From the IMG/VR virus record IMGVR_UViG_3300027861_000012, positions 32,380 through 96,379 of that record: a DNA stretch of 64,000 bases, one strand, 5' to 3'. The notes under the pieces are model-generated. The model had not been told where the DNA came from and did no database searches. It saw only the letters and a list, made by a program, of their open reading frames with translations. This document shows, piece after piece, positions 1 through 64,000 of the stretch (positions within the stretch are counted from its first letter, which is position 1; each line of letters starts with the position of its first letter). This DNA comes from a virus. Taxonomy: Duplodnaviria; Heunggongvirae; Uroviricota; Caudoviricetes. The translations under genes and the position numbers were made by a program.

Positions 1-205
1 CTCTCCGAAGTTCCCAAACACCAGTGTCAGGATTGACATACACCTTCCACTGAAATTGGTTACCCTCAAACTCGATGGTCAGCAACTCTTCTCCACCAGG
101 CGGGATGAGAGGGGATTCACCCGACCTGGAGAAGAACAGACCTGCACCACCGGCAACGATGGCGATCAAAGCTCCGGCAATCATTGCACGAACAGTTTTC
201 ATCAT
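1..205 (-). CDS. partial CDS (C-terminal part lies before window start): N-terminal signal-anchor or secreted protein
   Basis: Minus-strand ATG at 205-203 gives MMKTVRAMIAGALIAIVAGGAGLFF..., a hydrophobic N-terminus. The frame runs off position 1. Its start overlaps the stop of the upstream gene (ATGA). Confidence 0.4.
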   Translation of the reverse strand, partial: MMKTVRAMIAGALIAIVAGGAGLFFSRSGESPLIPPGGEELLTIEFEGNQFQWKVYVNPDTGVWELRR

Positions 206-750
206 GTAGTCCTCTTTCGCATAACGGAACGAAGTTCAGTATCGAAATGATACCTTTCAACTTCTGGCATGTGCGATAGCATCCAGTGAAGTTGTTGTGG
301 TGTATACTGTTCCCACCACTCTGTATCCTCTGGCCATGCCTCAATCTCCACTGTGGTCTTCGGTAGATTGAGGAGAGCAAATAGTGTATCAAGGTGCCTA
401 TTGAAGTTTTCGCGGTAGATATGAAACTGGCAATCAGGAGCTTGAACAAACAACGGTCTGCCTTCATAGGCCACCAGTGCGTAGTCCATCGGTTGGTCAC
501 AGAACAGCATACTTGCTGCTTTGCGCCGCAGGAACACAACGGCAGGGTTGCAGATGACCGTGAAGAATCGAAGCTCGACACGATCCTGTATGGACAAAAT
601 GCCGGTGTCTACCAGTTCCCCATAGCTGATTCCAGGGCGGCCCAGTACCCTTGCCCCTGGTAATGACGACCAGTAGTGTCGAAACTTTGGCATAGGAACC
701 AAAGGCTCATCAAGAAACACAGTCTTCAGTGTCTCATTCAAGACGGCCAT
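202..750 (-). CDS. hypothetical protein, weakly sulfotransferase-like
   Basis: 182-aa ORF. The ICNPAVVFLRRK segment loosely resembles the RNPxD..S 3'-PAPS-binding motif of sulfotransferases. Adjacent gene overlaps are typical of an operon. Confidence 0.4.
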   Translation of the reverse strand: MAVLNETLKTVFLDEPLVPMPKFRHYWSSLPGARVLGRPGISYGELVDTGILSIQDRVELRFFTVICNPAVVFLRRKAASMLFCDQPMDYALVAYEGRPLFVQAPDCQFHIYRENFNRHLDTLFALLNLPKTTVEIEAWPEDTEWWEQYTPQQLHWMLSHMPEVERYHFDTELRSVMRKRTT

Positions 751-1190
751 CGTTGCTCATGTTCTTCGAGTGGTTGTAGATTCTCAGCCATACGTTCGAT
801 CACCGGTATCAAATCAGGCATACCAGTATCTCTGGCCCGTGTACGACAGACCAGGGGGTTTGTTGTAATGTGATGAAAGTAGACGCGGAAGTTGATGCCA
901 TCCTCGTCACCACCCCATTTGCGAAGCTCGTCCCTAGCTGATAGAGTGGTGTTGGTTGCATCCATGATCACTACATCGTGGCCAGCTTCAAACAGCGCTT
1001 TGATCATGATTTTCACATGTGCCCATACAAGCTCTTCGCACGGAGCATACCATCGGTTACCGTGAATCACCAACCTCAAAGCATCGGGGCTCACAATAGG
1101 CGCACCCAAGTCTTCAGCAAATGTCCTGGCCCAGGTGGACTTACCCGACCGAGGGAGGCCCATCATCGCTATCAGTCTGTTTGTTGACAT
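738..1190 (-). CDS. polynucleotide 5'-hydroxyl-kinase-like P-loop kinase (T4 Pnk kinase-domain homologue)
   Basis: Walker A GLPRSGKSTWARTF is nearly identical to T4 Pnk GCPGSGKSTWAREF. 150 aa matches the size of the stand-alone kinase domain. The downstream motif VIMDATNTT resembles Pnk IISDTNLNP. Confidence 0.65.
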   Translation of the reverse strand: MSTNRLIAMMGLPRSGKSTWARTFAEDLGAPIVSPDALRLVIHGNRWYAPCEELVWAHVKIMIKALFEAGHDVVIMDATNTTLSARDELRKWGGDEDGINFRVYFHHITTNPLVCRTRARDTGMPDLIPVIERMAENLQPLEEHEQRWPS

Positions 1191-1542
1191 CTCGTTCTTT
1201 CACTGCTTGAATGACCGCGTCGAGTTTCTTGAGCGTCTCGTAGACTAGGAGACGTTCTTCTTCGAGTTCTTTGCAATCTACGGATACAATGACATCCGGA
1301 TCGTCACAAATGTCAGCCACCGCATGTAGACCTTTCACGACATGGTGGTAGTCTATCGTGAAGGTGTAGGTGATATTGATCAGATCACCGTTATCTACCA
1401 CCATTCTGTCTTTGTACTCTGGCATCAACGTAAAGATGGATGAGGTATGGCGGTCGTATGCCGCCTTTTCAAGCACCATCAGAATTTTAACAACCTCTGT
1501 CCGCTCGGGCTCGACACCCTTTCTGTAGATGCTGGTACTCAT
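1141..1542 (-). CDS. hypothetical protein
   Basis: 133-aa ORF in a compact minus-strand gene string. No recognisable motif. Confidence 0.45.
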   Translation of the reverse strand: MSTSIYRKGVEPERTEVVKILMVLEKAAYDRHTSSIFTLMPEYKDRMVVDNGDLINITYTFTIDYHHVVKGLHAVADICDDPDVIVSVDCKELEEERLLVYETLKKLDAVIQAVKERDVNKQTDSDDGPPSVG

Positions 1543-2066
1543 ACTGGACTCCTATATCCGTTTTGTCGGATCTCACTATCAAAGAGACGCGACACTAAAT
1601 CGAGAGCTTCGGGATCTTCTTTGTAGAACTCGCTGAAATCCAGGTCACCACGGTACGGGGAGCTATTCATTTGGGGTATGTCTGCCGGAACTAACCCTGC
1701 CCAAGTTAGCAACCAATCAAACTCATGCTGAATCTCTTCGTAGCGTATGATGTAGTTGGCATGGAGGACGTGTCCAAACAGTCTTCCTTCGGGGCAATAC
1801 TTCGTGTGGGTGTACCACTCCTCAATGAAATCGTTGAGTGACAGGTTTCCACGATCCATCTTACGCCACCATGAAACCATCACGTCATAGGGATTACGAA
1901 TCGTGGTGGCAACCATCCAACCAGCCGGTGGTCGTTCTTCAAGACCTGAGTGATGACTACCAACCATCCTTGCCCCAAACCGATCCATGAGCACCCCCGC
2001 TGTGGCATACGAAGCCGTGCGAGGGTGCGCCAGGTAGATCAGGTGGTGGTCTTCAAGGATATACAT
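1539..2066 (-). CDS. sulfotransferase-family protein
   Basis: 5'-PSB-like AHPRTASYATAG near the N-terminus and 3'-PB-like IRNPYDVMVSWW (RNPxDxxxS), typical of PAPS-dependent sulfotransferases. 175 aa. Confidence 0.55.
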   Translation of the reverse strand: MYILEDHHLIYLAHPRTASYATAGVLMDRFGARMVGSHHSGLEERPPAGWMVATTIRNPYDVMVSWWRKMDRGNLSLNDFIEEWYTHTKYCPEGRLFGHVLHANYIIRYEEIQHEFDWLLTWAGLVPADIPQMNSSPYRGDLDFSEFYKEDPEALDLVSRLFDSEIRQNGYRSPV

Positions 2067-3388
2067 CAGACCTGTATTTCCTCAAGCATGTCGATCTTGT
2101 AGCGTTGTGGTCCAGCCGCGTCCACCGAAGGACGCCGCAGCCGTACTGGAAGCCGCCAGGTGACGCCATACTTTTTGTTGACACCATGCAACAACTGCGT
2201 GGGCTCGGTGAAGCCAGAGAAAGCATTGAAAGCATACGGGTCAGTGGCTACCCAGGCTCCGTTGATCATCAACTCGCCGTCCATCTCCATGGTTGTCCCT
2301 GGACGATGGAAATGCCCACAACAGTAATAGCGAATCGGCGGCCCAGCCATATGGCGATCCAGACCCATGATCCGTCGCTGGCGTCGTTCAAGACCGTACC
2401 ACGGGATGCCAAGGTTGCTTCTGATATCGTCGCCGTGGAAGACACAGAAACCAACACCACCGATATCAAGGTTGATCGAGAACGAATTCGGAATAGTGAA
2501 GTCAACATTCCCCATGTCGCCACAATACTGCTGGGCAGTCTTGGCAATCAGGTAATCCCAGTTGTCGTGAGCACCATGGTAGTTCTTCTTGTTTGACCGG
2601 CGGCCGTGGTTACCAGGCACGTAGACCACATTCACTTGCTCGAAATACTGCGCAAGTTCTCGGAACATCAGAGCATGAAGCTGGCCAATGGCCAGTGTGT
2701 TCTTGAAGATGTTCTTGAAATAGGACCGCTCAACGTGACCATGAATCTCGCCGCTGGTATGATCACCATAGCACAAGATGGTGATGTCAGGGAAATGGAA
2801 CTGTGGCTTCAGGGTTACCTGAGTCCATTTGATCACGGCATCAACATACCGCTCGGCACGAGCCACACTGATCGGGAAGTTGTATTCTTCCAGGTAGCCC
2901 ACCATCTCAGGGCTCACGACTTGATCATGGTGACCATCGGAGATATGCATCACAAGATGCTCAGTAACGTCCCCGTGCTTCCGGTTACTGGGAAGCTTAA
3001 TTGCAGAAGGCAGGGGTCTCATCGGGACGATCTTGTCCTCAAGTTCATCCGCGATGGCAAGGAATAATCCATGTTCCTTAGCAGCCGCCTTCAACGCCCG
3101 TTTGGCATCGTTGCGCTCAACTCGTAGATGCTCAACTTCGGATTGTAGTTCCAGGATTTTGTCGTCAGTCGGATCAAAGGACTCTGGTGGTGGACCTGTT
3201 CGCTTGCTGGTAGTTGTGGGGCCAATGTCTGCATGAGACCGACCACACTGAATGTCAGAAACATAGCTGCGGCTGATCTTGTACTTCTTTGCAGCCTTGG
3301 TCTGGATCATCCCTGCATTCAAGTCGGTCTTCAATGCAATGATCTGATCGTCCGTCAGCAGTTTTCGATTTGCCATGGGGAGCCTCAT
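2066..3388 (-). CDS. calcineurin-like metallophosphoesterase with N-terminal HTH and coiled-coil region
   Basis: Metallophosphatase motifs GDHTSGEIHG, VPGNHG and CGHFHRPG. The N-terminus (MIQTKAAKKYKISRSYVSDI) looks like a helix-turn-helix. 440 aa. Confidence 0.7.
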   Translation of the reverse strand: MRLPMANRKLLTDDQIIALKTDLNAGMIQTKAAKKYKISRSYVSDIQCGRSHADIGPTTTSKRTGPPPESFDPTDDKILELQSEVEHLRVERNDAKRALKAAAKEHGLFLAIADELEDKIVPMRPLPSAIKLPSNRKHGDVTEHLVMHISDGHHDQVVSPEMVGYLEEYNFPISVARAERYVDAVIKWTQVTLKPQFHFPDITILCYGDHTSGEIHGHVERSYFKNIFKNTLAIGQLHALMFRELAQYFEQVNVVYVPGNHGRRSNKKNYHGAHDNWDYLIAKTAQQYCGDMGNVDFTIPNSFSINLDIGGVGFCVFHGDDIRSNLGIPWYGLERRQRRIMGLDRHMAGPPIRYYCCGHFHRPGTTMEMDGELMINGAWVATDPYAFNAFSGFTEPTQLLHGVNKKYGVTWRLPVRLRRPSVDAAGPQRYKIDMLEEIQV

Positions 3389-3442
3389 TATGAACTAAGT
3401 GATACTACTTATTCCTATTATACCAAGAACCCGACCGGGCTG

Positions 3443-4537
3443 TCAAGCCCGATCTTGCGCATCTTTCCGAGCATAATAGTCCGCGCTGACAATTTTCACG
3501 ATCATCCGACCACATAGTACAGATGACCATTGTTCTTTCACGGGGGTTACTACACACCCCTCTCGGCCCTTGTATTTGCAAGTGATGTCCGCCGGGCTCG
3601 CTGCCATGGTCGGACCATCACAAAGGGACATGAGGCTTTCATCGAACACACCCTCATAAAGGAGGGGGACTGTCGGGACATTATGTTTTGTGGCATACGC
3701 CTTGACATCTGCCCAGTCCATGTACTTCATGTGCCCTGGCTGCCCGGCCATGATATCGAACAACCGATAACCCCCTCGTTCGGGGGTCCCATAGTCCATA
3801 TCCTGTACCTTGCGGCCATAGATTTCGCCATAGGCTACAACCGAGCAGTTGGCCTCTCTGAGGGCGATGTCGGTGAGCATGTTCTGCATCTCTCCGGTCA
3901 AAGGAAGCCAATACAGGGACGCTCTGGAGCCAGAACGGGCATCTGAGAGGGCTTTCACATTGGTCTTGTGTGACCCACACATGAACTCGGGCCCGTCTTC
4001 CGTGTAGACCAAGCCCACCCGGCTGTTGGTGCCGTGCATCTTCTCGGTGGCTCGCACGATGGTTCCTGGCGGAATCGCACCGGGGTTGGCCCGTAGATGC
4101 TGTATATGTGTATAGACCGGGAACAACAGGTTCTCGGGTCGAGCATCCCCGGCAGTAAGCTCGGGTGGCGGCTCGTACTTGATCCCGGCGTAGACCTCAG
4201 TGACATCGGCCCCAAAGGTTAGGTCACCTTCGTAGGGAATCACGAAGCCAAAGGACGCCTCCCCACGGATACGGATCGCACCTACCCTACACTGAGATTT
4301 CTGAGAATCACCAGGGTAGATGGAATGCTTGAGATACGCACGCACACCCAGCGATTCAGCGGTATCTTCTGGGATTAGCATGTCAGGCGGGAAGAACACC
4401 ACTTTGTCCTTCACCTTATGGAGGCCCTTTTTCACGACCAACTGAAAACCGAGTACCTGGATGATGTCCAGGCGATCTGCATTGGGGTGGTCTTCGACTT
4501 CATTGACGCGCTCAACAGTGATGAGTGTCTTGCTCAT
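3443..4537 (-). CDS. RNA ligase (Rnl2-like nucleotidyltransferase) with N-terminal tRNA-binding OB domain
   Basis: N-terminal VNEVEDHPNADRLDIIQV... matches the CsaA/Trbp111/EMAP tRNA-binding OB fold (HPNADKL signature). The central EKMHGTN matches the lysine-adenylyltransferase motif I KxHGTN of T4 Rnl2. Confidence 0.65.
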   Translation of the reverse strand: MSKTLITVERVNEVEDHPNADRLDIIQVLGFQLVVKKGLHKVKDKVVFFPPDMLIPEDTAESLGVRAYLKHSIYPGDSQKSQCRVGAIRIRGEASFGFVIPYEGDLTFGADVTEVYAGIKYEPPPELTAGDARPENLLFPVYTHIQHLRANPGAIPPGTIVRATEKMHGTNSRVGLVYTEDGPEFMCGSHKTNVKALSDARSGSRASLYWLPLTGEMQNMLTDIALREANCSVVAYGEIYGRKVQDMDYGTPERGGYRLFDIMAGQPGHMKYMDWADVKAYATKHNVPTVPLLYEGVFDESLMSLCDGPTMAASPADITCKYKGREGCVVTPVKEQWSSVLCGRMIVKIVSADYYARKDAQDRA

Positions 4538-6324
4538 ATAGTTTCTCCTGGCGAGATATACACGGGGTGAGGAAAATTAGGATCGGGATGATGCTCGATC
4601 AAGTAGTCCATGGCAGCCACAAAATGAGCCGGTTCGGATATGTTGTCATAAATCTTCTCGTCCATTGGCGCAACCTGTACACGCTGCCGCATTTCCTGGC
4701 GAAACTCTTCGTCATCAATCATCCGTGTGATCAGTTTCTGGTATCCATACCGACTCTCAGCAATGAGTTCCGGCATGTTCAGCATACGGTTCACGGCCGA
4801 TGATGCTCTATTGTACCAATGATCACCCTGTAGAGTGATTACTGGTTTACCAACATGCAATTGATCGATAATTGTATTGTAACCTCCGAACGGGAAAGAA
4901 TCAATACCAAAATCGCCCCATTCCAATCTGGCCATATAACCAGCATAACCACCATTATCGGGTAGAACACGGGCGCTCCCGCCCTCAAAAATGTCGTGAA
5001 TCTCCGTCAGGAATGCATTCAACCCGTTGTAACGACAGATCCCGCTGCTTGGGAAGAAATGTACACGCGACTCGTGTTTGGCATCCATCATCCCGGCTCG
5101 CACAGCCGTAAGCATATCACGATTGTACTTAGACGGGCCCCAACATGCGTTGATCAGAACAATGTCAGTTTCCCGCTCCGGGTTGGTGAGTTCGTATGTT
5201 GGGCGAACTGACTGATTTCCCATCCCAGGGAGTAACACTAACCGCTCTGAATAATTAAGGTACGCCTCAGAGGACTCCACAGCGTCTCCACTGATGAAAA
5301 AATCAATCTCGGTTCCAACTGTACTGACTGGGTGGCCGGTGGTCAAAACCTGGATGGGTGCAAATCTTTGGTTGGCCAGAATGATGGACTGCGAGTTCAT
5401 GCCAACATCCGGGTAGATGATAGCTGCGTACTGGTTATCCAACAACGGTTCCAGACCGAGGAAATCATTGCCCTCAGTATGGATGAAATGAACCTTCTCG
5501 AAGCCCTCGGTGTCCAATTTCAAATCACCAGCATCCTTGTTCAAATGAAACAAGTCCAGCTTGAACGGCCCCTTCAGAGCGTTGATGAGCGGGGCCACAC
5601 TTCGATGGACCACAGTGTTGGGTGCCCACCGGTCAGAAATGATTGCAATCCGCTTTGGATCTGGGTTGTTTGTGATCTTCATAGGCGGCCACTTCTTACG
5701 AACACACTCGTTGATACGAGCCTTAATCAACGGGGCACCGTCATGATCAGCATACGTTGGCACAAAGTGGATGTCCGTGAACTGGGTGGTTTGTGGAAAA
5801 TCACCAAAGGGTCCGGCCCTGAAATGATTTCGGAGATTCTTTTCGATTCGTGGGTTGATGATGCTACCCGTGCAGGTTGGATATAGTGACCACCACAGGG
5901 TTGCTAATGAGTCCTTCTCCAAAGTGTCATAGTCAACCTGTACGCTGGTCCGTGGGCACACCAGGGTGAGTATCTTGGCACGATGGCCTTTGGTTCGCAT
6001 ATCCAGTTGGGCCAACCACTTATCGGCGGTCTTGAATCTGGACATGGCTACGATGTTGGCGATGACTGGATTTAGGCGGACGAAGTATTCCTCATCCATG
6101 CCTGCAATACGAAACTTCTTCCCGGTGAATGTATCCAGGAAGACTTCCAGAAACTCGTCCACATACTTCTCGGTTTTTGGCTGCATTGGACCAAAGTTGA
6201 CGGTGCAAAAGAGTCGCATAGCTTCGACTATCAACACCATGTAGTGCATATAGTTCTTCTCTTTGTAAGCCTGACGAATATCATCGAGAAGAAGATCAGG
6301 TAAAGCTCGTGTCAAATGTGGCAT
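4534..6324 (-). CDS. GT41-family glycosyltransferase (O-GlcNAc transferase / HMW1C-like catalytic region, no TPR)
   Basis: The C-terminal block FPFGGYNTIIDQLHVGKPVITLQGDHWYNRASSAVNRMLNMPELIAESRYGYQKLITRM aligns to the OGT/HMW1C donor-binding region ([38 protein letters not shown]...ELIAKNRQEYEDIAVKL). 596 aa. Confidence 0.6.
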   Translation of the reverse strand: MPHLTRALPDLLLDDIRQAYKEKNYMHYMVLIVEAMRLFCTVNFGPMQPKTEKYVDEFLEVFLDTFTGKKFRIAGMDEEYFVRLNPVIANIVAMSRFKTADKWLAQLDMRTKGHRAKILTLVCPRTSVQVDYDTLEKDSLATLWWSLYPTCTGSIINPRIEKNLRNHFRAGPFGDFPQTTQFTDIHFVPTYADHDGAPLIKARINECVRKKWPPMKITNNPDPKRIAIISDRWAPNTVVHRSVAPLINALKGPFKLDLFHLNKDAGDLKLDTEGFEKVHFIHTEGNDFLGLEPLLDNQYAAIIYPDVGMNSQSIILANQRFAPIQVLTTGHPVSTVGTEIDFFISGDAVESSEAYLNYSERLVLLPGMGNQSVRPTYELTNPERETDIVLINACWGPSKYNRDMLTAVRAGMMDAKHESRVHFFPSSGICRYNGLNAFLTEIHDIFEGGSARVLPDNGGYAGYMARLEWGDFGIDSFPFGGYNTIIDQLHVGKPVITLQGDHWYNRASSAVNRMLNMPELIAESRYGYQKLITRMIDDEEFRQEMRQRVQVAPMDEKIYDNISEPAHFVAAMDYLIEHHPDPNFPHPVYISPGETI

Positions 6325-8150
6325 GGACTTGCTCCACGAATGTAAATGGGACTGATAGTATTCGGATTGGGTTGCTGTTCAATGAGATACTGCACAGCAG
6401 TCTTGAACGCCACCTGCTCCGTCGTGTCAGTATAGAACGCATCCCGCAGCACATCTTGTTTGATACGGGCTACCATTTTGGTACGAAAATCATCATCATC
6501 GATCATTCGCGTGATCAGATCGCGGTATGTGTCATAGTTAGTGGTAATCAACTCACCCATACCCATGACATCGATAATTGCTGAAGATGCTCGATTGTGC
6601 CACTGGCCACCCTGGAATGTGACAACTGGATTCTGAACATGCAACAGGTCAAAGATCGTGTTGAACCCACAGAACGGATAGGAGTCAATTCCGAAGTCGC
6701 CACGCTCTAGTCTGTGCATGTAAGCGGGTCGCCCGCCTGCTGTCTCCATGATCACCGCGCGGTCACCCATAATGCTCTTGGTACTGTTTTCAAAAGCACT
6801 GAACCCAAAGTAACGATTGATCCCGTCGTTCGGGAAGAAGTGGACCCGTGACTTCCGCTTTGCATTGTCCATTGCATCACGAACAGCTTCTAACATGGGG
6901 CGATTGAATTTGGCACCACTCCAGCACGCATTGATAACGATGGTCTCATCCCGCTTGGGGCGTTGCAACTCGTAAGCAGGTTGTGTGGCTTGAATCCCCA
7001 GGCCAGGCAGCAATACCAATCGCTCAGAGTAATTCACTTCTGCCATGTTTAGATTCTCACCAAGGTCACCGCTGATGAAGTAGTCGATCTTACCACCAAA
7101 CGTACTGACTGGATGTCCCATCAGTGCCATTTGTATTGGCGCAAATCTCTGATTCGAGAGGATCACCGACAGATTCGACATACCAATGTCAACATACATG
7201 ACCGCACCATACTGGTTATTTAGTAGCGGTCCAAGATTCTGCAACGGGTCCTTCTTGTCGGTTGACAACTCATACACGTTCTCAAAGATGGTCGTGTCTT
7301 GTTTATCAGGGTCATGGGGTTGCCCTTGAAACAGATCCATGCGATACTGGCCATGCAGGGCCTTAACCAGCGGCCCCATAGTACGATAGATCACATGGCG
7401 ATTCTGCCAGCTATTGGTGATAACCGCTATCCGTTTTGGATCGGGGTTGTTGGTGACTTCAAGCTGTGGCCATCTCTTCTGAATGTGCTCGTTGACCCGC
7501 TGCTTCAGCTTTCGACTCCCCGGCAGGTCTTTGTAGGACGCAAGGAAAGCAGCATTAGTAACGCGAGTATCTTGAGGGAATGCAGGCGGTGGTCCCCATC
7601 GGAAACATCGAGTCAGATTCTCATTGATGTAATCTTCCGCTGTGTTGCTGACTCCGCGTGTATATGCTGACCACCACAGGGCTACAGCCTCTCGGTCGCC
7701 CTCATGCAAGATGTCAAAATTCACCCGGCGTCTGATACGAGATGACAGCAGTACCAGTACCTTCAGAAAGTTGTGCTCAAATGGCTCAGCAATCTGTCCG
7801 TCAGCATCCAAGAGTTGATCCAACCATCTGTCCGCTGTCTCGTGCTTTGAGGCAGCTAAGAGGTTGGCTATCATCGGATTGAAATCAATGAAGCGGGCGG
7901 CATCATAGGCTTCCAGTTGGAATTTTTCGCCTACGAAGGTGGACAACAACACTCCCATGAAATCAGAGATTCCGGCTTTAGCTGCGGCATCCGGGCGGGC
8001 TGATTCCAGCTTGTGATACAAACCCATGGAATCATTGAACAAGGCAGCATACTGAGGGTAGTTTCTGGTCTCGTATGCCAACTTGAGTCGAACGGCTACA
8101 TGCTTGAAGATATCACCAAACTGGCCTAATGCTTGAATCGATGGGAACAT
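6312..8150 (-). CDS. GT41-family glycosyltransferase, paralogue of the preceding gene
   Basis: Same C-terminal GT41 block (YPFCGFNTIFDLLHVQNPVVTFQGGQWHNRASSAIIDVMGMGELITTNYDTYRDLITRM). Start moved to the ATG at 8150, which has a GGAGG site 6 nt upstream and abuts the stop of the methyltransferase. The 706-aa ORF-track start is probably too long. Confidence 0.6.
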   Translation of the reverse strand: MFPSIQALGQFGDIFKHVAVRLKLAYETRNYPQYAALFNDSMGLYHKLESARPDAAAKAGISDFMGVLLSTFVGEKFQLEAYDAARFIDFNPMIANLLAASKHETADRWLDQLLDADGQIAEPFEHNFLKVLVLLSSRIRRRVNFDILHEGDREAVALWWSAYTRGVSNTAEDYINENLTRCFRWGPPPAFPQDTRVTNAAFLASYKDLPGSRKLKQRVNEHIQKRWPQLEVTNNPDPKRIAVITNSWQNRHVIYRTMGPLVKALHGQYRMDLFQGQPHDPDKQDTTIFENVYELSTDKKDPLQNLGPLLNNQYGAVMYVDIGMSNLSVILSNQRFAPIQMALMGHPVSTFGGKIDYFISGDLGENLNMAEVNYSERLVLLPGLGIQATQPAYELQRPKRDETIVINACWSGAKFNRPMLEAVRDAMDNAKRKSRVHFFPNDGINRYFGFSAFENSTKSIMGDRAVIMETAGGRPAYMHRLERGDFGIDSYPFCGFNTIFDLLHVQNPVVTFQGGQWHNRASSAIIDVMGMGELITTNYDTYRDLITRMIDDDDFRTKMVARIKQDVLRDAFYTDTTEQVAFKTAVQYLIEQQPNPNTISPIYIRGASPCHI

Positions 8151-8151
8151 A

Positions 8152-9366
8152 TCACCCTCCATATGGTACAAGTTGACCGTTGTCAATGTACATGATTTGC
8201 TTGCAGTTGATGCCAATCGAACGAATTTGATCAGCGATATCGTGAATTCGCCAAGCTGACGTAACAATGATGGTTCGTGGCGGATCTTGCACCAACTCGT
8301 CGATAGGAAATTTGATTTCCTGCCCTGTGCCGGGGACAAACAGTTCCACCAAGGCCAAATTAGAATCCACCACCAACGGGTACCGTGTCTTGTCCACTTG
8401 ATACAGATTGAAGAATGAAGCACTCTTGCCAATCGCGCCCCAGAAGGCTAGCGGTCGGTTGTACGTGTCATCCAACTCTTGGGTTCTAAGGAACTCCAAT
8501 TGACCCTGTACCGTGGCGACCTGAAGGGCGATCTGATCAGCAAACCCCTCGGCCCGTTTCCGATGTGACATTGGGGATCGTAATTTCACCAACGCGGTCA
8601 GCATCGATCCACGGCAGTCTGGCTTGAGATAGACTACACGAAAATGCTTACGCAGTAGTACATCCAAGCTACTCAGCGTGAAATGTGAAACATGCTCGTA
8701 CATCATGTCCTGTGAACGAAGCCGATCCAGAATGAGATCGCCATTAGGCACTTCGATGAACACAAACGGGGATACCTGAGTAATGTGGCAGGCACGCACC
8801 AGTTCATCGATAAACTCGGCTGGACGCGGGAAGTGCTCCAGGACATGTCGCATGATGATCAAACTGGGCTCATGCTTATCAATGTCGTATTCACAGTTGG
8901 CAAATGCGCGTTCAATGATGATATCCTGGCCTTCGTTGGCAAACTCAGCATCTGACACATCAACGCCAGGATCGACGCCACGGTATCGAAGACGGGCCCC
9001 GAGTGGATACTGAATCATTTCGCGCATAAACCCGCCGCTACCGCTCCCGATTTCAAGAACTGTACTGGTATCAGGTAATTGGGCACGTTCCAGAATCTCG
9101 TTGGCCGCCCGCTCAAAATGATCCTTCCAGGCAATGCCACTATTGTACATCTGCCAGTCCTGTTCATAGTCCACGTTCTTCTCTTCAAATTGAAGATTGA
9201 AAATGTGGCCACAATCCTCACACAGAACATGATGCATCCCGAATTTAGGGGCACACATAGCATCAGCAACCGTCTGTGGAATACGTAATGTGGTCAACGG
9301 CTGTGGGCCGGGATCATACAATGGGATTAGGTTCCTGGACTCACAAACTATGCATTGGCGTCTCAT
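8152..9366 (-). CDS. SAM-dependent C-methyltransferase (zinc-ribbon + Methyltransf_13/14 architecture, as in NDP-hexose C-methyltransferases)
   Basis: N-terminal CxxC...CxxC (CIVCES...CEDCGH), SAM motif I VLEIGSGSGGF, acidic motif II, and a long C-terminal domain. 404 aa. Confidence 0.7.
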   Translation of the reverse strand: MRRQCIVCESRNLIPLYDPGPQPLTTLRIPQTVADAMCAPKFGMHHVLCEDCGHIFNLQFEEKNVDYEQDWQMYNSGIAWKDHFERAANEILERAQLPDTSTVLEIGSGSGGFMREMIQYPLGARLRYRGVDPGVDVSDAEFANEGQDIIIERAFANCEYDIDKHEPSLIIMRHVLEHFPRPAEFIDELVRACHITQVSPFVFIEVPNGDLILDRLRSQDMMYEHVSHFTLSSLDVLLRKHFRVVYLKPDCRGSMLTALVKLRSPMSHRKRAEGFADQIALQVATVQGQLEFLRTQELDDTYNRPLAFWGAIGKSASFFNLYQVDKTRYPLVVDSNLALVELFVPGTGQEIKFPIDELVQDPPRTIIVTSAWRIHDIADQIRSIGINCKQIMYIDNGQLVPYGG

Positions 9367-10019
9367 GCTTTCTTTCCTCCATGTCGGTACGGTCGTGTCT
9401 TGTTGTAAGCCAGCTTGACTTCCAGAGCCTTTTCAAGCGGTACATCAAAATCTTCACAGAGTGCTGCCGTCGCTATGAATATCTCGGCAAAATGTCCCGC
9501 CAGAATTCGGGTGTCTTCGACACCACTGACACGGTAGGCTTCCATGGCATGGCTAATCGGGGTGATGATGTCCAGCAGGCCATCTTGTAAATTGCCCCGT
9601 ACCCACTCCTCGTCCTGTCCCTCACCCACGACAGCAAACGACCGGCCCATCAACAACTCGATGGGTACAAATCGAGCCACCGGCTCGTTGTCTATCTCAC
9701 GATAAACCTTATCCCAGCTTAGGAGACTCTTCAATGCTTCTACCAGTGGGAGTTCGTATCGCCCCACAGTGTCGGCGGCTCGAATCAACAAGTCAGCAAA
9801 TTCGACAGCCAAGCCTTCTGGCTTCTGAGTATCCGGGTTGATGGTTATCCACTGGGCTGGGTTGGGGATGCCATCATCACTGATTTCTTCCCAGACTTCG
9901 GTGATCTCAGTAATGAACAGCATCAGCATTTCACCAAAGTTGCGGTCCCAATCTTCCCACCAACCCTTTTCCACTGCGGTGCCATGGGATTCTTGAATCA
10001 GTTGTGTAATAGTCAGCAT
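9363..10019 (-). CDS. MazG-like nucleoside triphosphate pyrophosphohydrolase (tentative)
   Basis: EExxE-type motifs (EITEVWEEISDD; AVEFADLLIRAADT) resemble MazG/HisE all-alpha NTP-PPase. 218 aa. Confidence 0.4.
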   Translation of the reverse strand: MLTITQLIQESHGTAVEKGWWEDWDRNFGEMLMLFITEITEVWEEISDDGIPNPAQWITINPDTQKPEGLAVEFADLLIRAADTVGRYELPLVEALKSLLSWDKVYREIDNEPVARFVPIELLMGRSFAVVGEGQDEEWVRGNLQDGLLDIITPISHAMEAYRVSGVEDTRILAGHFAEIFIATAALCEDFDVPLEKALEVKLAYNKTRPYRHGGKKA

Positions 10020-10031
10020 GTGTATCTCCTG

Positions 10032-12665
10032 TTAGCTACAGCCCATTGATGTTCCACAGTTGTAACACAGATAGCATGACCCACTGCGAACTGTCATGCT
10101 GCCACACTGATCACAAATCGGCGTGGCTTCTTGATCGGTCGTTTCAGAAGTGGTCGTGGCAACTTCTGAAATTTGGAATCGCAATTGCATCCACCGAAAG
10201 ATGAAGTCCACAATTGATTTTGCCATCTTGATGTCCGCATCCTTCGTGAAGCCCATCGGCTCAAACTGCATGTAGGCAAACTTGTCCACAAACGTAGTCA
10301 TCGGGACACCATGTTGGAAGCCCAGAGACACAGCGATACTGAATGCATCCATCATCCCACTAATAGTGCTTCCCTCTTTTGACATGGCAATGAAAAGCTC
10401 CCCAGGTGTGCCATCGGGATACAGACCCACGGTGACATAACCTTCATGTCCGCTGATCGAAATCTTTTTCGTGACGGACTTCCGTTCATCCGGGAGCGGT
10501 CGGCGAACTTGTTTAGGCGGGGATTGACTCGCACCCTTTTTGTCCAACGCCGTGTTCAGTGGTTGGTGGCTCTTAGAACCATCTCTGTAAAGAGTAACAG
10601 ACTTGAGTCCGAGTCGCCATGCCTTGATAATGGCGTCCTCAAAGTCCTGCACTGTCGCCGATGCAGGCATGTTGATTGTCTTAGAAATCGCACCACTAAG
10701 GAATGGCTGTGCTGCCGCCAACATCTTCAAATGGGCGCTAGCGGCAATACTTCTGGAGCTACCCTGTGGAGCTAAGGCTGTGTCGAATACTGACAAATGA
10801 TCCGGCTTCAACAGGGAACCTTCAAAGGTACCCTTCTCTTCGACCCAAGCCATGAGAGTATCGATATCGTCCTCTGCGTAGCCCAGGAAACGAAGGGCCT
10901 TCGGGACACTCTTGTTGACCATCTTTAGGGTGCCACCACCAGCCAGCCTCTTGTATTTCATCAGAGCCAAATCAGGTTCGATACCAAACGTGGAACAATC
11001 CATCATGAATGAAATGGTGCCCGTTGGAGCGAGCACGGTGGTTTGAGCATTACGGTACCCATGTAGATCACCGTGTGTCCGCGCGTGTTTCCAAACGATA
11101 TGGGCCGCTTCAGCGAGATATGCTGGCATTGGCATTCGCCCTAAAGCTGCATAATGCTCACTCATTACCTCAAGCATCGGAGTACGGTTCAACTCAAAGT
11201 CCTCGAATGGACTCAGGTGTTCGGCAATCTCGGCACTGGCTGCATAAGCAGTCCCAGTTATGATAGCAGTGATGCCAGCACATATGCTTCTACCAAGCTC
11301 TGAATCATACGCAACCCCGTTGGACATGACAAAGCTACCCAAATTTGAGTACCCAAGTCCCAAAGCCCGGTGTCGATGACTGGTCTGTGCGATCTTAGCA
11401 GACGGATAGCTAGCTCTATCCACCATGATATCCTGTGTTATCAAAGCGATACGAGCCGCAGCCTGAAACAACGAAACATTCAGTGAGCCATCTTGCTGTC
11501 GAAACTTCATCAGATTCAAACTGGCAAGGTTACATGCCGAATTGTCTAGGTAATTGTACTCACCACATGGGTTGCTGGCATTGATTCTACCAGACACCGG
11601 GCAAGTATGCCACTTATTCAAAGCTGTATCGAACTGCACTCCGGGGTCGCCACACTCCCATGCTGCTTCGGCAATGGCACGTAGTATCGCCCGCGCTTTA
11701 TGGTGAGGCCCACTCACGGCCGAATCGGTGACCCACCGAGTATACCAATCTCCATCTTTGTTCACTTGAATCATGAACTCATCCGAGAGTCGAACAGATA
11801 GGTTAGCATTCTGGTACAGCACCGACATGTAGGCATCCTGCGGTGAATACCCCTTGCCCACCAGTGTAGCTGCCTTGGCTTCTTCGCGGGCCTTGCACTG
11901 AATGAACTGCATCAGGTCCGGATGCGAATCCTTGATGCTAAACAATAGGGCTGCCCGCCGGGTCTTGCCACCACTTTTGACTACCTCTGCAACCATGTTG
12001 TAGATACGAGCAAAGCTCAGAGGACCAGAAGCACGACCGCCACCGGACAGCTTCTCGCATGAACCACGCAGTGTTGAAAGATCAGCACCTACGCCGGAGC
12101 CAAACTTGAACAGCATGGCTTCATCCGTTGCAAACCGCATGATGTCTTCCATGTTGTCAGCCACGCTCTGGATGAAACATGCAGAGACCTGGGGTTCTTC
12201 ATGGGGGTTCTGAACAGGGAGAATCTCGCCATCGTTCCAAGTGAAACCACAAGGGGTGCCGGTGACACCATATTCCTGCCATATACCAACATTGAACCAG
12301 ACTGGTGAATTGAAGGCCATGTGTTGGTGGAGACAAAGCCAGGTAAGTTCACGGTAAAATACTTCACCGTTCTCTTTGTCGAAGTACCCATCTTCAATAC
12401 CCCAGTCGGTAACAGTCTTGGTAACCCGATGAATCAGTTGTCGGATGCTGGTTTCCCGCTCATCCGTGTCCTGCTCACCATAGAAGTATTTACTGGCCAC
12501 AATGTTGAGGGCAGTTTGTGACCAAGACACCGGTACGTCTATGTCAGTTTGGCTGAAGATGACTTCATCACCTTCACCAATAATACTCGCATTTCGTTTG
12601 TCCCAGTCCACGCTTTCAAACGGGTCCATCTCGTCACAAAAGAGTGGTGTTATTTCCATACTCAT
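10032..12665 (-). CDS. nrdJ: ribonucleotide reductase, class II (adenosylcobalamin-dependent)
   Basis: Catalytic NPCGEYNYLDNSACNLASLNL motif and the C-terminal Cys cluster CDQCGSMTVRSGSCYLCYNCG typical of NrdJ. 877 aa. Confidence 0.85.
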   Translation of the reverse strand: MSMEITPLFCDEMDPFESVDWDKRNASIIGEGDEVIFSQTDIDVPVSWSQTALNIVASKYFYGEQDTDERETSIRQLIHRVTKTVTDWGIEDGYFDKENGEVFYRELTWLCLHQHMAFNSPVWFNVGIWQEYGVTGTPCGFTWNDGEILPVQNPHEEPQVSACFIQSVADNMEDIMRFATDEAMLFKFGSGVGADLSTLRGSCEKLSGGGRASGPLSFARIYNMVAEVVKSGGKTRRAALLFSIKDSHPDLMQFIQCKAREEAKAATLVGKGYSPQDAYMSVLYQNANLSVRLSDEFMIQVNKDGDWYTRWVTDSAVSGPHHKARAILRAIAEAAWECGDPGVQFDTALNKWHTCPVSGRINASNPCGEYNYLDNSACNLASLNLMKFRQQDGSLNVSLFQAAARIALITQDIMVDRASYPSAKIAQTSHRHRALGLGYSNLGSFVMSNGVAYDSELGRSICAGITAIITGTAYAASAEIAEHLSPFEDFELNRTPMLEVMSEHYAALGRMPMPAYLAEAAHIVWKHARTHGDLHGYRNAQTTVLAPTGTISFMMDCSTFGIEPDLALMKYKRLAGGGTLKMVNKSVPKALRFLGYAEDDIDTLMAWVEEKGTFEGSLLKPDHLSVFDTALAPQGSSRSIAASAHLKMLAAAQPFLSGAISKTINMPASATVQDFEDAIIKAWRLGLKSVTLYRDGSKSHQPLNTALDKKGASQSPPKQVRRPLPDERKSVTKKISISGHEGYVTVGLYPDGTPGELFIAMSKEGSTISGMMDAFSIAVSLGFQHGVPMTTFVDKFAYMQFEPMGFTKDADIKMAKSIVDFIFRWMQLRFQISEVATTTSETTDQEATPICDQCGSMTVRSGSCYLCYNCGTSMGCS

Positions 12666-13378
12666 GCTTCATCCGTCTCCAAAAGGTCAGCGAATAGTGA
12701 GGGTGCTCGTTCGACAAACACGTCCAGGATGCTCCGAAAGATGCCGCGAATCTGCCACTGGGCTCGTGGGTTCAAGGCACGTTCCTTGAAAACATGTCGC
12801 CACATACTGATATTGAAGGTTGAAACAACTTCAGTCTTGGTACAATTGCCCAATACTTCACGGGCATCTTCTGGTTTGATCCCGCGTTCACGATACTGCA
12901 TGTACAAATCATAGTCCTGCCAAGCCTTGTACATGAACCACTTCTGTTCTATCGTAGTAGGATCAGGGTAACAGAACAATGATCCATTGACACCATTGCG
13001 CTCCACTGTGTATTCCCCTGCGGGAACACCAATACTAGGTGGGCAAATGATCTGAAAGCCCTTCTTGCCATAGTCACAGTACCGCTGTGATTCTTGGCTA
13101 TATGCCGCAATCCGATGCCGAACCAACTGGTGGCTGCATGAGCGGCTACAGATGATATTTGCTGTCAAGATTGCGTGCTCAACCACACTCTGGTGTGGCG
13201 GCTTGCGACTGAGCAAACCCCGACAGAATTTGGTGGCCGAGTCAGCGGTGATCTTGTCTTCCGACTTGTAGCACTTGCGACCGGCCCATTCACAGGCTCG
13301 TTCCAACTGTGCAAAGTTGTTATACGGACTCAACTCAAATCCGGGTTCCACCACGGTAATCGTATGTGCATCTGGCAA
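12662..13378 (-). CDS. thyX: flavin-dependent thymidylate synthase
   Basis: ThyX signature RHRxxxxxxxSxR present as RHRIAAYSQESQRY. 238 aa. Confidence 0.85.
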   Translation of the reverse strand: MPDAHTITVVEPGFELSPYNNFAQLERACEWAGRKCYKSEDKITADSATKFCRGLLSRKPPHQSVVEHAILTANIICSRSCSHQLVRHRIAAYSQESQRYCDYGKKGFQIICPPSIGVPAGEYTVERNGVNGSLFCYPDPTTIEQKWFMYKAWQDYDLYMQYRERGIKPEDAREVLGNCTKTEVVSTFNISMWRHVFKERALNPRAQWQIRGIFRSILDVFVERAPSLFADLLETDEA

Positions 13379-13389
13379 AGTAGTGCTCC

Positions 13390-14289
13390 TTAACGAGGGA
13401 TAATGATTTCAGGCAAACTCCAGATGATGTAGTCTGGGGGAACGTCCTGTGCAACAATCAGATTGATGAAGTCATAAGCGAAATTGCAGATTGCCTCCAT
13501 CCCACGATAGTTCAGTGTGTCAGGTTTGTCGGTGGTCTTGTGGTAAGTACCAAAGTCCGTACCAGTATGCAGAAAGGCCACCGGCACCCCGCCGTTATCA
13601 AATGAAACTTGATCGCTACCCGAGTTGCGTTTGAATGTGATCGACTTGGCAAACGGGTATTTCGGGAACAATGTCTCAAGAAGAGAATCGACATCAACAT
13701 CGGTGGCATACTTCTTCTTTAGGTGGCCGATCATATCGATGTTCAACATGACGATATGCTGATCAATATCTGGGTCACCGACTGGAAGTGTTGGGTTCTT
13801 CACGTAATACTTTGATCCAACCAAATAGGGGTTGATCTCCTCACCTGTGTACCACTGAAATGCAATGGTAAAGGCGGGTTGCGTACCGGCTGCGAATCGC
13901 TTTGCCAACCCAAGCACTGCTGCGGAGCCCGAGGCATTGTCATCCGCACCTGGATACACGCGACGATTCCTCACGCCAATATGATCCAGATGAGCACCGA
14001 TCACCACAACCTGTGTGGGGTCGCTGCCTTCGATCCAAGCAATGACGTTCTGGCACTTACCCCTCGGGGTGGGCACCGTCTGGCGTTGAACCTGAAGTCC
14101 AGCTTCCTGGCACCGAGCCACGATCCAATCTTGAGCTTTCTGGATGTCTTTCGTGGCCGTCGCCCGACCACGTAATTCTTGTGAAGCGAGATATTCGACC
14201 GTAGAACGGAGTTCCTCCGCTGTCTGGGCATGGGTCAACGAACAGATGCCCATCACAACTATAATCAATAGGGATCGCAGCCATTTCAT
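13390..14289 (-). CDS. secreted M28-family zinc peptidase (aminopeptidase-like)
   Basis: Signal peptide MKWLRSLLIIVVMGICSLTHAQTA. M28 metal-ligand motifs HLDHIG, GADDNASGSAAVL, GEE and NIDMIGH. Confidence 0.7.
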   Translation of the reverse strand: MKWLRSLLIIVVMGICSLTHAQTAEELRSTVEYLASQELRGRATATKDIQKAQDWIVARCQEAGLQVQRQTVPTPRGKCQNVIAWIEGSDPTQVVVIGAHLDHIGVRNRRVYPGADDNASGSAAVLGLAKRFAAGTQPAFTIAFQWYTGEEINPYLVGSKYYVKNPTLPVGDPDIDQHIVMLNIDMIGHLKKKYATDVDVDSLLETLFPKYPFAKSITFKRNSGSDQVSFDNGGVPVAFLHTGTDFGTYHKTTDKPDTLNYRGMEAICNFAYDFINLIVAQDVPPDYIIWSLPEIIIPR

Positions 14290-14681
14290 TTAGTCTCCCC
14301 CGTGCCCTCAAGTGTCTTCTGCAAGCGATGGAAGTCCCGGCGAGCCACCACATCTGTGTTTGCCTGAATCTTCTGTAAAGCTGTCATCAGCAAAGGTGAC
14401 TCTTCAAATTTGAGTCGTGCTGCCAACGCATCAGCAACGGCCGCTGACTCATCCCGCTGGAGGATAAGCTGCCCACCATGATAGTGGGCGGCCTGGATGA
14501 TCCCAGCGATGTACTTGGCAACGTTCTCCGCAATGGGCTCACCAGGTTCGACACTAGGGAGAATTTCTCCACTGTGCAAATCCATGGCCTCATAGAGGAC
14601 TTCATCACCCTCAAGTCGTCGCATCAACAAGATGTGGCGCTTGTCTTCAGTTTTGCAAACTCGTCCTGTGGTAGCAATCAT
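14286..14681 (-). CDS. hypothetical protein
   Basis: 131-aa ORF, overlaps neighbours by 4 nt. Confidence 0.45.
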   Translation of the reverse strand: MIATTGRVCKTEDKRHILLMRRLEGDEVLYEAMDLHSGEILPSVEPGEPIAENVAKYIAGIIQAAHYHGGQLILQRDESAAVADALAARLKFEESPLLMTALQKIQANTDVVARRDFHRLQKTLEGTGETK

Positions 14682-14727
14682 CGTGGTCTCCTTTATGGCC
14701 GGTAGGCTTTGAGGTACATGGGGTTCC

Positions 14728-15192
14728 TTAGCTCTGTGGAATGTTCGGGCGCACTGCGTCGTGGTCTCGCGTAGGCTTGATGGCGTGCTTATGGGACACT
14801 GCTTTTAGCAGCATTTCGGTTGTAAAGATCCCTATGGTCTTCGCAAGTAGGGCAGGCAGCGTAGTTGATTGCCAGCCTGCGCCGGTTTCCAAATCAACCC
14901 CAGCCCATACAGGTGATGGTGTCGGTGTATAAGATGTAATGAAACCGACATTGCCATTATCGTTCTGGGCGACCTTCCCTACAAACCAACGGCCGAGTTG
15001 CACCTCGTTTGATTTCCCCACAATGTATTCGCGGTAGGTATCGGCCAACACCGAAGTAAGCTGACCTTCTGTACCGGCCAGTGGAGCACCCGTATTGACA
15101 TTGAATCCTGAAACATCCGGGGTACTGTGCCCGGTGACCAGAACATCTTGGCCAGCAACCCGAACAACAGCACCAACTCCTAGTGTAGGCAT
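14728..15192 (-). CDS. hypothetical protein
   Basis: 154-aa ORF. Confidence 0.45.
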   Translation of the reverse strand: MPTLGVGAVVRVAGQDVLVTGHSTPDVSGFNVNTGAPLAGTEGQLTSVLADTYREYIVGKSNEVQLGRWFVGKVAQNDNGNVGFITSYTPTPSPVWAGVDLETGAGWQSTTLPALLAKTIGIFTTEMLLKAVSHKHAIKPTRDHDAVRPNIPQS

Positions 15193-15195
15193 GAT

Positions 15196-15387
15196 TTATT
15201 CCTCGTTGTTTTCGTCATCAGACGGGTCACCGATCCAAGCTGCCACTATGGCCATGGCGAAAAGGAACACATCTACAATAGCAATACGTTGCACCATGGG
15301 TATCCAACCATTAGCAATGAATCCCATGCCCACAGCCAGGAGGCCGCAGACCAAAAGAAACACCAGAAATCCGAACAGTTCTTTCAT
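15196..15387 (-). CDS. small membrane protein
   Basis: 63 aa with two hydrophobic helices and an acidic C-terminus. Confidence 0.3.
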   Translation of the reverse strand: MKELFGFLVFLLVCGLLAVGMGFIANGWIPMVQRIAIVDVFLFAMAIVAAWIGDPSDDENNEE

Positions 15388-15911
15388 GCAAACATCTCCC
15401 CTAGTATGTCAAATGAGAACGGACCCATACGCCCGAGACGTTTCATGGCGTTATCAACCCCGGCATCTTTGGATCGTCGTCCTGGATACATCTTGTCTAG
15501 TGTCTCTTCTTGAAGACTATGGCAGTGACCATACAGGTGCCATGCGCCCTTGAGGTGGCCCGGCCACACCGCCAATGGGTAGTGGCAAAGGGTAATTCTT
15601 TGTCCCCGTACCTTGATTTCGTTGAACTGATGGCATGTGCTAAAGTGTTTCCCGGCCGAGTTTGGATCATGGTTACCTTGGATCAAATGGACTTCCCGGC
15701 AATTGATCTGTTCTCGGTAGTGTCCTACGTTGGTGGCACCCCAGCAAAAGTCTCCCAGTATGTACAACACATCTTTGGCATCCACACAATCGTTAATCTG
15801 GTCGATCAAATGAAGGTCCATGGTCTCAGCACAGGTAAATGGCCGATGGCAATGTCTGATGATAAAGCCATGTCCCAAATGCAAGTCGGCGGTAAACCAG
15901 TGCTGCTTCAT
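15384..15911 (-). CDS. metallophosphoesterase (calcineurin-like, lambda-PPase-type)
   Basis: Motifs FTADLHLGH, ILGDF, GNHD and GHCH. 175 aa. Confidence 0.7.
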   Translation of the reverse strand: MKQHWFTADLHLGHGFIIRHCHRPFTCAETMDLHLIDQINDCVDAKDVLYILGDFCWGATNVGHYREQINCREVHLIQGNHDPNSAGKHFSTCHQFNEIKVRGQRITLCHYPLAVWPGHLKGAWHLYGHCHSLQEETLDKMYPGRRSKDAGVDNAMKRLGRMGPFSFDILGEMFA

Positions 15912-16234
15912 GTAATCGGCATCTGCTCAAACACATCTTCTGGACTCGCCAGTTGTTCGTCTCCAAGGATTAGTTGCTCGCATACTTTTCCATAGAGTTC
16001 GTAGACAATCTCTGTAGTCAGGATACCATTTGGTAGTGGTATCGAACGGGTAACGGAGCCTACCGTGATTCGCAAAGCCCAGCCGCCAGTAGTCTCCCAA
16101 AAGATGGCACAACGTCCATCGTGATCTTCGATGAAACTCGTAACGTCTCGCGGTAGTGCGCTTATTCTGTTCATACCAATCCAAACCAAGGTGCAAACCA
16201 ATCGAAAGCATGTCCGCCTAACCAGGCCAGCCAA
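15908..16234 (-). CDS. hypothetical protein
   Basis: 108-aa ORF. Confidence 0.4.
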   Translation of the reverse strand: MAGLVRRTCFRLVCTLVWIGMNRISALPRDVTSFIEDHDGRCAIFWETTGGWALRITVGSVTRSIPLPNGILTTEIVYELYGKVCEQLILGDEQLASPEDVFEQMPIT

Positions 16235-16328
16235 CAGCCAAAGAAAACTGACCCAATCACGATTAAGGGAATGACCACGATCCCAGCCAACATGGCTAAG
16301 ATAACATCGGAAGTCTTCGGTCTCTTGT

Positions 16329-18311
16329 TCATGCGGTTGCCTCTTCCTCTTCCTCTTCCTCGTTCCAAATCAGGGTGCCATCTTCACCAAGAGTCATAAG
16401 CTCCAGGCGACGGTTGGCAGCCAGCACGTCTCTGATATGTTCGTCATACGGGAGATGGAACAAGTCCACAATTGTTGCGCCAAGATTCGCATCCATACCC
16501 TTACGGTGGATACGATCTTCAGCTTGACGCCGTGATGATGGATCAAAATCGTTTGACCAGAATACAGCCATACGGGCTTCTGTCAAGGTCAAGGCCATAC
16601 CACCGGACTTCGGGTGAGCCACGAACGCAACTCGTCTTATGCCTTTGACATTGGCCCAATAATCCAACGGTTTGACATCACGAATTACAACCCGCTTCTT
16701 GGTTTCAGGGTCATACCTGTATATGAGCCACCCTCGACCATCAACACGAACCACGTCCCACTGTTTCTTCAAACAGAGATTTGTGACACGATCCACCGAA
16801 CCGGTGAATCCTGCAAAGATGACGATACGGCCTTGTTCGTCATTTTCATCCAGTAGCATTGAGAGCTTGTCTTCTTTGGGGCACGGGAGTTCGTAAGTCT
16901 TCCGCGTGAACTTGGGGACTTCCTTGGAACCCTTGCATGTGGGGCATGTGATCTTATGCTTGAGCAACGTGGCCACATACTCTGGGTCAAGAAGTTCCAC
17001 AGCTTGGAAGTGATGGTTATCATCATTGGGATCATACCACTCGTCGATCTCACCTGTGGCCTTGCAAGCCTTGCATGGCTGCTTACCGTCCTTAACCTCA
17101 CGGTATTGGAATCCATCGCTAAGCTCACGCAACCAAGTCAGGCCGGAAATGACATTGGGTGCCGACTTGACGATAATCTTTGCCACATTGGCAACCGCTT
17201 TTGTCATCTCGCATCGTTCGACACGATACCGCTTCTCTGGCAACTGGATGCAATCCTCTTTGTGCAGAACCACAACTAGACCTTTGAGGCGTTCTGCCAA
17301 GAAGGCAACTTCGTTCTTGCTCTTGGAATAGGCATGGTATTCGTCGCCGTCAGCAATCGCCAACAGTTTGTCGTGTGGCCCGTCGTCATAAAACTCGCCG
17401 CATGTCGCACACCGATTCTCATCGTCTCGCCAGGCCACCAAGTCCAGATAGTGTCCGCCGTCATGGTTACTGCATTTTTCCAAGAACGCCAGACGTGCTT
17501 TGAAGGCATTATGGTTGCCCTCTTTGATGAAGCCTGGATAACAAATCTCAGCCTGTGACCACCAGTCCAGGGGTGATTTCGGAGATGGCGTACCTGACAT
17601 GAGAATGATGTAGCTATCTGTGCCCCAATCGGCCATCATACCCTCTGTCAAGTCACGGGCATACCGTGAGCGTTGGCTGGTCGGTCCCTTGAGGAGGGAA
17701 GACTCATCGTAGATAATACCCTGGGGCGCATTGTCGCCAGTAGTCCAGTTGGTCATGGTTTTGACGAGCTTCTCGTAGGTCATCATCTCTACGTTGACAC
17801 CGGCTGCAAGCTCCCACTTTGTGAATTCGCGGTCAACCGCTTTGAGACCAGATTTGGGCCCAACCCACCACCAATTCTGCACACCAGATTGTTCCATGAT
17901 CTCCATAGCTGACAGTGTTTTACCAAGACCCATTTCGGCAGCAAGGATCTGGTAATGATAAGTGAGCCCACAGTTTGCCATGAGAATCTGATGGTCCATC
18001 AATGGACGCTGATAGCTCCATTCCTTCAGTGGTTGATCAAACCATTCATACGGATTCTGGCCCTTCATCAATTCCAACTGGAAGCGATTTCGGCGACAGT
18101 CGGCGACTGACCAAACCTTCCTAGAAGGCGTCTCGAAGCCATGCCACTTTGAACCTTTCATGGCCTTGATGTCATCCTTGGCATCAAAGGGTGATTTCAA
18201 GAACTCAATGCGATTATCTCGGAATGCAAGGGATGCAGGGCGATAAACCTTATTGCCCTTCCTGGTTTTCACAATGATCTGAGTGTGTTCAAGTTCCATT
18301 AGTATTCCCAT
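16329..18311 (-). CDS. SNF2-family DNA-dependent ATPase/helicase with inserted zinc-finger region
   Basis: Motif I AAEMGLGKT, DESS (DEAH-like) box, SGTP, C-terminal helicase lobe with QAEDRIHR (motif VI). Multiple CxxC pairs lie between the lobes. Confidence 0.8.
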   Translation of the reverse strand: MGILMELEHTQIIVKTRKGNKVYRPASLAFRDNRIEFLKSPFDAKDDIKAMKGSKWHGFETPSRKVWSVADCRRNRFQLELMKGQNPYEWFDQPLKEWSYQRPLMDHQILMANCGLTYHYQILAAEMGLGKTLSAMEIMEQSGVQNWWWVGPKSGLKAVDREFTKWELAAGVNVEMMTYEKLVKTMTNWTTGDNAPQGIIYDESSLLKGPTSQRSRYARDLTEGMMADWGTDSYIILMSGTPSPKSPLDWWSQAEICYPGFIKEGNHNAFKARLAFLEKCSNHDGGHYLDLVAWRDDENRCATCGEFYDDGPHDKLLAIADGDEYHAYSKSKNEVAFLAERLKGLVVVLHKEDCIQLPEKRYRVERCEMTKAVANVAKIIVKSAPNVISGLTWLRELSDGFQYREVKDGKQPCKACKATGEIDEWYDPNDDNHHFQAVELLDPEYVATLLKHKITCPTCKGSKEVPKFTRKTYELPCPKEDKLSMLLDENDEQGRIVIFAGFTGSVDRVTNLCLKKQWDVVRVDGRGWLIYRYDPETKKRVVIRDVKPLDYWANVKGIRRVAFVAHPKSGGMALTLTEARMAVFWSNDFDPSSRRQAEDRIHRKGMDANLGATIVDLFHLPYDEHIRDVLAANRRLELMTLGEDGTLIWNEEEEEEEATA

Positions 18312-18535
18312 ACCCCATGTTCAAGGAGTTTTTCGTTATGGTCAAAGTGCCAGCACATGTAGCCCTTATCGTCCCCACCGCGCGGTGTCTGCCCGATCAG
18401 CACATCTGTGTTGCCACGAGCCGTATCCGTCAAGTAGACTCGTGAAGTCAATAGCATGTCTTCGCCAGACTCGACGCTTATTCTCGTGAAGCCCATGTTG
18501 TGTAGAGCATCTAGGAAGAGTTGTAAGTCAGTCAC
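18299..18535 (-). CDS. hypothetical protein
   Basis: 78-aa ORF. Confidence 0.35.
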   Translation of the reverse strand: MTDLQLFLDALHNMGFTRISVESGEDMLLTSRVYLTDTARGNTDVLIGQTPRGGDDKGYMCWHFDHNEKLLEHGVWEY

Positions 18536-19062
18536 GCATCTGGCCCCTCAAGTAAGAAAGTATGATCTGGTAGTTCGCGTCGAGTGAGTTGTCCAAAAAA
18601 CGCTTTCAGTCCAATCTTTGTGAACGCCATGTAGACCTTATCGAAGCATTCCCGAACTGCCTGTGATGTATTGGTTTGGCATCCAAGCCGGACTGCTGTG
18701 CGCCATGTTCGTAGCGACCCGGTGACCAAAGCTGCCTGCATCCCGCGCATCATGGTTTCCACTACAACAAATGGCATTCCATGTGTTGCCTCCAAGATTT
18801 CCTGCATATCACGCTCATCGGCCATCAACAGGAATCCGTAATGCAACATCTCAAGATAAGGCATTGATTCTGCAACAGTCGCCTCGGCTTCTTTGTGCTT
18901 GAAGGCCGCAATACAGGCCAGGTGGTGTGCATCCGGAGCCAATGATGGTTGTTTCTGGTCGGCCGCCCGTGCAATGGCGTACCCCAGCATCTTCTTAGTA
19001 TAACCTAAGAAGACTCGGTTGTCTACCTGCGGAGTTTGAATCATCACAGCTTCACAGTTCAT
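18532..19062 (-). CDS. hypothetical protein
   Basis: 176-aa ORF. Confidence 0.45.
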   Translation of the reverse strand: MNCEAVMIQTPQVDNRVFLGYTKKMLGYAIARAADQKQPSLAPDAHHLACIAAFKHKEAEATVAESMPYLEMLHYGFLLMADERDMQEILEATHGMPFVVVETMMRGMQAALVTGSLRTWRTAVRLGCQTNTSQAVRECFDKVYMAFTKIGLKAFFGQLTRRELPDHTFLLEGPDA

Positions 19063-19505
19063 TGATCGCCCCTCCAGTCACAACCATGTCCAATTGACTG
19101 ACCCGGTACAAGACAGCCGTTGTCTTCCAAGAACTTAGCAGCCCCGCCACAAACCACAGCCGTATTACCATCCTTCATTTCGTATTCCATCAAGGAAGAT
19201 GCCTTTGTCAAGCCATGGCAACAGGCACAACAGCTACTCATGTGATACCCGTACTCACCAAGTTGATGACAGTACAGACGTGTTCCGGGTGTTTTGTATG
19301 GTGCTTCAATACCATGACCACAGCAGGCACTCACAATACCGGGGATACGACCTAAGCAGGCGTCGTGTCCGTCCTCGGTTGGCATCCTGCCACAACGCAC
19401 ACATGGGCGTACCTCAGTGACTAATGCACCGTCATCAACATATCGCCAGGCACCACCCTGGTACGTCAATTGTTGCCCGCGTTGATAGGAGATTGCTGGC
19501 ATCAA
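19059..19505 (-). CDS. cysteine-rich hypothetical protein
   Basis: 148 aa with about 16 Cys, including CVRCG, CCGHG and CCACCHG clusters. Confidence 0.45.
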   Translation of the reverse strand: MMPAISYQRGQQLTYQGGAWRYVDDGALVTEVRPCVRCGRMPTEDGHDACLGRIPGIVSACCGHGIEAPYKTPGTRLYCHQLGEYGYHMSSCCACCHGLTKASSLMEYEMKDGNTAVVCGGAAKFLEDNGCLVPGQSIGHGCDWRGDQ

Positions 19506-19936
19506 CCATCTCCTATGAGCGGGGCTTGTACGTCAGCAAAGATGTCGCTATCTTGACTCTGAATGGCCAATGGGATCAGCCAAAGCAGATTGGGTATCAC
19601 GTTGCTGGGGAGATGGTCAATCCAATGCCTCTCAACCCGCTCGTCTGTTGTTGTCTGGACCGCATGGACATCACCTATAGCCATGAAGAAATGCACCATG
19701 AACTCGTCATTGTGATAGACGCAAAACAGATGCCATTTCCATTTCTCAACCAGGTGCCCGGTCTCTTCCAGGAACTCGCGCTCCATGGCATCCTCTGGAT
19801 ACTCGTCATCGGGTTCAATGTGACCACCGATCCCGTTGTAGAAACCCTTCTGCCAATTCGGACGCTGTTTCTCGATCAGAACAACTCGTTCAAGTTGTGT
19901 ATCAAAGAAGAATCCAGCTACGTACTCTTTCATCTC
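19502..19936 (-). CDS. Nudix hydrolase
   Basis: Nudix box GGHIEPDDEYPEDAMEREFLEETG (Gx5Ex7REUxEExGU). Start placed at MKEY to abut the upstream gene. The longer ORF-track start would overlap it by 119 nt. Confidence 0.7.
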   Translation of the reverse strand, partial: EMKEYVAGFFFDTQLERVVLIEKQRPNWQKGFYNGIGGHIEPDDEYPEDAMEREFLEETGHLVEKWKWHLFCVYHNDEFMVHFFMAIGDVHAVQTTTDERVERHWIDHLPSNVIPNLLWLIPLAIQSQDSDIFADVQAPLIGDG

Positions 19937-20423
19937 AAACTCCGGGAAACAAAATGGTTCGGACCAACCGAAGGGCATCTTCAAGATCGTCTGTCCAGAA
20001 TGGGACCAACTCTCGAATCCATTTCTGGTCATGGATGTTGCCTTCTTTGGCAATCACAATCGTTGGAACATGCGCGGCCCAAGCCCATGAGATTTCTGAC
20101 ACGGTGCCGACACTGACTTCAGGGGCACATGGTTCAAAGTTCACGAGGAGTAGGTCTGCTTTGACACAGTCCAAGTAATCTCGTGTGATGATCCCACGAA
20201 TCGTGAAGATGGGGTCCGTCGCGTTGACTTCATTGGCACCCCAACCCAGCTTCTTACACTTGCGTTGGGCTTGTTTGGCACGCATCGGAGAATAGCAACG
20301 AACTGCCGGTAAGGCATTCGTTGCTTCAATGCGCCACACAGTCGCATCTTCATACGACAACCCCGTGATGGGGCCTGCTAAGTAGATTCTGGGAGAGTAC
20401 ATAGGGAGGAACTCCGTTGTCAA
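19935..20423 (-). CDS. nucleoside 2-deoxyribosyltransferase / DNPH1(Rcl)-superfamily protein
   Basis: N-terminal RIYLAGPITG matches the YLAGP signature of the NDT/Rcl fold. 162 aa. Confidence 0.6.
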   Translation of the reverse strand: MTTEFLPMYSPRIYLAGPITGLSYEDATVWRIEATNALPAVRCYSPMRAKQAQRKCKKLGWGANEVNATDPIFTIRGIITRDYLDCVKADLLLVNFEPCAPEVSVGTVSEISWAWAAHVPTIVIAKEGNIHDQKWIRELVPFWTDDLEDALRLVRTILFPGV

Positions 20424-21079
20424 GGGGCGGTTCGCAATACTCCTTCGATATCAGAGAGGCCCAACCGGGCACATCCAAGTTCCAAATACGTAACAGCCTG
20501 CTCGAAAGTCTTGATACCACCAGATGCTTTAACAAGAATCTTGTCGCCTACTGCATCTATGATGGTCTTCACGTCTTCAACGGAAGCCGTCCCAGTGAAG
20601 CCTGTTGAAGTCTTAACGTACTGTGCCCCTGACCTGATCACCAGATCACAGGCAATTCTGATCTCAGTTGGATTCCACACTGAAGATTCGATGATGACCT
20701 TTAATGGGACATTCTTGGCTTGTGTGAGCTTGCAGACGGCCTCCATGTCAAAACGAACAGGAGCCATGAACCCAGAAGCAAACTTGCCAAGATTCATAAC
20801 CATATCAACCTCGGTGGCTCCCTCATTCAGTACAAATATCGTTTGGGATGCTTTCATCTCAGCACGGCTTGAACCATGTGGGAAATCTACAACCGCACAA
20901 ACCCCGATACCAGAACCAGAGAGGCGGTGTGCTGCCGTGCTCACCCAGGTAGGGTTGACACAGAAGCTGGCTACCTGGTATTCTATTGCCAGTTCGGCCC
21001 CGGCTAAAATCATGTCATAGCTTGCAGCCGGATTGAGAACAGCCAGATCAACTTTTGAGGCAACTTCACTCGGGGTCAC
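20420..21079 (-). CDS. deoC: deoxyribose-phosphate aldolase
   Basis: DeoC motifs VKTSTGF, KASGGI, the Schiff-base Lys region and VIIE. 219 aa. Confidence 0.8.
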   Translation of the reverse strand: MTPSEVASKVDLAVLNPAASYDMILAGAELAIEYQVASFCVNPTWVSTAAHRLSGSGIGVCAVVDFPHGSSRAEMKASQTIFVLNEGATEVDMVMNLGKFASGFMAPVRFDMEAVCKLTQAKNVPLKVIIESSVWNPTEIRIACDLVIRSGAQYVKTSTGFTGTASVEDVKTIIDAVGDKILVKASGGIKTFEQAVTYLELGCARLGLSDIEGVLRTAP

Positions 21080-21410
21080 TGTCTTTCAACTCCATACCTA
21101 ACCAGTGTTTATCGAAATTGGTGAGTGCTTCGGCCGGTGAGGACCCCATGGCTTTCACACCCGGTGAGGTCACGTCTTCCGGAAGCATCTTTTGAACCTC
21201 TTCACTGACGCCACCATACCAAGCGACCCAGCAAAGGCCGTCATGGTAAAGCACCGGAGTATAGAGGCTGGACGGTCGCACCTGGTTCTGCGCACGGGTG
21301 ATTTCGTATATGCGCACCTGGTGTTTAGCCTGAGCGGCTTGCAAATTCAACTGGGCCGTTGCTATGGCCGCATTGTCGATCTGCTGTTGAACGGGAAGTG
21401 TAGGTTCCAT
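21066..21410 (-). CDS. hypothetical protein
   Basis: 114-aa ORF. Confidence 0.4.
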   Translation of the reverse strand: MEPTLPVQQQIDNAAIATAQLNLQAAQAKHQVRIYEITRAQNQVRPSSLYTPVLYHDGLCWVAWYGGVSEEVQKMLPEDVTSPGVKAMGSSPAEALTNFDKHWLGMELKDSDPE

Positions 21411-21452
21411 AGTCCTATTGTATCACCGCTGGGAGACAGTGTCAAGGGGGGT

Positions 21453-21493
21453 AAAAAAGAAAGCACACCCCGTATCTCGTTTTGGGGGTGTGC
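21453..21493 (-). terminator. rho-independent terminator downstream of the Ro60 gene
   Basis: Read on the minus strand: a 10-bp GC-rich stem AGCACACCCC/GGGGTGTGCT with a 12-nt loop, followed by TTCTTTTTT. Confidence 0.5.
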
Positions 21494-21523
21494 TTATAGC
21501 CCGTGTAGAGGGGCTGAAGTAAT

Positions 21524-23106
21524 TCATTCGCGGGCAAAGTCAGCCATGATCTTCGGGGCACTGGCATCGAAGCCAACGACATCGAGCATCCCTGCATCGT
21601 TGGGGTCCGCGATGGAGATCTCGTTGGCGGTGAAGGCCACCACAATCAACTTGGCGTTGATACCCATCTTCCGGCGGTAGTCCTGTAGTGCTACAGCAGG
21701 GTGTACGCTGTTACAGTTGGTCTCGCTGTCCGTGTAGATCACGAACACATCAGTCGGAATCTTTTCCTGGGTCGCGTACCTCATCGGAAGTGAACAGTCT
21801 GTGCGACCAAATGGGAGGCCGGTGATCATGCGATTCACTTCAGAAAGCGATGTTCGCTTGGTAACGGGCAACGAGTGGAAGGTATTGCAGAACCCATAGG
21901 TCTGCACTTGGTCCTCAGATCGAACCAAAGTAGCAGCCATACACCCGGCAGCATCCCGTGGCGTCAAGTGCGTGTTGTTGATCGTGCCATAGGTCATGGA
22001 CCCAGACACATCCACACCCAGCAGATAACGCTGACCAGTGGGCTCGACGTACCCAAAGGATGCATCGTAGGCGTCTTCCAGGGAATCCAACACCTGGGTT
22101 ACAGGGCTCCAACGGAGACTGCCACGAACACCACAACCTTGTTGATAGGTGGAGAGTGCCAGCAGCACGCTGAATGGATGTACCCGAGCACGTTGAAGCT
22201 GCTCTCGGTCCCGAAGCTGGGCACATACCTGCTTCACTGCTGAGGTGTTGGGCTTCAGAACGTCGATGCTGGTCATCTTACCCAAATTCCGGATCAAAGC
22301 CGTCATAGGCATCCGCAACTCAAGCATGGCTTCCCAGACTCTTGGGTCATTGAGGAACTGAGTCGGGATGTTCTCACGGACCAAGCCGTAGCTCCGAACC
22401 AAGGCGGCAACCTCTTTCGAGGTGGTAGCCAACTTGACCTTTTCGACGCCTTCCAGTGTGTGGTTGGTCACCATCGGGTAATCCCCACCCGGCTTCCGCA
22501 CGGCGTACCCAAGGATCTGGTTGATCTCGGCGTTGTTGGTGTGTGCATGGCAACACCGAAGCACGTCACGATGAGACCAGCCACCGCGTTGCTTGTACTT
22601 CGTAATCTGAGCGGCCAGCCGATCAGGTCGGTGATTCAGATACCAGTTCGAGACGGCACGCTTCAAGGCACGGCCCCAGCCACGGAATTGAGTCACTGCA
22701 TCCACGAATTGGAACAGGTGTGTTCCGATTCGACATACTTCGCTAAGGCGCGGCAGTGCAATGCTACTGTAGCGGGCATCGGCACACAACATAGCCAAAC
22801 AGAAAATGGCAGGGTCATTCTTTGCAGCCCGGCCTTCGTCACTGATCTGCACAATGCGGTCCACGGTTCGCTGTGCATCCTCAGCAGCACAGATGCGAAG
22901 AGACTCAGCAGCTTCGATAGTGAGCTTCTGCTCACCGGCATAATAGGTTCCGCCTTCACACCCAAGAATCAGAAACCGATCCAAGCGTGTCCAGCAATCA
23001 ACTTCCCAACCAAAGCCACCGCCGCTGTTGGCGACTTGGTTACTACCGACCAAGGGGCGCGTCTGAGGAGTGTTACTTGGCGAAAGTGTGCGTGCGTACC
23101 TATTCA
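21524..23106 (-). CDS. rsr: Ro60 (TROVE domain) ribonucleoprotein orthologue with C-terminal vWA domain
   Basis: N-terminal TROVE block NSGGGFGWEVDCWTRLDRFLILGCEGGTYY matches Ro60 (NSAGGYAWKVDDWQRL..GSEGGTYY). C-terminal vWA MIDAS region LLGVDVSGSM. Start set at MNRYARTL, which has AAGGAG 6 nt upstream. Confidence 0.8.
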
Positions 23107-23375
23107 TCGTCTTCTCCTTGAGGAATTCGGTCCTGCTCGATCCAAAGTTCGTAAAGACAGCACAGGACATTGTCAGAAAAGTGGCCGTGTTCGCTATCGA
23201 CATTCGCATCCGACAGTTGTTTGTAAATGTCTGCCAGAACATCATCGCTCGTAGGCGACCCATCAACGTTTGGAGACAAATCAACGATAGCTCGTATGAT
23301 AATCGGAAGCTGAGCTTCCAATCTGGCTTTGGCAGCCAGAAGCTCTTCCATCAATGCATCGGCGACATCCATCAC
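23100..23375 (-). CDS. hypothetical small acidic protein
   Basis: 91-aa ORF ending 7 nt into the rsr start. Confidence 0.3.
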   Translation of the reverse strand: MMDVADALMEELLAAKARLEAQLPIIIRAIVDLSPNVDGSPTSDDVLADIYKQLSDANVDSEHGHFSDNVLCCLYELWIEQDRIPQGEDDE

Positions 23376-23411
23376 TTCAGTTCGTTTGATGGCTACTTGG
23401 CGACAGGGTCT

Positions 23412-23798
23412 TCAGTTGGCATAGGAGACTTCCTCTGTTTGAAATAAGATAGGGGCATCCGGTGGATTGATTCCATCGGGCGGGTCTACCGGAAGAATGG
23501 TTGCCCGCAGACTCTTGATCTCGGCCAGAAGTTCCAATTCACGAACATGCCATGCAGAGACCATCCTGTCGCGGCAAATCTCGTTGTTGTCCAGTATTGT
23601 TTGAAGCTCGTCAATCTCGTCGATTTGGCTTTGGACCACCTCGGCCTGCATGTCAACGACATCTTCCAGGCGGTAGATTTCCTCTTGCCTGATATCAAGC
23701 AACTGATCACAGACACCAACTCGCCACTCGATGGACCAGATAGTTCCACTCGTGGCGAATACCGCGATGCAAAGAATCCAAATCGCTACATTCTTCAT
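23412..23798 (-). CDS. membrane-anchored coiled-coil protein
   Basis: N-terminal TM helix MKNVAIWILCIAVFATSG, then heptad-like acidic region. 128 aa. Confidence 0.4.
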   Translation of the reverse strand: MKNVAIWILCIAVFATSGTIWSIEWRVGVCDQLLDIRQEEIYRLEDVVDMQAEVVQSQIDEIDELQTILDNNEICRDRMVSAWHVRELELLAEIKSLRATILPVDPPDGINPPDAPILFQTEEVSYAN

Positions 23799-23934
23799 CG
23801 GTCTCTCCAGTGTTCATAACAGTAGGTTACTGCGCTTTTCGCTGACGCCGGTGATATCTCCGCTACTCAGCACGCCCTTCAGTTAATCTTCCCACTCTGC
23901 CGACCCGTATACCGAAACTCCGAGCCGAACACCC

Positions 23935-24663
23935 TCACCCACTGTTGTCTTCAAAGGCTTGTATCAGGCCAGGTGTCGTGATCGGTGGCAATGCCAACTC
24001 CCCTTCGACGATGTCACCTGGAAGTCTATCTAAGGTAGCTAGGAACGAGTCCTTCTCACCACGGAGCCGATCCAGCAAGTCGGGTTTCACGATCTCTGCC
24101 CCTTCACCAAGCATGGTCACATACAGAGCCATCAGATGCTCGTCACCCACCAACGTGGGACACGCATTGCGATGATTGTGCATGTGAACAAAATTCAGTT
24201 GGTTCTGGATGGTAATAGGTTCCCGGCCCATCTTGTGGATGACAATCGTATCGTCATGAATCAATGGGGCCACGACCCTATAGTAAGTGTCACGATCAAA
24301 CTCACATTCCTCGAATCGCACCAATCTGGCGTTCATAAGCTCAGAATTGAACTTACCTAGTTTGCGGCAAACTATCTGGTTGCCAAACACCACTGCATCG
24401 TGGCCAAGCAGAACTTCCAAAGCATCCCCGAGAATTGACTTACCGCTCGACTGCGGCCCCCACAGAAACAAATAGGGCACCCTCAGCCCTTGTATGACAT
24501 ACTTCACCCAACGTTGCATGTACTCCATACCAGTGACACGGTTCCGAATAGCCCAGTCATTGGCAGCAAGAGCGGTGTTCAATTCACCTCCAGCAATGTG
24601 ACCCAGGATGGTATCCCAGGATGGGTGTCCACTGTCTTCTGGCATACTTGTCTCCGGGTTCAA
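23935..24663 (-). CDS. stand-alone primase C-terminal/D5-like P-loop NTPase domain protein (paralogue of the C-terminal region of the 35607-38375 prim-pol helicase)
   Basis: LFLWGPQSSGKSILGDALEVLL...NSELMNARLVRFEE is nearly identical to LFLWGPQNSGKSILGDAIELLV...NSELATTIFARLEE in the large primase-helicase. Confidence 0.6.
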   Translation of the reverse strand: MNPETSMPEDSGHPSWDTILGHIAGGELNTALAANDWAIRNRVTGMEYMQRWVKYVIQGLRVPYLFLWGPQSSGKSILGDALEVLLGHDAVVFGNQIVCRKLGKFNSELMNARLVRFEECEFDRDTYYRVVAPLIHDDTIVIHKMGREPITIQNQLNFVHMHNHRNACPTLVGDEHLMALYVTMLGEGAEIVKPDLLDRLRGEKDSFLATLDRLPGDIVEGELALPPITTPGLIQAFEDNSG

Positions 24664-24737
24664 AATGTAGCACGGCTACGAGCAAAGAGGTAGGAGTGGG
24701 GGTTTCATGCTTCCAATTACACCACCGAAGACGCTAG

Positions 24738-24812
24738 GCGACTCCGACCGGGACTCGAACCCGGACCAAATCATTTCAAGTGATAATCCACTCCAAATCG
24801 GCTCGTAAGCCA
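24738..24812 (-). ncRNA. tRNA-like element (T-arm + 3' acceptor strand + anticodon-like hairpin; no matching 5' acceptor strand)
   Basis: Minus-strand sense has a perfect T-arm CCGGG-TTCGAGT-CCCGG, then TCGGAGT-C, and a hairpin ATCA-CTTGAAA-TGAT. No ACTCCGA partner was found. Confidence 0.25.
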
Positions 24813-24910
24813 TGTATTGGGACCATGAGCCGAGCCAGTCTTTCGACATACTCCCGACTCACAGCCTTGTGTTTTGACTCCGAACAAATGTCAAACATGG
24901 GAACTATGCT

Positions 24911-24941
24911 ACTGGCGCTCTACCTACTGAGCTACCCCACG
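24911..24941 (-). ncRNA. tRNA 5'-half-like fragment (acceptor 5' strand + canonical D-arm)
   Basis: Sense CGTGGGG-TA-GCTC-AGTAGGTA-GAGC starts 2 nt after the encoded CCA of the upstream element. No canonical anticodon or T-arm follows contiguously. Confidence 0.25.
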
Positions 24942-24942
24942 C

Positions 24943-25016
24943 TGGGCGTGAGAGGAGGAATCGAACCACCGACATCCAGTTCCTTTGATAACCCATATCC
25001 TACGGCTCAAAGTCAA
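24943..25016 (-). tRNA. probable tRNA with encoded CCA (anticodon not resolved by eye)
   Basis: Sense 3' end ...GGTGG-TTCGATT-CCTCC-TCTCACG-C-CCA (T-arm with one mismatch). The 5' boundary is estimated from length only. Confidence 0.3.
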
Positions 25017-25062
25017 GGAGCACCGAGGGACTCGAACCCTCAACGGTTGACCATCAGTGCTC
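25017..25062 (-). ncRNA. 46-nt tRNA minihelix-like element (7-bp acceptor + perfect T-arm, no D or anticodon arms)
   Basis: Sense GAGCACT-GATGGTCAACCGTT-GAGGG-TTCGAGT-CCCTC-GGTGCTC-C. Acceptor pairs 7/7 including one G-U. T-stem pairs 5/5. Confidence 0.3.
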
Positions 25063-25398
25063 ATGTGCGGGCAAGTTTGCGGTGAACGGGTTTTCATGTG
25101 CTCGATAACCGTAAACCAGCGGCCCGCTTGTAACATGCGAGCAAGTTGTTTGCCGAGGTCATGATCTCCTAAAGATAACCCTCAGCTAGCGGCTCGCGTG
25201 TACCTCTGTAAACTTGTGCGAACAAGTTGGTTGGCCAAGGGGGAAATCTTAATTGGATAACCCTTGGCTAATCGGCTCGCACGACTCTTCGGTGATCACT
25301 TCACGACGCTCTCCTTCAGGTAAGTGTAACGTTTGATGAAGCTCTTCACTTAACTATTCAATTCTACCATACTTTGTTTCGGAAGTCAAGGACCAATT

Positions 25399-25677
25399 TC
25401 AAGATTTCTTTTTGGGGAACTTAGACCCCTCAGTTCTGGGCCTCAATGGGTCGGATCGAACCTCATAGGCCCAACCCTCGGCCTCGTTACCCTCAAGCTC
25501 CATCTGAGGGTCTGCATCCCTCATCAAGGCTTCTGCCTCATCCATGGTGTCACAGTCGTTGTGCTCAAAGAGGTCGATGATTACCAAAGCAACCGTCTGG
25601 CGTTCCCCTTCAGGAATGTGCGGTTTGATCGCATCCCACAGGTCCTCGGCCAACATTGATCCACTTCCCCATCCCAT
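25399..25677 (-). CDS. hypothetical acidic protein
   Basis: 92-aa ORF. Confidence 0.4.
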   Translation of the reverse strand: MGWGSGSMLAEDLWDAIKPHIPEGERQTVALVIIDLFEHNDCDTMDEAEALMRDADPQMELEGNEAEGWAYEVRSDPLRPRTEGSKFPKKKS

Positions 25678-25884
25678 ACATAGCTTACTCCTTATGTCCT
25701 ATGTCCTATGGTGCCGCACCGGTGTGCTGGAAGCACCCAGTGATTTATCTCTTTGCCATCCTGCGAATATATGATGTGAAACTCGGCAGGTTCCAACGGG
25801 CCCACACGGGCGTCCCCACCCTCAACAGTTGGGCCAAAGAACGTTATGACCTTCTCAAATAGCCACCAGAACACGGCTCGCTCC

Positions 25885-25992
25885 TTACCAGTGTCGGATC
25901 ATGTCACCCGCGCCAATCGACAGACTCACAACCAGTGCTGCGGAAAGGATCAGAATCACCCAACACCAGATACTCTCTTCCCGGTCACTCAT
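25885..25992 (-). CDS. possible small membrane protein (35 aa)
   Basis: Hand-translated MSDREESIWCWVILILSAALVVSLSIGAGDMIRHW with a single TM helix. It is below the ORF-track length cutoff. Confidence 0.25.
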   Translation of the reverse strand: MSDREESIWCWVILILSAALVVSLSIGAGDMIRHW

Positions 25993-26351
25993 TTCTTGTA
26001 CCCGTCATCAATCGGATCAAGTTCCTTGCCAATCGGTACTTTCGGGTTCGGCTCAGGATACCAGAAGTGGTGGCCGTCCATCTGGAGAATACGTCTCATG
26101 CCCCACCAATAGATGCGCCCCCATGGTGTCTCGTGGTAATCATTCGTCTTGGCTTGGTAACCAAGTGTCTGGTTTTGGTACATAAGGATGCCCCATGTAC
26201 CTTCAGATCGGGACTTCGGAGCCGTGATCACCAGCGTGAAGCTCCACCCGTCCTCAACGTAAACATCGCTGAGGTTTGTGTTAATCGGGTCGGCGGCAAC
26301 CGCCTGGGTTGCCAGTACCATGACCAAAAGGATACTTGCGATCAGTTTCAT
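25989..26351 (-). CDS. secreted hypothetical protein
   Basis: Signal peptide MKLIASILLVMVLATQAVAADP. 120 aa. Confidence 0.5.
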   Translation of the reverse strand: MKLIASILLVMVLATQAVAADPINTNLSDVYVEDGWSFTLVITAPKSRSEGTWGILMYQNQTLGYQAKTNDYHETPWGRIYWWGMRRILQMDGHHFWYPEPNPKVPIGKELDPIDDGYKK

Positions 26352-26385
26352 GCTTCACATCCTCTCATTCAGGGTTGGTAGTAAG

Positions 26386-26458
26386 TAGGGCGTGGGGGAA
26401 TTGAACCCCCGTTGCCGGGATGAAAGCCCGGTGTCCTAGTCCACTAGACGAACGCCCC
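26386..26458 (-). tRNA. tRNA-Glu (anticodon TTC)
   Basis: Hand-folded cloverleaf: acceptor GGGGCGT/ACGCCCT, D-arm GTCT..GGAC, anticodon stem CCGGG/CCCGG with loop CTTTCAT, T-arm GGGGG-TTCAATT-CCCCC, discriminator A. Confidence 0.8.
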
Positions 26459-26463
26459 TCGGG

Positions 26464-26664
26464 TCACTCCGGTGTTGTTTTTGCTCCGACAAGTTCCAGA
26501 TACATCTTGATGTCTTCTTTTGTCTTAAAGCGATAACGGCCATCACTGGCGGCGGCACCCGCAATAATCCGTGCGATACCTTCACAGTGCTTCATGTAGG
26601 CGGCTTGCGCAAACTTCAACTTGTCACACTGATAGGTGTCGTCTTTTGGGGTTTGCAATTTCAT
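26464..26664 (-). CDS. hypothetical protein
   Basis: 66-aa ORF. Confidence 0.4.
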   Translation of the reverse strand: MKLQTPKDDTYQCDKLKFAQAAYMKHCEGIARIIAGAAASDGRYRFKTKEDIKMYLELVGAKTTPE

Positions 26665-26915
26665 TAGCCCAGTCTCTCTTCAATTATGCGACGATCCCGT
26701 TCTTCGGCGTGTCTTCTCCAATCCTCGGTGGTTATCAATGTTGACAAATGTTGGTTCAGATCAACCGCAATCTGTGCCACATCGATTACCGACAATGGTT
26801 CGTCCGAATAGAAATCAAACTCTCTACGAACCGCAGCGGCGCATTTTTGAATGATTTCATCTCGGGTCAGTGTGTTTCGCATTAAGCATCCCTCGTCGGT
26901 CATGTTCAAATACAA
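26664..26915 (-). CDS. hypothetical protein
   Basis: 83-aa ORF. Confidence 0.4.
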   Translation of the reverse strand: MYLNMTDEGCLMRNTLTRDEIIQKCAAAVRREFDFYSDEPLSVIDVAQIAVDLNQHLSTLITTEDWRRHAEERDRRIIEERLG

Positions 26916-27115
26916 GGATCACTGAAGTTCTGCCTTTTCAGTCTGTCTTCAATCCTCCTGGAGTCCTGGCCGAATGCCGAGAATACCACGAGTTCCCCTG
27001 TATCGTCATTCTTTGCCCAACAGTACGGGGTATGCATGGGCTCACGTTTCTGTGATTCCTCGGCGTAAAGTTCCCGCGCCAGAGCAAACAACTGGTCAAG
27101 CTTCTGATTTGTCAT
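26906..27115 (-). CDS. hypothetical protein
   Basis: 69-aa ORF. Confidence 0.4.
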   Translation of the reverse strand: MTNQKLDQLFALARELYAEESQKREPMHTPYCWAKNDDTGELVVFSAFGQDSRRIEDRLKRQNFSDPCI

Positions 27116-27630
27116 TCTTCCGCCAGTTCCTGGAGTCGCTCGACTACCATAGCGATATGCGTCTGGTAGTTGACTCGCTCGTCATCACCCCTGGCAAGCC
27201 AGGCATAGATCGTATCACACTGGGGCTCCAACCGCAGTTCATTGAAGACCTCATCCTCAGCGGGGCTGAGATCAACAGGGAAAGCCACGTAATCGGCCCC
27301 GCCGTCATCTTCTGGGATCGAAATCTCAACGAAGACTCCAGGGAAGCCATTGACTTCCTGTGGTGTTTGGGTGACCTCACCGTTGTGCATTGTCACAAAA
27401 TCACGCAATGGGTTACACAATTGAATCATCTTTGGCTCCTTTGCCCATTTGGCTCGGTTCTCTTCGTATAGTTTCTCTCTGGCTTCGCTCGCAGCAACCT
27501 TGGCTTCATACTCGTCTTTCGTCATAGTGGCCAATCTGACGAGGGAATCCTTGATTTGTTCGACACTCCATTCCCTAAAGTAGACCATGGAGGAAAGACC
27601 CTCCTCAATATAGGGATTGACCCAGAACAT
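27112..27630 (-). CDS. hypothetical acidic protein
   Basis: 172-aa ORF. Confidence 0.5.
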   Translation of the reverse strand: MFWVNPYIEEGLSSMVYFREWSVEQIKDSLVRLATMTKDEYEAKVAASEAREKLYEENRAKWAKEPKMIQLCNPLRDFVTMHNGEVTQTPQEVNGFPGVFVEISIPEDDGGADYVAFPVDLSPAEDEVFNELRLEPQCDTIYAWLARGDDERVNYQTHIAMVVERLQELAEE

Positions 27631-27821
27631 GATGTGTCCGGGCTCCCGTCAAACATCAAGACCGTGACCATAACCTCAAGCAACTTCTCGTTTCCTGGCA
27701 ACTCGGTCCATCGCACCCGCTCGGTTCCGCCATATTGCTCAACAAACTCTTTGAAGAACTCCCACTTGAGTGGGTCAGGATCAATACACGTAACCACAGG
27801 GGCACTCCTTCTTACGAACAT
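27522..27821 (-). CDS. hypothetical protein (C-terminal 35 aa overlap the next gene in another frame)
   Basis: 99-aa ORF. The first ~60 aa look protein-like. The tail is low-complexity. Confidence 0.35.
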   Translation of the reverse strand: MFVRRSAPVVTCIDPDPLKWEFFKEFVEQYGGTERVRWTELPGNEKLLEVMVTVLMFDGSPDTSCSGSIPILRRVFPPWSTLGNGVSNKSRIPSSDWPL

Positions 27822-28146
27822 GGACCTTTACGCCACATTCTGGACAGGTCTTCTGTGGAGATGCGCGTTTCTTCTTCTTCTTTGTCGTTTTCGGTTTCTT
27901 CTTGGCTGTCTTCTTCTTTGTCTTTTTGCGACCAACGGTGGCGCGCTTGGCTTCCATCGGCTCGCCGTGTTCCAGGAAGTAGGTCAGATTGTTACAAACC
28001 TTCGCAACATCGGGATACTTCTTGAGCAACTTGCGCAGGAGATCACATTCCCCGGTCTCTTCCAACAGGTAGGACCCGTCTTCGACAAACACGTCTGCCA
28101 TGTAAAGCAGAACCGTGATCTCGCTGTCAGTCAGATTCATTCCCAT
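27781..28146 (-). CDS. lysine-rich protein with C-terminal zinc ribbon (possible nucleic-acid-binding)
   Basis: KKTKKKTAKKKPKTTKKKKKR tract followed by CPECG...CPCG. 121 aa. Confidence 0.45.
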   Translation of the reverse strand: MGMNLTDSEITVLLYMADVFVEDGSYLLEETGECDLLRKLLKKYPDVAKVCNNLTYFLEHGEPMEAKRATVGRKKTKKKTAKKKPKTTKKKKKRASPQKTCPECGVKVHVRKKECPCGYVY

Positions 28147-28262
28147 CAGAGTCTCCGATTATACGATCTGCAATAGACAATAAGTCATTCCAAGCCTGGT
28201 CTGAATACTGAACAACTTTCATCCATGGCCCCTGGGAACCATTTCGCACCACGTCCACTCCA

Positions 28263-28445
28263 TCAGCATCTTTTCCCGTCCAAGTCGGTTGTTCTTTCGG
28301 TAAATTCTGTGCCACGCTGCCCAAGCTTCTCCGCAGTATCATTGAACCGTTCAGCCAGGTCGATAAGCTGCCCTGCAAGCTCGCGGGCCGTGGTCTCAAT
28401 CTCCTGGAGTCGTTCTTCCAGTAGCTCTTCAGTGTAATTGCTCAT
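28263..28445 (-). CDS. hypothetical coiled-coil protein
   Basis: 60-aa ORF. Overlaps the alternative ORF 28127-28399 in another frame. Confidence 0.3.
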   Translation of the reverse strand: MSNYTEELLEERLQEIETTARELAGQLIDLAERFNDTAEKLGQRGTEFTERTTDLDGKRC

Positions 28446-28536
28446 CAGATCGCTCCTAAAAAGGTGAGAACGTACAGGACTACATAGGTGCCAAAGACGG
28501 ACCCAAGGAAGATCGTCACCGATTGGGTCTCATCAG

Positions 28537-28806
28537 TCATTTATCGGACCTCACAGGAAGTAGCTTCCAGTACCCGATCACAACGATGCAGATGATATTC
28601 ATGACATAATTGACCATCATCCAGTCAACAAACCCGAACTTCATCAGCACACTGGCAATGTAACACACCTCTCCGAGCAACCACATGACCAGATAGGGGC
28701 TGCTCAGTCCGTCTGCATTCTTGTCCTGGTAGCACTTGTATGCTTGCGGGACGGCACAGAATGCAAAGAACAGCGATCCAATCCAACCTATGGTGTCCGG
28801 TGTCAT
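28537..28806 (-). CDS. PQ-loop (SemiSWEET-like) small membrane protein
   Basis: 89 aa with 3 predicted TM helices and the PQ motif CAVPQAYKCYQDKNADGLS in the first loop. Confidence 0.5.
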   Translation of the reverse strand: MTPDTIGWIGSLFFAFCAVPQAYKCYQDKNADGLSSPYLVMWLLGEVCYIASVLMKFGFVDWMMVNYVMNIICIVVIGYWKLLPVRSDK

Positions 28807-29211
28807 GCCACTTCCGATCTCACGGCAACATCATCGTAGTTGAAAACGTAACCGAACCACATCTGCCAGACAGCAAACCGCTCAACATTGGCATCCATGG
28901 ACCCAGCATGATAGCGGCTGCGGTACGTGAGCGGCAGCAATTACTTCAAACGCCATTTGATTGCCTGCCAACTCCACTGGCTGGGCCATCCGCGTGACAG
29001 ATTGTAATAAAGGTAGCGATTCAATTTCATCTTCGTTCTCCTTGTTACTGGTGTTTCGGTCCAGGGTGGTCTCACTCCCGAAGGAATCCCCACTCACGTC
29101 GCCTGGGACAACGCCGCTTAACCGTTGGCGTTTGGCACGGACTGGCTCTGGCGGTGTGTTACGAGTCCCGCACTCACCGTTCCCGTACTAGGGACGCCCT
29201 GCGGTAGGGTC

Positions 29212-29691
29212 TTACTTCCGCTGTACCTCCACAATTCGTGCTTGTAGTACCTCGTTGACTCGTGCCTTCAGGAATTCCATAACGCTTGGTGCCACCACCG
29301 TGAACTCGTCAATCGCGGTGTCGAGCAGCATATCATCTGGACCCTCAACCTCATCATCGGTATTCAAGGCCAGGATAAGGAATGTCTCTGGGCCATCCAC
29401 GCAGGTGACTACCCAGTAATCGTCATCCCAAAGCACTACGTTCCCGCGTTGTGCCTTTTCCTCACCGGTGGGGAAATAGATCACATCATAGCCACTTTGG
29501 TCGAATTGAATCTCGGTAGGTGGGGCCATTGGTTTCCCAAGCGGTTTTTGCTCCTGTGGCAGTTCAGGATCGATGTCGTTCTCGACCCCGGCCACGTCTT
29601 CGACAGCTTGCACCATGTCACAGAAACCAAGGTCTCCGGTATCGTTCCGATGCAAAATATCCCAAACCTCAATCAATTGTGTGAGTTTCAC
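29212..29691 (-). CDS. hypothetical acidic protein
   Basis: 159-aa ORF. Confidence 0.45.
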   Translation of the reverse strand: MKLTQLIEVWDILHRNDTGDLGFCDMVQAVEDVAGVENDIDPELPQEQKPLGKPMAPPTEIQFDQSGYDVIYFPTGEEKAQRGNVVLWDDDYWVVTCVDGPETFLILALNTDDEVEGPDDMLLDTAIDEFTVVAPSVMEFLKARVNEVLQARIVEVQRK

Positions 29692-29700
29692 GGCGTCTCC

Positions 29701-30096
29701 TTAGCGAGTGATTTCGATGATGGTACTGACGGGTGATACTAGCGTCTGCCCCTGGGCCAGTTTCACACCTTCCTCATCCCAGCCGTCCGCACGGGTCGGC
29801 GCGATAATAAGGGCATCAACTGGAAGCGACTTCAGGCTGCTATGGCAGTCCGACGACCGAACAAAGATGTGACTATTGTCAACATGTAGATCGAGTGTGG
29901 CACAATACTCAACCCACTGACGGGTTGGTAGGAGCACCATGATGCATTGTGTCCCGCTTTCTTGCTCGGCATACGCATGTGCTATGGCCCGTCGAATTGT
30001 TGCCTCGACACAAGCAACCCCCAACGCTGACTCAATGTTGAACTGCATACTCAATCTCCCATGTTCCAATGTGTTACAGAAAGAACCAATTGCCAC
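29701..30096 (-). CDS. hypothetical protein
   Basis: 131-aa ORF. Confidence 0.45.
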   Translation of the reverse strand: MAIGSFCNTLEHGRLSMQFNIESALGVACVEATIRRAIAHAYAEQESGTQCIMVLLPTRQWVEYCATLDLHVDNSHIFVRSSDCHSSLKSLPVDALIIAPTRADGWDEEGVKLAQGQTLVSPVSTIIEITR

Positions 30097-30745
30097 CCTT
30101 CTGGGTCCCCTTTACCTGAGTGTGAAACGCCTCATCGTCACAACGACTTTCGCACAGTCAGTTAAGGTCAAGGCACACCTACCCAAAATTCCCTTGATCA
30201 GCCCAACCGGCGTCCCGGCAGGCGAGTGGACTTGGTTCTCTCATCTCCTTTGTATTGGGAGTCGTACCAGATCGGATGAACCGCTGTATTTGCCAGAGAC
30301 AAATACTGGGTGAGGCCAGATCCTTCTCTCCCGCCTTGGGGCAATTCCATTTGAGACCAGAACGCAACACACGCCCCCGTGGTATTCGACTCTGACTTCG
30401 TAAAAGTCCGTGTTACCACACTGCCGTATGTGTCTTTCTATCGACTGGACAGCAGGTTTCCAGAAGAGTTCGTCAATATATGCATGTGGGGTCGTTCGGT
30501 GATCGAAAGCCGTAGACACGGTATGGGGTTTTGGGTTTGGCCTATCCAGCTTCTTGAACCCATTAGCAAGCCACCGGGCTTACAACTCGGCTTCCTTCGC
30601 ATCCATGTCAATTTGCCAGCACTCGCGTAGCCTACGGGGCTTAACTGGTCTGCTGGGCTTTGCCAACACGGATGTCGGAAACACCAGCGTTGCACCTACA
30701 ACACTCAGAAAGTTACGTCGTCTCACGATCATCTCCTATGTAAGG

Positions 30746-30840
30746 TGGCAACACTGGTCGGACTCGAACCACACGCACCCGGTTCCTCACAGTCCACAGA
30801 CCATCTAACCGGCGCTCTACCAACTGAGCTACAGTGTGCC
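30746..30840 (-). tRNA. tRNA-like gene with encoded CCA and an oversized anticodon arm (possible intron or pseudo-tRNA)
   Basis: Sense GGCACACTG-TA-GCTC-AGTTGGTA-GAGC-G-CCGGTT[22 nt]AACCGG...GG-TTCGAGT-CC..CAGTGTT-G-CCA. D-arm canonical. T-stem imperfect. Confidence 0.4.
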
Positions 30841-31317
30841 ATATTCTTTCTCCCACGCTTCATCTTCTGCTTTCATTCGTTCCAAAAGCGTGTCCATTTG
30901 ATTCCTTCTGTGCCAATCAATCACGATAAGGTCCGTCAGATCGTGGATGTACTGTTCTCGTTCCGCCTCCATGGCCACCAGCGATTCCTGCTCGGTCTTA
31001 ACGACTTCGGAGGGTGCTCGGTCCACAAAGTTCTTGTTCTCCAGCTTCTTACGCTTGCCTGGGATGTGTTTGTCGAGTTTCTGAACCTGCGTGATCTTGG
31101 CTCTGGCCGTGGTTTCCAATACCGCTATGTTCGTCAGATAGACGATAACGGTGTCCCCGCTTGGGGTGACTTCCGTATCTACGAGTACCGGAAGGTGTGT
31201 CACGCATAATGGTTTCTCGACTCCCCGCAGTAGGATCGCTTCACGACGTGTCTCAAAGCTCAAGGTATTCGTCAGATCGACACCATCTATGACGAATATG
31301 GACTCTTCAGTATTCAT
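30829..31317 (-). CDS. hypothetical protein
   Basis: Start moved to MNTEESIF so it does not overlap the tRNA-like element. The C-terminus KKLENKNFVDRAPSEVV resembles the C-terminal coiled-coil motif of ValRS-type proteins. Confidence 0.4.
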   Translation of the reverse strand: MNTEESIFVIDGVDLTNTLSFETRREAILLRGVEKPLCVTHLPVLVDTEVTPSGDTVIVYLTNIAVLETTARAKITQVQKLDKHIPGKRKKLENKNFVDRAPSEVVKTEQESLVAMEAEREQYIHDLTDLIVIDWHRRNQMDTLLERMKAEDEAWEKEYGTL

Positions 31318-31322
31318 AAACA

Positions 31323-31386
31323 AGGTACCTATGGGAATCGGACCCACGTCGCCCTTCACGGGACTCTACCATTGAGCTATAGTACC
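31323..31386 (-). ncRNA. anticodon-arm-less tRNA-like element (acceptor + D-arm + T-arm; only 15 nt between D- and T-arms)
   Basis: Sense GGTACTA-TA-GCTC-AATGGTA-GAGT-CCCGTGAAGGGCGAC-GTGGG-TCCGATT-CCCAT-AGGTACC-T. It lies 4 nt downstream of tRNA-Met. Confidence 0.4.
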
Positions 31387-31390
31387 TAAG

Positions 31391-31465
31391 TAGCGGGTCA
31401 GGGATTTGAACCCCAGACCCCCAGATTATGAGTCTGGCGAGCTAACCGGACTGCTCCAACCCGCA
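31391..31465 (-). tRNA. tRNA-Met/Ile2-type (anticodon CAT), elongator-like
   Basis: D-arm GAGC..GCTC, anticodon stem CCAGA/TCTGG with loop CTCATAA, T-loop TTCAAAT, acceptor GCGGGT/ACCCGC. There are no three consecutive G-C pairs at the base of the anticodon stem, so it is not an initiator. Confidence 0.65.
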
Positions 31466-31517
31466 CCATTTCGGGAGGGCCCTGGATGCACAGGACCCTC
31501 CCGTCCGCGACAGCCTG

Positions 31518-32453
31518 TTACTTCCCTATGTCATCTCCGAGATGAAGCAAGGGCAACGGATTCGTTGAGTTTCCATCCATGAAATACATCTTGGACGCCG
31601 GGTCCTTGGAGATCGCTTGCAGAGCCTCCAGAGCCTGCAACTTGATGTACGCCGGATTCCCAGCAATAGCCTTGTTGATCGCTTGAATGGCATAAGCATC
31701 GGCGTCAGCAAGCACCTTGATCTGCTCGGCACGCTCCTCCGCAGCCGCGCGTTCGGCTTGAGCTTGGGCCTTCTTCTGTTCCTGCTCGGTCTTGAATCGA
31801 GCAAGCTCGGCCTTCTCTTCCTCGCCCTGCTGTTCGCGGACCTTCTTGTTCTTGATCGCGTCCAGAATATGACCCGGCAGCACGATATTGCGTAGCAACA
31901 CTGCCTTCACGGTTGCATACTTGCCAACCTTGATCTGAAGCTGTGACGTGAGATCGGCTTGCATTGTCTCTTGGATGTTGTCCAGGAACAAATCTTCGCA
32001 TCGACTGACCGATTTACCCACGGATCGAACCAATGATCGCAGATTCGGTACCAACTTCACTTCTCGAACGGCATCACCGTTGCCCACATCACTGCGGGCC
32101 GCCGGACACGAGGCATCGGTAAGCTCGAAGATCACTGTCAAATCGATTTTGGAGGTTTGTTGGTCTGCCGTTGGTACCGGAACACCGCTGAGATCAAGTT
32201 TTTGCTCTCTGACATTGTACGCGGTCCAATTGTAGAACGGATTCACCGGAAAGTGCAGCCCCTCGGAATAGGACTCTTCTTGCACGTTACCGAATAGGGT
32301 GGCAACCCCGACCTCACCGGCATCGACGACCTTGTAGCTCATCACAGCAAAGATGAGTACCGTCAGTACAGCAATACCAGACAACACGATGGTAGCGACC
32401 TTCTTTACAGAAGGACCGCTCTGCTTGGTGTACGTCATTGCGTACCTCCTCAA
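31518..32453 (-). CDS. SPFH/band-7 (prohibitin/HflC-like) membrane protein
   Basis: N-terminal TM helix, SPFH core, and a C-terminal Ala/Glu/Gln-rich coiled coil (EQQGEEEKAELARFKTEQEQKKAQAQAERAAAEERAEQ). Confidence 0.75.
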   Translation of the reverse strand: MRRYAMTYTKQSGPSVKKVATIVLSGIAVLTVLIFAVMSYKVVDAGEVGVATLFGNVQEESYSEGLHFPVNPFYNWTAYNVREQKLDLSGVPVPTADQQTSKIDLTVIFELTDASCPAARSDVGNGDAVREVKLVPNLRSLVRSVGKSVSRCEDLFLDNIQETMQADLTSQLQIKVGKYATVKAVLLRNIVLPGHILDAIKNKKVREQQGEEEKAELARFKTEQEQKKAQAQAERAAAEERAEQIKVLADADAYAIQAINKAIAGNPAYIKLQALEALQAISKDPASKMYFMDGNSTNPLPLLHLGDDIGK

Positions 32454-32520
32454 GTAAGAGTAGAAAAGTGGTAAACTCCTTCAAATATACCACGTTTCAT
32501 TTCAATTTCAAGCCAAATCC

Positions 32521-33072
32521 TTACGGATACCAGATTTTTCCGTCGAACAGATTCTCAACGCCCCCGATATTCCCGTCAAACAGGACATAGCTCACTCCAG
32601 CCGCATCAAAGATGCGGAGCCCGATCTCGATTTCTTCTTTCCATCGCTTCGGTGTCTGCTCGATAGCCTGATAATGGGCCACCACATGATCAATCCCACT
32701 CAGGACAATGGCTCTGGCGCAGTCTGAACAGGCAGCCCACGGAGCAAACATAACACTCCCATCAAGGGCCACCCCACATCTGGCGGCAGTGTACACGGCA
32801 TCTCGCTCGGCGTGCTCTATGAGTTTGTACTTGTAGGGTCGCTCAAGGTTGGCCTTATCGAAGCACAGGCTTCTGGCTGGCATGTGATTCACGCCAGAAA
32901 CCAGTACCTCACCTTTACGGACAACAACAGCACCAACTTCAGTGCTGGGGTCGTCGCTCTTCTTATGTGCAAGATTGTATGCGAGTCGTAGAAACTCGGT
33001 GGCATCAGGAATTCCAGTCTGTACCGGAATATGCCAATCGCCGAGTTCAAAATTGCCGATTGTTCTCAACAT
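32521..33072 (-). CDS. dCMP/cytidine deaminase-family zinc deaminase
   Basis: HAERDAV...APWAACSDCARAI matches the H(A/C)E...PCxxC zinc-binding signature. 183 aa. Confidence 0.75.
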   Translation of the reverse strand: MLRTIGNFELGDWHIPVQTGIPDATEFLRLAYNLAHKKSDDPSTEVGAVVVRKGEVLVSGVNHMPARSLCFDKANLERPYKYKLIEHAERDAVYTAARCGVALDGSVMFAPWAACSDCARAIVLSGIDHVVAHYQAIEQTPKRWKEEIEIGLRIFDAAGVSYVLFDGNIGGVENLFDGKIWYP

Positions 33073-33138
33073 GTAAATACCTGTGCTTGAAAAAGAAGAC
33101 CAGAGTCACCGCCATGATGACTCTGGTCCGATCCATTC

Positions 33139-33873
33139 TCACACTGCGCGACCGCCGGTAGCATCCTCAGCTACTTCGGTGCCACCTTCGTCCTTGGGAT
33201 CAAGGAACTTCTTGACCTGCGCCACCAGTTGCTCTTGGGGGAGACCGACATCAATCGGTGTCGAGCAGGGGACGGCGACCGGAACGTGCCAGGAGAATTT
33301 CTTCTGGATGTACCGGACTTTCAAGGTCATGGGGGACATGGGACGCGGTTCAACAATACGGCCTAGCTCAGCCTGTTGGGCTGCTTGTTCCTTCGTAACG
33401 GCCATGAAGTTCAGAATCGTCTTTGATTCTGTTTGCGCCGACTTTGAGCCACAGAAGAACTCAAAGAGGGTATTGGATGCCGCCTCATAGATAAGGAACG
33501 ACAGACCACACTGGCAAGATGTATTCTTGCCTTCAGCATCCGCACGAATCCGTTCAAACTCGGCCTCACCGGGGACGTACCGCGAGATGATGTTATCTCG
33601 ATCCGACATGTCCAGTGCTTTCGCACGCACGGCCAGTACCAGAACATCGATTTCCGTACCATGATCGGCAACTTCCTTACCGCTGATCACTCCGTAATGA
33701 CCAGGTGCGATCTTTCCTTGGTCAATGTACGTGCCCTTGGTGAAAAGTTGCATTCGGGGCAGGTACGAGTTCACCGACGCAAAGGACTCGATAACATCCA
33801 GTCCAAGGTTGGTGCTTGCGGGGAGAAGATCCCCAAGGTTGGCCACAGTGGCCAGGGCTTGCTCATCGCTCAT
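33139..33873 (-). CDS. hypothetical protein
   Basis: 244-aa ORF. No recognisable motif. Confidence 0.5.
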   Translation of the reverse strand: MSDEQALATVANLGDLLPASTNLGLDVIESFASVNSYLPRMQLFTKGTYIDQGKIAPGHYGVISGKEVADHGTEIDVLVLAVRAKALDMSDRDNIISRYVPGEAEFERIRADAEGKNTSCQCGLSFLIYEAASNTLFEFFCGSKSAQTESKTILNFMAVTKEQAAQQAELGRIVEPRPMSPMTLKVRYIQKKFSWHVPVAVPCSTPIDVGLPQEQLVAQVKKFLDPKDEGGTEVAEDATGGRAV

Positions 33874-33966
33874 AGCAAATACCTCACTAAAAAGAGGGTC
33901 AGAGGGTTACTCGGATCACATTGTATGATCCACAACCTCTATGGTAATATGACCGGATGGTGTTTG

Positions 33967-34911
33967 TCAAGTGTCATAATCGGATTTCTTCTTTTTTCTT
34001 TCAGCGATGAGTGCGGCTCGGCGAGCTTGGAGGCGGTCTTGAATACGTTGCTCCTGGTTCTGATGGTATTTGTGTAAAAGGGCCACCGAATCGGGGTCCA
34101 TGTGCAGAACCCAACTAAGAGCCATACGCCACCCGTCAATAGGGGTACGACATTTCGCTTGAGGCATCACCCGAGTTGCTGCTTCCATACTAAGCCGCTC
34201 GGCCTCGATCTCTTTCAACGGACGCAGGTGGGGGTATGGTGTGTACCGCGTGGAATAGAAAACTTCCATTTTCCCCTGACGCACGGCATCATTGAAGGCT
34301 TTGATGCGCTCCTTTGCCATGGCTGCGAATTCTGAGATAGACATGGTTTCTGCCTGTTCCGCATAATCACGCTGAAACGATGAATGCATCTTGGACAGCC
34401 AATACGCATTACTTGCTCCAATCTCTCCGCGTTCGACTTTTTTCTGGAGCGGCACAGACAGGTTCAATAGCCCAAGTGTGTTTTTCACCCACACAGAGGA
34501 CTTGTGAATCATACACGCTAGGTCTACCAATCGAAGACTTGTGTCGAATTCCATAATCTTGAGAAGCTGACGGGCATACTCAATCTGGGTGGTTTCTGGG
34601 CGAATTGCGTTGGCTTGAATTTGAAGCGACAATAGAAGACGGTCAGAGATGTCTTTGACGATACACGGAGCCCGGGGGATATCAAGATCACGGCAGCAAT
34701 TCAACCGGTACAAACCATCGACGACTTCATACATGTCTGGACCACGTTGTGGGGCGGGTCGCACACACAAGCTATTGATGAATCCATGTTCCTTTAGCGA
34801 GTCACGCAGTTCCAAATACTCAACAATCTGACGATTCACCACACGGAGTACCATCGGTGGCTCGTGTATTTTTTCTATCGGTATAACCTGTACGACTGGA
34901 ATATCCGGCAT
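33967..34911 (-). CDS. ParB/Srx-like N-terminal domain protein (partition or nuclease-like)
   Basis: N-terminal VVQVIPIEKIHEPPM...VRPAP...YEVVDGLYRLNCCRDL resembles the ParB N-terminal domain. It is divergent from the iteron region. Confidence 0.55.
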   Translation of the reverse strand: MPDIPVVQVIPIEKIHEPPMVLRVVNRQIVEYLELRDSLKEHGFINSLCVRPAPQRGPDMYEVVDGLYRLNCCRDLDIPRAPCIVKDISDRLLLSLQIQANAIRPETTQIEYARQLLKIMEFDTSLRLVDLACMIHKSSVWVKNTLGLLNLSVPLQKKVERGEIGASNAYWLSKMHSSFQRDYAEQAETMSISEFAAMAKERIKAFNDAVRQGKMEVFYSTRYTPYPHLRPLKEIEAERLSMEAATRVMPQAKCRTPIDGWRMALSWVLHMDPDSVALLHKYHQNQEQRIQDRLQARRAALIAERKKKKSDYDT

Positions 34912-34928
34912 AGTTTACCTATCTTACC

Positions 34929-35413
34929 TGGTGACTTTTGGTAGTGAAAAGTCACCTGAGATTGGTGAAAAGTCACCTCAGTCTCGAATCTCAATGCTGG
35001 TGACTTTCAAAACCTGCAAAATGTGATACATCTTATTATACGGTAGATGTTGCCGTGATCTTCGACAAAACCCGAAAGTTTCTCAGAATTCTCAAAATAG
35101 TGCCGGACTTTTGTCAGCCAGGTGACTTTTGGTAGTGAAAAGTCACCTGGGATTTTCGAGGTGGGGTGACTTTTCACTACCAAAAGTCACCTCACTAATC
35201 GACGTAAGTTCTTTTCAGTATGTGGTTTATGAAAATGGGGTTCAAAAGACACAGGGTTTTAGCTGTTTTCGGTCCATCAAGAGAAACAACAAAAGTTTGA
35301 AATCATAAAGCAACCTCCCTTACCCTGGGGTAAATATCAAACCATTTCGCACCACTTGTATCTTTTGCCCCAAAGTCACCTCACTCGGATATTTGAAGTG
35401 AGGTGACTTTCAA
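34929..35413. repeat. iteron-rich intergenic region: putative origin of replication and/or partition site
   Basis: At least 10 copies of GGTGACTTT/AAAGTCACC in both orientations. These include 27-bp palindromes at 34930-34956 and 35121-35147 (GGTGACTTTTGGTAGTGAAAAGTCACC), its mirror at 35165-35191, and an 11-bp-stem hairpin at 35375-35407. The region lies at the divergent strand switch between the ParB-like and primase-helicase genes and includes an AT-rich stretch at 35025-35100. Confidence 0.7.
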
Positions 35414-35465
35414 CCGGCCGCCACCACACAGTTTGACCATTGCAGCTTTCTTAACACAAAGCCTC

Positions 35466-35492
35466 TTGACACAGGGGGTTCGGGCGTATTAT
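35466..35492 (+). promoter_or_regulatory. candidate sigma70-like promoter for the replication operon
   Basis: TTGACA at 35466-35471, 15-nt spacer, TATTAT at 35487-35492. GGAGG at 35591 lies upstream of the ATG at 35607. Confidence 0.3.
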
Positions 35493-35606
35493 GATGGAAT
35501 GATCGCGGCTTCCTTATTCGGATTTTCGGCAAATTCAGACTTTCGTCAAAGATTCGCCGATCAAGTACCGTATTGTAGGGTAGAGCCAAATGGAGGACAA
35601 CACTGT

Positions 35607-38375
35607 ATGTCAGCAAATAGCCTGCCAACCGTAACTGAAGCACTCAAGTATTTTCTTACCCATAATTCCCCCAACTCCCCAGAACTGGGCGCGTTATACC
35701 ACGCTGGTATGGAAGCCCAGATCAATGTGATGAAGTTGAACGGCGAGCCAGTAGAGGGTCGCCGGAACACCTACGAAGATGGCGAGACTCGTTGGTGGAA
35801 CATCCGTATCCCAAAAGGGGCAGATAAGATCCCCGAATGGAAGGACTACCCACTATCTTTCTCGCTCTCCAAATATGCACATGCTGTCGGCATGTCTGGT
35901 TGGAACTGGCGAGATCGTCAGAGCGAGTTTGTCGGATACGATTTTGATTCCATTGTGGGTCATGCCCCTGGGGTGGGAATCAAACCCGAAGAGTTGAAGG
36001 CTGTTGAACAAGCAGTTGCTGACATTCCCTGGATTGAGACACGCCGTAGTACCGGTGGAAACGGACTTCATCTGTACATCCATTTCAAGAATCCTCCTCG
36101 TACAGAAACTCATACAGAACATGCTGCACTTGGGCGGGCGATGCTTGGCGTTATGGCTAAAGAGGCAGCCTTCGATCTGGCTTCCAGTATGGATGTCTGT
36201 GGCAATATCATCTGGTGTTTCCGGCGTGACATTTTGGATGGTAAGAGTAACGGTTTGAAGCTTATCACACCAGCTACGGAGAAGTTTGACAAGATACCGA
36301 TCAACTGGCGTGATAATATCGATGTTGTCTCCAGACGAAAACGACATATCCGAGTTCTAGGTTTGACAGGGTCATCCAAGGACGAGACTGGGAAATTCGA
36401 GAAGCTGGCAAAGGCTCGAAAGAATGTCCCACTTGATGACGCCCACAAAGCCTTGATGGAAGAACTGGAAGATTCTGGGTTTTCAACAATCTGGGTCGCG
36501 GACCATTGGCTGCTTCAAACGCATACCATTGCGATCAAAGAGGTTTATGAGAAGCACGCAAACGAAGGTCGCAAACTGAAGGGCTTCTTTGAAACCCTGT
36601 CTGGTGGTGGTGACCCATCAAAACCAAACTGCTTTATGTTTCCATTAAAGCAAGGCGGCTGGCGTGTTTTTCGGTTTGGTGTTGGTGCTGTTGAATCCCC
36701 CACATGGGACCAATCCCCTGAAGGTTGGACACAGTGTTACTTCAACCAAGCACCCTCATTATCTGATGCAGCAGTGGCTTTAGGCGGTCTGGAAGATGGT
36801 GACAAGCCGGGTACGTATATCTTCAACACGGGTGCTGATGCCTTAGCAGCCGTTGAAGCCATGGGTAAAACGGTTGACGTACCTGATACATTCAAGACCC
36901 GACAGACATCACTCACACTGACCAAAGATGATCGCTTGCATATTAAGATCGCCAAGGAAAAGGATGATGACGAAGCTGGAATCAAAGCTCCTGGTTGGTT
37001 AGCGAAGAAAGGTCACTGGACACGCCTAGAGAATGTAACAAACTCGGCTGAAAAAACACAAACCACTTTGTACGAGCATGATCATACAATGCGGTTCCTG
37101 TGCCGTGAAAAGGAAGAAATTGGGTGGGCGACAATAGTCAACGATGAATGGAAGAACTTGAAAAAGGACAATGTTCGCAACTACATTCGAGCTTTGGGTT
37201 ACAGTGGAACAGAAACAGAAAACTTGTTGGGCGATGCAGTTCACAATGCGTGGGAATTGACCATGACACCATTTGGTGCTGAAGAACCCGGCGGACGCCT
37301 ATGGAATCGTGATGCGCCACAATGGGTATACCAACCGGCTGATATTCCGTTGGATGAAGAACCGCATCACCCACATTGGGACAGTGTTCTGGAACATTCA
37401 GGACATGAATTAGATCAAGCTCTTGGGAAAAACCCATGGGCAATGAAGAATGGGGTATTCCGTGGTGGCGATTACCTTCGGTTGTGGATCGCCAGTGCAT
37501 TGCGTGAACCCCTGAATCATTTACCCTACCTATTCCTCTGGGGACCACAGAACAGTGGTAAATCTATTCTTGGTGATGCCATCGAATTGTTGGTGACAAA
37601 AAACGCTGTAATGACGGCCAACCAAGCAGCCCTGAGTTCGGGTGGGTTCAATAGCGAGTTGGCGACAACCATCTTTGCCCGACTTGAGGAAGTCAACCTG
37701 CGGGAAGCAGGTGAGCGGACATACAATCGCATCAAAGACTGGATAACCTCAGATACATTCTTGGTCCACAAAAAGGGCTTGGAACCCTATTTGGTACCCA
37801 ACTATCTGAAGTTCATTCACACTGCGAACAAGCAGGGGCATTCTCCAATCTTTCCAGGTGACAGTCGTATTACATCGATCTATGTCCCCGCCCTCCCGGT
37901 TGATAAACATGGTGAACCTACCGAGATTCCCAAACCCATGTTGAAAGATCTGCTCAGGGCCGAAGCACCACATTTCATGACAACATTGATTCGCACGGTC
38001 CTCCCAGAGATGACCACCAGAATGCGTATCCCGGTAGTCATGACGGAAAGCAAAGAGATGTTGGCAAGGACATCCATGAACCCATTAGAAGAGTTCATGG
38101 CAGAAAAGTGTTTTGAATTCCCCGGACAACGTATCGTCCTAGAGGACTTCTACAACACATTCCAGGCAACACTGTCCGCCACTGACAAGGCTACTTGGAC
38201 ACTGAAGAGAGTACGTGCTGAGATTACACAACCCTACGTTGTAGGCTGGGGTCATTCACGTAACGTGAGTATCGGAAACATGTCTTTTAGCCCACCGCCA
38301 AAGGGTTTGGACATAAGAACCACCCCGAGATGTTTTTTGGATGATGGTTACCTCCGGGTCACCAAAACTGAGTAA
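35607..38375 (+). CDS. primase-polymerase (Prim-Pol/AEP) fused to D5/P4-type SF3 helicase NTPase
   Basis: N-terminal AEP motifs VGYDFDS (DxD) and TGGNGLHLYIHF (sGxGxHxY). C-terminal Walker A LWGPQNSGKS with D5_N-like region. Start chosen at MSANS (GGAGG site) rather than the ORF-track start 35403, which lies inside the iterons. Confidence 0.8.
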   Translation: MSANSLPTVTEALKYFLTHNSPNSPELGALYHAGMEAQINVMKLNGEPVEGRRNTYEDGETRWWNIRIPKGADKIPEWKDYPLSFSLSKYAHAVGMSGWNWRDRQSEFVGYDFDSIVGHAPGVGIKPEELKAVEQAVADIPWIETRRSTGGNGLHLYIHFKNPPRTETHTEHAALGRAMLGVMAKEAAFDLASSMDVCGNIIWCFRRDILDGKSNGLKLITPATEKFDKIPINWRDNIDVVSRRKRHIRVLGLTGSSKDETGKFEKLAKARKNVPLDDAHKALMEELEDSGFSTIWVADHWLLQTHTIAIKEVYEKHANEGRKLKGFFETLSGGGDPSKPNCFMFPLKQGGWRVFRFGVGAVESPTWDQSPEGWTQCYFNQAPSLSDAAVALGGLEDGDKPGTYIFNTGADALAAVEAMGKTVDVPDTFKTRQTSLTLTKDDRLHIKIAKEKDDDEAGIKAPGWLAKKGHWTRLENVTNSAEKTQTTLYEHDHTMRFLCREKEEIGWATIVNDEWKNLKKDNVRNYIRALGYSGTETENLLGDAVHNAWELTMTPFGAEEPGGRLWNRDAPQWVYQPADIPLDEEPHHPHWDSVLEHSGHELDQALGKNPWAMKNGVFRGGDYLRLWIASALREPLNHLPYLFLWGPQNSGKSILGDAIELLVTKNAVMTANQAALSSGGFNSELATTIFARLEEVNLREAGERTYNRIKDWITSDTFLVHKKGLEPYLVPNYLKFIHTANKQGHSPIFPGDSRITSIYVPALPVDKHGEPTEIPKPMLKDLLRAEAPHFMTTLIRTVLPEMTTRMRIPVVMTESKEMLARTSMNPLEEFMAEKCFEFPGQRIVLEDFYNTFQATLSATDKATWTLKRVRAEITQPYVVGWGHSRNVSIGNMSFSPPPKGLDIRTTPRCFLDDGYLRVTKTE

Positions 38376-38386
38376 GGAGAACCAGG

Positions 38387-38542
38387 ATGGTTGAGGTTGA
38401 AGTTTATCGTTGTTACGGATATGCAAGTCGCTCTGTATTGGTTGCCGAACATGTGGAAACCGTGGTTGAGGATGATTTCCCCGACAACGAGGACATATTC
38501 GCCGATCAACATGATGGTGACTTAATTGCGTACCCGGAGTAA
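38387..38542 (+). CDS. small acidic hypothetical protein (51 aa)
   Basis: Hand-translated MVEVEVYRCYGYASRSVLVAEHVETVVEDDFPDNEDIFADQHDGDLIAYPE, with AAGGAGAA 7 nt upstream. The stop abuts the next start. Confidence 0.35.
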   Translation: MVEVEVYRCYGYASRSVLVAEHVETVVEDDFPDNEDIFADQHDGDLIAYPE

Positions 38543-38544
38543 CA

Positions 38545-38787
38545 ATGGCGCATTTCATTCCAGTAGATAATCAGATGCAACATGGTATTGTGACACCTTT
38601 GTCCCTCACCGATTTGCAAACGTATGTCAATGGGTTCGTGAAATTCATCAACTTGCAGGGTGGAGATTGTATGGCAGTCCACGAAGACAGCGATGAATTT
38701 GGAGAAGTGAATCAAACGGCGACCATGTTGTCAGGGCGGACAATCTGTGGTCATGCTGTGCTATTTCATTCAGGAGAACTGGAATGA
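38545..38787 (+). CDS. hypothetical protein
   Basis: 80-aa ORF, 4-nt overlap with the next gene. Confidence 0.4.
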   Translation: MAHFIPVDNQMQHGIVTPLSLTDLQTYVNGFVKFINLQGGDCMAVHEDSDEFGEVNQTATMLSGRTICGHAVLFHSGELE

Positions 38788-39122
38788 CTTGGGGACCAAA
38801 CCATCGCCGACCCGAACTGTCGAACGAGATCGAACCCTCTGATGTTGCTCGGCCCGCCAGGAATAAGAAGAAGATCAAGAAGCGGTTCGGTGTAGAGTGG
38901 TTGGGTCCAAGGCTTCACTTTAATGTCAACGGGAAGGCTACCACCCTCACATGGAGTTGGGTGCTTTGGAAATGGTACGCGACGGAGAAACAACGAGACA
39001 ACGCTTTGGTTGGTCTCATCAAGAGTGTGTGTAATGTTTACAAGAATCGGCCGGACGGGGAAAGCCCCTTTCCTCAACCGCCCGATCATGACGGACCCCG
39101 ATATCGAAAGGTTGACAGATGA
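38784..39122 (+). CDS. hypothetical protein
   Basis: 112-aa ORF. Confidence 0.4.
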   Translation: MTWGPNHRRPELSNEIEPSDVARPARNKKKIKKRFGVEWLGPRLHFNVNGKATTLTWSWVLWKWYATEKQRDNALVGLIKSVCNVYKNRPDGESPFPQPPDHDGPRYRKVDR

Positions 39123-39808
39123 TACTTGTTGGATTTGGTCACGCGAAGCGAGTTGGCAAGGACACTATTGCAGAGATGCTCAAGACCCACTTGAGGAAGT
39201 ATCGCCCGGATTGGGACATGCGTACTGTGGGCTTTGCAGACAAACTCAAAGAGATCGCCCACGACCTGTATGGTTGGGCAGGGCTCAAGGACAAGGACTT
39301 CTACAATACACCGGAGGGTGCAGCACTGCGAGAAGTCGTCCTACCAGCTATCGGCAAGTCCCCACGTAAGGTGTGGATCGATCTGGGCACCCCCGCGATT
39401 CGGGAACAGGTCTACGATGGCACATGGGTCGATTATGCTCTGCGCCCCGTGGTTGAGCCTGATGTGCTGATCATCCCCGATGTTCGGTTCCCGAATGAAG
39501 CAACCCGGATTGCTGATCTGGGTGGATTGAGCATCCTTGTGGAGCGACCAGGCTTCTACCCCGGAAACGATGTCGCCGATCAGGCCCTTGCCAAGTATTT
39601 GGGTTGGGACGCCAGGGTTCTCAATGATGGAACCTTGGAAGAACTTGACCACCAAGCCGAAGTCATTGCTCACCACATCATTACGAGTTTACGCACTGAA
39701 CCGTCTCCCTATACGCTGCAAGAATGTTTGGGTATGGCGCGGGATGAGTTGCAAATCGCTAATGGCAACTGGGGCCAAGCTGTCAGAGCACTAGCTTGTA
39801 TGGGGTAA
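39119..39808 (+). CDS. P-loop deoxynucleoside-monophosphate-kinase-like protein
   Basis: Walker A GFGHAKRVGKDT near the N-terminus and a (d)NMP-kinase-like length and layout. 229 aa. Confidence 0.55.
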   Translation: MILVGFGHAKRVGKDTIAEMLKTHLRKYRPDWDMRTVGFADKLKEIAHDLYGWAGLKDKDFYNTPEGAALREVVLPAIGKSPRKVWIDLGTPAIREQVYDGTWVDYALRPVVEPDVLIIPDVRFPNEATRIADLGGLSILVERPGFYPGNDVADQALAKYLGWDARVLNDGTLEELDHQAEVIAHHIITSLRTEPSPYTLQECLGMARDELQIANGNWGQAVRALACMG

Positions 39809-39811
39809 GTC

Positions 39812-40402
39812 ATGTTTGAAACTGTACTTATACTGAAACCTTGGCGGTGCTTCAAAGGCACCGAGATGATCAATTTCCGCCATGGGGTGAATCTGATTGT
39901 CGGCGACCAAGGATCTGGCAAGTCGTCTCTGTACCAGGGTATCTGTGTGCATGGTATGAAGAAGCCCAAGAGCATACAATTACCACGGAAGGAAGAGGTC
40001 CCATTCATTCTGGACTACCGGGACGAGCCGCTACCAGTGTTTGCTTTCGATTTCGAGAAGGACAACTATCGTACCAAAGCACGGTTCGATGACGACATTG
40101 CTTTTCATGTCGGGACTTTTTGGAAAAGCCATGGCGAGATGGTGCTTGCAATGATTGCAGACGTTGAAGGGATCGACAAGCCAGCCATCGTCATAATGGA
40201 TGAACCGGACATGGCATTGAGCATCCGGTCATGCCGCCGACTGGTGCGTGCCTTCCAGCACATTGAAGACCTGGGCGGGCAAGTCATCGCAACCGCGCAC
40301 AACCCCGTGCTGATTGAAGGCTTCGAGACGGTCTATTCATTGGAGCACGGGGAATGGATGACCGGCAAAGATTTTATCAAAACACAGATTGATGAGAATT
40401 AA
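39812..40402 (+). CDS. minimal ABC/RecF-type ATPase (AAA_21-like)
   Basis: Walker A GDQGSGKS, Walker B IVIMDEPDMALS, H-loop TAHNP. Only 196 aa, with no signature or coiled-coil insert. Confidence 0.6.
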   Translation: MFETVLILKPWRCFKGTEMINFRHGVNLIVGDQGSGKSSLYQGICVHGMKKPKSIQLPRKEEVPFILDYRDEPLPVFAFDFEKDNYRTKARFDDDIAFHVGTFWKSHGEMVLAMIADVEGIDKPAIVIMDEPDMALSIRSCRRLVRAFQHIEDLGGQVIATAHNPVLIEGFETVYSLEHGEWMTGKDFIKTQIDEN

Positions 40403-40413
40403 GGTATCTGTTT

Positions 40414-40779
40414 GTGCCCCACAAAGACCCCATAAAGCGACAAGCATACCAGAAGCGGTATTTCCGTAAATGGTATAAACGTAACCACCAATCAGAATTG
40501 GAACGAGCCCGGCAGAGAAAACAAAAATCAACGGTTAAAGTTCGTCAGTATATCGTTGATTACTTGTCTACACATCCATGTATTGATTGCGGTGAGACAG
40601 ACATAATTGTTTTGGAGTTTGATCATGTGAGGGGTAAGAAAAAAGCTGATGTGGCAAGTATGATTGCGACTTACACGCTTGCCACTGTCAAAAAAGAGAT
40701 CGCCAAATGTGATGTTCGATGTGCAAATTGCCATAGACGACGACATGGTGGCGCAGTTTGGAAGACTACATGTTGTTAG
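40414..40779 (+). CDS. HNH endonuclease
   Basis: CIDCG...EFDHV...CANCHRRRH (CxxC-H-N-H-CxxC zinc-finger nuclease core). 121 aa. Confidence 0.75.
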   Translation: MPHKDPIKRQAYQKRYFRKWYKRNHQSELERARQRKQKSTVKVRQYIVDYLSTHPCIDCGETDIIVLEFDHVRGKKKADVASMIATYTLATVKKEIAKCDVRCANCHRRRHGGAVWKTTCC

Positions 40780-40979
40780 GCCACATGACAGTGACAGCTT
40801 CAACCATCATCCAACGTGGGGATCGAACGGTCTTCCAGGTCAATGAAGCATGGCTGGATGAATGGCCAATCAAGAATTTTTTCGGCGGCTACCACCCGGT
40901 GCCGCCAGGTTGCTCTGTTACCAAAACAGTAGACGGAACCCTATTTCGAGGAGAGATAGACGATGGCGACCCAAGCTGA
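40758..40979 (+). CDS. hypothetical protein
   Basis: 73-aa ORF. Confidence 0.3.
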   Translation: MEDYMLLGHMTVTASTIIQRGDRTVFQVNEAWLDEWPIKNFFGGYHPVPPGCSVTKTVDGTLFRGEIDDGDPS

Positions 40980-41418
40980 CTCGAATCAAGCACGCCGGTT
41001 GATCGCCGGGGCACTCGGTGACTTCTTGACCCATTTGACGAAGTTGCAAGACCCCCTCATTATAGGGGGTCAATACAATGCAACCAAGCTTCTCACGATC
41101 TACCATGATTGGTGCCGGACACGGGGATTTGATCCCACAGACCCCAATCCCACAGCCTGGTTGCAATTGTGCTCCGGTGGGTACATGAAAGCGACCACAG
41201 GGAGCCCAGAGAAGCCGCTGGAGGGCCTTCAAGGGCCGGGACGTAAAGCAACACCTAAGAAGCAACGACCCCCTAAACGGCCTCCTACGAGCTTGGATGC
41301 CGGGAACGATGTGGATCTGGGCCATGGCTACAACGACAAGCCAAAAGGCCACAAGAAGGCTGATTGGGAAGACGAGGGAGAAGATTGGAAAGAAGGAGAC
41401 AGCGATGGCGAAGATTAA
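40963..41418 (+). CDS. hypothetical protein with basic/acidic C-terminal tail
   Basis: 151-aa ORF. Confidence 0.4.
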   Translation: MATQADSNQARRLIAGALGDFLTHLTKLQDPLIIGGQYNATKLLTIYHDWCRTRGFDPTDPNPTAWLQLCSGGYMKATTGSPEKPLEGLQGPGRKATPKKQRPPKRPPTSLDAGNDVDLGHGYNDKPKGHKKADWEDEGEDWKEGDSDGED

Positions 41419-42031
41419 CCTACACTCGGCCATCTCCCACCTGATGGGGAATCTGATGTGTGCTATTGACGTGGAAACCACGGGGCGCAGGTTTGGCCAC
41501 CACGAGATAATTCAGATTGGGGTACAACCTCTGGACAATGATTTTCAGGTCATTCCAGAGATTCTCCCGTTCTACACAGAGGTTGCTCCAGACTATCCGT
41601 TGCGGGCCGAGCGGGAGGCCACCAAGATCCATGGCCTAGACCTGGCTCACATCTGCCAGTATGCACCTGATCAATTCAAAGCCGCCGATATGTTTGAGGA
41701 ATGGTTCCAACGACTGGAGCTACCACTTAACAAACGGATTGTGCCGTTGGCACACAACTGGGCCTTCGAGAGAAGCTTCTTGATGGCATGGCTGGGTATT
41801 GATGCCTGTGAAGACATGTTCCATGTCCATCCCAGGGATTCAATGCAACTGGCGATCTCGATCAATGATCGGTATGTCTTCCAGTGTCAGAAACGACCCT
41901 GGGCCTCAGTGAGTCTCAAGTCGTTATGTGAGCATCTTGGTGTGATAAACGAACGGCCACATGATGCTCTATGTGACGCTCGTGCGGAAGCTCAGATCTA
42001 TCGCAAACTGTTATTCTATCCCCTGGTCTGA
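41408..42031 (+). CDS. DnaQ-like (DEDDh) 3'-5' exonuclease
   Basis: Exo I CAIDVETTG, Exo II HNWAFE, Exo III HDALCDA. Start set at MAKINL with a GGAGA site. Confidence 0.7.
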   Translation, partial: AKINLHSAISHLMGNLMCAIDVETTGRRFGHHEIIQIGVQPLDNDFQVIPEILPFYTEVAPDYPLRAEREATKIHGLDLAHICQYAPDQFKAADMFEEWFQRLELPLNKRIVPLAHNWAFERSFLMAWLGIDACEDMFHVHPRDSMQLAISINDRYVFQCQKRPWASVSLKSLCEHLGVINERPHDALCDARAEAQIYRKLLFYPLV

Positions 42032-42463
42032 ATAACACTTCATGCACTGCCCCTCAGTGATTTGCACCAACTTCCCTGATTTGTTGCAATGTAACAGCAG
42101 CGATATACAGCCACAACTCTGTTTGTGACCCTCTTTGAAAACACGATGCTCGCATGTCTTGAATTTGGGTAGGAATACCCAAGCATCCGAGCTTCTCAGG
42201 TTGGTGGTTTTGCGAGTAAAGCCATCCGGTACGGGCGGTGGTTCCCATCCCTTCTTTGGATAGATCAGCGAGCCGTCCCGCATGATACGTGGTCGTGAGA
42301 TTGTCATGGCTGTCACTTCTGTGTGAGGCTTTGGCTTCTGCTTTGGCTTCTGCTTTGGCTTCCGTTTGGGCTTCGGCTTCGGCGGCTTCTTCAATAGCTT
42401 CCTTGCTTCAGCAAGTCGTTGCAGTTGGCGTTTTTGTCGGGGTCCACTTTTCATTATCCACAA
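42011..42463 (-). CDS. lysine/proline-rich basic protein
   Basis: KKPPKPKPKRKPKQKPKQKPKPH N-terminal tract. 150 aa. Confidence 0.4.
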   Translation of the reverse strand: MWIMKSGPRQKRQLQRLAEARKLLKKPPKPKPKRKPKQKPKQKPKPHTEVTAMTISRPRIMRDGSLIYPKKGWEPPPVPDGFTRKTTNLRSSDAWVFLPKFKTCEHRVFKEGHKQSCGCISLLLHCNKSGKLVQITEGQCMKCYSDQGIE

Positions 42464-44076
42464 CTCCCTGGTGGCGGATATACGTTCCCATCGTCATCAT
42501 ACGGACAATGGGCTACGATGCCACACCATTCATAATATCCCCAGGTGTATTCTTCGACACCCCAGCCACCTTGGCTACATCCACTACCTGGCCCACCAAA
42601 ATAGTTCTGATGGTAATCATATTCATGTTCCCAGGTCATGACCCCACCTAGATAGATTGCCTGGTGCTTGTACTTGTGATAATCATCGGCACCCCAAACA
42701 AACGGACCACTACTAAGCACCCTACCATTATAGGCATATCGTGTACTCGTTGAATCATGCCAACCCTCCACGGTGTGGCTGGCATAATTTTGGATGTAGT
42801 GATCCGTTTCGTAACCTCGCTTCCAGCCATAACTAAGACACTGAGCAGCGTGTGGTTCCCAACAATAATCATCATCGGTTCCGATATGTTCGAGCCACTC
42901 TTCTGAAGTTTGTGGCCCTGAACCCTTGCAGTAACTGGGACTGGAATACCATCTCTCATTATCCCACCGAACAAGATCAGGGGTCCAGTCCCCACCAGGG
43001 TTTTCTCCTAAATCTTTGTCCGGGATAGAGCCGTTAAGTTGCACAAAGCCTGGAAGCCCCGGCCAACTTGACCTCTGGGTGTCATTTTCTGACGTGGCTC
43101 TCTCAATCGTAGCCCAGGCTTCGTCGGCTTCCTCTTCGTGCCGATCATACTCGTCATAAATCTGTTCTTTGTTATCTTCGAGTTCTTCGATGTCTTCTTC
43201 CTGATCACTGATGAGGTCATCCATGTTGTCACAGGCACCTTGACGACTGGGGTCTTCTTGAGCTTCGGCACAAATCTCATCCTTCATATCACGAAGGTCT
43301 TCGAGAACCTCTTCGGCGCGTTCTAGCTCCTCATCGACTTGATCCTTTGCCATTTGCCAGACTTGTTGCATCGTGCGATGCAAGTCCCACTTTTCTTCGG
43401 CTTCCCGGCATTCGGTATATGTCGCATACATATCCTGCCGCAATGCCGTTCGGGCATCATTCTGACCGTCGATGTCAGCCCCATTGATGTATGTATTGGT
43501 CCAAGTAGTAACGGTGGTATGGAGCATGATTTTTGTGGTCGATACACGAGATACATCATTTATGTCGGTGGTGTAACCAATCTGTGGCTCGGATGGAACA
43601 AAATGCCCAATGGTGGTATATGATGGGTCGGGTGCTATCTTGCCGCCACCAATACAATGTCGGATAGCTTCGGGACAATCCCAACAACAGTTGCACCAAC
43701 CGTCTTCAATAGCCTCCTCGATTTCATTCAGAACTGTAGCCAACCACAACTGCCCTGGATCAGGGATATCTTCGAGTTCAGTCCAAGTGTCTTCATTTTC
43801 GTCACAGACTTCCTCCAGCTTGTCTTGAACTTCTTCGATGTCTTTCTTGGACCAAATATGTGGCTTCTCTGGACACTCTAACAGTTCCAAGGTGGGGCAG
43901 GCGAATTCGTCACCACCCTCTTCACCGCCCCCGCCTTCACCGCCACCCTCTGGTTCTGTGGGTTCGCCACCACCGCTTTCAATAAGGTCATTGACTCGGT
44001 TAATGATGTCACACCAATCCGCATGGGTAAACAGATCATCCTCGGCCCATCGGTCGTCACCTTCTTGTCTAGGCAT
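42454..44076 (-). CDS. highly acidic Gly/Glu-rich protein (structural or scaffold-like)
   Basis: 540 aa. N-terminal GGGEPTEPEGGGEGGGGEEGGDEF and many D/E runs. Confidence 0.5.
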   Translation of the reverse strand: MPRQEGDDRWAEDDLFTHADWCDIINRVNDLIESGGGEPTEPEGGGEGGGGEEGGDEFACPTLELLECPEKPHIWSKKDIEEVQDKLEEVCDENEDTWTELEDIPDPGQLWLATVLNEIEEAIEDGWCNCCWDCPEAIRHCIGGGKIAPDPSYTTIGHFVPSEPQIGYTTDINDVSRVSTTKIMLHTTVTTWTNTYINGADIDGQNDARTALRQDMYATYTECREAEEKWDLHRTMQQVWQMAKDQVDEELERAEEVLEDLRDMKDEICAEAQEDPSRQGACDNMDDLISDQEEDIEELEDNKEQIYDEYDRHEEEADEAWATIERATSENDTQRSSWPGLPGFVQLNGSIPDKDLGENPGGDWTPDLVRWDNERWYSSPSYCKGSGPQTSEEWLEHIGTDDDYCWEPHAAQCLSYGWKRGYETDHYIQNYASHTVEGWHDSTSTRYAYNGRVLSSGPFVWGADDYHKYKHQAIYLGGVMTWEHEYDYHQNYFGGPGSGCSQGGWGVEEYTWGYYEWCGIVAHCPYDDDGNVYPPPGSCG

Positions 44077-44078
44077 GG

Positions 44079-44648
44079 TTATTCCTCCTCTGCCACGGGC
44101 GGGGGCATCTGTGGCAGGCCGTCACTGAGAATCTTGTAGACAACCGCCGTTGAGAAGTCAGTCAAGGCTGTCCGCTGAACACGCACACCGAACTGGCGCA
44201 GTCTTTTCTGCACCGTGCGGGTTAGTTGCGTTTCCACCTTATCAGCGATGTTAGATAACAGGTCGTCGAGAGTCCATTTAGTCACTGCTTCGACTATCGC
44301 GGCTTGTGTGATGTCATAGACCGTCGCATCTATGTCAAAGTTCCGCTTGCCGATAGCTCGCACTACGTCGTTAATGGTGTACACGACAAGTGCGCCAACG
44401 ACGACCTGTTGTTTGTCTTTTGTCATCAAGGCTTGTGTTTTGAGATTGAGCGTCTGTCGAGCGATAGGGATCACCTCAAACTCTGTTGAAAAAGGCCAGT
44501 ACCAATGAAACCCAGGGCACATTTCCTTGGCTGTCTTACCCCACGGCCATTTTACACCGCCATGAGTCGCCCGCACGATAATCGGGCGCGGTATGAAGCT
44601 GAGCAACGAGGAGATAATGTCATTGATCCAGTTGAGAAATTCCATCAT
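44079..44648 (-). CDS. SPFH/band-7-like domain protein (short)
   Basis: The core VVVGALVVYTINDVVRAI...ATVYDITQAAIVEAVTKWTLDDLL resembles the stomatin/prohibitin SPFH fold. Start trimmed to avoid overlap. Confidence 0.45.
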   Translation of the reverse strand: MMEFLNWINDIISSLLSFIPRPIIVRATHGGVKWPWGKTAKEMCPGFHWYWPFSTEFEVIPIARQTLNLKTQALMTKDKQQVVVGALVVYTINDVVRAIGKRNFDIDATVYDITQAAIVEAVTKWTLDDLLSNIADKVETQLTRTVQKRLRQFGVRVQRTALTDFSTAVVYKILSDGLPQMPPPVAEEE

Positions 44649-47512
44649 TCTTCTCCTGCTTGCAAGTAACAGGTTCCGCAACCCCACAGTTCACCTTCGT
44701 CATCATACTGGAAATCGAATTGCTTGGTGGGTTTTTCCTCATCGTCTTCTTCTCCACCAACATAAGCTTCGTCGGAAATAACCAGTTGTAGCTCGCGGTC
44801 TTGAACATCCTTCTCGGCCGGTAACAACCGGAACACGTCTTCAAGTGAAGCCCAGTTTTCTTCACCATCCTTCTCAGTTGTCCTGATCCTCGTATTTTCT
44901 ATATACAAGGTAGTAGGTTCTGTTGTTTCTATCGTCGGAATTTCAGGATCAGGAATTTGAACCCGCCCTGACATCCGTGTGTTTACCACTGGTTTAGATT
45001 GGAATTCAGGATACACCGGCCTGAATTTCCCCACAGGTTGTGGCGACCATTTCTGTCCCAAAGTTTTCCAATCTGAGGGACTTCGGTCACCATAGTCTCC
45101 ATGTGATGAGAGTCCGATAGCTGGGCCACCAACATACACTACACCCTCGCCTATGAGTGACTCATAATAACCGACAGGGAGGTCACCAGTGGCTTGAGCA
45201 CCTGGACCGTCTCCACCGGCCAGACCCAAATCAATTTCTCTACTGGTCGGGAAGACCCATTCTGGATTGACATTAGCTGGCCAGGCAAAATCGTATGCTT
45301 CCATTTCACCTGATTTCACGGGCAGCCAGCAATTCAAAGACATGCTTTGGTCCGAGGTTTCTAGGTCAGCGACTTCAACAGTGGCTTTGATATCGCCGTT
45401 AGCGATATAGGGCGACTGAAAGCTCAGTGTCACAGCATCAAAGGCTTCCAGGTTCATCTTGTTGAGAAATGTCTTGAATGACAAACGTTTCCATGTATTT
45501 GATTTCCTGATCAACCAGAAGGTGGCAATCTTGTAAATGGTATCTGGATGGTGATAGATGTAGTATTCATACTCCTCCTCCTGAATCCCATACTTCCGGA
45601 TATTGTGACGTAGGATGAGTTTGTTGAGTTCTGGCTGGGCATAACTAAGTCGCCAAGTCGCCGTGTATTTTGTCACCAGATTTTCTGTAGACGTGAGTTC
45701 CATTGAAATGGTATTGGTTTCAATGTCCTGCTCAGTGATGGTGTCCACAGCAGTGGGTTCTTCAGCAAGGTATCGTATATAGAAGACCCCATCAATCAAT
45801 CGAAGACTGCACCGAGCTTGAAAAGCAATTTCATTGAGAACTGAGACCAGATTCTTTCGTTCTAACAGCGCAAAGTTGGCGGGGAAGATATCTAGTTTTT
45901 CACCAACCTCAGCAAAACTCACAGGATCGTAGGTCATATCCGAGTACACATCAATGAGGTATATCAGAATGTCACAGATATTGGGGCCAACATCCGACTC
46001 GAATGTCACATACAAATCGTCGCTCCAGTTTTCATCTTCCATGAGACTCAAGGTATTGGTAAGGACAACTTGTACGGTGTCAATTGGCCCGTATGACACA
46101 TTTTTCACCTCATAGAGTTCGGTAGGCACCGTAGAAAGTATCTTGATACCATGGAAATCTTTGAATGCCTTCACGGTTAGCACAGTACCGGGGACAATAC
46201 TCACTATGTAGGTAATTGGTTCGTCACCAACAATACTGACTTGTGAGCCCGCGTCACCCCAAAAATGCTGTAGCACATCGCTATCAGGCGTATCCTCTTC
46301 AGGGTCGTTGTACCAGTAGATCCGGATGGTGCGTCTTACGCAATCACCCGCAATCATAAATTTACCTGATGTGAGATCCGATGGTGGTTTGCTCAGAGAC
46401 CCTACACAGGGTATCTTACCTTCCAACTTTACAATGTTGGCTGGCTTGGGCGGCGTCTTACACCAAAGAGAGTCCCTGTCCTGTGATGCACTACTGGAGG
46501 CCGATTCGGAGGGTGCGTGCCATTTATTTGTGACATAGAATTTGTCATCAAATTCGGTATTTTCTTCTCCAAAATGACCCACAAAGATACCACCACCAAT
46601 CTGTAGCGTAAGCCCACCCCTCGGAAAGTCTTCACCGCCAAGGATGTGTATTGGATTACAACCGGACCCCTTTGCCAAAGCAGCATTGACTGTCTCGTAA
46701 CGTTGTTCTAATGCACACATCTGTGACCGGTACCAGTCTTCCGCAGTTTTGACTATTTGGTTAGAGATCTCATTAACTTGGTCCAAGGCTTTACTAGCCT
46801 CATCGTCATCCACACCATACCAGTCTGCAAACATGTAGTCGTAGTGTTGACGCGATTGCTGGGCCTGTCGAAAATCAGGTGGGTTGGAACCCCAACCAGC
46901 ATTGAGGTGCGCTGATACCCCAGTCAGGATACTGACGGGGCACAGTGTTGTTCCAGTCAAGGCTCGATTACATTGTACCGCCGGGACATCATACGGCGTA
47001 CCAAAGATGGAAGGCCATGTCGTGCCAACCATGTCCTTTGGGACAAAGGGGAACTGCCCCTCCTCGGGCGAGAACCCCACCTCTTTGTCCTCAATCTGGG
47101 TCACAACACTAAACGAAACAGACCGTTCCCCTTCATTCCAACTCACTGGTGAACTAATCTTCCCGCGAATGAGAAGGAACTTGTCTGCTAGATCAAGTCC
47201 TTCAAACCAGTGATACACCCACACATCCCGCTTATGAATATCGTGCTCGTTCATGATAGCCTTGATGCTACCGTCTGTATCATCAAGGGTTATGTCCATC
47301 TCCGCTGAGTCTTCACTTTGGTCAATGCTGATCACGTTGTCTATGGTGCTGACATCGAGAATCTTACCGGGGATGGTTCCGATATCTCGATCAGCATACA
47401 TGTTCGTCATATGTTCATTTTCGGCATCCCAAGCGATTTTGATAATCACAATAGGTTCAGTACCTAAACGTGTACGGACAGCATTGATGGCAGCGGCTGA
47501 AAGATTTCTCAT
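44645..47512 (-). CDS. large virion structural protein (955 aa; tail/baseplate-like, unassigned)
   Basis: Long ORF at the head of the giant-protein string. No enzymatic motifs. Confidence 0.55.
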   Translation of the reverse strand: MRNLSAAAINAVRTRLGTEPIVIIKIAWDAENEHMTNMYADRDIGTIPGKILDVSTIDNVISIDQSEDSAEMDITLDDTDGSIKAIMNEHDIHKRDVWVYHWFEGLDLADKFLLIRGKISSPVSWNEGERSVSFSVVTQIEDKEVGFSPEEGQFPFVPKDMVGTTWPSIFGTPYDVPAVQCNRALTGTTLCPVSILTGVSAHLNAGWGSNPPDFRQAQQSRQHYDYMFADWYGVDDDEASKALDQVNEISNQIVKTAEDWYRSQMCALEQRYETVNAALAKGSGCNPIHILGGEDFPRGGLTLQIGGGIFVGHFGEENTEFDDKFYVTNKWHAPSESASSSASQDRDSLWCKTPPKPANIVKLEGKIPCVGSLSKPPSDLTSGKFMIAGDCVRRTIRIYWYNDPEEDTPDSDVLQHFWGDAGSQVSIVGDEPITYIVSIVPGTVLTVKAFKDFHGIKILSTVPTELYEVKNVSYGPIDTVQVVLTNTLSLMEDENWSDDLYVTFESDVGPNICDILIYLIDVYSDMTYDPVSFAEVGEKLDIFPANFALLERKNLVSVLNEIAFQARCSLRLIDGVFYIRYLAEEPTAVDTITEQDIETNTISMELTSTENLVTKYTATWRLSYAQPELNKLILRHNIRKYGIQEEEYEYYIYHHPDTIYKIATFWLIRKSNTWKRLSFKTFLNKMNLEAFDAVTLSFQSPYIANGDIKATVEVADLETSDQSMSLNCWLPVKSGEMEAYDFAWPANVNPEWVFPTSREIDLGLAGGDGPGAQATGDLPVGYYESLIGEGVVYVGGPAIGLSSHGDYGDRSPSDWKTLGQKWSPQPVGKFRPVYPEFQSKPVVNTRMSGRVQIPDPEIPTIETTEPTTLYIENTRIRTTEKDGEENWASLEDVFRLLPAEKDVQDRELQLVISDEAYVGGEEDDEEKPTKQFDFQYDDEGELWGCGTCYLQAGEE

Positions 47513-47922
47513 TGCATGATCCCTTCAAACTCGATTTGAATCGTCTGACGCTCGTGACCAGGGAAGAATTCAGCACGCGCAGGTGTCGTGAACTCAAATG
47601 GGTCATTTACGAGATGCCCAACCCAGACGCGGTCAAGATGGTCAGTTATCCGCATTTTGGAAGCAAAATAAGAGCGGACAAAGTTTCGCAACTCAAGAGC
47701 CTTCATTCGACTCATTGAGAGTTCCCAAACCAAACGTCTTCGGAGACCCTTGGTCTTCACGTAGGTATATAGCGTCCCGTCCATGGCACGCTTGGTGATA
47801 ACCTCATCAGTGAGTTCCTCGCTGTCCCCAAGCTGGGGATTCGGGAAGACTGACGTTGTTTGAATACTGGGGTACGGAGCTTCCATGGTTATCATATCAA
47901 CACCTCCCCAATTGAGTTCCAA
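47509..47922 (-). CDS. hypothetical structural-module protein
   Basis: 137-aa ORF. Its stop overlaps the next start by 4 nt. Confidence 0.45.
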   Translation of the reverse strand: MELNWGGVDMITMEAPYPSIQTTSVFPNPQLGDSEELTDEVITKRAMDGTLYTYVKTKGLRRRLVWELSMSRMKALELRNFVRSYFASKMRITDHLDRVWVGHLVNDPFEFTTPARAEFFPGHERQTIQIEFEGIMQ

Positions 47923-50900
47923 ATTACAAGAGTTCTGAATCGGTCACCAGTTTGTGCCGACTCATAGATGATCTCTCGATTCGCTCCATCTGACCGCATC
48001 CGAGAAATATGGTGGATGTTGTAGTGGCCCATATACAGGTAGTCATCGGCCGGATTGTAGACAATGTGGCCGATCTGATCTGCCGTCCCAGAGCCAGCCC
48101 ACAGAACCGAATGGTTAGAGCCATCAGTATCGGCCACATGAATATCCGCATCCGTGTAGCTTGACCAGAAGATTTTTTGCCGCACAGTATCACCTGTGAT
48201 TGAGATCGGATAATCTCCGGTGTTTCCGCTACCAGTTTTCCATACAGCAAAATTGCCGCCGTCACGATCACATTTCCAGATGATGTCACTACTGCTGCTA
48301 ATGTAAATCTTGTCTTCAGTGGATTGATACCAGATGCCTCGAACACTACCGCTAAGGCTTCCATTCGCCACGATCTGTGTCGGACCACCGACACCACCAG
48401 CTTGCATTGAATAGATCCCATAACCATTCACATAGAAGTACACCCTATACCGGGCTTCATCAACACAGAGACAATACACCCCTGCGGGTGCCGTATAGAC
48501 TAGGGTACTTGCACCCGTGGGATTCCTGTTGTAGATGGTTCCTGTTGTGTATTCAGCCCACACCATTCTCCGCGCGGCATTGAACATTCCAGCAGCATTG
48601 AATACCTGACTATGAACAGGGTTATTAGTCTCCATGACCAAGTATTCACCGTGCATGTCCATCTTATGGAGATCGTTACCCCCATCCTCAAAGGCAATGA
48701 TACGACCCTTGACTACAGACCGCGAGGGCAGCCATTTCTCGTTGAAGCTGATGGCATCCAGGTTTCCACCGGTGCTTGTCCACAACAGCGGAATAGTTCC
48801 CACGGGACCCACAGTGGCACAGGATATACCATACACACCACTGGTGTAGATGAGATACATGAAGTCATTCGCAGGTGAGTATGTAATCGGCCAGGCACCG
48901 CCATTACCGAAGTGTGAGATAGCACCACCGGTATAGGCACACCGGTAGTATTTGAAGTCAGTGTTGTCACACCAGATGATCCGTCGATTCGTATTATCAA
49001 TACACATGTAAGATGGGAGTGTGAGTCCAGATTGCAGCACAGTGGGGCTGGAACCATCGTATCCACAATAGACGATACGGCCATCTGCTCGTGAGGTCCA
49101 ATAGACCCTTGCGGATTGGCGCTCGTAGTCAATCGACCAATAGTCCTTGTAGGTATATGCACTGTTGACGATGATGCGTTCATCAGAACCATCAAGGTTA
49201 CAGCGTCGAAGTTGGTTATCAGGTGTCTTCACGTAGAATAGATAACCCTTGTCCGGAGCCAAGCAAATCCATTTCACAGTATTGGTGCCGTCAAGTCTGT
49301 TGTCAATGATCATCTCTGGTCGTGTACCATTGAGTCGGCATCGCATGATTGCATTCACGACGTTGTCTACCCAGTAGAACCAGCCATTGATATCATCAAC
49401 CTTGCAATCGGAGGCAGCAATCCCACGACCGGTCATGTAGTCTGCCGGTGTACCCCAGGCACGATCCTGCATTCTAATCCCGTCAGTGGTTCCGGTATCC
49501 ACAACGAACAGCCTATCATCATGTCCATCGGGGCAGGTTCCTGGACTCCCACCGCCACCAATACCATCAAGGACGCCAACACCATAGAAAGGTCTGGTGG
49601 TCGCAGACTCATCAACCACAGTCTGGAGGTTGGTCCCGTCACCGTACATTCGCCAGCAATATCCTTGGTCGTCACTCATGTACAGCCGATTTTGTTGGTG
49701 TGACCATTCAATGTCCGTCACATAGCCTGTGTAGATAGTCGTGAGACTTGCGCCTCCCGTAGTTCCACTACGTATTCGATTACCACTGCCAAAGCTATTG
49801 TCCTCAGTCCAATATAGCATCCCATTGATGTAGTCAATGGTCAATTTCCGGGGCTCGCTGAGTGCTGCCAGAGTATGGACAGCCGTTTTACTGGTGCCAT
49901 CGAAGTTCATCGAATAGATGATGTCGTTGCCCTTTTCGGCGACATACAGCTTCTTATTGATTGGGTCCACAGCTAGGCCAGACGGTAATGAAGCCGTTCC
50001 CATACTGGTTTGATTGGTGCCGTCCAAATCAACCCGCTCGACTGTGTAGCCCACATAGTCACTGTACCATATGTAACCATGCTCGGCACACACTGTAATC
50101 ACGTATGGAGTGGGGATACCAGTCTTGATGTACTCAAAATCTTGACCATCAAGACTGGCGCGTGAGATCGCATTATGGACCGTACTGGCCCAATAGATGT
50201 GGTTACCAGATTGCTGCACAGAACAACCCCAGACGCCGTTCTGTTGTGTTCTAGCAAGGAAGCGTGTATGGGCCCCACCATGATTTGTGGCCCACCAGCC
50301 TGATGCCCAAGCAGTTAGTCCATTATCCAAGAGGTAGATTTGAGGATCAATGAAGTCAATGCCGATGTTGTTCCCGCGATCTATGCATATTGGATTGGCT
50401 GTGGGTACCACAGTGCTGCTCGATGCGTCACAGTAAGCAATTTGGGAATCAAAGAAGTAGCCGGTGGTGGTAACATTAAGATACCAGGCCGACTGAGCCA
50501 AACACTTGAAGCCATCCATCTCGATACCACCAACATAGAAGGTATCACAGGTGATCGTGCATCCGTCCATGAGATCAAGAGTGCCGTACACGTCTTTGTT
50601 CCCAAGAGCCACTACACCAGGGCTATTGATGGTTTGCCCGTTTGGATCAAAGGTACCATACCGACCATAGTAGTTGGCCGGACGTATCGGGCCAGTGAGG
50701 GCAACGTCCTTATCATCACCTGTATCCAGGACACAGTTGGTGTTGGTCGTGTTCAAACCGTTGTACCACTCATCGTCGCTATCGAGTATTAGCGACCAGT
50801 CCATATTCTCGCGTCCACCATGGATGATACTGATGCTGTCATCATGGGGACTGGAGTTCTTACCAGACTGCCATTTGGACCATTCTCGCATGTAGCCATG

Positions 50901-53900
50901 GAACCAGTAGGCTGCTGTTGTGCCCACAAAGTTACCCAGGCTGAAATGATCGCTGGTGTCAATGGCCCCAACCGCTGCACAGGATACAGTGCTGTCAAGA
51001 ACGCCATCAATGTACAGATAGATATTGTTGTTGTTACGCTGTACCTGGATGTGACGCCAGCGGTCGTTACCTGTGCTAAAAAGAAAGGTAGCAGTGCTAG
51101 CGAAATCCATTGTGGCTCCAGCGCCGTCCTTCATAGCAAACCGAAGCTTTCCTGGATACGTAGCATGATCATACTGGTACATTAGCAGACAGAGGGAGTT
51201 GTTCGCGTTTATCCAATTGGAATTACCTACTGCGGTGGCAAAGATCACTTCGTAGTCAAATGCATTGAGCTTACCCGCTGGTTTAATCCAGCCACCGATA
51301 GACCATTTGGCCGTGCTAGAACCACCTGGGAACGGTAGGGGATCATCCAGTTCAAATTCTGCGGAGGTACCGTTGAAGTAGTAAGATGGCCACTCGCCTT
51401 GAATCACAGTATCCGTTTGTTGGTTGAGGAAGTCCACCGTGCCGCTATCATTGTCGTCTGTGTCCAGATAAATGTACCCGGTACCCTTGGTCCAGGTCAC
51501 GGTACCACTACCTGATTTGGCATCCACTACGTCCCCGCCAATGTGCCAACGAACATCTCGACTTGAACAATTGACAACAATGTTGACGTTGGACCCCGCC
51601 AGTGTGTCCCAAATGAGGTCACCAGCAACGTCGATGGTCACGGGTTGATAAGTGGTGCAGTCAATGGTGAGTGTATTCGATGCGGTGCCGTATGCTTCAA
51701 ACTGAAGACTACCATTCGAGAACACATAATCACCTGCCCGGAATGGGAAGGTATGAGCCCCTCCACCGTTGGAGATGATGATGAACTCACCGCACTCGTA
51801 GGTACCTGGTACAAAGACCGCTCCTGCCAAAGTGCTGTAGCATCGCACGGTAGCAATTGAGAGGGTACCACCAATGTCAGATATTCCTGCTGCGGACCAG
51901 AAATGCAGATAGCCCGCCCCAGTAATGGTGCCGCCAGTATTCAAATCAAGTGTGCTGCCATTAAGCATTGAGAAACCCTTACCAGCATTGATTGTAAGCG
52001 AGCTACCATTACCATCAACAATAAGAGCGGTACCAACATAGAGGTGGCCAGCAATCATTGTGGTTGATGCAACTCCGTATACGTTCCCGATATACAGGTT
52101 TGCAATGGTGGAGTTTGGAGCCCGGAAAGTCATCGTGGCCCCTGCGCCATACATCTGCACGGCATTCATTGTTTGTGTACCGGTATGGGCCGAGTCATGA
52201 TAGTTCCCAGTGAGGTACACGGAACTATTTTGAGTGAAGGTACCGCTACCGGCCAGGGTCATATGTGTGGTCCAAAGGTTTCCACCGGTTTGTGAATAGC
52301 TGCCATTCACCAGATTGAATGTGTTAGCAAATCCAAGGTTGGTACAGACAGCGGTAAGGGTCCCACCTGACTTGTCCACGCGGCCCGCTTCATAGGTCAT
52401 GTTAGCGGGGCAAGTAAGTGTTTGCGCACCCGAGCCGTTGAAGGTCATAGTACCTGAGCCAGCATCCCAAGTAACCGTGCCGCCAGCCAGATTCTGAACC
52501 AGAAAGTCGCCGCTGATTTCATAATTCGGATTACCAGTGTCACCTTCAATGGTAAATGTGCCGTCCCCAGTGTAGGTACGGAATTCAACATTCTTGAACT
52601 GGTAGGTTCCAGCAGAAGGTGTCCAATACACAGTAGGATCGCTACTGGTATATGTACTTCGGAAATAGAACTTCCCGGAAAGACCGGTATAGTCCCCGGC
52701 CACAAAGACGGCAGTCGGGTATGTTGGGTGGAAATTCACATAGACATTTGCACACGCCAAAGAACCGTCAAGTAACAGAATACCACACCCATTTCTTGGG
52801 AGATATGGATACAAATAACCTGCGCCATTGATTACACCCGTAGAGTACAGATATGTCTTCGCCGAGTAGTATGGGATGAGATAGGTAGACAGCGTGAGCG
52901 TACCGTACACCTTGAGATTACCGTCATAGACACGCACTGTGTCATTAACCTGGGTGATGCTTGCTCCGGTATCAATGGTGATGGAAGTTATGTAATTACC
53001 AACGCCACCAACAGCTTCTGTCTGAAGTGTTTTGCCAGAACCCTTCATGACCAAGACACCAGTATTGCGAGTGATGTTTGCTGTGAGACTGTTAGAGTTG
53101 TCGAAGTTTCCATAGACATTGAAGTAGGACGTTGCGTCACCCATCAGCAATGTACCTGTTGCATTGATGGTTACATCACCCCATACCGTCAGAGACTTCT
53201 TGGCATTATTGAAGTCGGCCACACAGCCATTGATGTCGAGATTCCCACCAACCGTGGAGTCATCCCAGATATAGACTACTTTGCCACCGGTTTTGGCAAA
53301 CACTGTGTCTTCAATCTGGTGAGTGCTCGTACTGAAATAACCTTGGTCAGCACTTCCGTCCATTGTGATGGTACCAGTTCCAGCCGTATATGTAAGCCCG
53401 TTACCGTCCACCAGGAAATGGCGACCCACATTGATATCCGGGTTGTTCACATTATTGACATGCAGTGTGCCTGATGAGGTCTCTCGGAAATACAAACTGA
53501 AGAACGAGTAAGTGCCAGAATTGAGTTTTATCTCCCTGGCGGTGGCGTTACCGACATAGACATCAGTCAAGGTGATCGATGAATAATCAGCCGGGATCAA
53601 TACTGCGGTACCCATTGGGTAATGGAATCTCAGGTTGGTACATGTGACAGTGGCACTGGCACTGTAGGCTACCATACCACCACCAGTGTGTGGATGATTG
53701 ATAAAGAGCCCGGATACACCACTGATATTGGCCGTGGCAGAGACAGTCATCTGGCATTTCCATGCCGAAATTAGCCAGTCGGTAAGAATCATAGTCCCAT
53801 CGATAAGACAGGTGGGGGTCCCTGTCTCTGCACCAACTTGCCCATAGCCATCGTCTACCGTAATGGTAGCAGTCGATGTGACCCATAGATGGAAGACATA

Positions 53901-55118
53901 ATGAAGCCCTGTCTTAAATGTTCCTGTACCGGTAAGCTTCAGGGTTGCTGTGCCAGTCGTGACGGTGGTACAATCTTCACAGTCAAATGTGGTTCCAACG
54001 GTCCATGTGTTGCCGGTGCCCATCGTGAGCGTTGAGAAATCGAAGATTGCGCTTGTAGTTGTGGTGATATCATAGGTGCTAGCATTGAAGCTTCCCGTGG
54101 TTCCCGTAATGCTATCGGTGACCATATCGCTGGCCAATGTAAGCGTGTTGCTAGACTTGTTGATGATCACGTCTTCAATGGTATAAATACAGGTGAAGCT
54201 TTGTGCCGCTGTTCCGCTGAATGTGATCGAACCGGTGCCTTTGTCCCAAACGATTGATCCAGCACCAGAATTCACCACAGCGAAATTTCCAGTGACATTG
54301 AGGCTGGCATCGTTGGTATCCATATCGATAGTACCAACAAAGGCCCCAGTGTTCTCGACCTCGAAGTCCATATTGAAGATTGTGGTACTGGCCGGTAGGA
54401 TAAGCTTGTCTGTGTCTTGTGTGAAGATCACTTCACAGTGTTTCGTTGCCGTGCCGTCCCCGTAGGTTGCTGCCACAAGGGTCATGCTCTTAGGCTGCTG
54501 GATTTCAAGCCGTGCGTTCCAGGTCCCCAACATCTGGGTCACACCAACTGAGTTGGATTTGAACCGAACATGCCCGGCAGCGGTGGAATCAACCACCCCA
54601 GAGGCACCAACAGCAACACCAGCGGCTGTCCAACAGATACAGCCGTTCCCGGCTAGATCAAACGTCCCATCGATACGGATTGCATTGCTTGCAGACCCAT
54701 AAACCTGAACGGTATTCGTGAGCGTGATGCTTGCGCCAGACGCAATCCAAATGAGATTGTAGAGACAGTCAGCATTACCACCCCACCAAGTCTTACCAGA
54801 TCCGGTCATCTTGATGGTTGAAGTCTGACGATTGAATGTGATTCCAGCGAAGTACGGATCGAAGTTGCCAGCGATGGTCCAGAGACTGCCCGTGCCCATA
54901 TTGATGGTGTCAGTGATGTTGAAGGTTACGTTCCCGTTGATCGTCACATCAAATGTGGACGTGGTCCAATTACCATCTGTCAGAACGAGACTTGCAGCAC
55001 CGAAATCACCAGTGAGAGTGAGCGTCCCCGCAGACTTATCGACTTCAACGCTATCAGCAAATGCTCGACCAGCAAGGTCAACACTCTGATTCGCGGTGCC
55101 TGTGAATTTGATTGACAT
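47892..55118 (-). CDS. giant fibre/adhesin-like protein (2408 aa): Thr/Gly/Asn-rich beta-helix-like N-terminal half, LamG-like lectin domain, C-terminal YWTD/NHL-type beta-propeller repeats
   Basis: Repetitive TGT/GTG/NxT composition for the first ~1400 aa. The block WSIGGWIKP...LYIDGV is LamG/ConA-like. The C-terminal third has ~40-aa repeats with the LYW(T/S)D pattern (KKLYVAEKGNDIIYSMNFDG, GMLYWTEDNS, NRLYMSDDQGYCWRMYGDG). Confidence 0.8.
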   Translation of the reverse strand: MSIKFTGTANQSVDLAGRAFADSVEVDKSAGTLTLTGDFGAASLVLTDGNWTTSTFDVTINGNVTFNITDTINMGTGSLWTIAGNFDPYFAGITFNRQTSTIKMTGSGKTWWGGNADCLYNLIWIASGASITLTNTVQVYGSASNAIRIDGTFDLAGNGCICWTAAGVAVGASGVVDSTAAGHVRFKSNSVGVTQMLGTWNARLEIQQPKSMTLVAATYGDGTATKHCEVIFTQDTDKLILPASTTIFNMDFEVENTGAFVGTIDMDTNDASLNVTGNFAVVNSGAGSIVWDKGTGSITFSGTAAQSFTCIYTIEDVIINKSSNTLTLASDMVTDSITGTTGSFNASTYDITTTTSAIFDFSTLTMGTGNTWTVGTTFDCEDCTTVTTGTATLKLTGTGTFKTGLHYVFHLWVTSTATITVDDGYGQVGAETGTPTCLIDGTMILTDWLISAWKCQMTVSATANISGVSGLFINHPHTGGGMVAYSASATVTCTNLRFHYPMGTAVLIPADYSSITLTDVYVGNATAREIKLNSGTYSFFSLYFRETSSGTLHVNNVNNPDINVGRHFLVDGNGLTYTAGTGTITMDGSADQGYFSTSTHQIEDTVFAKTGGKVVYIWDDSTVGGNLDINGCVADFNNAKKSLTVWGDVTINATGTLLMGDATSYFNVYGNFDNSNSLTANITRNTGVLVMKGSGKTLQTEAVGGVGNYITSITIDTGASITQVNDTVRVYDGNLKVYGTLTLSTYLIPYYSAKTYLYSTGVINGAGYLYPYLPRNGCGILLLDGSLACANVYVNFHPTYPTAVFVAGDYTGLSGKFYFRSTYTSSDPTVYWTPSAGTYQFKNVEFRTYTGDGTFTIEGDTGNPNYEISGDFLVQNLAGGTVTWDAGSGTMTFNGSGAQTLTCPANMTYEAGRVDKSGGTLTAVCTNLGFANTFNLVNGSYSQTGGNLWTTHMTLAGSGTFTQNSSVYLTGNYHDSAHTGTQTMNAVQMYGAGATMTFRAPNSTIANLYIGNVYGVASTTMIAGHLYVGTALIVDGNGSSLTINAGKGFSMLNGSTLDLNTGGTITGAGYLHFWSAAGISDIGGTLSIATVRCYSTLAGAVFVPGTYECGEFIIISNGGGAHTFPFRAGDYVFSNGSLQFEAYGTASNTLTIDCTTYQPVTIDVAGDLIWDTLAGSNVNIVVNCSSRDVRWHIGGDVVDAKSGSGTVTWTKGTGYIYLDTDDNDSGTVDFLNQQTDTVIQGEWPSYYFNGTSAEFELDDPLPFPGGSSTAKWSIGGWIKPAGKLNAFDYEVIFATAVGNSNWINANNSLCLLMYQYDHATYPGKLRFAMKDGAGATMDFASTATFLFSTGNDRWRHIQVQRNNNNIYLYIDGVLDSTVSCAAVGAIDTSDHFSLGNFVGTTAAYWFHGYMREWSKWQSGKNSSPHDDSISIIHGGRENMDWSLILDSDDEWYNGLNTTNTNCVLDTGDDKDVALTGPIRPANYYGRYGTFDPNGQTINSPGVVALGNKDVYGTLDLMDGCTITCDTFYVGGIEMDGFKCLAQSAWYLNVTTTGYFFDSQIAYCDASSSTVVPTANPICIDRGNNIGIDFIDPQIYLLDNGLTAWASGWWATNHGGAHTRFLARTQQNGVWGCSVQQSGNHIYWASTVHNAISRASLDGQDFEYIKTGIPTPYVITVCAEHGYIWYSDYVGYTVERVDLDGTNQTSMGTASLPSGLAVDPINKKLYVAEKGNDIIYSMNFDGTSKTAVHTLAALSEPRKLTIDYINGMLYWTEDNSFGSGNRIRSGTTGGASLTTIYTGYVTDIEWSHQQNRLYMSDDQGYCWRMYGDGTNLQTVVDESATTRPFYGVGVLDGIGGGGSPGTCPDGHDDRLFVVDTGTTDGIRMQDRAWGTPADYMTGRGIAASDCKVDDINGWFYWVDNVVNAIMRCRLNGTRPEMIIDNRLDGTNTVKWICLAPDKGYLFYVKTPDNQLRRCNLDGSDERIIVNSAYTYKDYWSIDYERQSARVYWTSRADGRIVYCGYDGSSPTVLQSGLTLPSYMCIDNTNRRIIWCDNTDFKYYRCAYTGGAISHFGNGGAWPITYSPANDFMYLIYTSGVYGISCATVGPVGTIPLLWTSTGGNLDAISFNEKWLPSRSVVKGRIIAFEDGGNDLHKMDMHGEYLVMETNNPVHSQVFNAAGMFNAARRMVWAEYTTGTIYNRNPTGASTLVYTAPAGVYCLCVDEARYRVYFYVNGYGIYSMQAGGVGGPTQIVANGSLSGSVRGIWYQSTEDKIYISSSSDIIWKCDRDGGNFAVWKTGSGNTGDYPISITGDTVRQKIFWSSYTDADIHVADTDGSNHSVLWAGSGTADQIGHIVYNPADDYLYMGHYNIHHISRMRSDGANREIIYESAQTGDRFRTLVIWNSIGEVLI

Positions 55119-55129
55119 GCTTCCTCTCC

Positions 55130-57475
55130 TTATGCGAAGATCACTTGACCGGTGCTGTCTTCTAGTACGCCCAAGTTGCCTCTAAAATCAATGATCGGAC
55201 TGTTGGTAGTGGTGTCAACAGTGAGGTTTCCAGTACCATAGCAGCGGAATATCACATTGCCAGTGTAGATATGTGTGCCAGAGTCATAACGGATTCCCCG
55301 GTCATCGGCACCAATAGCACGAATCCTCATTTCAGCACAAGCAATGGTACCAGGTGCAAAGGTATTGGTCCAAGCAAGGGGCTCAGAAATGTATCCGATA
55401 GCTGTGTCCCAAGTTCCGTCCAGTGTCGTGATACTAGATGCATGGACATTCATGTAACCCGAGCCGGTTACGGTGCCGCCCACATTCAAATCCAAAGTAC
55501 CAACAAGAATTGCAAATCCGTTGTTGCTGGTAAGCGTACCATCAATAGTTACGGTACCAGCATTCGCCCCAAACCACCCTGTGGTGACTGGGATCGTATA
55601 TGATCCAGTGATCCACAGATTTCTGCAATACGCATCAACGGTAGCATCCAGAGTCTTGCCAGAGCCAGTCAGTTTCAGTACCGATGTTTCAGGGGCGATA
55701 GTTCCGCAGCCAACCCAATTGACGTTACCGCTGCATTCCCAAGTGCCTGAGCCCATGGTGAGCGTGTCACCCAGATTGGTGAGCGTGAAGTCTCCGTTGA
55801 TGGTCACATTGTAACCGTTGGCATCGAAATTCCCGTCTTGAATATCAAGACTGGCACAACAAAGATTTGCGGTCAAGGTCAGTGTACCACCAGACTTGTT
55901 GACAACTACGTTTCCAATACAGTCGCTAAAACCAATATCCTGATCGTCGCTTCCGCTAAAGGTGATGGTATCACTTGCACCTGGCGTCCAATACACTACC
56001 CCGGTTGAGTCATTGACTTCTGAATAGTCTCCAGTGAAAATGATGGTCGGGTTGTTGGTGCAATCAAAATAGAGATCATCCGCGCCCTGGGTTGTGGCGA
56101 CGATGTCCCCAAACGTGAAGGTGCCTGCTGCAAACTTCAGTGTCGAGTCACCGGCCCAGGTGGTGCGGTCCCTGATATAGAGAATACCAGTGAGTCCAGA
56201 GTAGTCGCCTGGATCAAAAACTGAAGTGGCTTCCGGGTCATCAATGTAGAGATTGGCACAAGTGAGCGTCCCATCGTTTCCTACAATGCCATGGGCGGCG
56301 TACATCCCGTACATGGAAATCTGCCCAAGGCCCGTTACAGTACCATTGATGTCAAGGTCAGCATTGAAGTATCCGGTGAAGGACAGCCCACTGCCGAGAG
56401 ACAGACTACCGTCTACCGTGGCATCACCATCATACTGAAGGTGACCTGTATCCATGGTGTATGAACCTGTGATCCAGACATTCTCGAAGTAGTTTCCAGA
56501 ACCCGTGGTGGGCCGCGAGAGAGTCTTGGTGGCTCCTGTGAGCTTCAGTGTGCTGGTCTCTGCTGTGTGTGCATCGAGTTCCTGGTCATCAAAGTCGCCA
56601 GAGACATCCCACGTTTGATTCCCGAACAGAACTGAGTTGTTGGCCAGCAGTGTGTCTCCCCGCAGGGTGAGCCCATAGGTGTCAGCATCGAAGGTTCCTT
56701 GGTAGACCTTGAGGCCAGCACAGTTGATACTGGCTGTCAACGTGGCTGTGTAAGCGGTTCCATCGCTGGTGCCATTGTTGGTTACAGCAAAGGTGTCACC
56801 AACTACTGAGTAGTCGCCACGCTTCATCGGGCAACACCACTTCTGGTTCCCTGTATCCACGACTCGGGCATCAATACCGCCAGCAAGAGCAACCCTGTCC
56901 GCTTTGGCTAGGGCTGAATCCCATTTGGCCCAGTTACTCATCTCACCTTCATACCAGTAGATGTCCAGAGCCGTTCGGACTCCAGCATACATGGCACCGG
57001 CCCCGTTCACGGCATCAACATTGCCGATTGGTGTTGATCCAGTTTCACGCCCGTCTACATACAACTTGAGTGAAGTACCAGTTCGTACAAATAGGATGTG
57101 TTGCCACGCACCAAATACGAAGTCGCCCAAATCGGTATTGATGTTGTCCGTACCATCATTCCAGTATGCCCAGATTTTCAGCGTGCTCATATTGAGGTAT
57201 GGAAGAATACTGGGATGCGTTGGATAGTTCCAACTGAAGAGAATTGCGGCTGCTTCACCGTTATCTACCGGTTTGATCCAACCACCAAAGCTCCAATCAG
57301 CATCCGGGAATGTCAGGTCCGCGTGATCCGCGAATGACACATAATCACTGAGCCCGTTGAAGGACCAGCCTTCACGGAGATTCACACTCACCGGATCTGT
57401 TTCCAGCGACCCGTGATCAATGCTTTTGTTTTCTGCGCCTGTAATCCAAATCGACATGGTTATTCCTCCACCCAA
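55130..57475 (-). CDS. large fibre-like protein (781 aa) with N-terminal LamG-like domain and beta-helix-like repeats
   Basis: WSFGGWIKPVDNGEAAAILFSW...LKLYVDG is the LamG/pentraxin pattern. The rest is T/G/N/D-rich repeats similar to its neighbours. Confidence 0.75.
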   Translation of the reverse strand: MGGGITMSIWITGAENKSIDHGSLETDPVSVNLREGWSFNGLSDYVSFADHADLTFPDADWSFGGWIKPVDNGEAAAILFSWNYPTHPSILPYLNMSTLKIWAYWNDGTDNINTDLGDFVFGAWQHILFVRTGTSLKLYVDGRETGSTPIGNVDAVNGAGAMYAGVRTALDIYWYEGEMSNWAKWDSALAKADRVALAGGIDARVVDTGNQKWCCPMKRGDYSVVGDTFAVTNNGTSDGTAYTATLTASINCAGLKVYQGTFDADTYGLTLRGDTLLANNSVLFGNQTWDVSGDFDDQELDAHTAETSTLKLTGATKTLSRPTTGSGNYFENVWITGSYTMDTGHLQYDGDATVDGSLSLGSGLSFTGYFNADLDINGTVTGLGQISMYGMYAAHGIVGNDGTLTCANLYIDDPEATSVFDPGDYSGLTGILYIRDRTTWAGDSTLKFAAGTFTFGDIVATTQGADDLYFDCTNNPTIIFTGDYSEVNDSTGVVYWTPGASDTITFSGSDDQDIGFSDCIGNVVVNKSGGTLTLTANLCCASLDIQDGNFDANGYNVTINGDFTLTNLGDTLTMGSGTWECSGNVNWVGCGTIAPETSVLKLTGSGKTLDATVDAYCRNLWITGSYTIPVTTGWFGANAGTVTIDGTLTSNNGFAILVGTLDLNVGGTVTGSGYMNVHASSITTLDGTWDTAIGYISEPLAWTNTFAPGTIACAEMRIRAIGADDRGIRYDSGTHIYTGNVIFRCYGTGNLTVDTTTNSPIIDFRGNLGVLEDSTGQVIFA

Positions 57476-60400
57476 GAGACGACACCGCCGCCGGTTTCGT
57501 TAATGCTGATACCGCCGTCAGGCAAAATGATCCGTGCCCCGTTGGTATTATCGATGGCCATATCCCAACCGTTTAACGCACGAAGTTGGACACCCGTAGC
57601 TCCATCAAAGACATAGGTATCATCTGAGAACTTGAATGTGCAATCATATGAGTTACTGGAACGAATTTGTACCCCAACAGCATTATAGATACCACCAACC
57701 ATTACACCTGTGGACAGCCATTTTTCCAGGATTATCCAGAGACAATCAACTACTCCATCCATGACATCAATACCGGCCCCTTCACTGGCGTCTCTGACCC
57801 ACAATTGCCCAGCCGCTCCGGTAACATACCCCGTGGTGTTGACTCTCAGCTTACCAGTGGTATATGCAAATAACTGTAGGGAGCATCCAGATCCCATTGA
57901 GACGGTTCCATCCACGGTCAAGATACCATTATGGACATGGCCACCTTTGGTATTGTCATCAATTGTGACCGAACATCCCGAAGCAAACCACAGCGAGTAT
58001 ACACCGCTTGCGTACATCATGTTCAGTGTGACGCCAGTACCAGTCATCTTCAGCGTAGCAGTCTCGCGGCCAGCCCCGATAGCCAAATCCTTGCTGTCCC
58101 ATGAGCCGTTGACTTCCCATGTGTTTCCATCACCCATGAGAATTGAGTCATTGTCCAGATTGACGTTACCAGAGACAGTGACGTTGTAGTCATTGGCATC
58201 CCAGTCCCCATCATTGAGGGCTAAGCTCTCACATGACAGAGCAGCCGTAAGGGTGACTTTACCAGCACCCTTATTCATGATGATGTCTTCTACTGAGTTC
58301 CCGTCAAATGCAACCTGCTGATCCGCAGTGGTGCCCGAGAAGGTGATGGTGCCAGAGCCGGTGGTCCACGATGTGGAACCAGCCCCGGTCTTGTTCACGT
58401 TGCCTTGGAAGACCAAGGATGGATTGTTCGTTGAGTTCTTGAAATGAGCAGTATCACCACCGTCAAGGGCAACAAGGCTAACATTTCCGGTGAAGGTCGT
58501 GGTTGTGGCAGCAAAATTGAATTCGCCACCCGTTACTTGTGATCCGATATAAGTTAGTGCGCTATCGTATTGAGCAGCCACCATTGGTACGATACCTGCT
58601 GTCCCTACTGTGACATAGACAAACAAGGTTGCAATGTCAATAGTGCCTGACATCCCAGTAATACCTTCACCAATGCCACCAGCATAGACCACCATGGTCC
58701 CGGTTCCAGTGATTGTACCAGAAACATCAACGACACCACGGGTAGCCAGTATCGACCCGGTATTCACGGTAAGGGTGGCATCAACATCTAGCCCTTCACA
58801 TGCTCCGGAGGCGCTTGCAACTATGGTGGTATTGGCCGCGATCCAGATGTCACAGAAGGTATCTGTCGTTTGCAGGGACAGGGTCTTTCCGGCCGTGACC
58901 ATCTTGATCGTCGCGGTACCCTTAGTGATGGTGGTCACATTGATGAAGTCAGCGTAACCGCCGAACTGCCAGGTTCCGGTTCCGAAATCAACTTCGCCGC
59001 CATCAAAGTCACAATCTCCCGATGAGGTAAAGTTGTAGGTTGCTCCGTCGATCTTCCCGGTGAAGCCAGCCTGCATATCGGCACCAGCCACGCTCCAATG
59101 GAGATCGAGTGTGCAGGTGTCCGTAACACTGCCATCCCAGATTGGTGTGTCAAGCAGACCTGGCACACCAGCGTTGTCTACCACACCACTTTCGGAACCC
59201 CAGTTACGATAATCATTCACGAGACCAGTGGATGCACCGTTGGTCCAGTAGAGGCCATCGAAAGCCCAATTGATGTTATTGCCTTCGTTAATCGAATTCG
59301 TACTGTGGATAGTCACACCGCCCGATGCATCGGAGTTCTTGACCGTGACATGTTGCACGATGGTTGTCGGATCGGTGACATTGAGATACCACGTCGCTGT
59401 GGCACCCAGATCAAGCTTGTCTCCGGAAGCCCCATACAGACGCAGTTGGCCACCAACGGTGATGGTACAACCATTGAGGCCAGCCACAGTGAGCGCCCCG
59501 CCGTTACTAACCTGGAAATATCCCAGTGTTTGCAGAGTCTTTCCGTTGATGTTCAGGGTAGTACCCGCTTGAACTAGCAGAGCATCTGTTTTGATGTTGC
59601 TATTGAGGGTCACCGTGCTACCGCTCGTAATGTAAATGTCTTCAACAGTCTGTGTTGGAATGTCTTCCATACTGAAGGTTTGAGATCCACCTGACGCGAG
59701 AGTAATGAAACCAGTTCCCTTAGTCCAGGTGAGTGTTCCACCATCAACCCATAAAGCTATGAAGTTGTGGTGCAAGATGAATGACGGGTTGTTGATGGCA
59801 TTGTTCATGAGTGTTGTGTAGCCATCATAGGACTGGAAATACACGGGACCAGTAATGGTATAGGTCTCATTGTTCAACCTGATCTCAGCATCGGCACCTT
59901 GGCCAAAGAGGTATACGATGCAGTCCCAGGTACCACCCACGAACACACCAGTGCTGTATGATTCACGAATGAAGAACGTAGTCGGTGACAGCGTTCCATC
60001 GAGAACTGTGAGGCCACCACCATTTTGACTTCGATAACAGGTAAGACCAGTGGTTCCGTTGATTGTACCACCAGTATTGATCTGGACCTTGGAATCCCAC
60101 CAAGCCCATAGACCCGTAGTATTACCGGCTGTCAGGGTACCATCAACGATGAGATCACCGTCTTGAACACCAATGTTGGTTCCACCAACGGTTGTGTATG
60201 AGCCTGTGACCCACAGGCTGTAGACACGACCACCCATGCTGAGATTCTTGCTGGTTCCAGTAAGCTTGGTTTGGCTTGTCCCGCGCGTGTAAGCAGGGAC
60301 ATCCTCCCAGTCACAGTGTCCACCGATGATGATGTTCCCAGAACCCCAATTGATGTCAGCATTGTCGGCTGTGAAGTCACCCGTGCATGTGATGTCGGCA

Positions 60401-63400
60401 TCACCGAAGTCCCAGTAGCCGGTGACCAGCATGAGATATTCAGTAGTGAAGGTACCAGTGATCGAAGCCACATTGGTGCCCGACTTGGCCATCACGATCT
60501 CTTCCATACTAAAGGAATCAAAATCGAGAACTTGTGTGTTACCGCCAGCGATGCCAATTGTCCCGGAACCCTTTGTCCATGTGGGTACACCAGTGCTACC
60601 GATGGCCTGTTCAAAGTCACCCTGGAAATTGATGTCAGGACTATTGGAGTTATCCCAATGCATATCACCAGTGCTGTCGGTCTTCATCGTGACCTTCTTC
60701 TGGAAGGTATAGGTTCCCGCACTAGGCTTAAATTCCTGGAGAGAAGCCGTATGGTTGCATATTCGCACATCTGCGGGATATATACCAGCGACAAAGACGG
60801 CTGTGTTGGTTGGAACGAGTATGTAGATTTCTGTTTGTGTCACTGACCCGTCAAGAGCCAGAAGACCACCACCTGATTGGGTGTCATAGAAATACAAACG
60901 ACCTATGCCATCAATCACTGAGCCAGAGTTGATGTACATCTTGCAAGCCTGCCAGGCTGCGAAGTAATTCTCATTATGGATCGTACCATCAATATCAATG
61001 CGGTTGGTTACACGCACAGCAGTGGGCATCGTGATCTCTGCTGTGTCATGCACGTATAATCGGTACAGGTACTGATTAGTGGTCATCGCCATAGACCCAG
61101 TTCCATACAGGTTTAGGGTTGCTGTTTCGTAGGTTTGCGTGCCATCTTCGACATCCCAACCACCATACACGTTCCAAGTGGCCGTCGCACCCATCTCAAG
61201 AGTACCGTCGTCCATGATCAAACCAAGTTCTGTTGTCGAGTCACCAATTGTGATTGTTTTGTCGGCTGCACTAACTGTAACGACCCCGGTGAATCCAGAA
61301 TGTAGATTCCAGCTACGTGCCGAAACATCGATATTGATGCGACATGTACCGGTACCGTTGGAATCGAAATGCACGTCATCATCAATTGTCGGAACTGGCG
61401 CGATACCAGGACCGCCGCTTGAATATGCCCAAGCATCCGTATTTCCCCAGTATGCCGTGGTGCTTTTGATCCAATATCGTTGCCCGTGGTCAGCGATCTG
61501 ATTCACTGCCAACAGGTTCTCTGCTGCCAGATTCAAGACAAAGTTTTTGTCGCTGCTGCTTGAGGCGGTCAATGTGTTGGATGCTGACAGGGTCACTACA
61601 ATGTTTCGGTCTCCATCGCCACTGAGGTCCCCAGTGTTGGAGGCATACCGATCAAAGATGGCATCAAAGGTAGCAACTTGTGCTGGCACCAATGTACTGA
61701 CCCCATCACGCCGTAGACTGAATCCCAAGTTCAGACTGTGATCAGGATCAAACGAGTTGCTAGCACTCAACGGCAGGACTTGTGTTTCTTCAGCCACTGA
61801 AGTCAGTGTCAGTGTGCTTGTGATTGATTTCCCGAGGACCATATTCAGACTTACATCGTCTGAAATGGTCAAGGTGTCTGAAGCACTGCGCACTGCAATT
61901 TGATCAAAGGTACTGCTGTCTGATATTGTCAAGGTATCAGAGACCGGCTTTGTGACTACAATGAGGCGATCCAGATCATGCAAGGCTGCGATGGCACTCA
62001 CTACATTTAGGTTGAGTATCGCAGTTCGGGTGGCGCTATCGCTCATAGCCAATTCGTTGGTGAGTGAGCGGACACGTACCATTGCAGCGGTCGCTTCGTC
62101 AGAAATCGTTAATGTACCTGAGCCACTTTCGACAGTGGATCGTAGCAACCCAATTTCATGTGACAGATCAATAGCGCTGCTGGCAGATCGGAACCACACT
62201 TGTACTCGCCAATGAACATCAAGACCACGAATACCGTCAGCCAAGAGATCTGTATAGATGGCTGTGTTATTGGAGCCATCATCATCAACGGCATACACTT
62301 CATTGCTGGTCGTATAGTACAACTTGTTATTGACAGGGTTGTAGGTCATGTCATAGACAGTCTCACCAACTGTGAGAATCGCTGTGTTCCCTGTCCCTGC
62401 GGTAGTGACCTGGTAGATTTTGTCATCACTGTGATCGAAATAGTACAGGTGGCCGTCATTGAAATCAATGGTGATGCGACCGAGGGTTCCGAGGCTGGAT
62501 ACCACAGTGGATCGGTTACTACCATCCAGGTCACACTTCTGGATGGAACTGGTTCCTTGACAGGCCATGTACAGCTTGCCATTGACTTCATCAACCACAA
62601 GACCCTTGACATCATCGACTTCAGCATCAGTGAAGAGTTGATTGATGTTGCTACCATCCTGGTCTGCAATATAGACCCCATCATTGATCTCGGCAAAGTA
62701 CACCTTGTCGGGGCCAACAGCCACACTCTGTGGGTTTGTGAGCCCGGTGATGATCGTGTCTACTGTCCCGGAGCCATCAATGTTGGCGCGGTCGATTCCA
62801 CCGGAAATTGGTTCGGTGAAATAGATTTTCTCGGAACTCAGATCCAGCCGCACATCTTGACCCTCACTGATGCCACTGGTCCACACATCCTCTACATTGG
62901 AGCCGTCAAGGCCCATCTTGAACATCTTGTCGTTGGTGTCGTCAAACACATAGACCTTCTGGAATACGAACGGCACCAAACTGAAGATAGCCTCATCCCC
63001 CATAGTAAGGGTATCATCCGGGTTCCTCAGCACTGAGTCCCAAGCACGGCTTTGCCAGGTGAGTGTGCTACTTGCCGCTCGGGTGATGGTCCGATTGAAT
63101 GATGCTGATTGAGACAAGTCCAGTGTGTTGGTCAACCCTTCATTCCTGGCACTCAGGAGGCCCACAGAGGCCGAGAGATCAATTTCATGGCTGCCAGCCC
63201 GTGGATAGACGGTTGTCACAGTTGCAGCGTCTGATGGGCTCACAGAGCCTGTAGCGGCCAGCCCAAGGGTAGCAATCTCAGATGCGACACTGGTGGGGAC
63301 CAGTGTGCTGGTGGCCGACCGGTCGGCCACGAAAGTACGGGTTGCTGTACTACCCATTATGAGGGAGTCAGCCATAGCCTTATTGAGGGAATACCCAGTA

Positions 63401-63993
63401 TTAGCGGTATGGTCCAACCCAGTCAGGGTATTAGCCCCACTAACGGGGTATACCACATCATAATCGGCGGCATCTGACACGGTGGCTGTGTCATCCGGGA
63501 ACAGACCAAAGATGGATTGCGTAAACGCAGCGGTACCCACCAAAGTCAACGATGAGGTAAGCGGCTTACCAAGGATGAACAGCAGACTGAGATCGTCGCT
63601 CAAATCCATGGCGGAAGCAGCAGCAAAGTGCAGAGAGAATCCAAGATTCAGTGAGTCACTCAATGTCATTGAGTCCGACCCGGCCCGTGGGAACACTGTG
63701 GCTTCGGCAACCGAATCAGAAAGGTCCAAATCCTGGCTATCCGATTCGTCACGAACTCGATTTTGAGCAGCAACACTGCTGAAGACTAAGGTACTTGTGA
63801 AGGGGAAATTCAATACCGAAGTCTCAGCAGCCTGCTGGCTCACTATGAGACTGTCTGTCGCCGCTCTGGGGCGCACGGATTCCATCGCAACTTCCTGAGC
63901 GGCAGACAGTACAGTCGTCCCTCCTCTGAGTGCCTCAATGAGATAAGGCACTGCCTCGGTGAAGATCAGAGTGCTGGTCACATCGCGTTGCAA
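57460..63993 (-). CDS. giant fibre/adhesin-like protein (at least 2177 aa; start may lie beyond the window end) with central YWTD-type beta-propeller and beta-helix-like repeats
   Basis: Repeats KVYFAEINDGVYIADQDGSN, GKLYMACQGTSSIQKCDLDGSN, GHLYYFDHSDDKIYQVTTAG and NKLYYTTSNEVYAVDDDGSN fit a six-bladed propeller. The N-terminal region has Ser/Thr/Leu-rich tandem repeats. Confidence 0.75.
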   Translation of the reverse strand: MQRDVTSTLIFTEAVPYLIEALRGGTTVLSAAQEVAMESVRPRAATDSLIVSQQAAETSVLNFPFTSTLVFSSVAAQNRVRDESDSQDLDLSDSVAEATVFPRAGSDSMTLSDSLNLGFSLHFAAASAMDLSDDLSLLFILGKPLTSSLTLVGTAAFTQSIFGLFPDDTATVSDAADYDVVYPVSGANTLTGLDHTANTGYSLNKAMADSLIMGSTATRTFVADRSATSTLVPTSVASEIATLGLAATGSVSPSDAATVTTVYPRAGSHEIDLSASVGLLSARNEGLTNTLDLSQSASFNRTITRAASSTLTWQSRAWDSVLRNPDDTLTMGDEAIFSLVPFVFQKVYVFDDTNDKMFKMGLDGSNVEDVWTSGISEGQDVRLDLSSEKIYFTEPISGGIDRANIDGSGTVDTIITGLTNPQSVAVGPDKVYFAEINDGVYIADQDGSNINQLFTDAEVDDVKGLVVDEVNGKLYMACQGTSSIQKCDLDGSNRSTVVSSLGTLGRITIDFNDGHLYYFDHSDDKIYQVTTAGTGNTAILTVGETVYDMTYNPVNNKLYYTTSNEVYAVDDDGSNNTAIYTDLLADGIRGLDVHWRVQVWFRSASSAIDLSHEIGLLRSTVESGSGTLTISDEATAAMVRVRSLTNELAMSDSATRTAILNLNVVSAIAALHDLDRLIVVTKPVSDTLTISDSSTFDQIAVRSASDTLTISDDVSLNMVLGKSITSTLTLTSVAEETQVLPLSASNSFDPDHSLNLGFSLRRDGVSTLVPAQVATFDAIFDRYASNTGDLSGDGDRNIVVTLSASNTLTASSSSDKNFVLNLAAENLLAVNQIADHGQRYWIKSTTAYWGNTDAWAYSSGGPGIAPVPTIDDDVHFDSNGTGTCRINIDVSARSWNLHSGFTGVVTVSAADKTITIGDSTTELGLIMDDGTLEMGATATWNVYGGWDVEDGTQTYETATLNLYGTGSMAMTTNQYLYRLYVHDTAEITMPTAVRVTNRIDIDGTIHNENYFAAWQACKMYINSGSVIDGIGRLYFYDTQSGGGLLALDGSVTQTEIYILVPTNTAVFVAGIYPADVRICNHTASLQEFKPSAGTYTFQKKVTMKTDSTGDMHWDNSNSPDINFQGDFEQAIGSTGVPTWTKGSGTIGIAGGNTQVLDFDSFSMEEIVMAKSGTNVASITGTFTTEYLMLVTGYWDFGDADITCTGDFTADNADINWGSGNIIIGGHCDWEDVPAYTRGTSQTKLTGTSKNLSMGGRVYSLWVTGSYTTVGGTNIGVQDGDLIVDGTLTAGNTTGLWAWWDSKVQINTGGTINGTTGLTCYRSQNGGGLTVLDGTLSPTTFFIRESYSTGVFVGGTWDCIVYLFGQGADAEIRLNNETYTITGPVYFQSYDGYTTLMNNAINNPSFILHHNFIALWVDGGTLTWTKGTGFITLASGGSQTFSMEDIPTQTVEDIYITSGSTVTLNSNIKTDALLVQAGTTLNINGKTLQTLGYFQVSNGGALTVAGLNGCTITVGGQLRLYGASGDKLDLGATATWYLNVTDPTTIVQHVTVKNSDASGGVTIHSTNSINEGNNINWAFDGLYWTNGASTGLVNDYRNWGSESGVVDNAGVPGLLDTPIWDGSVTDTCTLDLHWSVAGADMQAGFTGKIDGATYNFTSSGDCDFDGGEVDFGTGTWQFGGYADFINVTTITKGTATIKMVTAGKTLSLQTTDTFCDIWIAANTTIVASASGACEGLDVDATLTVNTGSILATRGVVDVSGTITGTGTMVVYAGGIGEGITGMSGTIDIATLFVYVTVGTAGIVPMVAAQYDSALTYIGSQVTGGEFNFAATTTTFTGNVSLVALDGGDTAHFKNSTNNPSLVFQGNVNKTGAGSTSWTTGSGTITFSGTTADQQVAFDGNSVEDIIMNKGAGKVTLTAALSCESLALNDGDWDANDYNVTVSGNVNLDNDSILMGDGNTWEVNGSWDSKDLAIGAGRETATLKMTGTGVTLNMMYASGVYSLWFASGCSVTIDDNTKGGHVHNGILTVDGTVSMGSGCSLQLFAYTTGKLRVNTTGYVTGAAGQLWVRDASEGAGIDVMDGVVDCLWIILEKWLSTGVMVGGIYNAVGVQIRSSNSYDCTFKFSDDTYVFDGATGVQLRALNGWDMAIDNTNGARIILPDGGISINETGGGVVSWVEE

Positions 63994-64000
63994 TGAATAA

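Follow-up and report, generated by a model that had tools for sequence, protein, structure and literature searches.

To our knowledge, all characterised GT41 enzymes act on proteins, and we know of no HMW1C that is paired with a C-methyltransferase-type gene. The HMW1C/NGT branch of this CAZy family is represented by the structures of ApNGT (3Q3E, 8J30) and AaNGT (8P0O-Q). Yersinia pestis HmwC, the product of a stand-alone bacterial gene, shares the HMW1C architecture, has no TPRs and is 41% identical to ApHMW1C, and was reported to O-GlcNAcylate several cytoplasmic proteins from UDP-GlcNAc, with His276 (NGT His276/277) being crucial (PMC11329713). As a result, linkage and donor are not readable from this fold. 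In enterobacterial flagellin glycosylation islands GT41 and a SAM methyltransferase are functionally coupled, and GT41 proteins with methyltransferase domains are common (De Maayer & Cowan 2016, PMC4875605); flagellin glycosylation has been described as O-linked, on Ser/Thr (PMC7591256). The NDP-hexose C-3 methyltransferases TylC3, TcaB9 and KijD1 are encoded in gene clusters for antibiotic deoxysugars, together with dehydratases and reductases. Among viruses, mycobacteriophage capsids and tails are glycosylated by phage GTs, mimivirus fibrils are glycosylated, and the capsid glycans of chlorovirus PBCV-1 involve virus-encoded sugar methyltransferases. The original prediction was therefore too strong in calling it new for a phage to glycosylate its own virion, since virion glycosylation by virus-encoded GTs has been described for both phages and giant viruses (PMC9614988, PMC11256854).

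The window analysed here, 64,000 nucleotides of an uncultured phage of ~178 kb, contains an operon of a sugar-type C-methyltransferase (MT; 8152–9366, 404 aa) and two GT41 glycosyltransferases shaped like HMW1C, GT2 (6312–8150, 612 aa) and GT1 (4534–6324, 596 aa). All three genes lie on the minus strand in the same orientation and are translationally coupled in the order MT, GT2, GT1. Each is preceded by a GGAG-type ribosome-binding site; MT and GT2 are 1 nt apart while GT2 and GT1 overlap by 13 nt, and overlaps of 4 nt join the MazG-like gene to MT and GT1 to an RNA ligase gene. The predicted reading frames were confirmed with one coordinate correction, the start of GT2, which is the ATG at 8150 and gives a product identical to database protein P0005 and to the gene called in L001. 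A 706-aa, TTG-extended reading frame for GT2 was rejected. GT1 and GT2 are paralogues of 45% identity.

Both glycosyltransferases were verified as TPR-less GT41 proteins of HMW1C-like architecture, scoring 46.3 (GT1) and 36.5 bits (GT2) against Pfam GT41 (PF13844; gathering threshold 25), with no TPR match to either in the Pfam search. HMW1C/NGT were the best solved relatives of both. GT1 matched NGT in a phmmer search of the PDB (E 4.7e-16), and the GT family profile aligned to HMW1C from end to end, all-alpha domain included (E 2.6e-66), while OGT and SPY aligned over the catalytic part only (about 1e-22). An AF2 model of GT1 (pLDDT 93.6) matched 8j30, 8p0q and 3q3e over its full length in Foldseek (TM 0.77–0.79), and a search of BFVD returned no HMW1C-like viral structure (best TM 0.38). 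Despite passing the GT41 threshold, the two proteins scored 80–92 bits (GT2 92) on the NCBIfam NGTferase equivalog model, against a cut-off of 1000, and they are ~20% identical to HMW1C/NGT, ApHMW1C included. Each GT is predicted to combine an N-terminal all-alpha acceptor-binding domain with a GT-B catalytic domain, to bind a nucleotide sugar through the conserved residues Lys, Asn, Asp and Gly-His, and, in the cytoplasm of the host, to transfer a monosaccharide to proteins in a folded or partly folded state.

The residues through which NGT contacts UDP (Lys440, Asn520, Asp524, Gly369-His370, Tyr500 and Arg280) have conserved equivalents in the GT family. K399, N483 and G330-H331 (GT1 numbering) were invariant in all 52 family members, and D487 and Y463 were found in 48 and 50 of them, respectively. 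Judging from this alignment the nucleotide-sugar site is kept. At the position of NGT His276, GT2 keeps the His (motif HVIYR) and GT1 has Thr (motif TVVHR). One related phage encodes only a GT of the Thr type, which argues, on gene content, that this is a functional type. The lack in GT1 and its orthologues of the His reported as crucial in HmwC was counted against our preferred interpretation.

In MT an N-terminal Cys4 zinc ribbon (Cys-x2-Cys...Cys-x2-Cys; C5, C8, C49 and C52) precedes a Rossmann SAM domain, and the C-terminal domain is of the C-methyltransferase kind. Its Pfam matches were Methyltransf_23 (50 bits) and, weakly, Methyltransf_13 and Methyltransf_14. As a single sequence MT reached an E of only 5e-10 against characterised enzymes, at low identity; the profile of its family (A3) matched TylC3 (E 2.7e-31), KijD1 (1.4e-24) and TcaB9 (5.5e-23) in the PDB over positions 6–373. 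This end-to-end match bore out the assignment to the NDP-hexose C-methyltransferase type. The three domains, the zinc-ribbon cysteines and the SAM glycines are shared with these enzymes, and the active-site His and Glu-His motifs are invariant in the family, whose invariant residues are C49, C52, G107, G109, E177-H178 and Y223-E224-H225. Unlike those of the antibiotic clusters, this subfamily almost always adjoins a GT41 gene, and NDP-sugar genes, including any for a 4,6-dehydratase or a ketoreductase, are absent from the window. A C-methylated donor would consequently rely on host intermediates and a further reductase, a point counted against our preferred interpretation. The most likely substrate of MT is the sugar, which would be methylated once attached or, prior to transfer, as an NDP-4-keto-hexose donor provided by the host.

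Full-length GT homologues were present on 30 IMG/VR contigs. In 26 of these MT lay directly upstream of GT, nearly always adjoining or overlapping it, and three close relatives share this arrangement. A broad clade of uncultured phages carries the MT–GT41 pair as a core module, and GT identity within it falls to 29%. In contrast to HMW1C, the phage GTs nearly always have a C-methyltransferase-type gene as partner and are accompanied by no HMW1-type two-partner-secretion adhesin.

The same coupling was found in bacteria. A GT41 catalytic domain was encoded within a few kb in 66 of 80 bacterial loci with an MT homologue, mostly at ≤300 bp and on the same strand, and genuine flagellins and/or fliD lay within 8 kb in 31 of the 80. 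Loci of the form fliC-GT41-MT-fliD, with the same MT family as the phage at 31–36% identity, occurred in Planctomycetota, Bryobacterales, Burkholderia and others. Most bacterial partners of MT are TPR-type GT41 proteins, in contrast to the phage; the nearest cellular relatives, fliC-MT-GT loci of Planctomycetota and of a Rickettsiales MAG, have an HMW1C-like GT as in the phage (29–36% identity) and the same MT-then-GT order. In a neighbour-joining tree, built without support values, a single split united all 27 phage MTs with no more than three bacterial ones, each of them from a fliC-MT-HMW1C-like-GT locus. A literature search found no biochemically characterised member of this MT–GT41 pair. 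In contrast to the flagellar loci, neither the window nor any phage locus contains flagellin or fliD. This absence was likewise counted against the preferred interpretation, as were the tree's lack of support values and the derivation of the flagellar link from bacterial loci whose proteins are 29–36% identical to those of the phage.

Our preferred interpretation, to which we assign a probability of roughly 0.55 on comparative sequence evidence, is that the cassette is a borrowed flagellin-type kit for cytoplasmic protein glycosylation, probably O-linked and with a methylated sugar. It would be the phage version of a GT41 and methyltransferase pair that is widespread in bacteria. Because the bacterial pairs are often embedded between fliC and fliD, we infer a flagellin-like mode of transfer, most likely O-linked to Ser/Thr of surface-exposed regions rather than N-linked at NX(S/T). 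The leading candidates for the acceptor are one or more proteins of the virion surface that are rich in Ser/Thr, for example the giant fibre-like proteins described below. Each of the two GT paralogues may have its own acceptor, or they may attach different sugars or sugars in succession. In having its own cytoplasmic GTs for surface proteins, and a sugar methyltransferase as in chloroviruses, the phage would resemble the known viral systems, although those use other GT families and virion glycosylation is here a prediction.

The flagellin-locus origin of the nearest cellular cassettes could also point to a host protein as the target. Flagellin or another surface appendage protein might be re-glycosylated, blocking superinfection by rival phages or preventing the trapping of progeny, or cytoplasmic host proteins might be modified during takeover in the manner of OGT. 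HmwC modifies several cytoplasmic proteins, bacterial GT homologues that stand alone are orphans, as regulatory OGTs are, and the cassette lies among nucleic-acid metabolism genes of early or middle type and not among structural ones. Conservation across a clade in which the GTs diverge to 29% identity, however, fits a constant phage-encoded partner better, and a phage of this size that looks lytic would gain little from changing flagella built after infection. A host target is on balance unlikely.

Three giant Thr/Gly/Asn/Ser-rich reading frames, whose products are candidate acceptors, were confirmed on the minus strand: giant protein 1 (47892–55118, 2408 aa), with a LamG-like domain; protein 2 (55130–57475, 781 aa), whose N-terminal part is a LamG domain (Pfam Laminin_G_3, E 2.9e-13); and giant protein 3 (57460–64000, >2177 aa), which runs past the window end. 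According to the original prediction these are sequon-rich and N-glycosylated by HMW1C/NGT-type enzymes at the Asn of NX(S/T), with hexoses that are perhaps methylated or sulfated. Their 62 sequons, at 1.0–1.3 per 100 aa, are indeed about three times as dense as those of 35 other ORFs of the window (0.35). Composition shuffles nevertheless gave 29.9, 9.5 and 25.9 expected sequons for proteins 1, 2 and 3 against 31, 10 and 21 observed (z +0.2, +0.2 and -1.1), and read in reverse the motif was as frequent or commoner, so the excess is fully accounted for by composition. The NGTs are the closest solved structures and share the full architecture, GT1 has Asp at the position of NGT Asp215, and a sulfotransferase-like gene lies nearby, all of which would agree with N-glycosylation. 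Asp215 and Arg177 are the residues through which NGT recognises the Ser/Thr at +2 of the sequon. That Asp is, however, replaced by Asn in GT2 and by Pro in most phage homologues, just 17 of the 52 family members having it, and no conserved Arg of the GT family aligns with Arg177. The low equivalog scores and identity and the O-GlcNAc transfer by HmwC argue in the same direction, as do the cellular counterparts, which adjoin flagellins and not two-partner-secretion adhesins; no adhesin or TPS domains were found in the giants. With the cassette also 38 kb from the fibre genes, N-glycosylation of the giants appears quite unlikely, while a virus-encoded protein-glycosylation module as such remains a reasonable part of that prediction.

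The cassette is located in a nucleotide-metabolism and RNA-repair block and not in the structural module, and this position, like the distance to the fibres, was counted against the O-linked protein-glycosylation interpretation. On one side it is flanked by ThyX, RNR and a MazG-like pyrophosphatase, on the other by an RNA ligase, an Mre11-like nuclease and a polynucleotide-kinase-like protein, a gene order kept across the phage clade. Such a setting would suit glycosylation and methylation of phage DNA bases against restriction, or a modification of RNA ends in connection with the RNA repair genes. The T4 alpha- and beta-glucosyltransferases, which act on phage DNA, are GT-B enzymes as well, and glycosylated cytosines are known from diverse phages (PMC13326640). 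The fold is, however, specifically HMW1C-like with an acceptor-peptide-binding all-alpha domain, the characterised GT41 enzymes known to us act on proteins, and homologous cassettes adjoin flagellin genes. By type MT is a sugar C-methyltransferase rather than a DNA or RNA methyltransferase, and the window encodes ThyX, dCMP deaminase and dNMP kinase of ordinary dTMP/dCMP metabolism, with no ThyA-type hydroxymethylase or hydroxylase seen. A nucleic-acid target is accordingly most improbable.

Of two sulfotransferase-like genes predicted on the minus strand, only that at 1539–2066 was credible. Its compact product of 175 aa has a PRT(A/G)S loop, an HH pair and an RNPxDxxxS motif, and matched phrog_3347 (E 5.8e-4). 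The product of 202–750 matched nothing in Pfam, PHROG or NCBIfam and is a divergent paralogue of the former (hhalign of profiles A5 and A4, probability 97.7%, E 1.9e-12); since its phosphosulfate-loop Thr/Ser, His pair and Arg of RNP are all substituted, it is probably catalytically dead. The family profile of 1539–2066 (A4) retrieved almost only sulfotransferases from the PDB (best E 1.5e-4), aligning the His and 3'-PB motifs, and the AF2 model (pLDDT 91.6) gave Foldseek top matches that were weak (E 7.5e-3, TM 0.35–0.52) but nearly all sulfotransferases. The gene is kept in close phage relatives. These matches weakly but consistently mark 1539–2066 as a candidate sulfotransferase-like gene; a tie to the cassette is putative.

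The cassette at window positions 4534-9366 comprises three genes in the same orientation on the minus strand. These encode a methyltransferase (MT; 8152-9366, 404 aa) and two GT41 paralogues, GT2 (6312-8150, 612 aa) and GT1 (4534-6324, 596 aa), that are 45% identical to each other across 587 aa. A gap of 1 nt separates the MT stop from the GT2 start and the GT2 and GT1 genes overlap by 13 nt, while overlaps of 4 nt join MT to the upstream MazG-like gene and GT1 to the downstream RNA ligase gene. A GGAG-type ribosome-binding site lies ahead of every cassette gene. The start of GT2 was placed at the ATG at 8150, since the resulting product matches both P0005 in the database and the called gene of the source contig without a difference; a 706-aa TTG-extended ORF was rejected. 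The window originates from a 177,656-bp metagenomic contig that is present in JGI, ENA and Logan assemblies. Its phage-like genes include class II RNR, ThyX, helicase, primase-like proteins, an Mre11-like nuclease and RNA ligase, alongside a dCMP deaminase, a dNMP kinase and two tRNAs. A DNA search of the region and tblastn with GT1 returned no relative among 50,697 GenBank phage records, and the conserved Mre11-like nuclease had matches in the same records at 22-26% identity only. No cultured relative or host can therefore be named.

GT41, comprising OGT, SPY and HMW1C/NGT (N-glycosyltransferase), is the family of cytoplasmic protein glycosyltransferases. Both enzymes scored above the Pfam cut-off of 25 for PF13844 Glyco_transf_41 (46.3 bits for GT1 and 36.5 bits for GT2) with the alignment confined to the C-terminal ~100 aa, and no TPR matches were obtained in Pfam for either. 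The nearest solved relatives of GT1 were AaNGT and ApNGT/HMW1C (E 4.7e-16, residues 290-549), followed by OGTs. A family profile built from GT1 and 51 homologues aligned with HMW1C from position 17 to 558 at E 2.6e-66, N-terminal all-alpha domain included, whereas only the catalytic part of SPY, OGT and XcOGT was matched (E about 1e-21 to 1e-22). The AlphaFold (AF2) model of GT1 (pLDDT 93.6, pTM 0.92) is helical at residues 13-211 and continues into two Rossmann halves, corresponding to an all-alpha domain and a GT-B fold. Foldseek placed this model at a full-length TM of 0.77-0.79 to 8j30, 8p0q and 3q3e, at about 20% identity, and at ~0.5 to OGTs. The original prediction of two TPR-less HMW1C/OGT-like GT41 enzymes was thus right, and the HMW1C branch is right at the level of architecture. 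Against NCBIfam NF049992, the equivalog model for NGTs, which are sought-after tools for glycoprotein production in bacteria, the two enzymes scored 80 and 92 bits, far under the cut-off of 1000. No HMW1C-like protein was found among predicted viral structures (BFVD), where the top TM was 0.38 and the matches were generic GT-B enzymes.

Active-site residues were mapped by alignment using the AaNGT complexes of PMC10507012 as reference. The counterparts of AaNGT Lys440, Asn520 and Gly369-His370 (K399, N483 and G330-H331 in GT1) are found in 52/52 family members, those of Tyr500 (Y463) and Asp524 (D487) in 50/52 and 48/52, and the position of Arg280 (R241) holds R or K in 51/52. The same nucleotide-sugar-site residues are kept in the 29 homologues from IMG/VR. 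Because the donor site is conserved both in the family and in these homologues, GT1 and GT2 appear to be active enzymes. Residues that read the acceptor differ from those of NGTs. AaNGT recognises the +2 Ser/Thr of the sequon through Arg177 and Asp215, and its R177A and D215A variants are inactive (PMC10507012), but neither residue is conserved in the present GT family. In the Asp215 column GT1 has D and GT2 has N; D is found in just 17/52 family members, MT-linked phage GTs mostly have Pro there, and no conserved Arg occurs in the family alignment in the columns aligned with Arg177, a low-confidence stretch. At the position of AaNGT His276, equivalent to ApNGT His277 and to His276 of the Yersinia pestis HMW1C-like enzyme HmwC, where it is reported to be crucial (PMC11329713), GT2 carries His (HVIYR) while Thr is found in GT1 (TVVHR) and in its orthologues P0002 and P0003. 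Across the family, 35/52 members have His here, 9/52 have Thr and 6/52 have Ser, and the sole GT of one related phage is of the Thr type. Although HmwC shares 41% identity with ApHMW1C, its reported activity is that of an O-GlcNAc transferase, with UDP-GlcNAc as donor and several cytoplasmic proteins as targets (PMC11329713). Given this precedent and an identity of ~20% to NGTs, the linkage and donor of the phage GTs cannot be read from their relatives, and HMW1C-likeness does not imply N-linkage.

The acceptors originally proposed were three giant Thr/Gly/Asn/Ser-rich ORFs on the minus strand (giants 1-3; 47892-55118, 55130-57475 and 57460-64000), taken as candidate fibres that would be N-glycosylated in HMW1C style at NX(S/T) sequons. 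The sequon density of the giants is 1.0-1.3 per 100 aa versus 0.35 in the 35 other window ORFs used as background. Compared to 1000 composition-preserving shuffles per giant, the counts are as expected from composition, with 31 sequons in giant 1 (shuffle mean 29.9, z +0.2), 10 in giant 2 (9.5, z +0.2) and 21 in giant 3 (25.9, z -1.1). The reverse motif [ST]-x-N is as common or commoner at 32, 17 and 31 occurrences, respectively. The sequon richness of the giants is a by-product of their Thr/Ser/Asn-rich composition. As there is no enrichment beyond composition, the main link between enzyme and substrate in the original prediction is removed; glycosylation of the giants is neither proved nor excluded by this result. 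In Pfam the giants had LamG-type domains only and no haemagglutinin, adhesin or TPS domain, in contrast to the substrates of NGTs, which are HMW1-type TPS or autotransporter adhesins. The giants are 38 kb from the cassette and no sequence feature linking them to the cassette enzymes was found. The ORF of giant 3 leaves the window at its 3' end with the N-terminus outside, and the TTG at 63993 was accordingly discarded as a start. With sequon-reading residues that are not conserved, equivalog scores far under the cut-off and sequon counts set by composition, sequon N-glycosylation of the fibres is not supported and ranks below the main reading given further on. We regard O-linkage as likelier than N-linkage at NX(S/T).

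The methyltransferase matched Pfam Methyltransf_23 above threshold, and the zinc-binding Methyltransf_13 and the C-methyltransferase C-terminal Methyltransf_14 below it. Positions 6-373 of a profile built from 31 MT family members align with residues 9-394 of TylC3 at E 2.7e-31, and KijD1 and TcaB9 are likewise matched near full length, TcaB9 least strongly at E 5.5e-23. The profile alignment gives a three-domain build of zinc ribbon, SAM Rossmann domain and C-methyltransferase C-terminal domain. Cysteines C5, C8, C49 and C52 are present in the MT of the window and its homologues carry PF08484. E177-H178 and Y223-E224-H225 are invariant in 31/31 MTs and align with the EH motifs of TylC3 and KijD1; the second Cys pair and the SAM glycines are also invariant. 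In TcaB9, His181, Glu224 and His225 are the active-site residues. The zinc-ribbon, sugar-type C-methyltransferase of the original prediction is, on the basis of the near-full-length matches, the cysteines and the invariant EH motifs, a fair family call. TylC3, TcaB9 and KijD1 sit within an NDP-4-keto-deoxysugar pathway, whereas no 4,6-dehydratase, ketoreductase or other NDP-sugar gene was found in the scanned window ORFs or among the called genes of seven loci that include the source contig (L001-L007). Any C-methylated donor would therefore need host intermediates.

The pairing of MT and GT41 extends to other phages. Three related large contigs (128-178 kb) have a common order of M28 peptidase, ThyX, RNR, MazG-like, MT, GT41, RNA ligase and nuclease genes, with just one GT per contig, which belongs to the GT1 type or to the GT2 type. 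Both types also occur together on one 15.8-kb contig, so that the duplication is specific to that contig and the phage studied here. A scan of IMG/VR with the GT profile resulted in 74 loci, 30 of which have full-length homologues at 28-55% identity; giant-virus contigs among the 74 encode distant OGT-like GT41s only. An MT homologue is located directly upstream of the GT in 26 of the 30 contigs, and in nearly all of these its stop abuts or overlaps the GT start. Downstream of the pair there are usually RNA ligase (41-49% identical) and nuclease (56-64% identical) genes, and the order MT-GT-(ligase)-nuclease is conserved across the phage clade. The 4 loci that lack MT also lack the nuclease and the RNA ligase, and their GTs have an HS[VM][YW]R motif that is close to the one in stand-alone bacterial GT homologues. 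The MT-GT41 cassette is well supported as a conserved module; its acceptor, sugar and linkage are matters that we infer.

Three of the stand-alone bacterial homologues (e.g. in Pseudanabaena) were found in unrelated neighbourhoods with no adhesin and no MT, and the idea that the whole GT family is adhesin-linked was dropped as a result. A scan with MT of one genome per species gave 239 relatives, the best 80 of which, at 31-36% identity, were analysed and belong to Planctomycetota, Acidobacteriota, Burkholderia, Gallionella, Vampirovibrionales and others. With the GT41 catalytic domain as the sole probe, a GT41 gene was detected within a few kb in 66/80 of these best-matching loci, in most cases co-oriented with the MT and no more than 300 bp upstream of it, and in 8 of the 14 negative loci the MT is at a contig edge. 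The bacterial partners are mostly TPR-type GT41s. HMW1C-like partners occur in several Planctomycetota loci and a Rickettsiales MAG (29-36% identical to GT1; 25% at locus L101), and at L112 Pfam identified FliD followed by MT and an HMW1C-like GT41. All 80 loci were then probed with flagellin termini and FliD, the FliC sequences serving as probes only. Flagellin and/or fliD was present within 8 kb in 31 of these best 80 of 239 relatives, against an expectation of well under 1% by chance. Flagellins adjacent to the cassettes are Ser/Thr-rich proteins of 600-1060 aa whose N- and C-termini are canonical. No similarity was found between the giant flagellins among them and the phage giants.

A relation to flagellin loci was also seen in a neighbour-joining tree of 108 MTs, computed with no support values and read as unrooted splits since midpoint rooting was uninformative. 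One split unites all 27 phage MTs with only three bacterial ones, from L090, L091 and L157, all of which are fliC-MT-HMW1C-like-GT loci; as the tree carries no support values, this is suggestive of phage MTs being closest to those of fliC loci. L091 encodes P0007, the best cellular match of GT1. GT41 enzymes have been reported in 14 of 42 types of enterobacterial flagellin-glycosylation islands, nearly all with methyltransferase domains (PMC4875605), and flagellin glycosylation is O-linked to Ser/Thr of surface-exposed domains (PMC7591256). The phage cassette resembles these islands in coupling GT41 to a SAM methyltransferase. It differs in location, as neither flagellin nor fliD was detected in the window or any phage locus with the flagellin-terminus and FliD probes, in contrast to the 31/80 bacterial loci.

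The best-supported reading is that the cassette is a cytoplasmic protein-glycosylation unit of flagellin-system ancestry that is now core to an uncultured phage clade. The GT41s would move a sugar from a nucleotide donor onto protein, and MT would methylate that sugar before or after transfer. Ser/Thr-rich virion surface proteins, giants included, are a reasonable guess for the phage acceptors, and modification of host proteins, be it flagellin or cytoplasmic targets, is ranked lower. For nucleic-acid modification, including DNA hypermodification, the one pointer is the setting of the cassette among nucleotide-metabolism and RNA-repair genes, and this reading is ranked low on account of the peptide-binding architecture of the GTs, the flagellin association of homologous cassettes and a dTMP/dCMP gene set that is ordinary. 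Extending protein glycosylation further, the phage clade may have domesticated a bacterial flagellin-glycosylation cassette that is used in the host cytoplasm and coats virion surface proteins, the giant Ser/Thr-rich fibres for instance, with a methylated, possibly branched-chain, sugar, a scenario to which we assign roughly one chance in five. Its purpose could be mimicry of the host flagellar glycan or re-tagging of host flagellin to alter receptor availability. If true, the clade would provide the first phage example of virion or receptor glycosylation based on GT41, and a function would be assigned for the first time to the widespread pair of GT41 and TylC3-like MT.

Protein glycosyltransferases of family GT41, GT41 coupled to methyltransferase in flagellin islands and virus-encoded virion glycosylation are already known. 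The present results point to a large subfamily of HMW1C architecture that is set apart from NGTs by sequon-reading residues that are not conserved and by obligate pairing with a TylC3-like MT, and that occurs at flagellar loci in several bacterial phyla as well as in an uncultured phage clade, where the two genes are core. In the literature we did not find described the obligate association of an HMW1C-architecture GT41 with a TylC3-like methyltransferase, near-universal coupling of that pair across bacterial phyla or its fixation in a phage clade. Should the pair install a C- or O-methylated sugar on proteins, this would represent new protein-glycosylation chemistry and a new phage strategy, either virion decoration or host-surface rewriting. 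The claim made at the outset for sequon-rich fibres is tempered, the sequon richness of such Thr/Asn-rich proteins being a composition effect.

Two nearby genes had been described as sulfotransferase-like; one is a plausible sulfotransferase, on weak matches, and the other a probably inactive paralogue of it. The 175-aa product of 1539-2066 had a weak PHROG match to galactose-3-O-sulfotransferase. A six-sequence profile of this protein had no match in the PDB, while a 39-member family profile matched almost only sulfotransferases, weakly (top E 1.5e-4), aligning a His pair with the catalytic His and an RNPxD..S motif with the 3'-phosphate-binding motif. H39, R57 and D61 are invariant in the family and T17, S19, H38 and N58 nearly so. 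The top Foldseek matches of its model (pLDDT 91.6) were nearly all sulfotransferases, again weak (E at least 7.5e-3, TM 0.35-0.52), and the protein is ~100 aa shorter than known PAPS-dependent sulfotransferases. A compact sulfotransferase is a plausible assignment. The product of 202-750 had no database matches, but hhalign identified it as a divergent paralogue of the 175-aa protein (probability 97.7%, E 1.9e-12). It is probably inactive, since it retains none of the key residues of the loop, the His pair and the Arg. No PAPS-synthesis gene was found in the scanned window ORFs. Nothing ties the two genes to the cassette beyond a distance of 2.5-4 kb, and RNA ligase, nuclease and kinase genes lie in between.

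Several features of the bacterial loci were observed in addition. Flagellins of 920-1090 aa in Planctomycetota/Bryobacterales (L090 1767-5039, L091 4454-7657, L095 2909-5671 and L098 2944-5703) combine canonical termini with a very large Ser/Thr/Ala-rich centre and are likely to be heavily glycosylated 'giant flagellins'. In Burkholderia dolosa, four tandem TPR+GT41 genes surround one MT homologue (L153 4754-16428), so that the GT partner is expanded far more than in the phage with its two copies. In several proteobacterial loci (L014 4763-9224, L100, L116, L135, L150 and L163) the GT41-MT pair is accompanied by another, shorter Methyltransf_23 gene. Its products are 49-68% identical between loci, and its presence suggests that some cassettes have three genes and methylate twice.

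In the phage, an RNA-repair-like gene set is located directly downstream of the cassette on the minus strand (738-4537). One member, an RNA ligase (3443-4537), carries a PHA02142 OB domain; the others are an Mre11/SbcD-like metallophosphoesterase (2066-3388) and a polynucleotide-kinase-like AAA_33 protein (738-1190). The related phage locus L004 encodes a Thg1-like tRNA-His guanylyltransferase (21692-21833). An M28 peptidase is encoded four genes upstream of MT (13390-14289), as in phage relatives, and a bacterial genome of 5.2 Mb has another one directly downstream of its stand-alone GT homologue (L008 9903-11021); the recurrence may be coincidence. The tRNA genes Glu-TTC (26385-26458) and Met-CAT (31390-31465), both on the minus strand, mark the two ends of a stretch at 24700-31400 with few ORFs of at least 120 aa, where numerous small genes or non-coding RNAs may be located. 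Gene orientation changes from minus to plus at ~35 kb (34911-35403) and back at ~42 kb (42031-42454), and the sign of the GC skew flips over the same interval. This plus-strand island encodes a 990-aa primase-like DUF5906 protein, a dNMP kinase, an SMC-like ATPase fragment and an RNase T-like exonuclease. Two proteins matched phrog_200 ('lipoprotein'), encoded at 31518-32453 and 44079-44687. The latter, the only one of the two run against Pfam, is an SPFH/Band 7 protein, unusual in a phage structural region, and its gene lies directly downstream of that for a 955-aa protein which itself follows the giant-fibre genes.

What the first reader, a model, noticed from the sequence alone, without database searches (positions are those of the whole stretch)
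21524..23106. Ro60/TROVE-vWA (Rsr) orthologue in a viral context, with candidate non-coding partners among nearby tRNA-like elements
The N-terminal TROVE signature (NSGGGFGWEVDCWTRL...GCEGGTYY) and C-terminal vWA MIDAS make this a Ro60 orthologue. Bacterial and mycobacteriophage Rsr proteins work with Y RNAs. Some of those (YrlA-type) contain tRNA-like modules with acceptor, D and T arms but no anticodon arm. Within 10 kb this window carries exactly such elements (31323-31386; 25017-25062) plus RNA repair enzymes. A Ro60 RNP that uses these tRNA mimics would link the observations. No canonical Y-RNA stem with a bulged Ro-binding helix was identified by eye next to rsr. The gene is followed by a clean terminator at 21453-21493.
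Basis: partly seen in the sequence, partly recalled or inferred. Interest (0 to 1): 0.75.

Follow-up and report, generated by a model that had tools for sequence, protein, structure and literature searches.

The report
Phage Ro60 gene with Y-RNA array

Summary
It matches Xenopus Ro60 at E=1e-122, has TROVE and vWA_Ro60 domains, and ends in a strong terminator.

In fact, a sigma-70-type promoter 1.6-2.3 kb upstream on the same strand drives five candidate Y RNAs (24674-25282). All five share a lower stem with a bulged C (GRGC-C-G...UUGYYC), an upper stem and a UUAUC motif.
- Three are short ~65-nt stem-bulge hairpins.
- Two are YrlA-type, with a permuted tRNA-like module.

It is a tRNA-like acceptor/T-arm minihelix wedged between Y3 and Y4, probably an RNase P/Z processing signal and not a Ro partner. 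The element at 31323-31386 is an unrelated tRNA-like gene. No RNA repair enzyme lies within 10 kb.

A model built from the short hairpins finds about 200 similar elements. Almost all lie on the rsr strand beside rsr, in 160 phage, bacterial and archaeal loci. Several pass Rfam's threshold for nematode stem-bulge RNAs, which are Y RNA homologues.

Verdict: new member of a known kind. No expression or binding data exist.

The parts
25361..25389 (-). Sigma-70-type promoter of the operon (TTGACT, 17 nt spacer, TG-TAGAAT)
   Evidence: scores it 10 of 12 with an extended -10. Equivalent promoters precede the arrays in L003, L004, L072 and L001.
25216..25282 (-). Y1: short stem-bulge Y RNA candidate (lower stem GUGCGAGC/GUUCGCAC, bulged C, upper stem GCCAAGGG/CCCUUGGC, UUAUC)
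   Evidence: Fold z -5.1. Alignments A1/A2. Pair counts. R1 73.9 bits.
25137..25197 (-). Y2: short stem-bulge Y RNA candidate
   Evidence: R1 71.8 bits.
25063..25127 (-). Y3: short stem-bulge Y RNA candidate. Its 3' tail ACAU runs directly into the minihelix.
   Evidence: R1 76.4 bits.
25017..25062 (-). tRNA-like minihelix: 7-bp acceptor GAGCACU/GGUGCUC, connector GAUGGUCAACCGUU, T arm GAGGG-UUCGAGU-CCCUC, discriminator C. No D stem or anticodon arm. Inferred RNase P/Z processing signal between Y3 and Y4.
   Evidence: Fold z -3.7. Rfam mascRNA-like alignment at 20.6 bits, not significant. Conserved in L004 and L072, where the stems differ but stay paired.
24875..25015 (-). Y4: YrlA-type Y RNA candidate. 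It has a terminal stem with a bulged C, an upper stem and UUAUC. Its permuted tRNA-like module is a T arm, an acceptor-like hairpin and a D arm UAGCUCAGUAGGUAGAGC.
   Evidence: Rfam YrlA 29.3 bits, E 3.7e-4 locally, matching model positions 1-114. Orthologues in L004 and L003 hit YrlA at 31.7 and 28.9 bits. RNAalifold gives 40 pairs, 12 with compensatory change. Fold z -2.95.
24821..24866 (-). 14-bp perfect hairpin between Y4 and Y5 with no U tract. Possible RNase III site (inferred).
   Evidence: Fold -24 kcal/mol, z -3.7.
24674..24811 (-). Y5: second YrlA-type candidate. It has a terminal stem GGCU-ACGAGC-(C)-GA, an upper stem GGAGUGG/CCACUCC, UUAUC, a V hairpin, a T arm CCGGG-UUCGAGU-CCCGG, an acceptor-like hairpin and a degenerate D arm.
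   Evidence: Fold. R1 22.6 bits, E 0.026 in 725 kb. Rfam tRNA 22.9 bits over the V and T arms. Same layout as bacterial examples. No orthologue found in the relatives.
23935..24645 (-). 236-aa P-loop NTPase (DUF5906 / P4-primase C-terminal-like), first coding gene of the operon
   Evidence: Conserved after the array in L003 at 33% identity. Role in the system unknown.
23412..23798 (-). 128-aa ORF of unknown function within the operon
   Evidence: No Pfam or PHROGs hit. Called as a gene in L005.
23100..23375 (-). ~90-aa ORF (91 codons in the translation used here) whose stop overlaps the rsr start. Conserved immediately upstream of rsr in the clade.
   Evidence: 36-39% identity to L003 and L004 ORFs. 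No family hit.
21524..23107 (-). rsr: Ro60 orthologue, 527 aa, TROVE ring plus vWA with MIDAS
21453..21494 (-). Intrinsic terminator of the operon

Best explanation
This is a phage-encoded Ro60 (Rsr) ribonucleoprotein system organised as one operon. A sigma-70-type promoter at 25389-25361 starts a transcript whose first ~680 nt are non-coding. That leader carries three short stem-bulge Y RNAs (Y1-Y3), a tRNA-like minihelix, a YrlA-type Y RNA (Y4), a long hairpin and a second YrlA-type Y RNA (Y5). The coding part follows: a small NTPase, two small ORFs and rsr, ending at the terminator.

Shown:
- the gene order;
- the conserved sequence and structure of the five RNAs;
- their co-occurrence with rsr in many genomes.

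Inferred:
- The precursor is cut by host RNase P and RNase Z at the minihelix, and perhaps by RNase III at the hairpin.
- Rsr binds each Y RNA at the lower stem with the bulged C and protects it.
- The distal modules (simple loops in Y1-Y3, tRNA mimics in Y4-Y5) gate the Rsr cavity or tether Rsr to host partners such as PNPase or tRNA-handling enzymes. This would redirect structured-RNA decay or quality control during infection, as described for D. radiodurans, Salmonella and Thermus phage phiLo.
For: Protein:
- Full-length match to Xenopus and human Ro60 and to D. radiodurans Rsr.
- TROVE and vWA_Ro60 domains.
- K170, R174 and H187 carry the same numbering as in Xenopus and are invariant in the family alignment, as is the MIDAS motif D366-S368-S370...T436...D460.

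RNAs:
- The three tandem hairpins share invariant GCCG...GGUUAUC...AACUUG...CGC.
- The proposed structure is 85.6% paired against 32-47% when slid, and 6 pairs change on both sides.
- A descriptor of the lower stem alone, plus UUAUC at offset 10-12, finds exactly five sites in the 64-kb window. All five are in this array, against about 0.04 expected by chance (my estimate).
- Y4 is the best non-tRNA Rfam hit (YrlA), and its orthologues in L003 and L004 hit YrlA independently. Twelve pairs are compensatory.
- The same layout (promoter, short Y, minihelix or hairpin, YrlA-type) occurs in relatives whose Rsr is 69-71% identical.

Association with rsr:
- Model R1 gives 111 hits in phage loci and 92 in prokaryotic loci. 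Of these 203 hits, 200 are on the rsr strand and lie next to rsr.
- Independently of the model, 263 of 535 lower-stem matches on the rsr strand carry UUAYC at the fixed offset, against 7 of 253 on the other strand.
- On the array, the - strand scores 72-76 bits and the + strand 6-9 bits.

Processing:
- The minihelix abuts the Y3 tail with no gap and ends 1-3 nt before Y4.
- In Gordonia phage Sixama and in two myxobacterial loci, a Y-like element ends 0-3 nt before a tRNA.
- 202 of 208 tRNAs near rsr are co-oriented with it.

Precedents in the literature:
- M. smegmatis YrlA and YrlB are cut from one precursor upstream of rsr, and RNase P cleaves YrlA (PMC4201824).
- Phage phiLo Ro60 binds two upstream Yrl RNAs and host PNPase (PMC12135203).
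Against: - There are no expression, end-mapping or binding data.
- None of the five RNAs reaches an Rfam gathering score. YrlA scores 29.3 against 69, and Y1-Y3 do not hit Y_RNA or sbRNA models at E<=10.
- The Y4 T stem has a U-U mismatch, and the Y5 D arm is degenerate.
- Y5 has no orthologue in the three relatives.
- The window RNAs read GCCG followed by A, C or U, not the GNCGAA consensus.
- Three ORFs (1.6 kb) separate the array from rsr.
- The processing role of the minihelix rests on position alone, and in L003 it is replaced by a plain hairpin.
- The effector (PNPase or another) is unknown.
Confidence: 0.8

Rival explanations
1. One reading: the Rsr partners are the anticodon-less tRNA-like elements at 31323-31386 and 25017-25062, which bind Rsr as tRNA mimics.
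For: - Both are real tRNA-like structures without a normal anticodon arm.
- YrlA RNAs do contain tRNA-like modules (PMC4201824).
- The minihelix is conserved in L004 and L072.
Against: - Neither element has the bulged lower stem, the GCCG motif or UUAUC, and neither is found by R1 or by the lower-stem descriptor.
- 25017-25062 is flanked without spacing by two elements that do have them.
- 31323-31386 sits 3 nt after tRNA-Met and 8 kb from rsr. At the syntenic place in L176 there are two complete tRNA-CAU genes.
Confidence: 0.08
2. The array is a cis-acting structured leader of the operon mRNA (stabiliser, attenuator or nuclease barrier), not a set of released trans-acting Y RNAs.
For: - There is no terminator between the array and the first ORF.
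- The array and rsr share one promoter.
- No end-mapping data exist.
Against: - The same elements occur upstream or downstream of rsr, in variable numbers and at variable distances, in about 160 loci. That fits independent RNAs tied to the protein, not a leader.
- tRNA-like modules and abutting tRNAs imply excision.
- Known Y RNAs of M. smegmatis are cut from such a precursor.
Confidence: 0.07
3. The Y RNAs act mainly as decoys or sponges for host factors (host Rsr, RNase P/Z, the CCA-adding enzyme, tRNA-targeting defence nucleases), independently of the phage Rsr.
For: - The array has five copies plus a minihelix with a tRNA elbow.
- rsr loci are often embedded in tRNA arrays.
- The phage carries other odd tRNA-like genes and an RNA ligase.
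Against: - The Y elements are tightly linked to an intact rsr, on the same strand, across genomes.
- The Ro-binding signature is the most conserved part of them.
- There is no direct evidence for any decoy target.
Confidence: 0.05

Closest known systems
Bacterial and actinophage Rsr with YrlA/YrlB Y RNAs (Chen et al. 2014, PMC4201824; Rfam RF02553)
   Same: - An Rsr gene with two or more Y RNAs within about 2 kb on the same strand, cut from one precursor.
- A 5' motif related to GNCGAAN0-1G.
- YUAY at the start of the inner module.
- A permuted tRNA-like domain (V, T, acceptor-like hairpin, D).
- RNase P involvement.
   Different: - Five Y RNAs instead of two.
- The window motif is GAGCCG followed by A, C or U, closer to vertebrate GGUCCGA.
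- Scores are below the Rfam YrlA threshold.
- A free-standing tRNA-like minihelix sits between Y RNAs.
- The host phage is a ~178-kb uncultivated phage, not an actinophage.
Thermus phage phiLo Ro60 with Yrl1/Yrl2 (PMC12135203)
   Same: A phage-encoded Ro60 with Y-like RNAs directly upstream. Its proposed role is to capture host PNPase.
   Different: - phiLo Ro60 is only about 17% identical to Xenopus and Deinococcus Ro60. The window protein aligns to them over its full length at E=1e-122 and 6e-115.
- phiLo has two RNAs, and no tRNA-like modules are reported.
Metazoan Y RNAs and nematode stem-bulge RNAs (Rfam RF00019, RF01656; PMC4726728)
   Same: - A lower stem with a single bulged C and an asymmetric loop on the 3' strand.
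- An upper stem ending in GG followed by UUAUC.
- A similar size for Y1-Y3.
- Related phage and bacterial elements pass the RF01656 gathering score.
   Different: - These are bacterial-type promoter-driven polycistronic RNAs, not Pol III genes, and have no oligo-U/La tail.
- The window's own Y1-Y3 do not reach the Rfam scores.
- Homology versus convergence on the same Ro60 surface is unresolved.
tRNA-like processing signals such as mascRNA at the MALAT1 3' end, and tRNA-punctuated transcripts
   Same: A tRNA-like fold without a decoding function, placed exactly at the junction of two RNAs so that RNase P and RNase Z would define their ends.
   Different: - The similarity is in architecture only.
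- The Rfam mascRNA match is not significant (20.6 bits against 42.5).
- Cleavage is untested.

Membership tests
Ro60 / Rsr (TROVE + vWA) | TROVE (HEAT-repeat ring) domain followed by the Ro60-type vWA domain, over the full length | tested here: met
   Pfam TROVE 3e-37 and vWA_Ro60 3.6e-61. Residues 14-525 align to Xenopus Ro60 residues 6-534 at 1e-122, and to D. radiodurans Rsr at 6e-115.
Ro60 / Rsr (TROVE + vWA) | MIDAS motif DxSxS...T...D in the vWA domain | tested here: met
   D366-V-S368-G-S370, T436 and D460 are invariant in alignment A3.
Ro60 / Rsr (TROVE + vWA) | Conserved basic and histidine ring residues in the TKYKQRxGWSHxDxLRxxH segment. From memory, K170/R174 lie on the outer RNA-binding surface and H187 in the cavity of Xenopus Ro60. 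| tested here: met
   K170, R174 and H187 are present with the same numbering as in 1yvp and are invariant in A3. Their functional roles are recalled from the literature and were not checked here.
Ro60 / Rsr (TROVE + vWA) | NCBIfam equivalog cut-off for Rsr (NF041674, 900 bits) | tested here: not met
   495 bits, E 2e-148. The cut-off is tuned to close bacterial orthologues, so this shows divergence rather than a different family.
Ro60 / Rsr (TROVE + vWA) | Binds Y RNA and misfolded RNA | not testable with these tools
   Needs RIP or gel-shift experiments.
YrlA-type Y RNA (RF02553) | Reaches the Rfam gathering score (69 bits) | tested here: not met
   Y4 scores 29.3 bits (E 0.0096 in 21 kb, 3.7e-4 in 0.8 kb). 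Orthologues score 31.7 and 28.9 bits. Y5 gives no hit.
YrlA-type Y RNA (RF02553) | Permuted tRNA-like domain: (V), T arm, acceptor-like hairpin, D arm, closed by a stem | tested here: met
   - Y4: GGUGG-UUCGAUU-CCUCC, CUCAC-loop-GUGGG, UAGCUCAGUAGGUAGAGC, closed by CUGG/CCAG.
- Y5: V hairpin, T arm, hairpin with a CUA loop, weak D arm.
YrlA-type Y RNA (RF02553) | 5' Ro-binding motif GNCGAAN0-1G and YUAY at the start of the inner module (PMC4201824) | tested here: inconclusive
   YUAY is met (UUAUC in all five). The motif is a variant: GCCGUAGG in Y4 and GCCGAUUUGG in Y5. The consensus of 104 related elements is GCCG-n-AAG, which fits GNCGAA.
YrlA-type Y RNA (RF02553) | Encoded within about 2 kb of rsr on the same strand | tested here: met
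   The array lies 1.6-2.2 kb upstream of the rsr start, on the same strand and under the same promoter.
Metazoan Y RNA / nematode sbRNA (RF00019, RF01656) | Lower stem with a single bulged C plus a 3'-strand bulge, an upper stem, and a loop starting with UUAUC | tested here: met
   Y1-Y3 show this. Column statistics over 104 related elements: bulged C 98%; U, U, A, U, C at 100, 100, 92, 88 and 99%.
Metazoan Y RNA / nematode sbRNA (RF00019, RF01656) | Reaches the Rfam gathering score | tested here: not met
   The window's Y1-Y3 give no hit at E<=10. Related elements pass RF01656 (GA 38): L001 at 44.6 bits, and L127, L122, L142, L159, L108, L110 and L035 at 38.1-42.5 bits.
Metazoan Y RNA / nematode sbRNA (RF00019, RF01656) | Individual Pol III genes with a 3' oligo-U tail | tested here: not met
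   The RNAs form a polycistronic array behind one sigma-70-type promoter, and no U tails follow the stems.
tRNA | Complete cloverleaf with an anticodon arm | tested here: not met
   ARAGORN calls only tRNA-Glu and tRNA-Met. The minihelix lacks the D stem and the anticodon arm. 31323-31386 has a 3-bp, 5-nt stump.

The most novel reading that the evidence does not exclude
The short Y RNAs of this phage belong to a large, uncurated class of prokaryotic and phage Y RNAs. This class shares the full metazoan Y/sbRNA signature: bulged-C lower stem, the same spacing, and an upper stem ending in GG-UUAUC.

If so, the Ro60-Y RNA pair was inherited or transferred as a unit, with phages as plausible carriers. 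UUAUC would then be a determinant of the Ro60 RNP, not a metazoan feature specific to DNA replication. This would contradict the published view that bacterial Y RNAs are not homologous to the vertebrate clades.

A second new point is that these RNAs are routinely embedded in tRNA arrays, or punctuated by tRNA-like minihelices, for processing.
Probability: 0.35. Interest if true: 0.7.

Novelty: new member of a known kind. Interest (0 to 1): 0.45.

Why it matters
Phage-encoded Ro60 is common: 353 GenBank phages carry it. Its RNA partners are almost never annotated, and in mycobacteriophage Alice one appears to be annotated as a protein gene.

This locus gives a compact, testable system: one promoter, five Y RNAs of two types, a candidate processing signal and the protein.

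The model built from it recovers about 200 Y-like RNAs beside rsr in phages, bacteria and archaea. That would help annotate the poorly known short (YrlB-like) Y RNAs. It also bears on whether prokaryotic and animal Y RNAs share ancestry.

Tried and rejected
- The Rfam gathering scan of the window found only tRNAs. No Y_RNA or sbRNA hit on Y1-Y3 appeared even at E<=10.
- My first hairpin boundaries were wrong and gave weak folds. They were corrected.
- A DNA pattern scan of viral contigs gave one true relative and one chance match inside a coding region.
- blastn against GenBank phages found no close relative of the locus.
- The single-protein scans of viral and metagenome contigs gave few close relatives.
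- The MAFFT alignment of the five short hairpins put Y1 one column out of register in the upper stem. I used the majority register.
- R1 with filters off does not recover the long Y4 and Y5. They rest on the descriptor, the folds, Rfam and comparison with relatives.
- No RNA repair enzyme was found within 10 kb.
- The anticodon-less tRNA-like gene at 31323-31386 is not conserved in a relative.
- PHROGs gave no structural-protein hits for the large ORFs at 42-57 kb. The viral context therefore rests on phage-type DNA metabolism genes and on relatives found in IMG/VR.
- Stein 2005 and the two Wolin reviews are not held in the library, so residue roles are from memory.
- orf90 is conserved only within the clade and is not a general Rsr partner.

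Full report
**1. The observation**

The most likely start is the ATG at 23107, 6 nt after AAGGAG.
- Pfam finds TROVE (3e-37) and vWA_Ro60 (3.6e-61).
- phmmer against solved structures aligns residues 14-525 to Xenopus Ro60 (1e-122) and human RO60, and residues 3-526 to D. radiodurans Rsr (6e-115).
- K170, R174 and H187 keep the Xenopus numbering. They are invariant across 13 diverse family members, as is the MIDAS motif D366/S368/S370/T436/D460.
- The terminator is real: an 11-bp stem, -19.2 kcal/mol, z -4.6, followed by UUUCUUUUUU.
- The exact protein occurs on contigs of up to 177,656 bp.
- A relative lies in an IMG/VR viral contig.
- The neighbouring genes are phage-type nucleotide and DNA metabolism genes.

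**2.

A permissive Rfam scan gave YrlA as the best non-tRNA match. It lies at 24885-24991 on the rsr strand, scores 29.3 bits and covers the full model, but is below the gathering score of 69.

Reading 24600-25420 shows a TTGACT-17-TGnTAGAAT promoter followed by five elements with one shared plan:
- a lower stem ending in GRGC;
- a bulged C;
- G paired to U;
- an asymmetric internal loop;
- an upper stem ending in GG;
- then UUAUC;
- on the 3' side, (A)ACUUG or UUUG followed by the lower-stem complement.

Y1-Y3 (25282-25063) are ~65-nt hairpins. Their alignment has invariant GCCG, GGUUAUC and AACUUG. The structure is 85.6% paired against 32-47% for slid partners, and 6 of 18 pairs change on both sides.

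Y4 (25015-24875) has the same stems plus a permuted tRNA-like core: T arm, acceptor-like hairpin, then D arm. This is the order described for YrlA (PMC4201824).
- Its orthologues in L004, L072 and L003 give 40 consensus pairs, 12 of them compensatory.
- Those in L004 and L003 hit YrlA on their own.

Y5 (24811-24674) has the same stems, a V hairpin, a T arm, a hairpin with a CUA loop and a weak D arm. R1 finds it at 22.6 bits.

A descriptor that uses only the lower stem, plus UUAUC at offset 10-12, finds exactly these five sites in both strands of the window. About 13 random stem matches, each with a 3/1024 chance of the motif, give roughly 0.04 expected (my arithmetic).

**3.

25017-25062 is a real, stable fold (z -3.7). 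It has a 7-bp acceptor stem, a conserved connector GAUGGUC...GUU, a canonical T arm and a discriminator, but no D stem or anticodon arm.
- It starts right after the 4-nt 3' tail of Y3 and ends 1-3 nt before the Y4 stem.
- L004 and L072 have it at the same place. The T loop and connector are identical there, while most stem positions differ yet stay paired.
- L003 has a plain hairpin instead.
- It lacks every Ro-binding feature.
- I infer that it is a processing signal: RNase P would make the Y3 3' end, and RNase Z or a similar enzyme would release Y4.

Support from other loci:
- A Y-like element in Gordonia phage Sixama ends immediately before tRNA-Arg.
- Y elements end 2-3 nt before tRNA-Thr in L148 and L173.
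- 202 of 208 tRNAs near rsr in 37 of 80 loci are co-oriented with it.

31323-31386 is a cloverleaf with a 3-bp stump for an anticodon arm, 3 nt after tRNA-Met.
- It has no Ro-binding stem.
- The syntenic site in L176 carries two complete tRNA-CAU genes.

No RNA repair enzyme lies within 10 kb. A DraRnl-type RNA ligase is 17 kb away.

**4. Breadth of the RNA class**

The covariance model R1 was built only from the five short hairpins of this clade.
- It found 111 matches in 87 phage loci plus the window, and 92 in 80 bacterial and archaeal rsr loci.
- Of these 203 matches, 200 are on the rsr strand. Nearly all lie in the intergenic DNA just upstream or downstream of rsr, often 2-4 in tandem.
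- In the window, R1 hit nothing outside the array.
- In 104 aligned matches the bulged C is 98% conserved, the following G 100%, and U-U-A-U-C 100/100/92/88/99%. The stem interiors vary freely.

Because R1 itself rewards UUAUC, I repeated the test with the lower-stem descriptor alone. On the rsr strand, 263 of 535 matches carry UUAYC at the fixed offset. On the other strand only 7 of 253 do.

The consensus GCCG-n-AAG fits the published GNCGAAN0-1G motif, and UUAYC fits the published YUAY. These are therefore Y RNAs of the known bacterial kind, including the poorly characterised short (YrlB-like) type.

Eight such elements pass Rfam's gathering score for RF01656, a nematode stem-bulge RNA family. 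Six are bacterial and two are from phages. Nematode stem-bulge RNAs are Y RNA homologues, and both they and vertebrate Y RNAs have a loop UUAUC (PMC4726728).

**5. Mechanism**

Shown:
- the operon layout;
- the conserved RNA architecture;
- the tight strand and position linkage to rsr.

Inferred from established Ro60 biology:
- Rsr binds the lower stem of each Y RNA.
- The distal modules gate the cavity or tether Rsr to host enzymes (PNPase in D. radiodurans, Salmonella and phage phiLo).
- The outcome is altered decay or quality control of structured RNA during infection.

The effector and the benefit to the phage are unknown.

**6. Novelty**

Phage Ro60 is common: 353 GenBank phage records carry it, under the annotation 'Ro-like RNA binding protein'. 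Phage YrlA and Yrl RNAs are published. This is therefore a new member of a known kind.

The less ordinary points are:
- five Y RNAs of two types under one promoter;
- the tRNA-like minihelix between Y RNAs;
- how closely the short RNAs resemble the metazoan pattern.

The last point is the basis of the more novel reading, which I rate at about 0.35.

Noticed in passing
L072 2280-3950 (IMGVR_UViG_3300007764_000001), also L009: A close relative has the promoter, short Y, minihelix and YrlA-type RNA. About 180 nt later comes an rsr ORF that covers only residues 217-527 (319 aa). The N-terminal half of the ring and the small upstream ORFs are missing. This could be a deletion variant, a pseudogene or an assembly artefact.
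   Followed up: partly
window 30749-30838 (-): A tRNA-like gene (Rfam tRNA 36.1 bits) with normal acceptor, D and T arms. A 7-bp stem and a 23-nt insert replace the anticodon loop. ARAGORN does not call it.
   Followed up: no
window 31323-31386 (-) and L176 3992-4148: The anticodon-less tRNA-like gene sits 3 nt after tRNA-Met. Its T loop reads UCCGAUU instead of UUCGAAU. A relative (Band 7 protein 61% identical) has two complete tRNA-CAU genes at that place, and they are not similar in sequence to it.
   Followed up: partly
L116, L159, L107, L122, L177 (Sixama) and others: rsr and its Y RNAs are often embedded in large co-oriented tRNA gene arrays. L116 has about 15 tRNAs within 2.5 kb upstream, and Sixama has 13 downstream. 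Across 80 loci, 202 of 208 nearby tRNAs are on the rsr strand.
   Followed up: partly
L178 2873-2947 (Mycobacterium phage Alice, JF704092.1 about 127230-127304): A Y-RNA-like element (GGCCGAAG...GGUUAUC, R1 14.4 bits) lies directly upstream of rsr, inside the annotated CDS gp219 (174 nt). That CDS is probably a misannotated Y RNA.
   Followed up: no
window 3443-4537 (-) and 2066-3388 (-): A DraRnl-type RNA ligase (TIGR02306 130 bits; Pfam RNA_ligase plus the PHA02142 OB fold) lies next to a 440-aa protein with a weak metallophosphatase match. This is a possible RNA repair pair, 17 kb from rsr.
   Followed up: partly
window 23100-23375 (-); L003 5684-5980 and 4264-4557; L004 4551-4832: A ~90-aa ORF with no family hit overlaps the rsr start codon. 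It is conserved in that position in the three clade members (36-39% identity, duplicated in L003) but not in other rsr loci.
   Followed up: partly
L072 2405-2480 and L004 3570-3645: The leader of the relatives' arrays holds another structured element, upstream of the short Y. It contains GGUCCGAUGUAGUGAG (L072) or GGUCCAAUGAAGUGAGG (L004), which resemble the vertebrate Y RNA 5' motif, and a T-arm-like CCGGGAUCGAGUACCCGG. The window has no counterpart.
   Followed up: no
L051 1298-1413: A wcaG RNA motif (Rfam RF01761, 56.2 bits, above its gathering score) lies between two short Y RNA matches in a phage rsr locus.
   Followed up: no
window 26385-26458 (-); L003 2671-2743; L004 2264-2336; L072 1101-1173: A tRNA-Glu(UUC) gene is conserved 0.4-1.3 kb upstream of the Y RNA array, on the same strand, in all four clade members.
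   Followed up: no
window 47892-55118 (-) and 57460-63993 (-): Two giant ORFs of 2408 and 2177 aa lie here. They were not scanned against any family library. Their neighbours (540, 955 and 781 aa) have no PHROGs match.
   Followed up: no

What the first reader, a model, noticed from the sequence alone, without database searches (positions are those of the whole stretch)
24738..25398. Mosaic array of tRNA, tRNA fragments and a 46-nt minihelix, threaded with a dispersed ~25-nt repeat and extended hairpin-forming repeats
On the minus strand, a probable tRNA with encoded CCA (24943-25016) is followed immediately by a tRNA 5' half (24911-24941) and then a T-arm/3'-acceptor module (24738-24770). The matching halves of the latter two are missing or displaced by ~130 nt, so these are not ordinary tRNAs. 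A 46-nt acceptor/T-arm minihelix sits at 25017-25062. Five copies of GATAA(C/T)C-N7-9-NNCGGCTCG occur at irregular spacing. Copies 2 and 3 extend to ~50 nt and share TGCGA(G/A)CAAGTTG, with flanking palindromes AACTTGT...ACAAGTT and CTTTGA...TCAAAG. This looks like decayed or rearranged tRNA genes, an insertion into a tRNA, or a family of small structured RNAs. It is not a CRISPR array.
Basis: seen in the sequence. Interest (0 to 1): 0.65.

Follow-up and report, generated by a model that had tools for sequence, protein, structure and literature searches.

The report
Phage Y RNA array beside Ro60
The "mosaic of tRNA fragments and repeats" is a tandem array of five Y RNA genes plus one tRNA-like minihelix, lying just upstream of the Ro60 RNA-binding protein operon of an uncultured large phage. 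This is a known kind of locus, here in an unusually rich and well-preserved form.

Summary
The features are real. The five repeats are far beyond chance, and the sequence is identical in three independent assemblies. They are not decayed tRNAs: no tRNA finder calls anything here.

On the minus strand, a sigma-70-like promoter (25389-25361) precedes seven structured units:
- three ~65-nt stem-loop RNAs (A, B, C)
- a 46-nt acceptor/T-arm minihelix
- a 143-nt RNA (D) with a circularly permuted tRNA-like core
- a spacer hairpin
- a 138-nt RNA (E) with a second permuted tRNA-like core

Each of the five RNAs opens with the Ro60-binding lower stem (C-G pair, bulged C, G.U), then an upper stem ending in GG, then UUAUC. 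A Ro60 (TROVE + vWA) gene lies 1.6 kb downstream on the same strand.

Covariance models place A-C and, in a test that used no window sequence, D and E in Ro60-linked RNA families. These families occur in about 150 metagenomic, bacterial and cultured-phage loci, almost always on the Ro60 strand, with strong covariation. Real tRNAs often abut such modules elsewhere, so the minihelix is probably a processing signal.

Verdict: a new member of a known kind (bacterial/phage Y RNAs, YrlA-like). RNA expression and Ro60 binding are inferred, not shown.

The parts
25361..25389 (-). Sigma-70-like promoter: TTGACT, 17-nt spacer, TG-n-TAGAAT. It lies directly after the stop codon of the upstream 92-aa ORF.
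   Evidence: 10 of 12 consensus positions plus an extended -10 TG; the only promoter-like site in 24400-25700. Equivalent TTGACA-17/18-TAnnnT sites sit ahead of the arrays in L001, L002, L006 and L007 (read).
25216..25282 (-). Y RNA module A (short). Lower stem GUGCGAGC/GUUCGCAC, bulged C 25274, G.U and A-U pairs, upper stem GCCAAGGG/CCCUUGGC, UUAUC at 25260-25256.
   Evidence: Minimum-free-energy fold z = -4.5. Model R1 gives 67.3 bits, but A was in R1's training set. blastn finds 85% identity to L013.
25137..25197 (-). Y RNA module B (short). Lower stem GCGAGC/GCUCGC, bulged C 25191, upper stem GCUGAGG/CCUCGGC, UUAUC at 25178-25174.
   Evidence: fold. R1 gives 59.6 bits (B was in its training set). 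The independent model R2 gives 17.6 bits, E = 0.007.
25067..25127 (-). Y RNA module C (short). Lower stem GCGGGC/GCCCGC, which differs from B (GCGAGC/GCUCGC) by a compensatory A-U to G-C change. Bulged C 25121, UUAUC at 25108-25104.
   Evidence: R1 gives 60.0 bits (C was in its training set). The independent model R2 gives 20.0 bits, E = 0.002.
25017..25062 (-). tRNA-like minihelix. 7-bp acceptor stem GAGCACU/GGUGCUC, 14-nt connector, T-arm GAGGG-UUCGAGU-CCCUC, discriminator C at 25017. It starts 4 nt after C and abuts the first paired base of D.
   Evidence: z = -3.0. A homologue lies in the same place in L007 (3786-3831), with T-stem pairs 1 and 2 kept through double changes and acceptor pair 1 changed from G-C to A-U (read). 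Rfam mascRNA gives only 20.6 bits, not significant.
24874..25016 (-). Y RNA module D (long, YrlA-like).
- Lower stem: 25016-25005 with 24885-24874; bulged C 25004.
- Upper stem: 25000-24992 with 24901-24893.
- UUAUC: 24991-24987.
- Anticodon-stem analogue: ACUGG 24980-24976 with CCAGU 24915-24911.
- Variable region: AUGUC.
- T-arm: 24970-24954.
- Acceptor 3' strand: 24953-24947.
- Then C73 at 24946, CCA at 24945-24943, G(-1) at 24942.
- Acceptor 5' strand: 24941-24935.
- U8 A9, then D-arm 24932-24917.
   Evidence: Rfam YrlA gives 29.3 bits, E = 0.0004, below the cut-off of 69. R2, built without any window sequence, gives 69.3 bits, E = 6e-16, the best hit in 64 kb. Fold. RNAalifold recovers the lower stem, T-arm and acceptor-like hairpin with covariation.
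24821..24866 (-). Spacer hairpin between D and E: 14 bp, GGCUGUGAGUCGGG / CUCGGCUCAUGGUC.
   Evidence: Predicted in the fold of the whole 686-nt transcript. Not tested for conservation.
24674..24811 (-). Y RNA module E (long, YrlA-like).
- Lower stem: 24811-24801 with 24683-24674; bulged C 24800; G.U and A-U pairs.
- Upper stem: GGAGUGG 24794-24788 with CCACUCC 24699-24693.
- (A)UUAUC: 24787-24782.
- V / anticodon-like hairpin: 24784-24770, with a 7-nt loop CUUGAAA.
- T-arm: 24764-24748.
- Closed acceptor-like hairpin: 24746-24726, with a CUA loop.
- D-arm: GUGU-AAUUGGAA-GCAU, 24722-24707.
   Evidence: R2, built without window sequence, gives 51.7 bits, E = 1.7e-11, the second-best hit in the window. 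Fold. E resembles L011:4848-4985 arm by arm. The A15:U48 pair is possible here where D has G15:C48 (read).
23935..24645 (-). First gene of the operon after the array: a DUF5906 / D5-like P-loop NTPase. The ribosome-binding site GGAGA is at 24655-24651, and the start codon lies 29 nt after E.
   Evidence: Pfam DUF5906, 8e-11. Gene calls in the source assemblies. No terminator-like site between E and this gene.
21524..23107 (-). Ro60/Rsr orthologue (527 aa), with TROVE and Ro60 vWA domains and a DVSGS MIDAS motif. Its start overlaps the preceding 90-aa ORF by 8 nt.
   Evidence: Pfam vWA_Ro60 3e-61 and TROVE 5e-37. phrog_850, 9e-71. Gene calls. Sequence.

Best explanation
The region is the non-coding 5' part of a phage Ro60 operon and encodes a tandem array of five Y RNAs: A, B and C (short) and D and E (long, with a tRNA-like domain).

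**Shown here**
- Each module has the two-helix Y RNA scaffold: a lower stem with a C-G pair, a bulged C and G.U/A-U pairs; an upper stem ending in GG; and a loop that starts with UUAUC.
- D and E carry a circularly permuted tRNA-like core in the loop position.
- A Ro60 gene lies downstream on the same strand.
- The same module families sit beside Ro60 genes in many bacteria and phages.

**Inferred**
1. One transcript starts at the promoter at 25389-25361 and runs through the array into the DUF5906-orf-orf-Ro60 genes.
2. The transcript is cut into separate RNAs. RNase P and 3' tRNA-end enzymes would recognise the minihelix between C and D, and exonucleases would trim back to the Ro60-protected stems.
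3. Each RNA binds the phage Ro60 through its lower stem.
4. The different loops, and the two tRNA-like domains, tether Ro60 to different partners. The likeliest partner is the host exoribonuclease PNPase, as in the Deinococcus and Salmonella RYPER complex. This would redirect structured-RNA decay or RNA quality control and repair during infection.
5. D has a 7-bp acceptor stem closed by the loop C73-CCA-G. It could be nicked by RNase P as Mycobacterium smegmatis YrlA is, leaving a ready-made CCA end.
For: **A Ro60 gene lies nearby on the same strand**
- The Ro60 gene is 1.57-2.18 kb downstream on the same strand. This meets the criterion of Chen et al. 2014 (PMC4201824): within 4 kb and on the same strand.

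**The modules fold as predicted**
- All five modules fold into lower and upper stems.
- They stay separate domains when the whole 686-nt transcript is folded.

**The short modules belong to a widespread Ro60-linked family**
- Model R1 finds 117 matches in 66 of 85 sources, all on the Ro60 strand, with a median distance of 143 nt upstream of Ro60.
- In bacterial genome assemblies R1 finds 75 matches, 73 of them on the Ro60 strand.
- Pair counts on the 117 matches show 92% of cells paired, against 67% after shuffling and 34-48% with partners slid. 17 of 19 pairs show double changes. The C-G / bulged C / G.U core is near-invariant.
- UUAUC is near-invariant: both U positions are U in 114 of 114 sequences, and C is present in 112.

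**The long modules pass a test that used no window sequence**
- Model R2, built only from other loci, recovers D (E = 6e-16) and E (E = 1.7e-11) as the two best hits in the window.
- Rfam YrlA hits D at 29.3 bits.

**Cultured phages show the same arrangement**
- BONAISHI, BearBQ, Alice and Limpid carry the same short and long modules upstream of Ro60. Their Rfam YrlA scores are 36-59 bits.

**tRNAs abut such modules elsewhere**
- 16 of 114 modules elsewhere lie within 15 nt of a same-strand tRNA.
- In phage Limpid the order is Y RNA, tRNA-Ile, Y RNA, with no gaps.

**Literature**
- M. smegmatis YrlA and YrlB are processed from one precursor upstream of rsr. That YrlA, which has a 7-bp acceptor stem, is cut by RNase P and gains CCA (PMC4201824).
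- Thermus phage phiLo Ro60 binds two upstream Y-like RNAs and forms ternary complexes with PNPase in vitro (PMC12135203).
Against: - There are no expression data, so RNA ends, processing and Ro60 binding are all inferred.
- D scores below Rfam's YrlA cut-off (29.3 against 69 bits). E gets no YrlA hit at all.
- A, B and C get no Rfam Y_RNA or sbRNA hit at E <= 10.
- The published YrlA motif GNCGAAN0-1G is only partly present: GCCGAU, GCCGCU, GCCGCU, GCCGUA and GCCGAU.
- A, B and C were in R1's training set. Their independent support is weaker: R2 gives 20 and 17.6 bits for C and B, and A rests on blastn to L013.
- The array is farther from Ro60 than is typical (about 1.6-2.2 kb, with three ORFs between, against a median of 143 nt).
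- The encoded CCA loop of D is absent from the L007 homologue.
- The minihelix's role rests on one homologue plus the analogy to abutting tRNAs. With flanks included, RNAalifold preferred a different pairing for its acceptor strands.
- No PNPase or other partner was identified.
Confidence: 0.82

Rival explanations
1. The structured modules are never released. They act only in cis, as Ro60-binding sites in the 5' leader of the Ro60 operon mRNA, giving autoregulation of stability or translation.
For: The array lies between the only promoter-like site and the first gene. No terminator-like site follows E, and E ends 29 nt before the start codon. All modules carry a Ro60-binding stem.
Against: Characterised bacteria release stable Y RNAs from comparable precursors upstream of rsr (PMC4201824). 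In other loci the same modules lie downstream of Ro60 (19 of 117) or are flanked by real tRNAs, which implies excision. The elaborate tRNA-like domains with preserved tertiary-pair nucleotides are not needed for a simple operator. The two roles are not mutually exclusive.
Confidence: 0.1
2. The region holds decayed, split or rearranged tRNA genes (pseudogenes), and the repeats are leftovers of duplication.
For: T-arms, a D-arm, acceptor-like stems and a CCA are present. Genuine tRNA genes lie 1.4 kb and 6 kb away on the same strand.
Against: No tRNA finder resolves a tRNA here. The permuted order is conserved in unrelated Ro60 loci with compensatory changes. The non-tRNA parts (lower stem, upper stem, UUAUC) are the most conserved. 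Linkage to the Ro60 strand holds for 190 of 192 matches.
Confidence: 0.03
3. The tRNA-like parts (the minihelix and the cores of D and E) act independently of Ro60. They would be decoys or substrates for host tRNA-directed enzymes, for example anticodon nucleases or tRNA-modifying or CCA-adding enzymes, as a phage counter-defence.
For: The same genome encodes an RNA ligase (3443-4537), tRNAs and two further aberrant tRNA-like genes. Jumbo-phage surveys place TROVE proteins among RNA-repair systems (PMC7824862).
Against: D has no anticodon loop. Every tRNA-like core is embedded in a Ro60-type scaffold. The short modules A-C have no tRNA-like part yet share the scaffold. Ro60 linkage is near-universal.
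Confidence: 0.05

Closest known systems
YrlA / YrlB Y RNAs of bacteria and mycobacteriophages (Chen et al. 2014, PMC4201824; Rfam RF02553)
   Same: They are encoded within 4 kb of Ro60 on the same strand, with several Y RNAs per locus. At least one has a permuted tRNA-like domain (V hairpin, T-arm, closed acceptor-like stem, D-arm) that keeps the U8:A14, G18/G19 and Levitt-pair nucleotides. Shorter partners lack the tRNA-like domain. In M. smegmatis they are made from one precursor upstream of rsr, and a 7-bp acceptor stem there permits RNase P cleavage.
   Different: This locus has five modules rather than two. Both strands of the Ro60-binding helix are conserved here, whereas the literature says only the 5' strand is conserved in bacteria (bioRxiv 10.1101/312249). 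The GNCGAA motif is degenerate. D scores 29.3 bits, against the Rfam cut-off of 69. D has a fully encoded C73-CCA-G loop. A tRNA-like minihelix separates two of the modules.
Metazoan Y RNAs and nematode stem-bulge RNAs (Rfam RF00019, RF01656)
   Same: The scaffold is the same: a lower stem with a bulged C next to G.U/A-U pairs, an upper stem ending in GGG/CCC, a loop starting with UUAUC, and a 3' strand CAC-AA-CUUG. The family consensus matches the RF01656 consensus nearly motif for motif. Relatives in L001 and L112 exceed that family's cut-off (44.6 and 41.5 bits against 38). The UUAUC motif is described for sbRNAs and vertebrate Y RNAs in PMC4726728.
   Different: Transcription is from a bacterial-type promoter and polycistronic, with no Pol III terminator or oligo-U tail. 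The window's own modules do not reach any Rfam Y or sbRNA score. tRNA-like insertions are unknown in metazoan Y RNAs.
Thermus phage phiLo Ro60 with Yrl1 and Yrl2 (PMC12135203)
   Same: It is a phage-encoded Ro60 with Y-like RNAs in the non-coding region upstream of the gene. Binding to the phage Ro60 and ternary complexes with host PNPase were shown in vitro.
   Different: phiLo has two RNAs, defined by a CGAA motif and predicted folds, and no tRNA-like domain or minihelix was described. No sequence comparison with phiLo was made here.
tRNA-punctuated processing of non-tRNA transcripts (e.g. mascRNA from MALAT1; RNase P cleavage of acceptor/T-arm minihelices)
   Same: An acceptor stem plus T-arm element sits exactly at the junction of two RNAs, with its discriminator abutting the next RNA. 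In related loci real tRNAs take the same position.
   Different: The minihelix lacks both D and anticodon arms. The Rfam mascRNA score is not significant (20.6 against 42.5 bits). Cleavage is untested.

Membership tests
Bacterial/phage Y RNA (Ro60-associated ncRNA, criteria of Chen et al. 2014) | Encoded within about 4 kb of a Ro60/TROVE gene, on the same strand | tested here: met
   The array spans 24674-25282 and Ro60 spans 21524-23107, both on the minus strand, 1.57-2.18 kb apart.
Bacterial/phage Y RNA (Ro60-associated ncRNA, criteria of Chen et al. 2014) | Ro60-binding module: a 5' strand resembling GGUCCGA that can form a helix with a bulged C | tested here: met
   All five modules read R-G-C-[C]-G, with a pairing 3' strand UUG-Y-Y-C. 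In the 117-member family the C-G pair occurs in 95 sequences, the bulged C in 111 and the G.U pair in 104.
Bacterial/phage Y RNA (Ro60-associated ncRNA, criteria of Chen et al. 2014) | Motif GNCGAAN0-1G near the 5' end | tested here: inconclusive
   GNCG is present in all five modules, but the following AA is not: GCCGAU, GCCGCU, GCCGCU, GCCGUA and GCCGAU. The wider family consensus GCCGA-AG does fit.
Bacterial/phage Y RNA (Ro60-associated ncRNA, criteria of Chen et al. 2014) | Physically bound by Ro60 and dependent on it for stability | not testable with these tools
   This needs EMSA or immunoprecipitation; no expression data are available.
YrlA (Rfam RF02553) | Score at or above the curated gathering threshold (69 bits) | tested here: not met
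   D scores 29.3 bits (E = 0.0004 locally). E gets no hit at E <= 10. Ro60-linked RNAs of cultured phages also fall short, at 35.8-59.3 bits.
YrlA (Rfam RF02553) | Permuted tRNA-like domain: T-arm, closed acceptor-like stem and D-arm (with or without a V hairpin), keeping the tRNA tertiary-pair nucleotides | tested here: met
   D has a T-loop UUCGAUU, a D-loop AGUAGGUA, U8, A14 and G15:C48. E has a T-loop UUCGAGU, a D-loop AAUUGGAA and A15:U48 (read). R2 scores them at 69.3 and 51.7 bits. RNAalifold shows covariation in the T-arm and acceptor-like hairpin.
Metazoan Y RNA / nematode sbRNA (RF00019 / RF01656) | Score at or above the Rfam gathering threshold | tested here: not met
   No hit for the window's modules at E <= 10. 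Relatives at L001:5937-6000 (44.6 bits) and L112:2862-2933 (41.5 bits) exceed RF01656's cut-off of 38.
Metazoan Y RNA / nematode sbRNA (RF00019 / RF01656) | Lower stem with a bulged C, upper stem, and UUAUC at the start of the loop | tested here: met
   Present in A-E. UUAUC is present in all five copies.
Metazoan Y RNA / nematode sbRNA (RF00019 / RF01656) | Monocistronic Pol III gene ending in an oligo-U (La-binding) tail | tested here: not met
   This is a tandem array behind one sigma-70-like promoter, and no U-run follows any module.
tRNA | A cloverleaf recognised by ARAGORN, or by Rfam RF00005 at 29 bits or more | tested here: not met
   ARAGORN finds nothing in 24600-25450. The best Rfam tRNA score is 22.9 bits, a partial match to model positions 9-63.
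CRISPR array | Near-identical direct repeats at regular spacing | tested here: not met
   The copies are 68-79% identical, with spacings of 205, 117, 70 and 82 nt.

The most novel reading that the evidence does not exclude
The window may exemplify a Y RNA family that has not been described or curated as such. In this family the complete metazoan / stem-bulge scaffold (both strands of the bulged-C lower stem, a GGG/CCC upper stem and a UUAUC loop start) is conserved beside Ro60 across many bacterial phyla and phages. That would mean Ro60 and its Y RNA have moved between domains as one unit.

These RNAs are organised as polycistronic arrays punctuated by tRNAs or, as here, by a tRNA-like minihelix, so that tRNA-end enzymes would define the Y RNA termini.

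Module D would be the extreme case. It is a circularly permuted tRNA whose loop reads C73-CCA-G(-1). One RNase P cut would then give a mature CCA 3' end and a G(-1):C73 pair, the bacterial tRNA-His hallmark, and could make it chargeable.
Probability: 0.25. Interest if true: 0.6.

Novelty: new member of a known kind. Interest (0 to 1): 0.4.

Why it matters
It resolves a puzzling 'tRNA mosaic' into an ordinary functional class and gives exact coordinates for five candidate Y RNAs and a processing element in an uncultured large phage.

Three observations made along the way may interest the Ro60 / Y RNA field:
- The metazoan-type scaffold, including UUAUC and both helix strands, is widespread beside prokaryotic and phage Ro60 genes. 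Yet Rfam's Y-RNA-related families miss these modules in nearly all the Ro60 loci scanned.
- tRNAs or tRNA-like minihelices often abut these RNAs, which suggests how their ends are made.
- Some annotated small phage ORFs, such as Alice gp218 and gp219, probably are Y RNA genes.

Phage Ro60 RNPs are barely studied, so a locus with five distinct RNAs offers a natural test of how different Y RNAs tune one Ro60.

Tried and rejected
- **DNA similarity to phages.** blastn and megablast of the region and of 12 kb around it against 50,697 phage records gave no match.
- **Rfam at curated thresholds.** Nothing was found in the region.
- **ARAGORN.** Nothing was found in the region.
- **Model R1 on D and E.** R1 does not detect them even with filters off, because of their large insertions. 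A second model, R2, was built from other loci instead.
- **Alignment quality.** MAFFT put the upper stem of module A and of L002_a one column out of register. Pair counts were therefore made on the model-fitted alignment, which leans towards the model; slid and shuffled controls were used to offset this.
- **Minihelix with flanks.** RNAalifold on the minihelix plus flanks from two sequences confirmed the T-stem but preferred another pairing for the acceptor strands. Acceptor-stem conservation therefore rests on reading the two sequences.
- **A second promoter at the start of D.** The 13-mer containing TTGACT is repeated at 25010-25022 and 25383-25395, but there is no acceptable -10 element and the scan did not call it.
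- **Protein-coding reading.** ORFs of 40-101 aa overlap the array. No gene is called there in the source assemblies, and module lengths vary freely among relatives.
- **Reviews not available.** Two Wolin-lab reviews (PMC10870794, PMC6047535) are not held. I therefore cannot exclude that the UUAUC conservation or the abutting tRNAs have already been noted there.
Full report
**What is in the sequence**

I read the region on the minus strand. The non-coding gap runs from the stop of a 92-aa ORF (25399) to the start of the next gene (ATG at 24645). It holds, in order:
- a sigma-70-like promoter, TTGACT-17-TAGAAT with an extended -10 TG, at 25389-25361
- a leader of about 80 nt
- module A (25282-25216)
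- module B (25197-25137)
- module C (25127-25067)
- a 46-nt acceptor/T-arm minihelix (25062-25017)
- module D (25016-24874)
- a 14-bp spacer hairpin (24866-24821)
- module E (24811-24674)

The strict form occurs 3 times, against 0.02 expected by chance. The stretch is 100% identical in three independent assemblies, and no gene is called in it there.

ARAGORN finds no tRNA here. Rfam at curated thresholds finds nothing.

**Anatomy of the modules**

Each of the five modules begins with R-G-C-[C]-G. After 7-9 nt comes a stem strand ending in GG, followed by UUAUC. Each module ends with (A)ACUUG-Y-Y-C-G.

The ends pair into a lower stem: a C-G pair, then a bulged C, then G.U and A-U pairs. The GG-ending strand pairs with a downstream CC-starting strand into an upper stem. 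Folding of each module alone gives this architecture. So does folding of the whole 686-nt predicted transcript, where the modules stay separate domains.

Among the paralogues, B (GCGAGC/GCUCGC) and C (GCGGGC/GCCCGC) differ by a compensatory change. A has a G.U pair at the neighbouring position.

**The tRNA-like parts**

In D, the loop position holds a complete tRNA body opened at the anticodon loop and closed at the acceptor end. In 5'-to-3' order it reads:
- ACUGG, the anticodon-stem 3' strand
- AUGUC, the variable region ending in C48
- the T-arm, GGUGG-UUCGAUU-CCUCC
- the acceptor 3' strand, UCUCACG
- C73, CCA, G
- the acceptor 5' strand, CGUGGGG
- U8 A9
- the D-arm, GCUC-AGUAGGUA-GAGC
- G26
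- CCAGU

E has an anticodon-like hairpin that starts in the UUAUC motif, then a T-arm, a closed acceptor-like hairpin with a CUA loop, and a D-arm GUGU-AAUUGGAA-GCAU. It can form A15:U48 where D forms G15:C48. This is the same Levitt-pair alternation that Chen et al. described for YrlA (PMC4201824).

Rfam's YrlA model hits D at 29.3 bits, E = 0.0004 locally, below the cut-off of 69.

**Genomic context**

The genes after E are a DUF5906 P-loop NTPase, two small ORFs, and a 527-aa Ro60 orthologue. The Ro60 orthologue has TROVE (5e-37) and Ro60 vWA (3e-61) domains. All are on the same strand, with no terminator-like site in between.

The contig is 161-178 kb. It also carries a class II ribonucleotide reductase, ThyX, an SNF2 helicase, a primase-helicase, a dNMP kinase, an RNA ligase and tRNAs. 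Its nearest Ro60 relatives include IMG/VR viral contigs. It is therefore most likely a large uncultured phage, although no structural gene was identified in the window.

**Comparative evidence: the short modules**

I built covariance model R1 from A-C plus six short modules of four related loci. Results:
- R1 finds 117 matches in 66 of 85 viral or metagenomic sources that carry Ro60. All 117 are on the Ro60 strand. The median distance is 143 nt upstream of the gene, with up to five matches per locus.
- In bacterial genome assemblies (including Verrucomicrobiota, Chloroflexota, Armatimonadota, Myxococcota and Alphaproteobacteria), R1 finds 75 matches, 73 of them on the Ro60 strand.
- On the 117-sequence alignment, 92.1% of cells form pairs, against 67.2% after shuffling and 34-48% with partners slid. 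17 of 19 pairs show double changes. That alignment is fitted to the model, which favours the structure; the slid controls argue the signal is real.
- UUAUC and the C-G / bulged C / G.U core are near-invariant.

**Comparative evidence: the long modules**

RNAalifold on 12 long modules predicts the lower stem, T-arm and acceptor-like hairpin with covariation, without input from my models.

As a test of membership that used no window sequence, I built model R2 from nine long modules of other loci only. In the whole 64-kb window its two best hits are D (69.3 bits, E = 6e-16) and E (51.7 bits, E = 1.7e-11). C and B follow as weak hits.

**Cultured phages**

362 phage records encode a Ro60 homologue. 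I sampled four: Vibrio phage BONAISHI, Gordonia phage BearBQ, Mycobacterium phage Alice and Streptomyces phage Limpid.
- All four have short (R1) and long (R2) modules upstream of Ro60 on its strand, and none of these is annotated.
- Their Rfam YrlA scores are 35.8-59.3 bits, also below the cut-off. D's sub-threshold score is therefore typical of phage members.

**The minihelix and processing**

The minihelix starts 4 nt after C, and its discriminator abuts the first paired base of D. L007, whose Ro60 is 69% identical, has a homologue in the same position. There the first two T-stem pairs are kept through double changes, and acceptor pair 1 changes from G-C to A-U (read).

In other loci real tRNAs occupy such junctions:
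- 16 of 114 modules lie within 15 nt of a same-strand tRNA, most within 0-4 nt.
- L016 alternates Y RNA and tRNA modules four times.
- Limpid has Y RNA, tRNA-Ile, Y RNA with no gaps.

It is established that acceptor/T-arm minihelices are RNase P substrates. M. smegmatis YrlA and YrlB are cut from one precursor, and that YrlA, which has a 7-bp acceptor stem, is cleaved by RNase P and receives CCA (PMC4201824). I therefore infer that tRNA-end enzymes separate the RNAs here. This step is not shown.

**Comparison with known families**

This is the known class of bacterial and phage Y RNAs. Chen et al. 2014 reported YrlA-like RNAs near Ro60 in 254 bacteria and 22 phages. Thermus phage phiLo Ro60 binds two upstream Y-like RNAs and PNPase in vitro (PMC12135203).

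The differences are of degree:
- five modules rather than two
- a minihelix between two of the modules
- an encoded C73-CCA-G loop in D
- a scaffold that is closer to metazoan Y RNAs than the literature describes for bacteria

[quoted passage not shown] Here both strands are conserved, together with the UUAUC motif known from sbRNAs and vertebrate Y RNAs (PMC4726728). Two relatives even exceed the cut-off of the nematode sbRNA family RF01656: L001 at 44.6 bits and a verrucomicrobial locus at 41.5 bits, against 38.

I found no paper in the held library that describes this. Two key reviews could not be read.

**Verdict**

The 'decayed tRNA' interpretation is wrong. 'A family of small structured RNAs' is right. 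The element is a five-member Y RNA array with a tRNA-like processing element in the leader of a phage Ro60 operon: a new member of a known kind.

- Shown: the structure, the family membership and the genomic linkage.
- Inferred: transcription, processing, Ro60 binding and the downstream function.

Interest is moderate (0.4).

Noticed in passing
window 31323-31386 (-): A tRNA-like gene directly after tRNA-Met (31390-31465). It has normal acceptor, D and T arms, but its anticodon arm is reduced to CCC-GUGAA-GGG. Rfam tRNA gives 32.8 bits; ARAGORN does not call it.
   Followed up: partly
window 30749-30838 (-): A tRNA-like gene with an encoded GCCA end whose anticodon stem (CCGGU/ACCGG) closes a 24-nt loop. 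Its 5' part overlaps the stop codon of an ORF carrying a Val-tRNA-synthetase C-terminal (tRNA-binding arm) domain. Rfam gives 36.1 bits; ARAGORN does not call it.
   Followed up: partly
window 3443-4537 (-), 41297-42031 (+): The same genome encodes an RNA ligase (phrog_968, 5e-34) and an RNase T-like exonuclease. Together with Ro60 and the tRNAs, this points to an RNA repair or turnover toolkit.
   Followed up: no
L016 4340-4893; L072 3962-4520; L015 7779-7995; L170 190-484: Y RNA modules and genuine tRNAs alternate head to tail, with gaps of 0-8 nt. Examples are L016 (Y, Gly, Y, Pro, Y, Met, Y) and Streptomyces phage Limpid (Y, tRNA-Ile, Y).
   Followed up: partly
L169 2597-2946 (Mycobacterium phage Alice, record 126954-127303): Three Y RNA model hits lie just upstream of Ro60 gp220: R1 at 2597-2673, R2 at 2695-2842 and R1 at 2873-2946. 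They overlap the annotated hypothetical ORFs gp218 and gp219, which may be miscalled RNA genes.
   Followed up: partly
L112 2862-2933; L001 5937-6000: Bacterial (Verrucomicrobiota MAG) and viral-contig RNAs beside Ro60 score above the gathering threshold of Rfam RF01656, a nematode stem-bulge RNA family (41.5 and 44.6 bits against 38). This is either cross-domain homology or a trap for automatic annotation.
   Followed up: partly
L002 5466-5793: Several Y modules of this locus have CUAG instead of CUUG in the 3' strand. This puts G opposite A where other loci have the G.U pair next to the bulged C.
   Followed up: no
window 25010-25022 and 25383-25395 (+): A 13-mer containing the -35 hexamer (minus strand UGSUCCUUGACUU) occurs both at the promoter and at the minihelix/D junction. 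No usable -10 follows the second copy.
   Followed up: partly
window 24821-24866 (-): A 14-bp hairpin between modules D and E. Its 3' arm contains CGGCUC, the complement of the GAGCCG lower-stem strand, so it could compete with lower-stem formation in D or E (inverted repeat I2).
   Followed up: no
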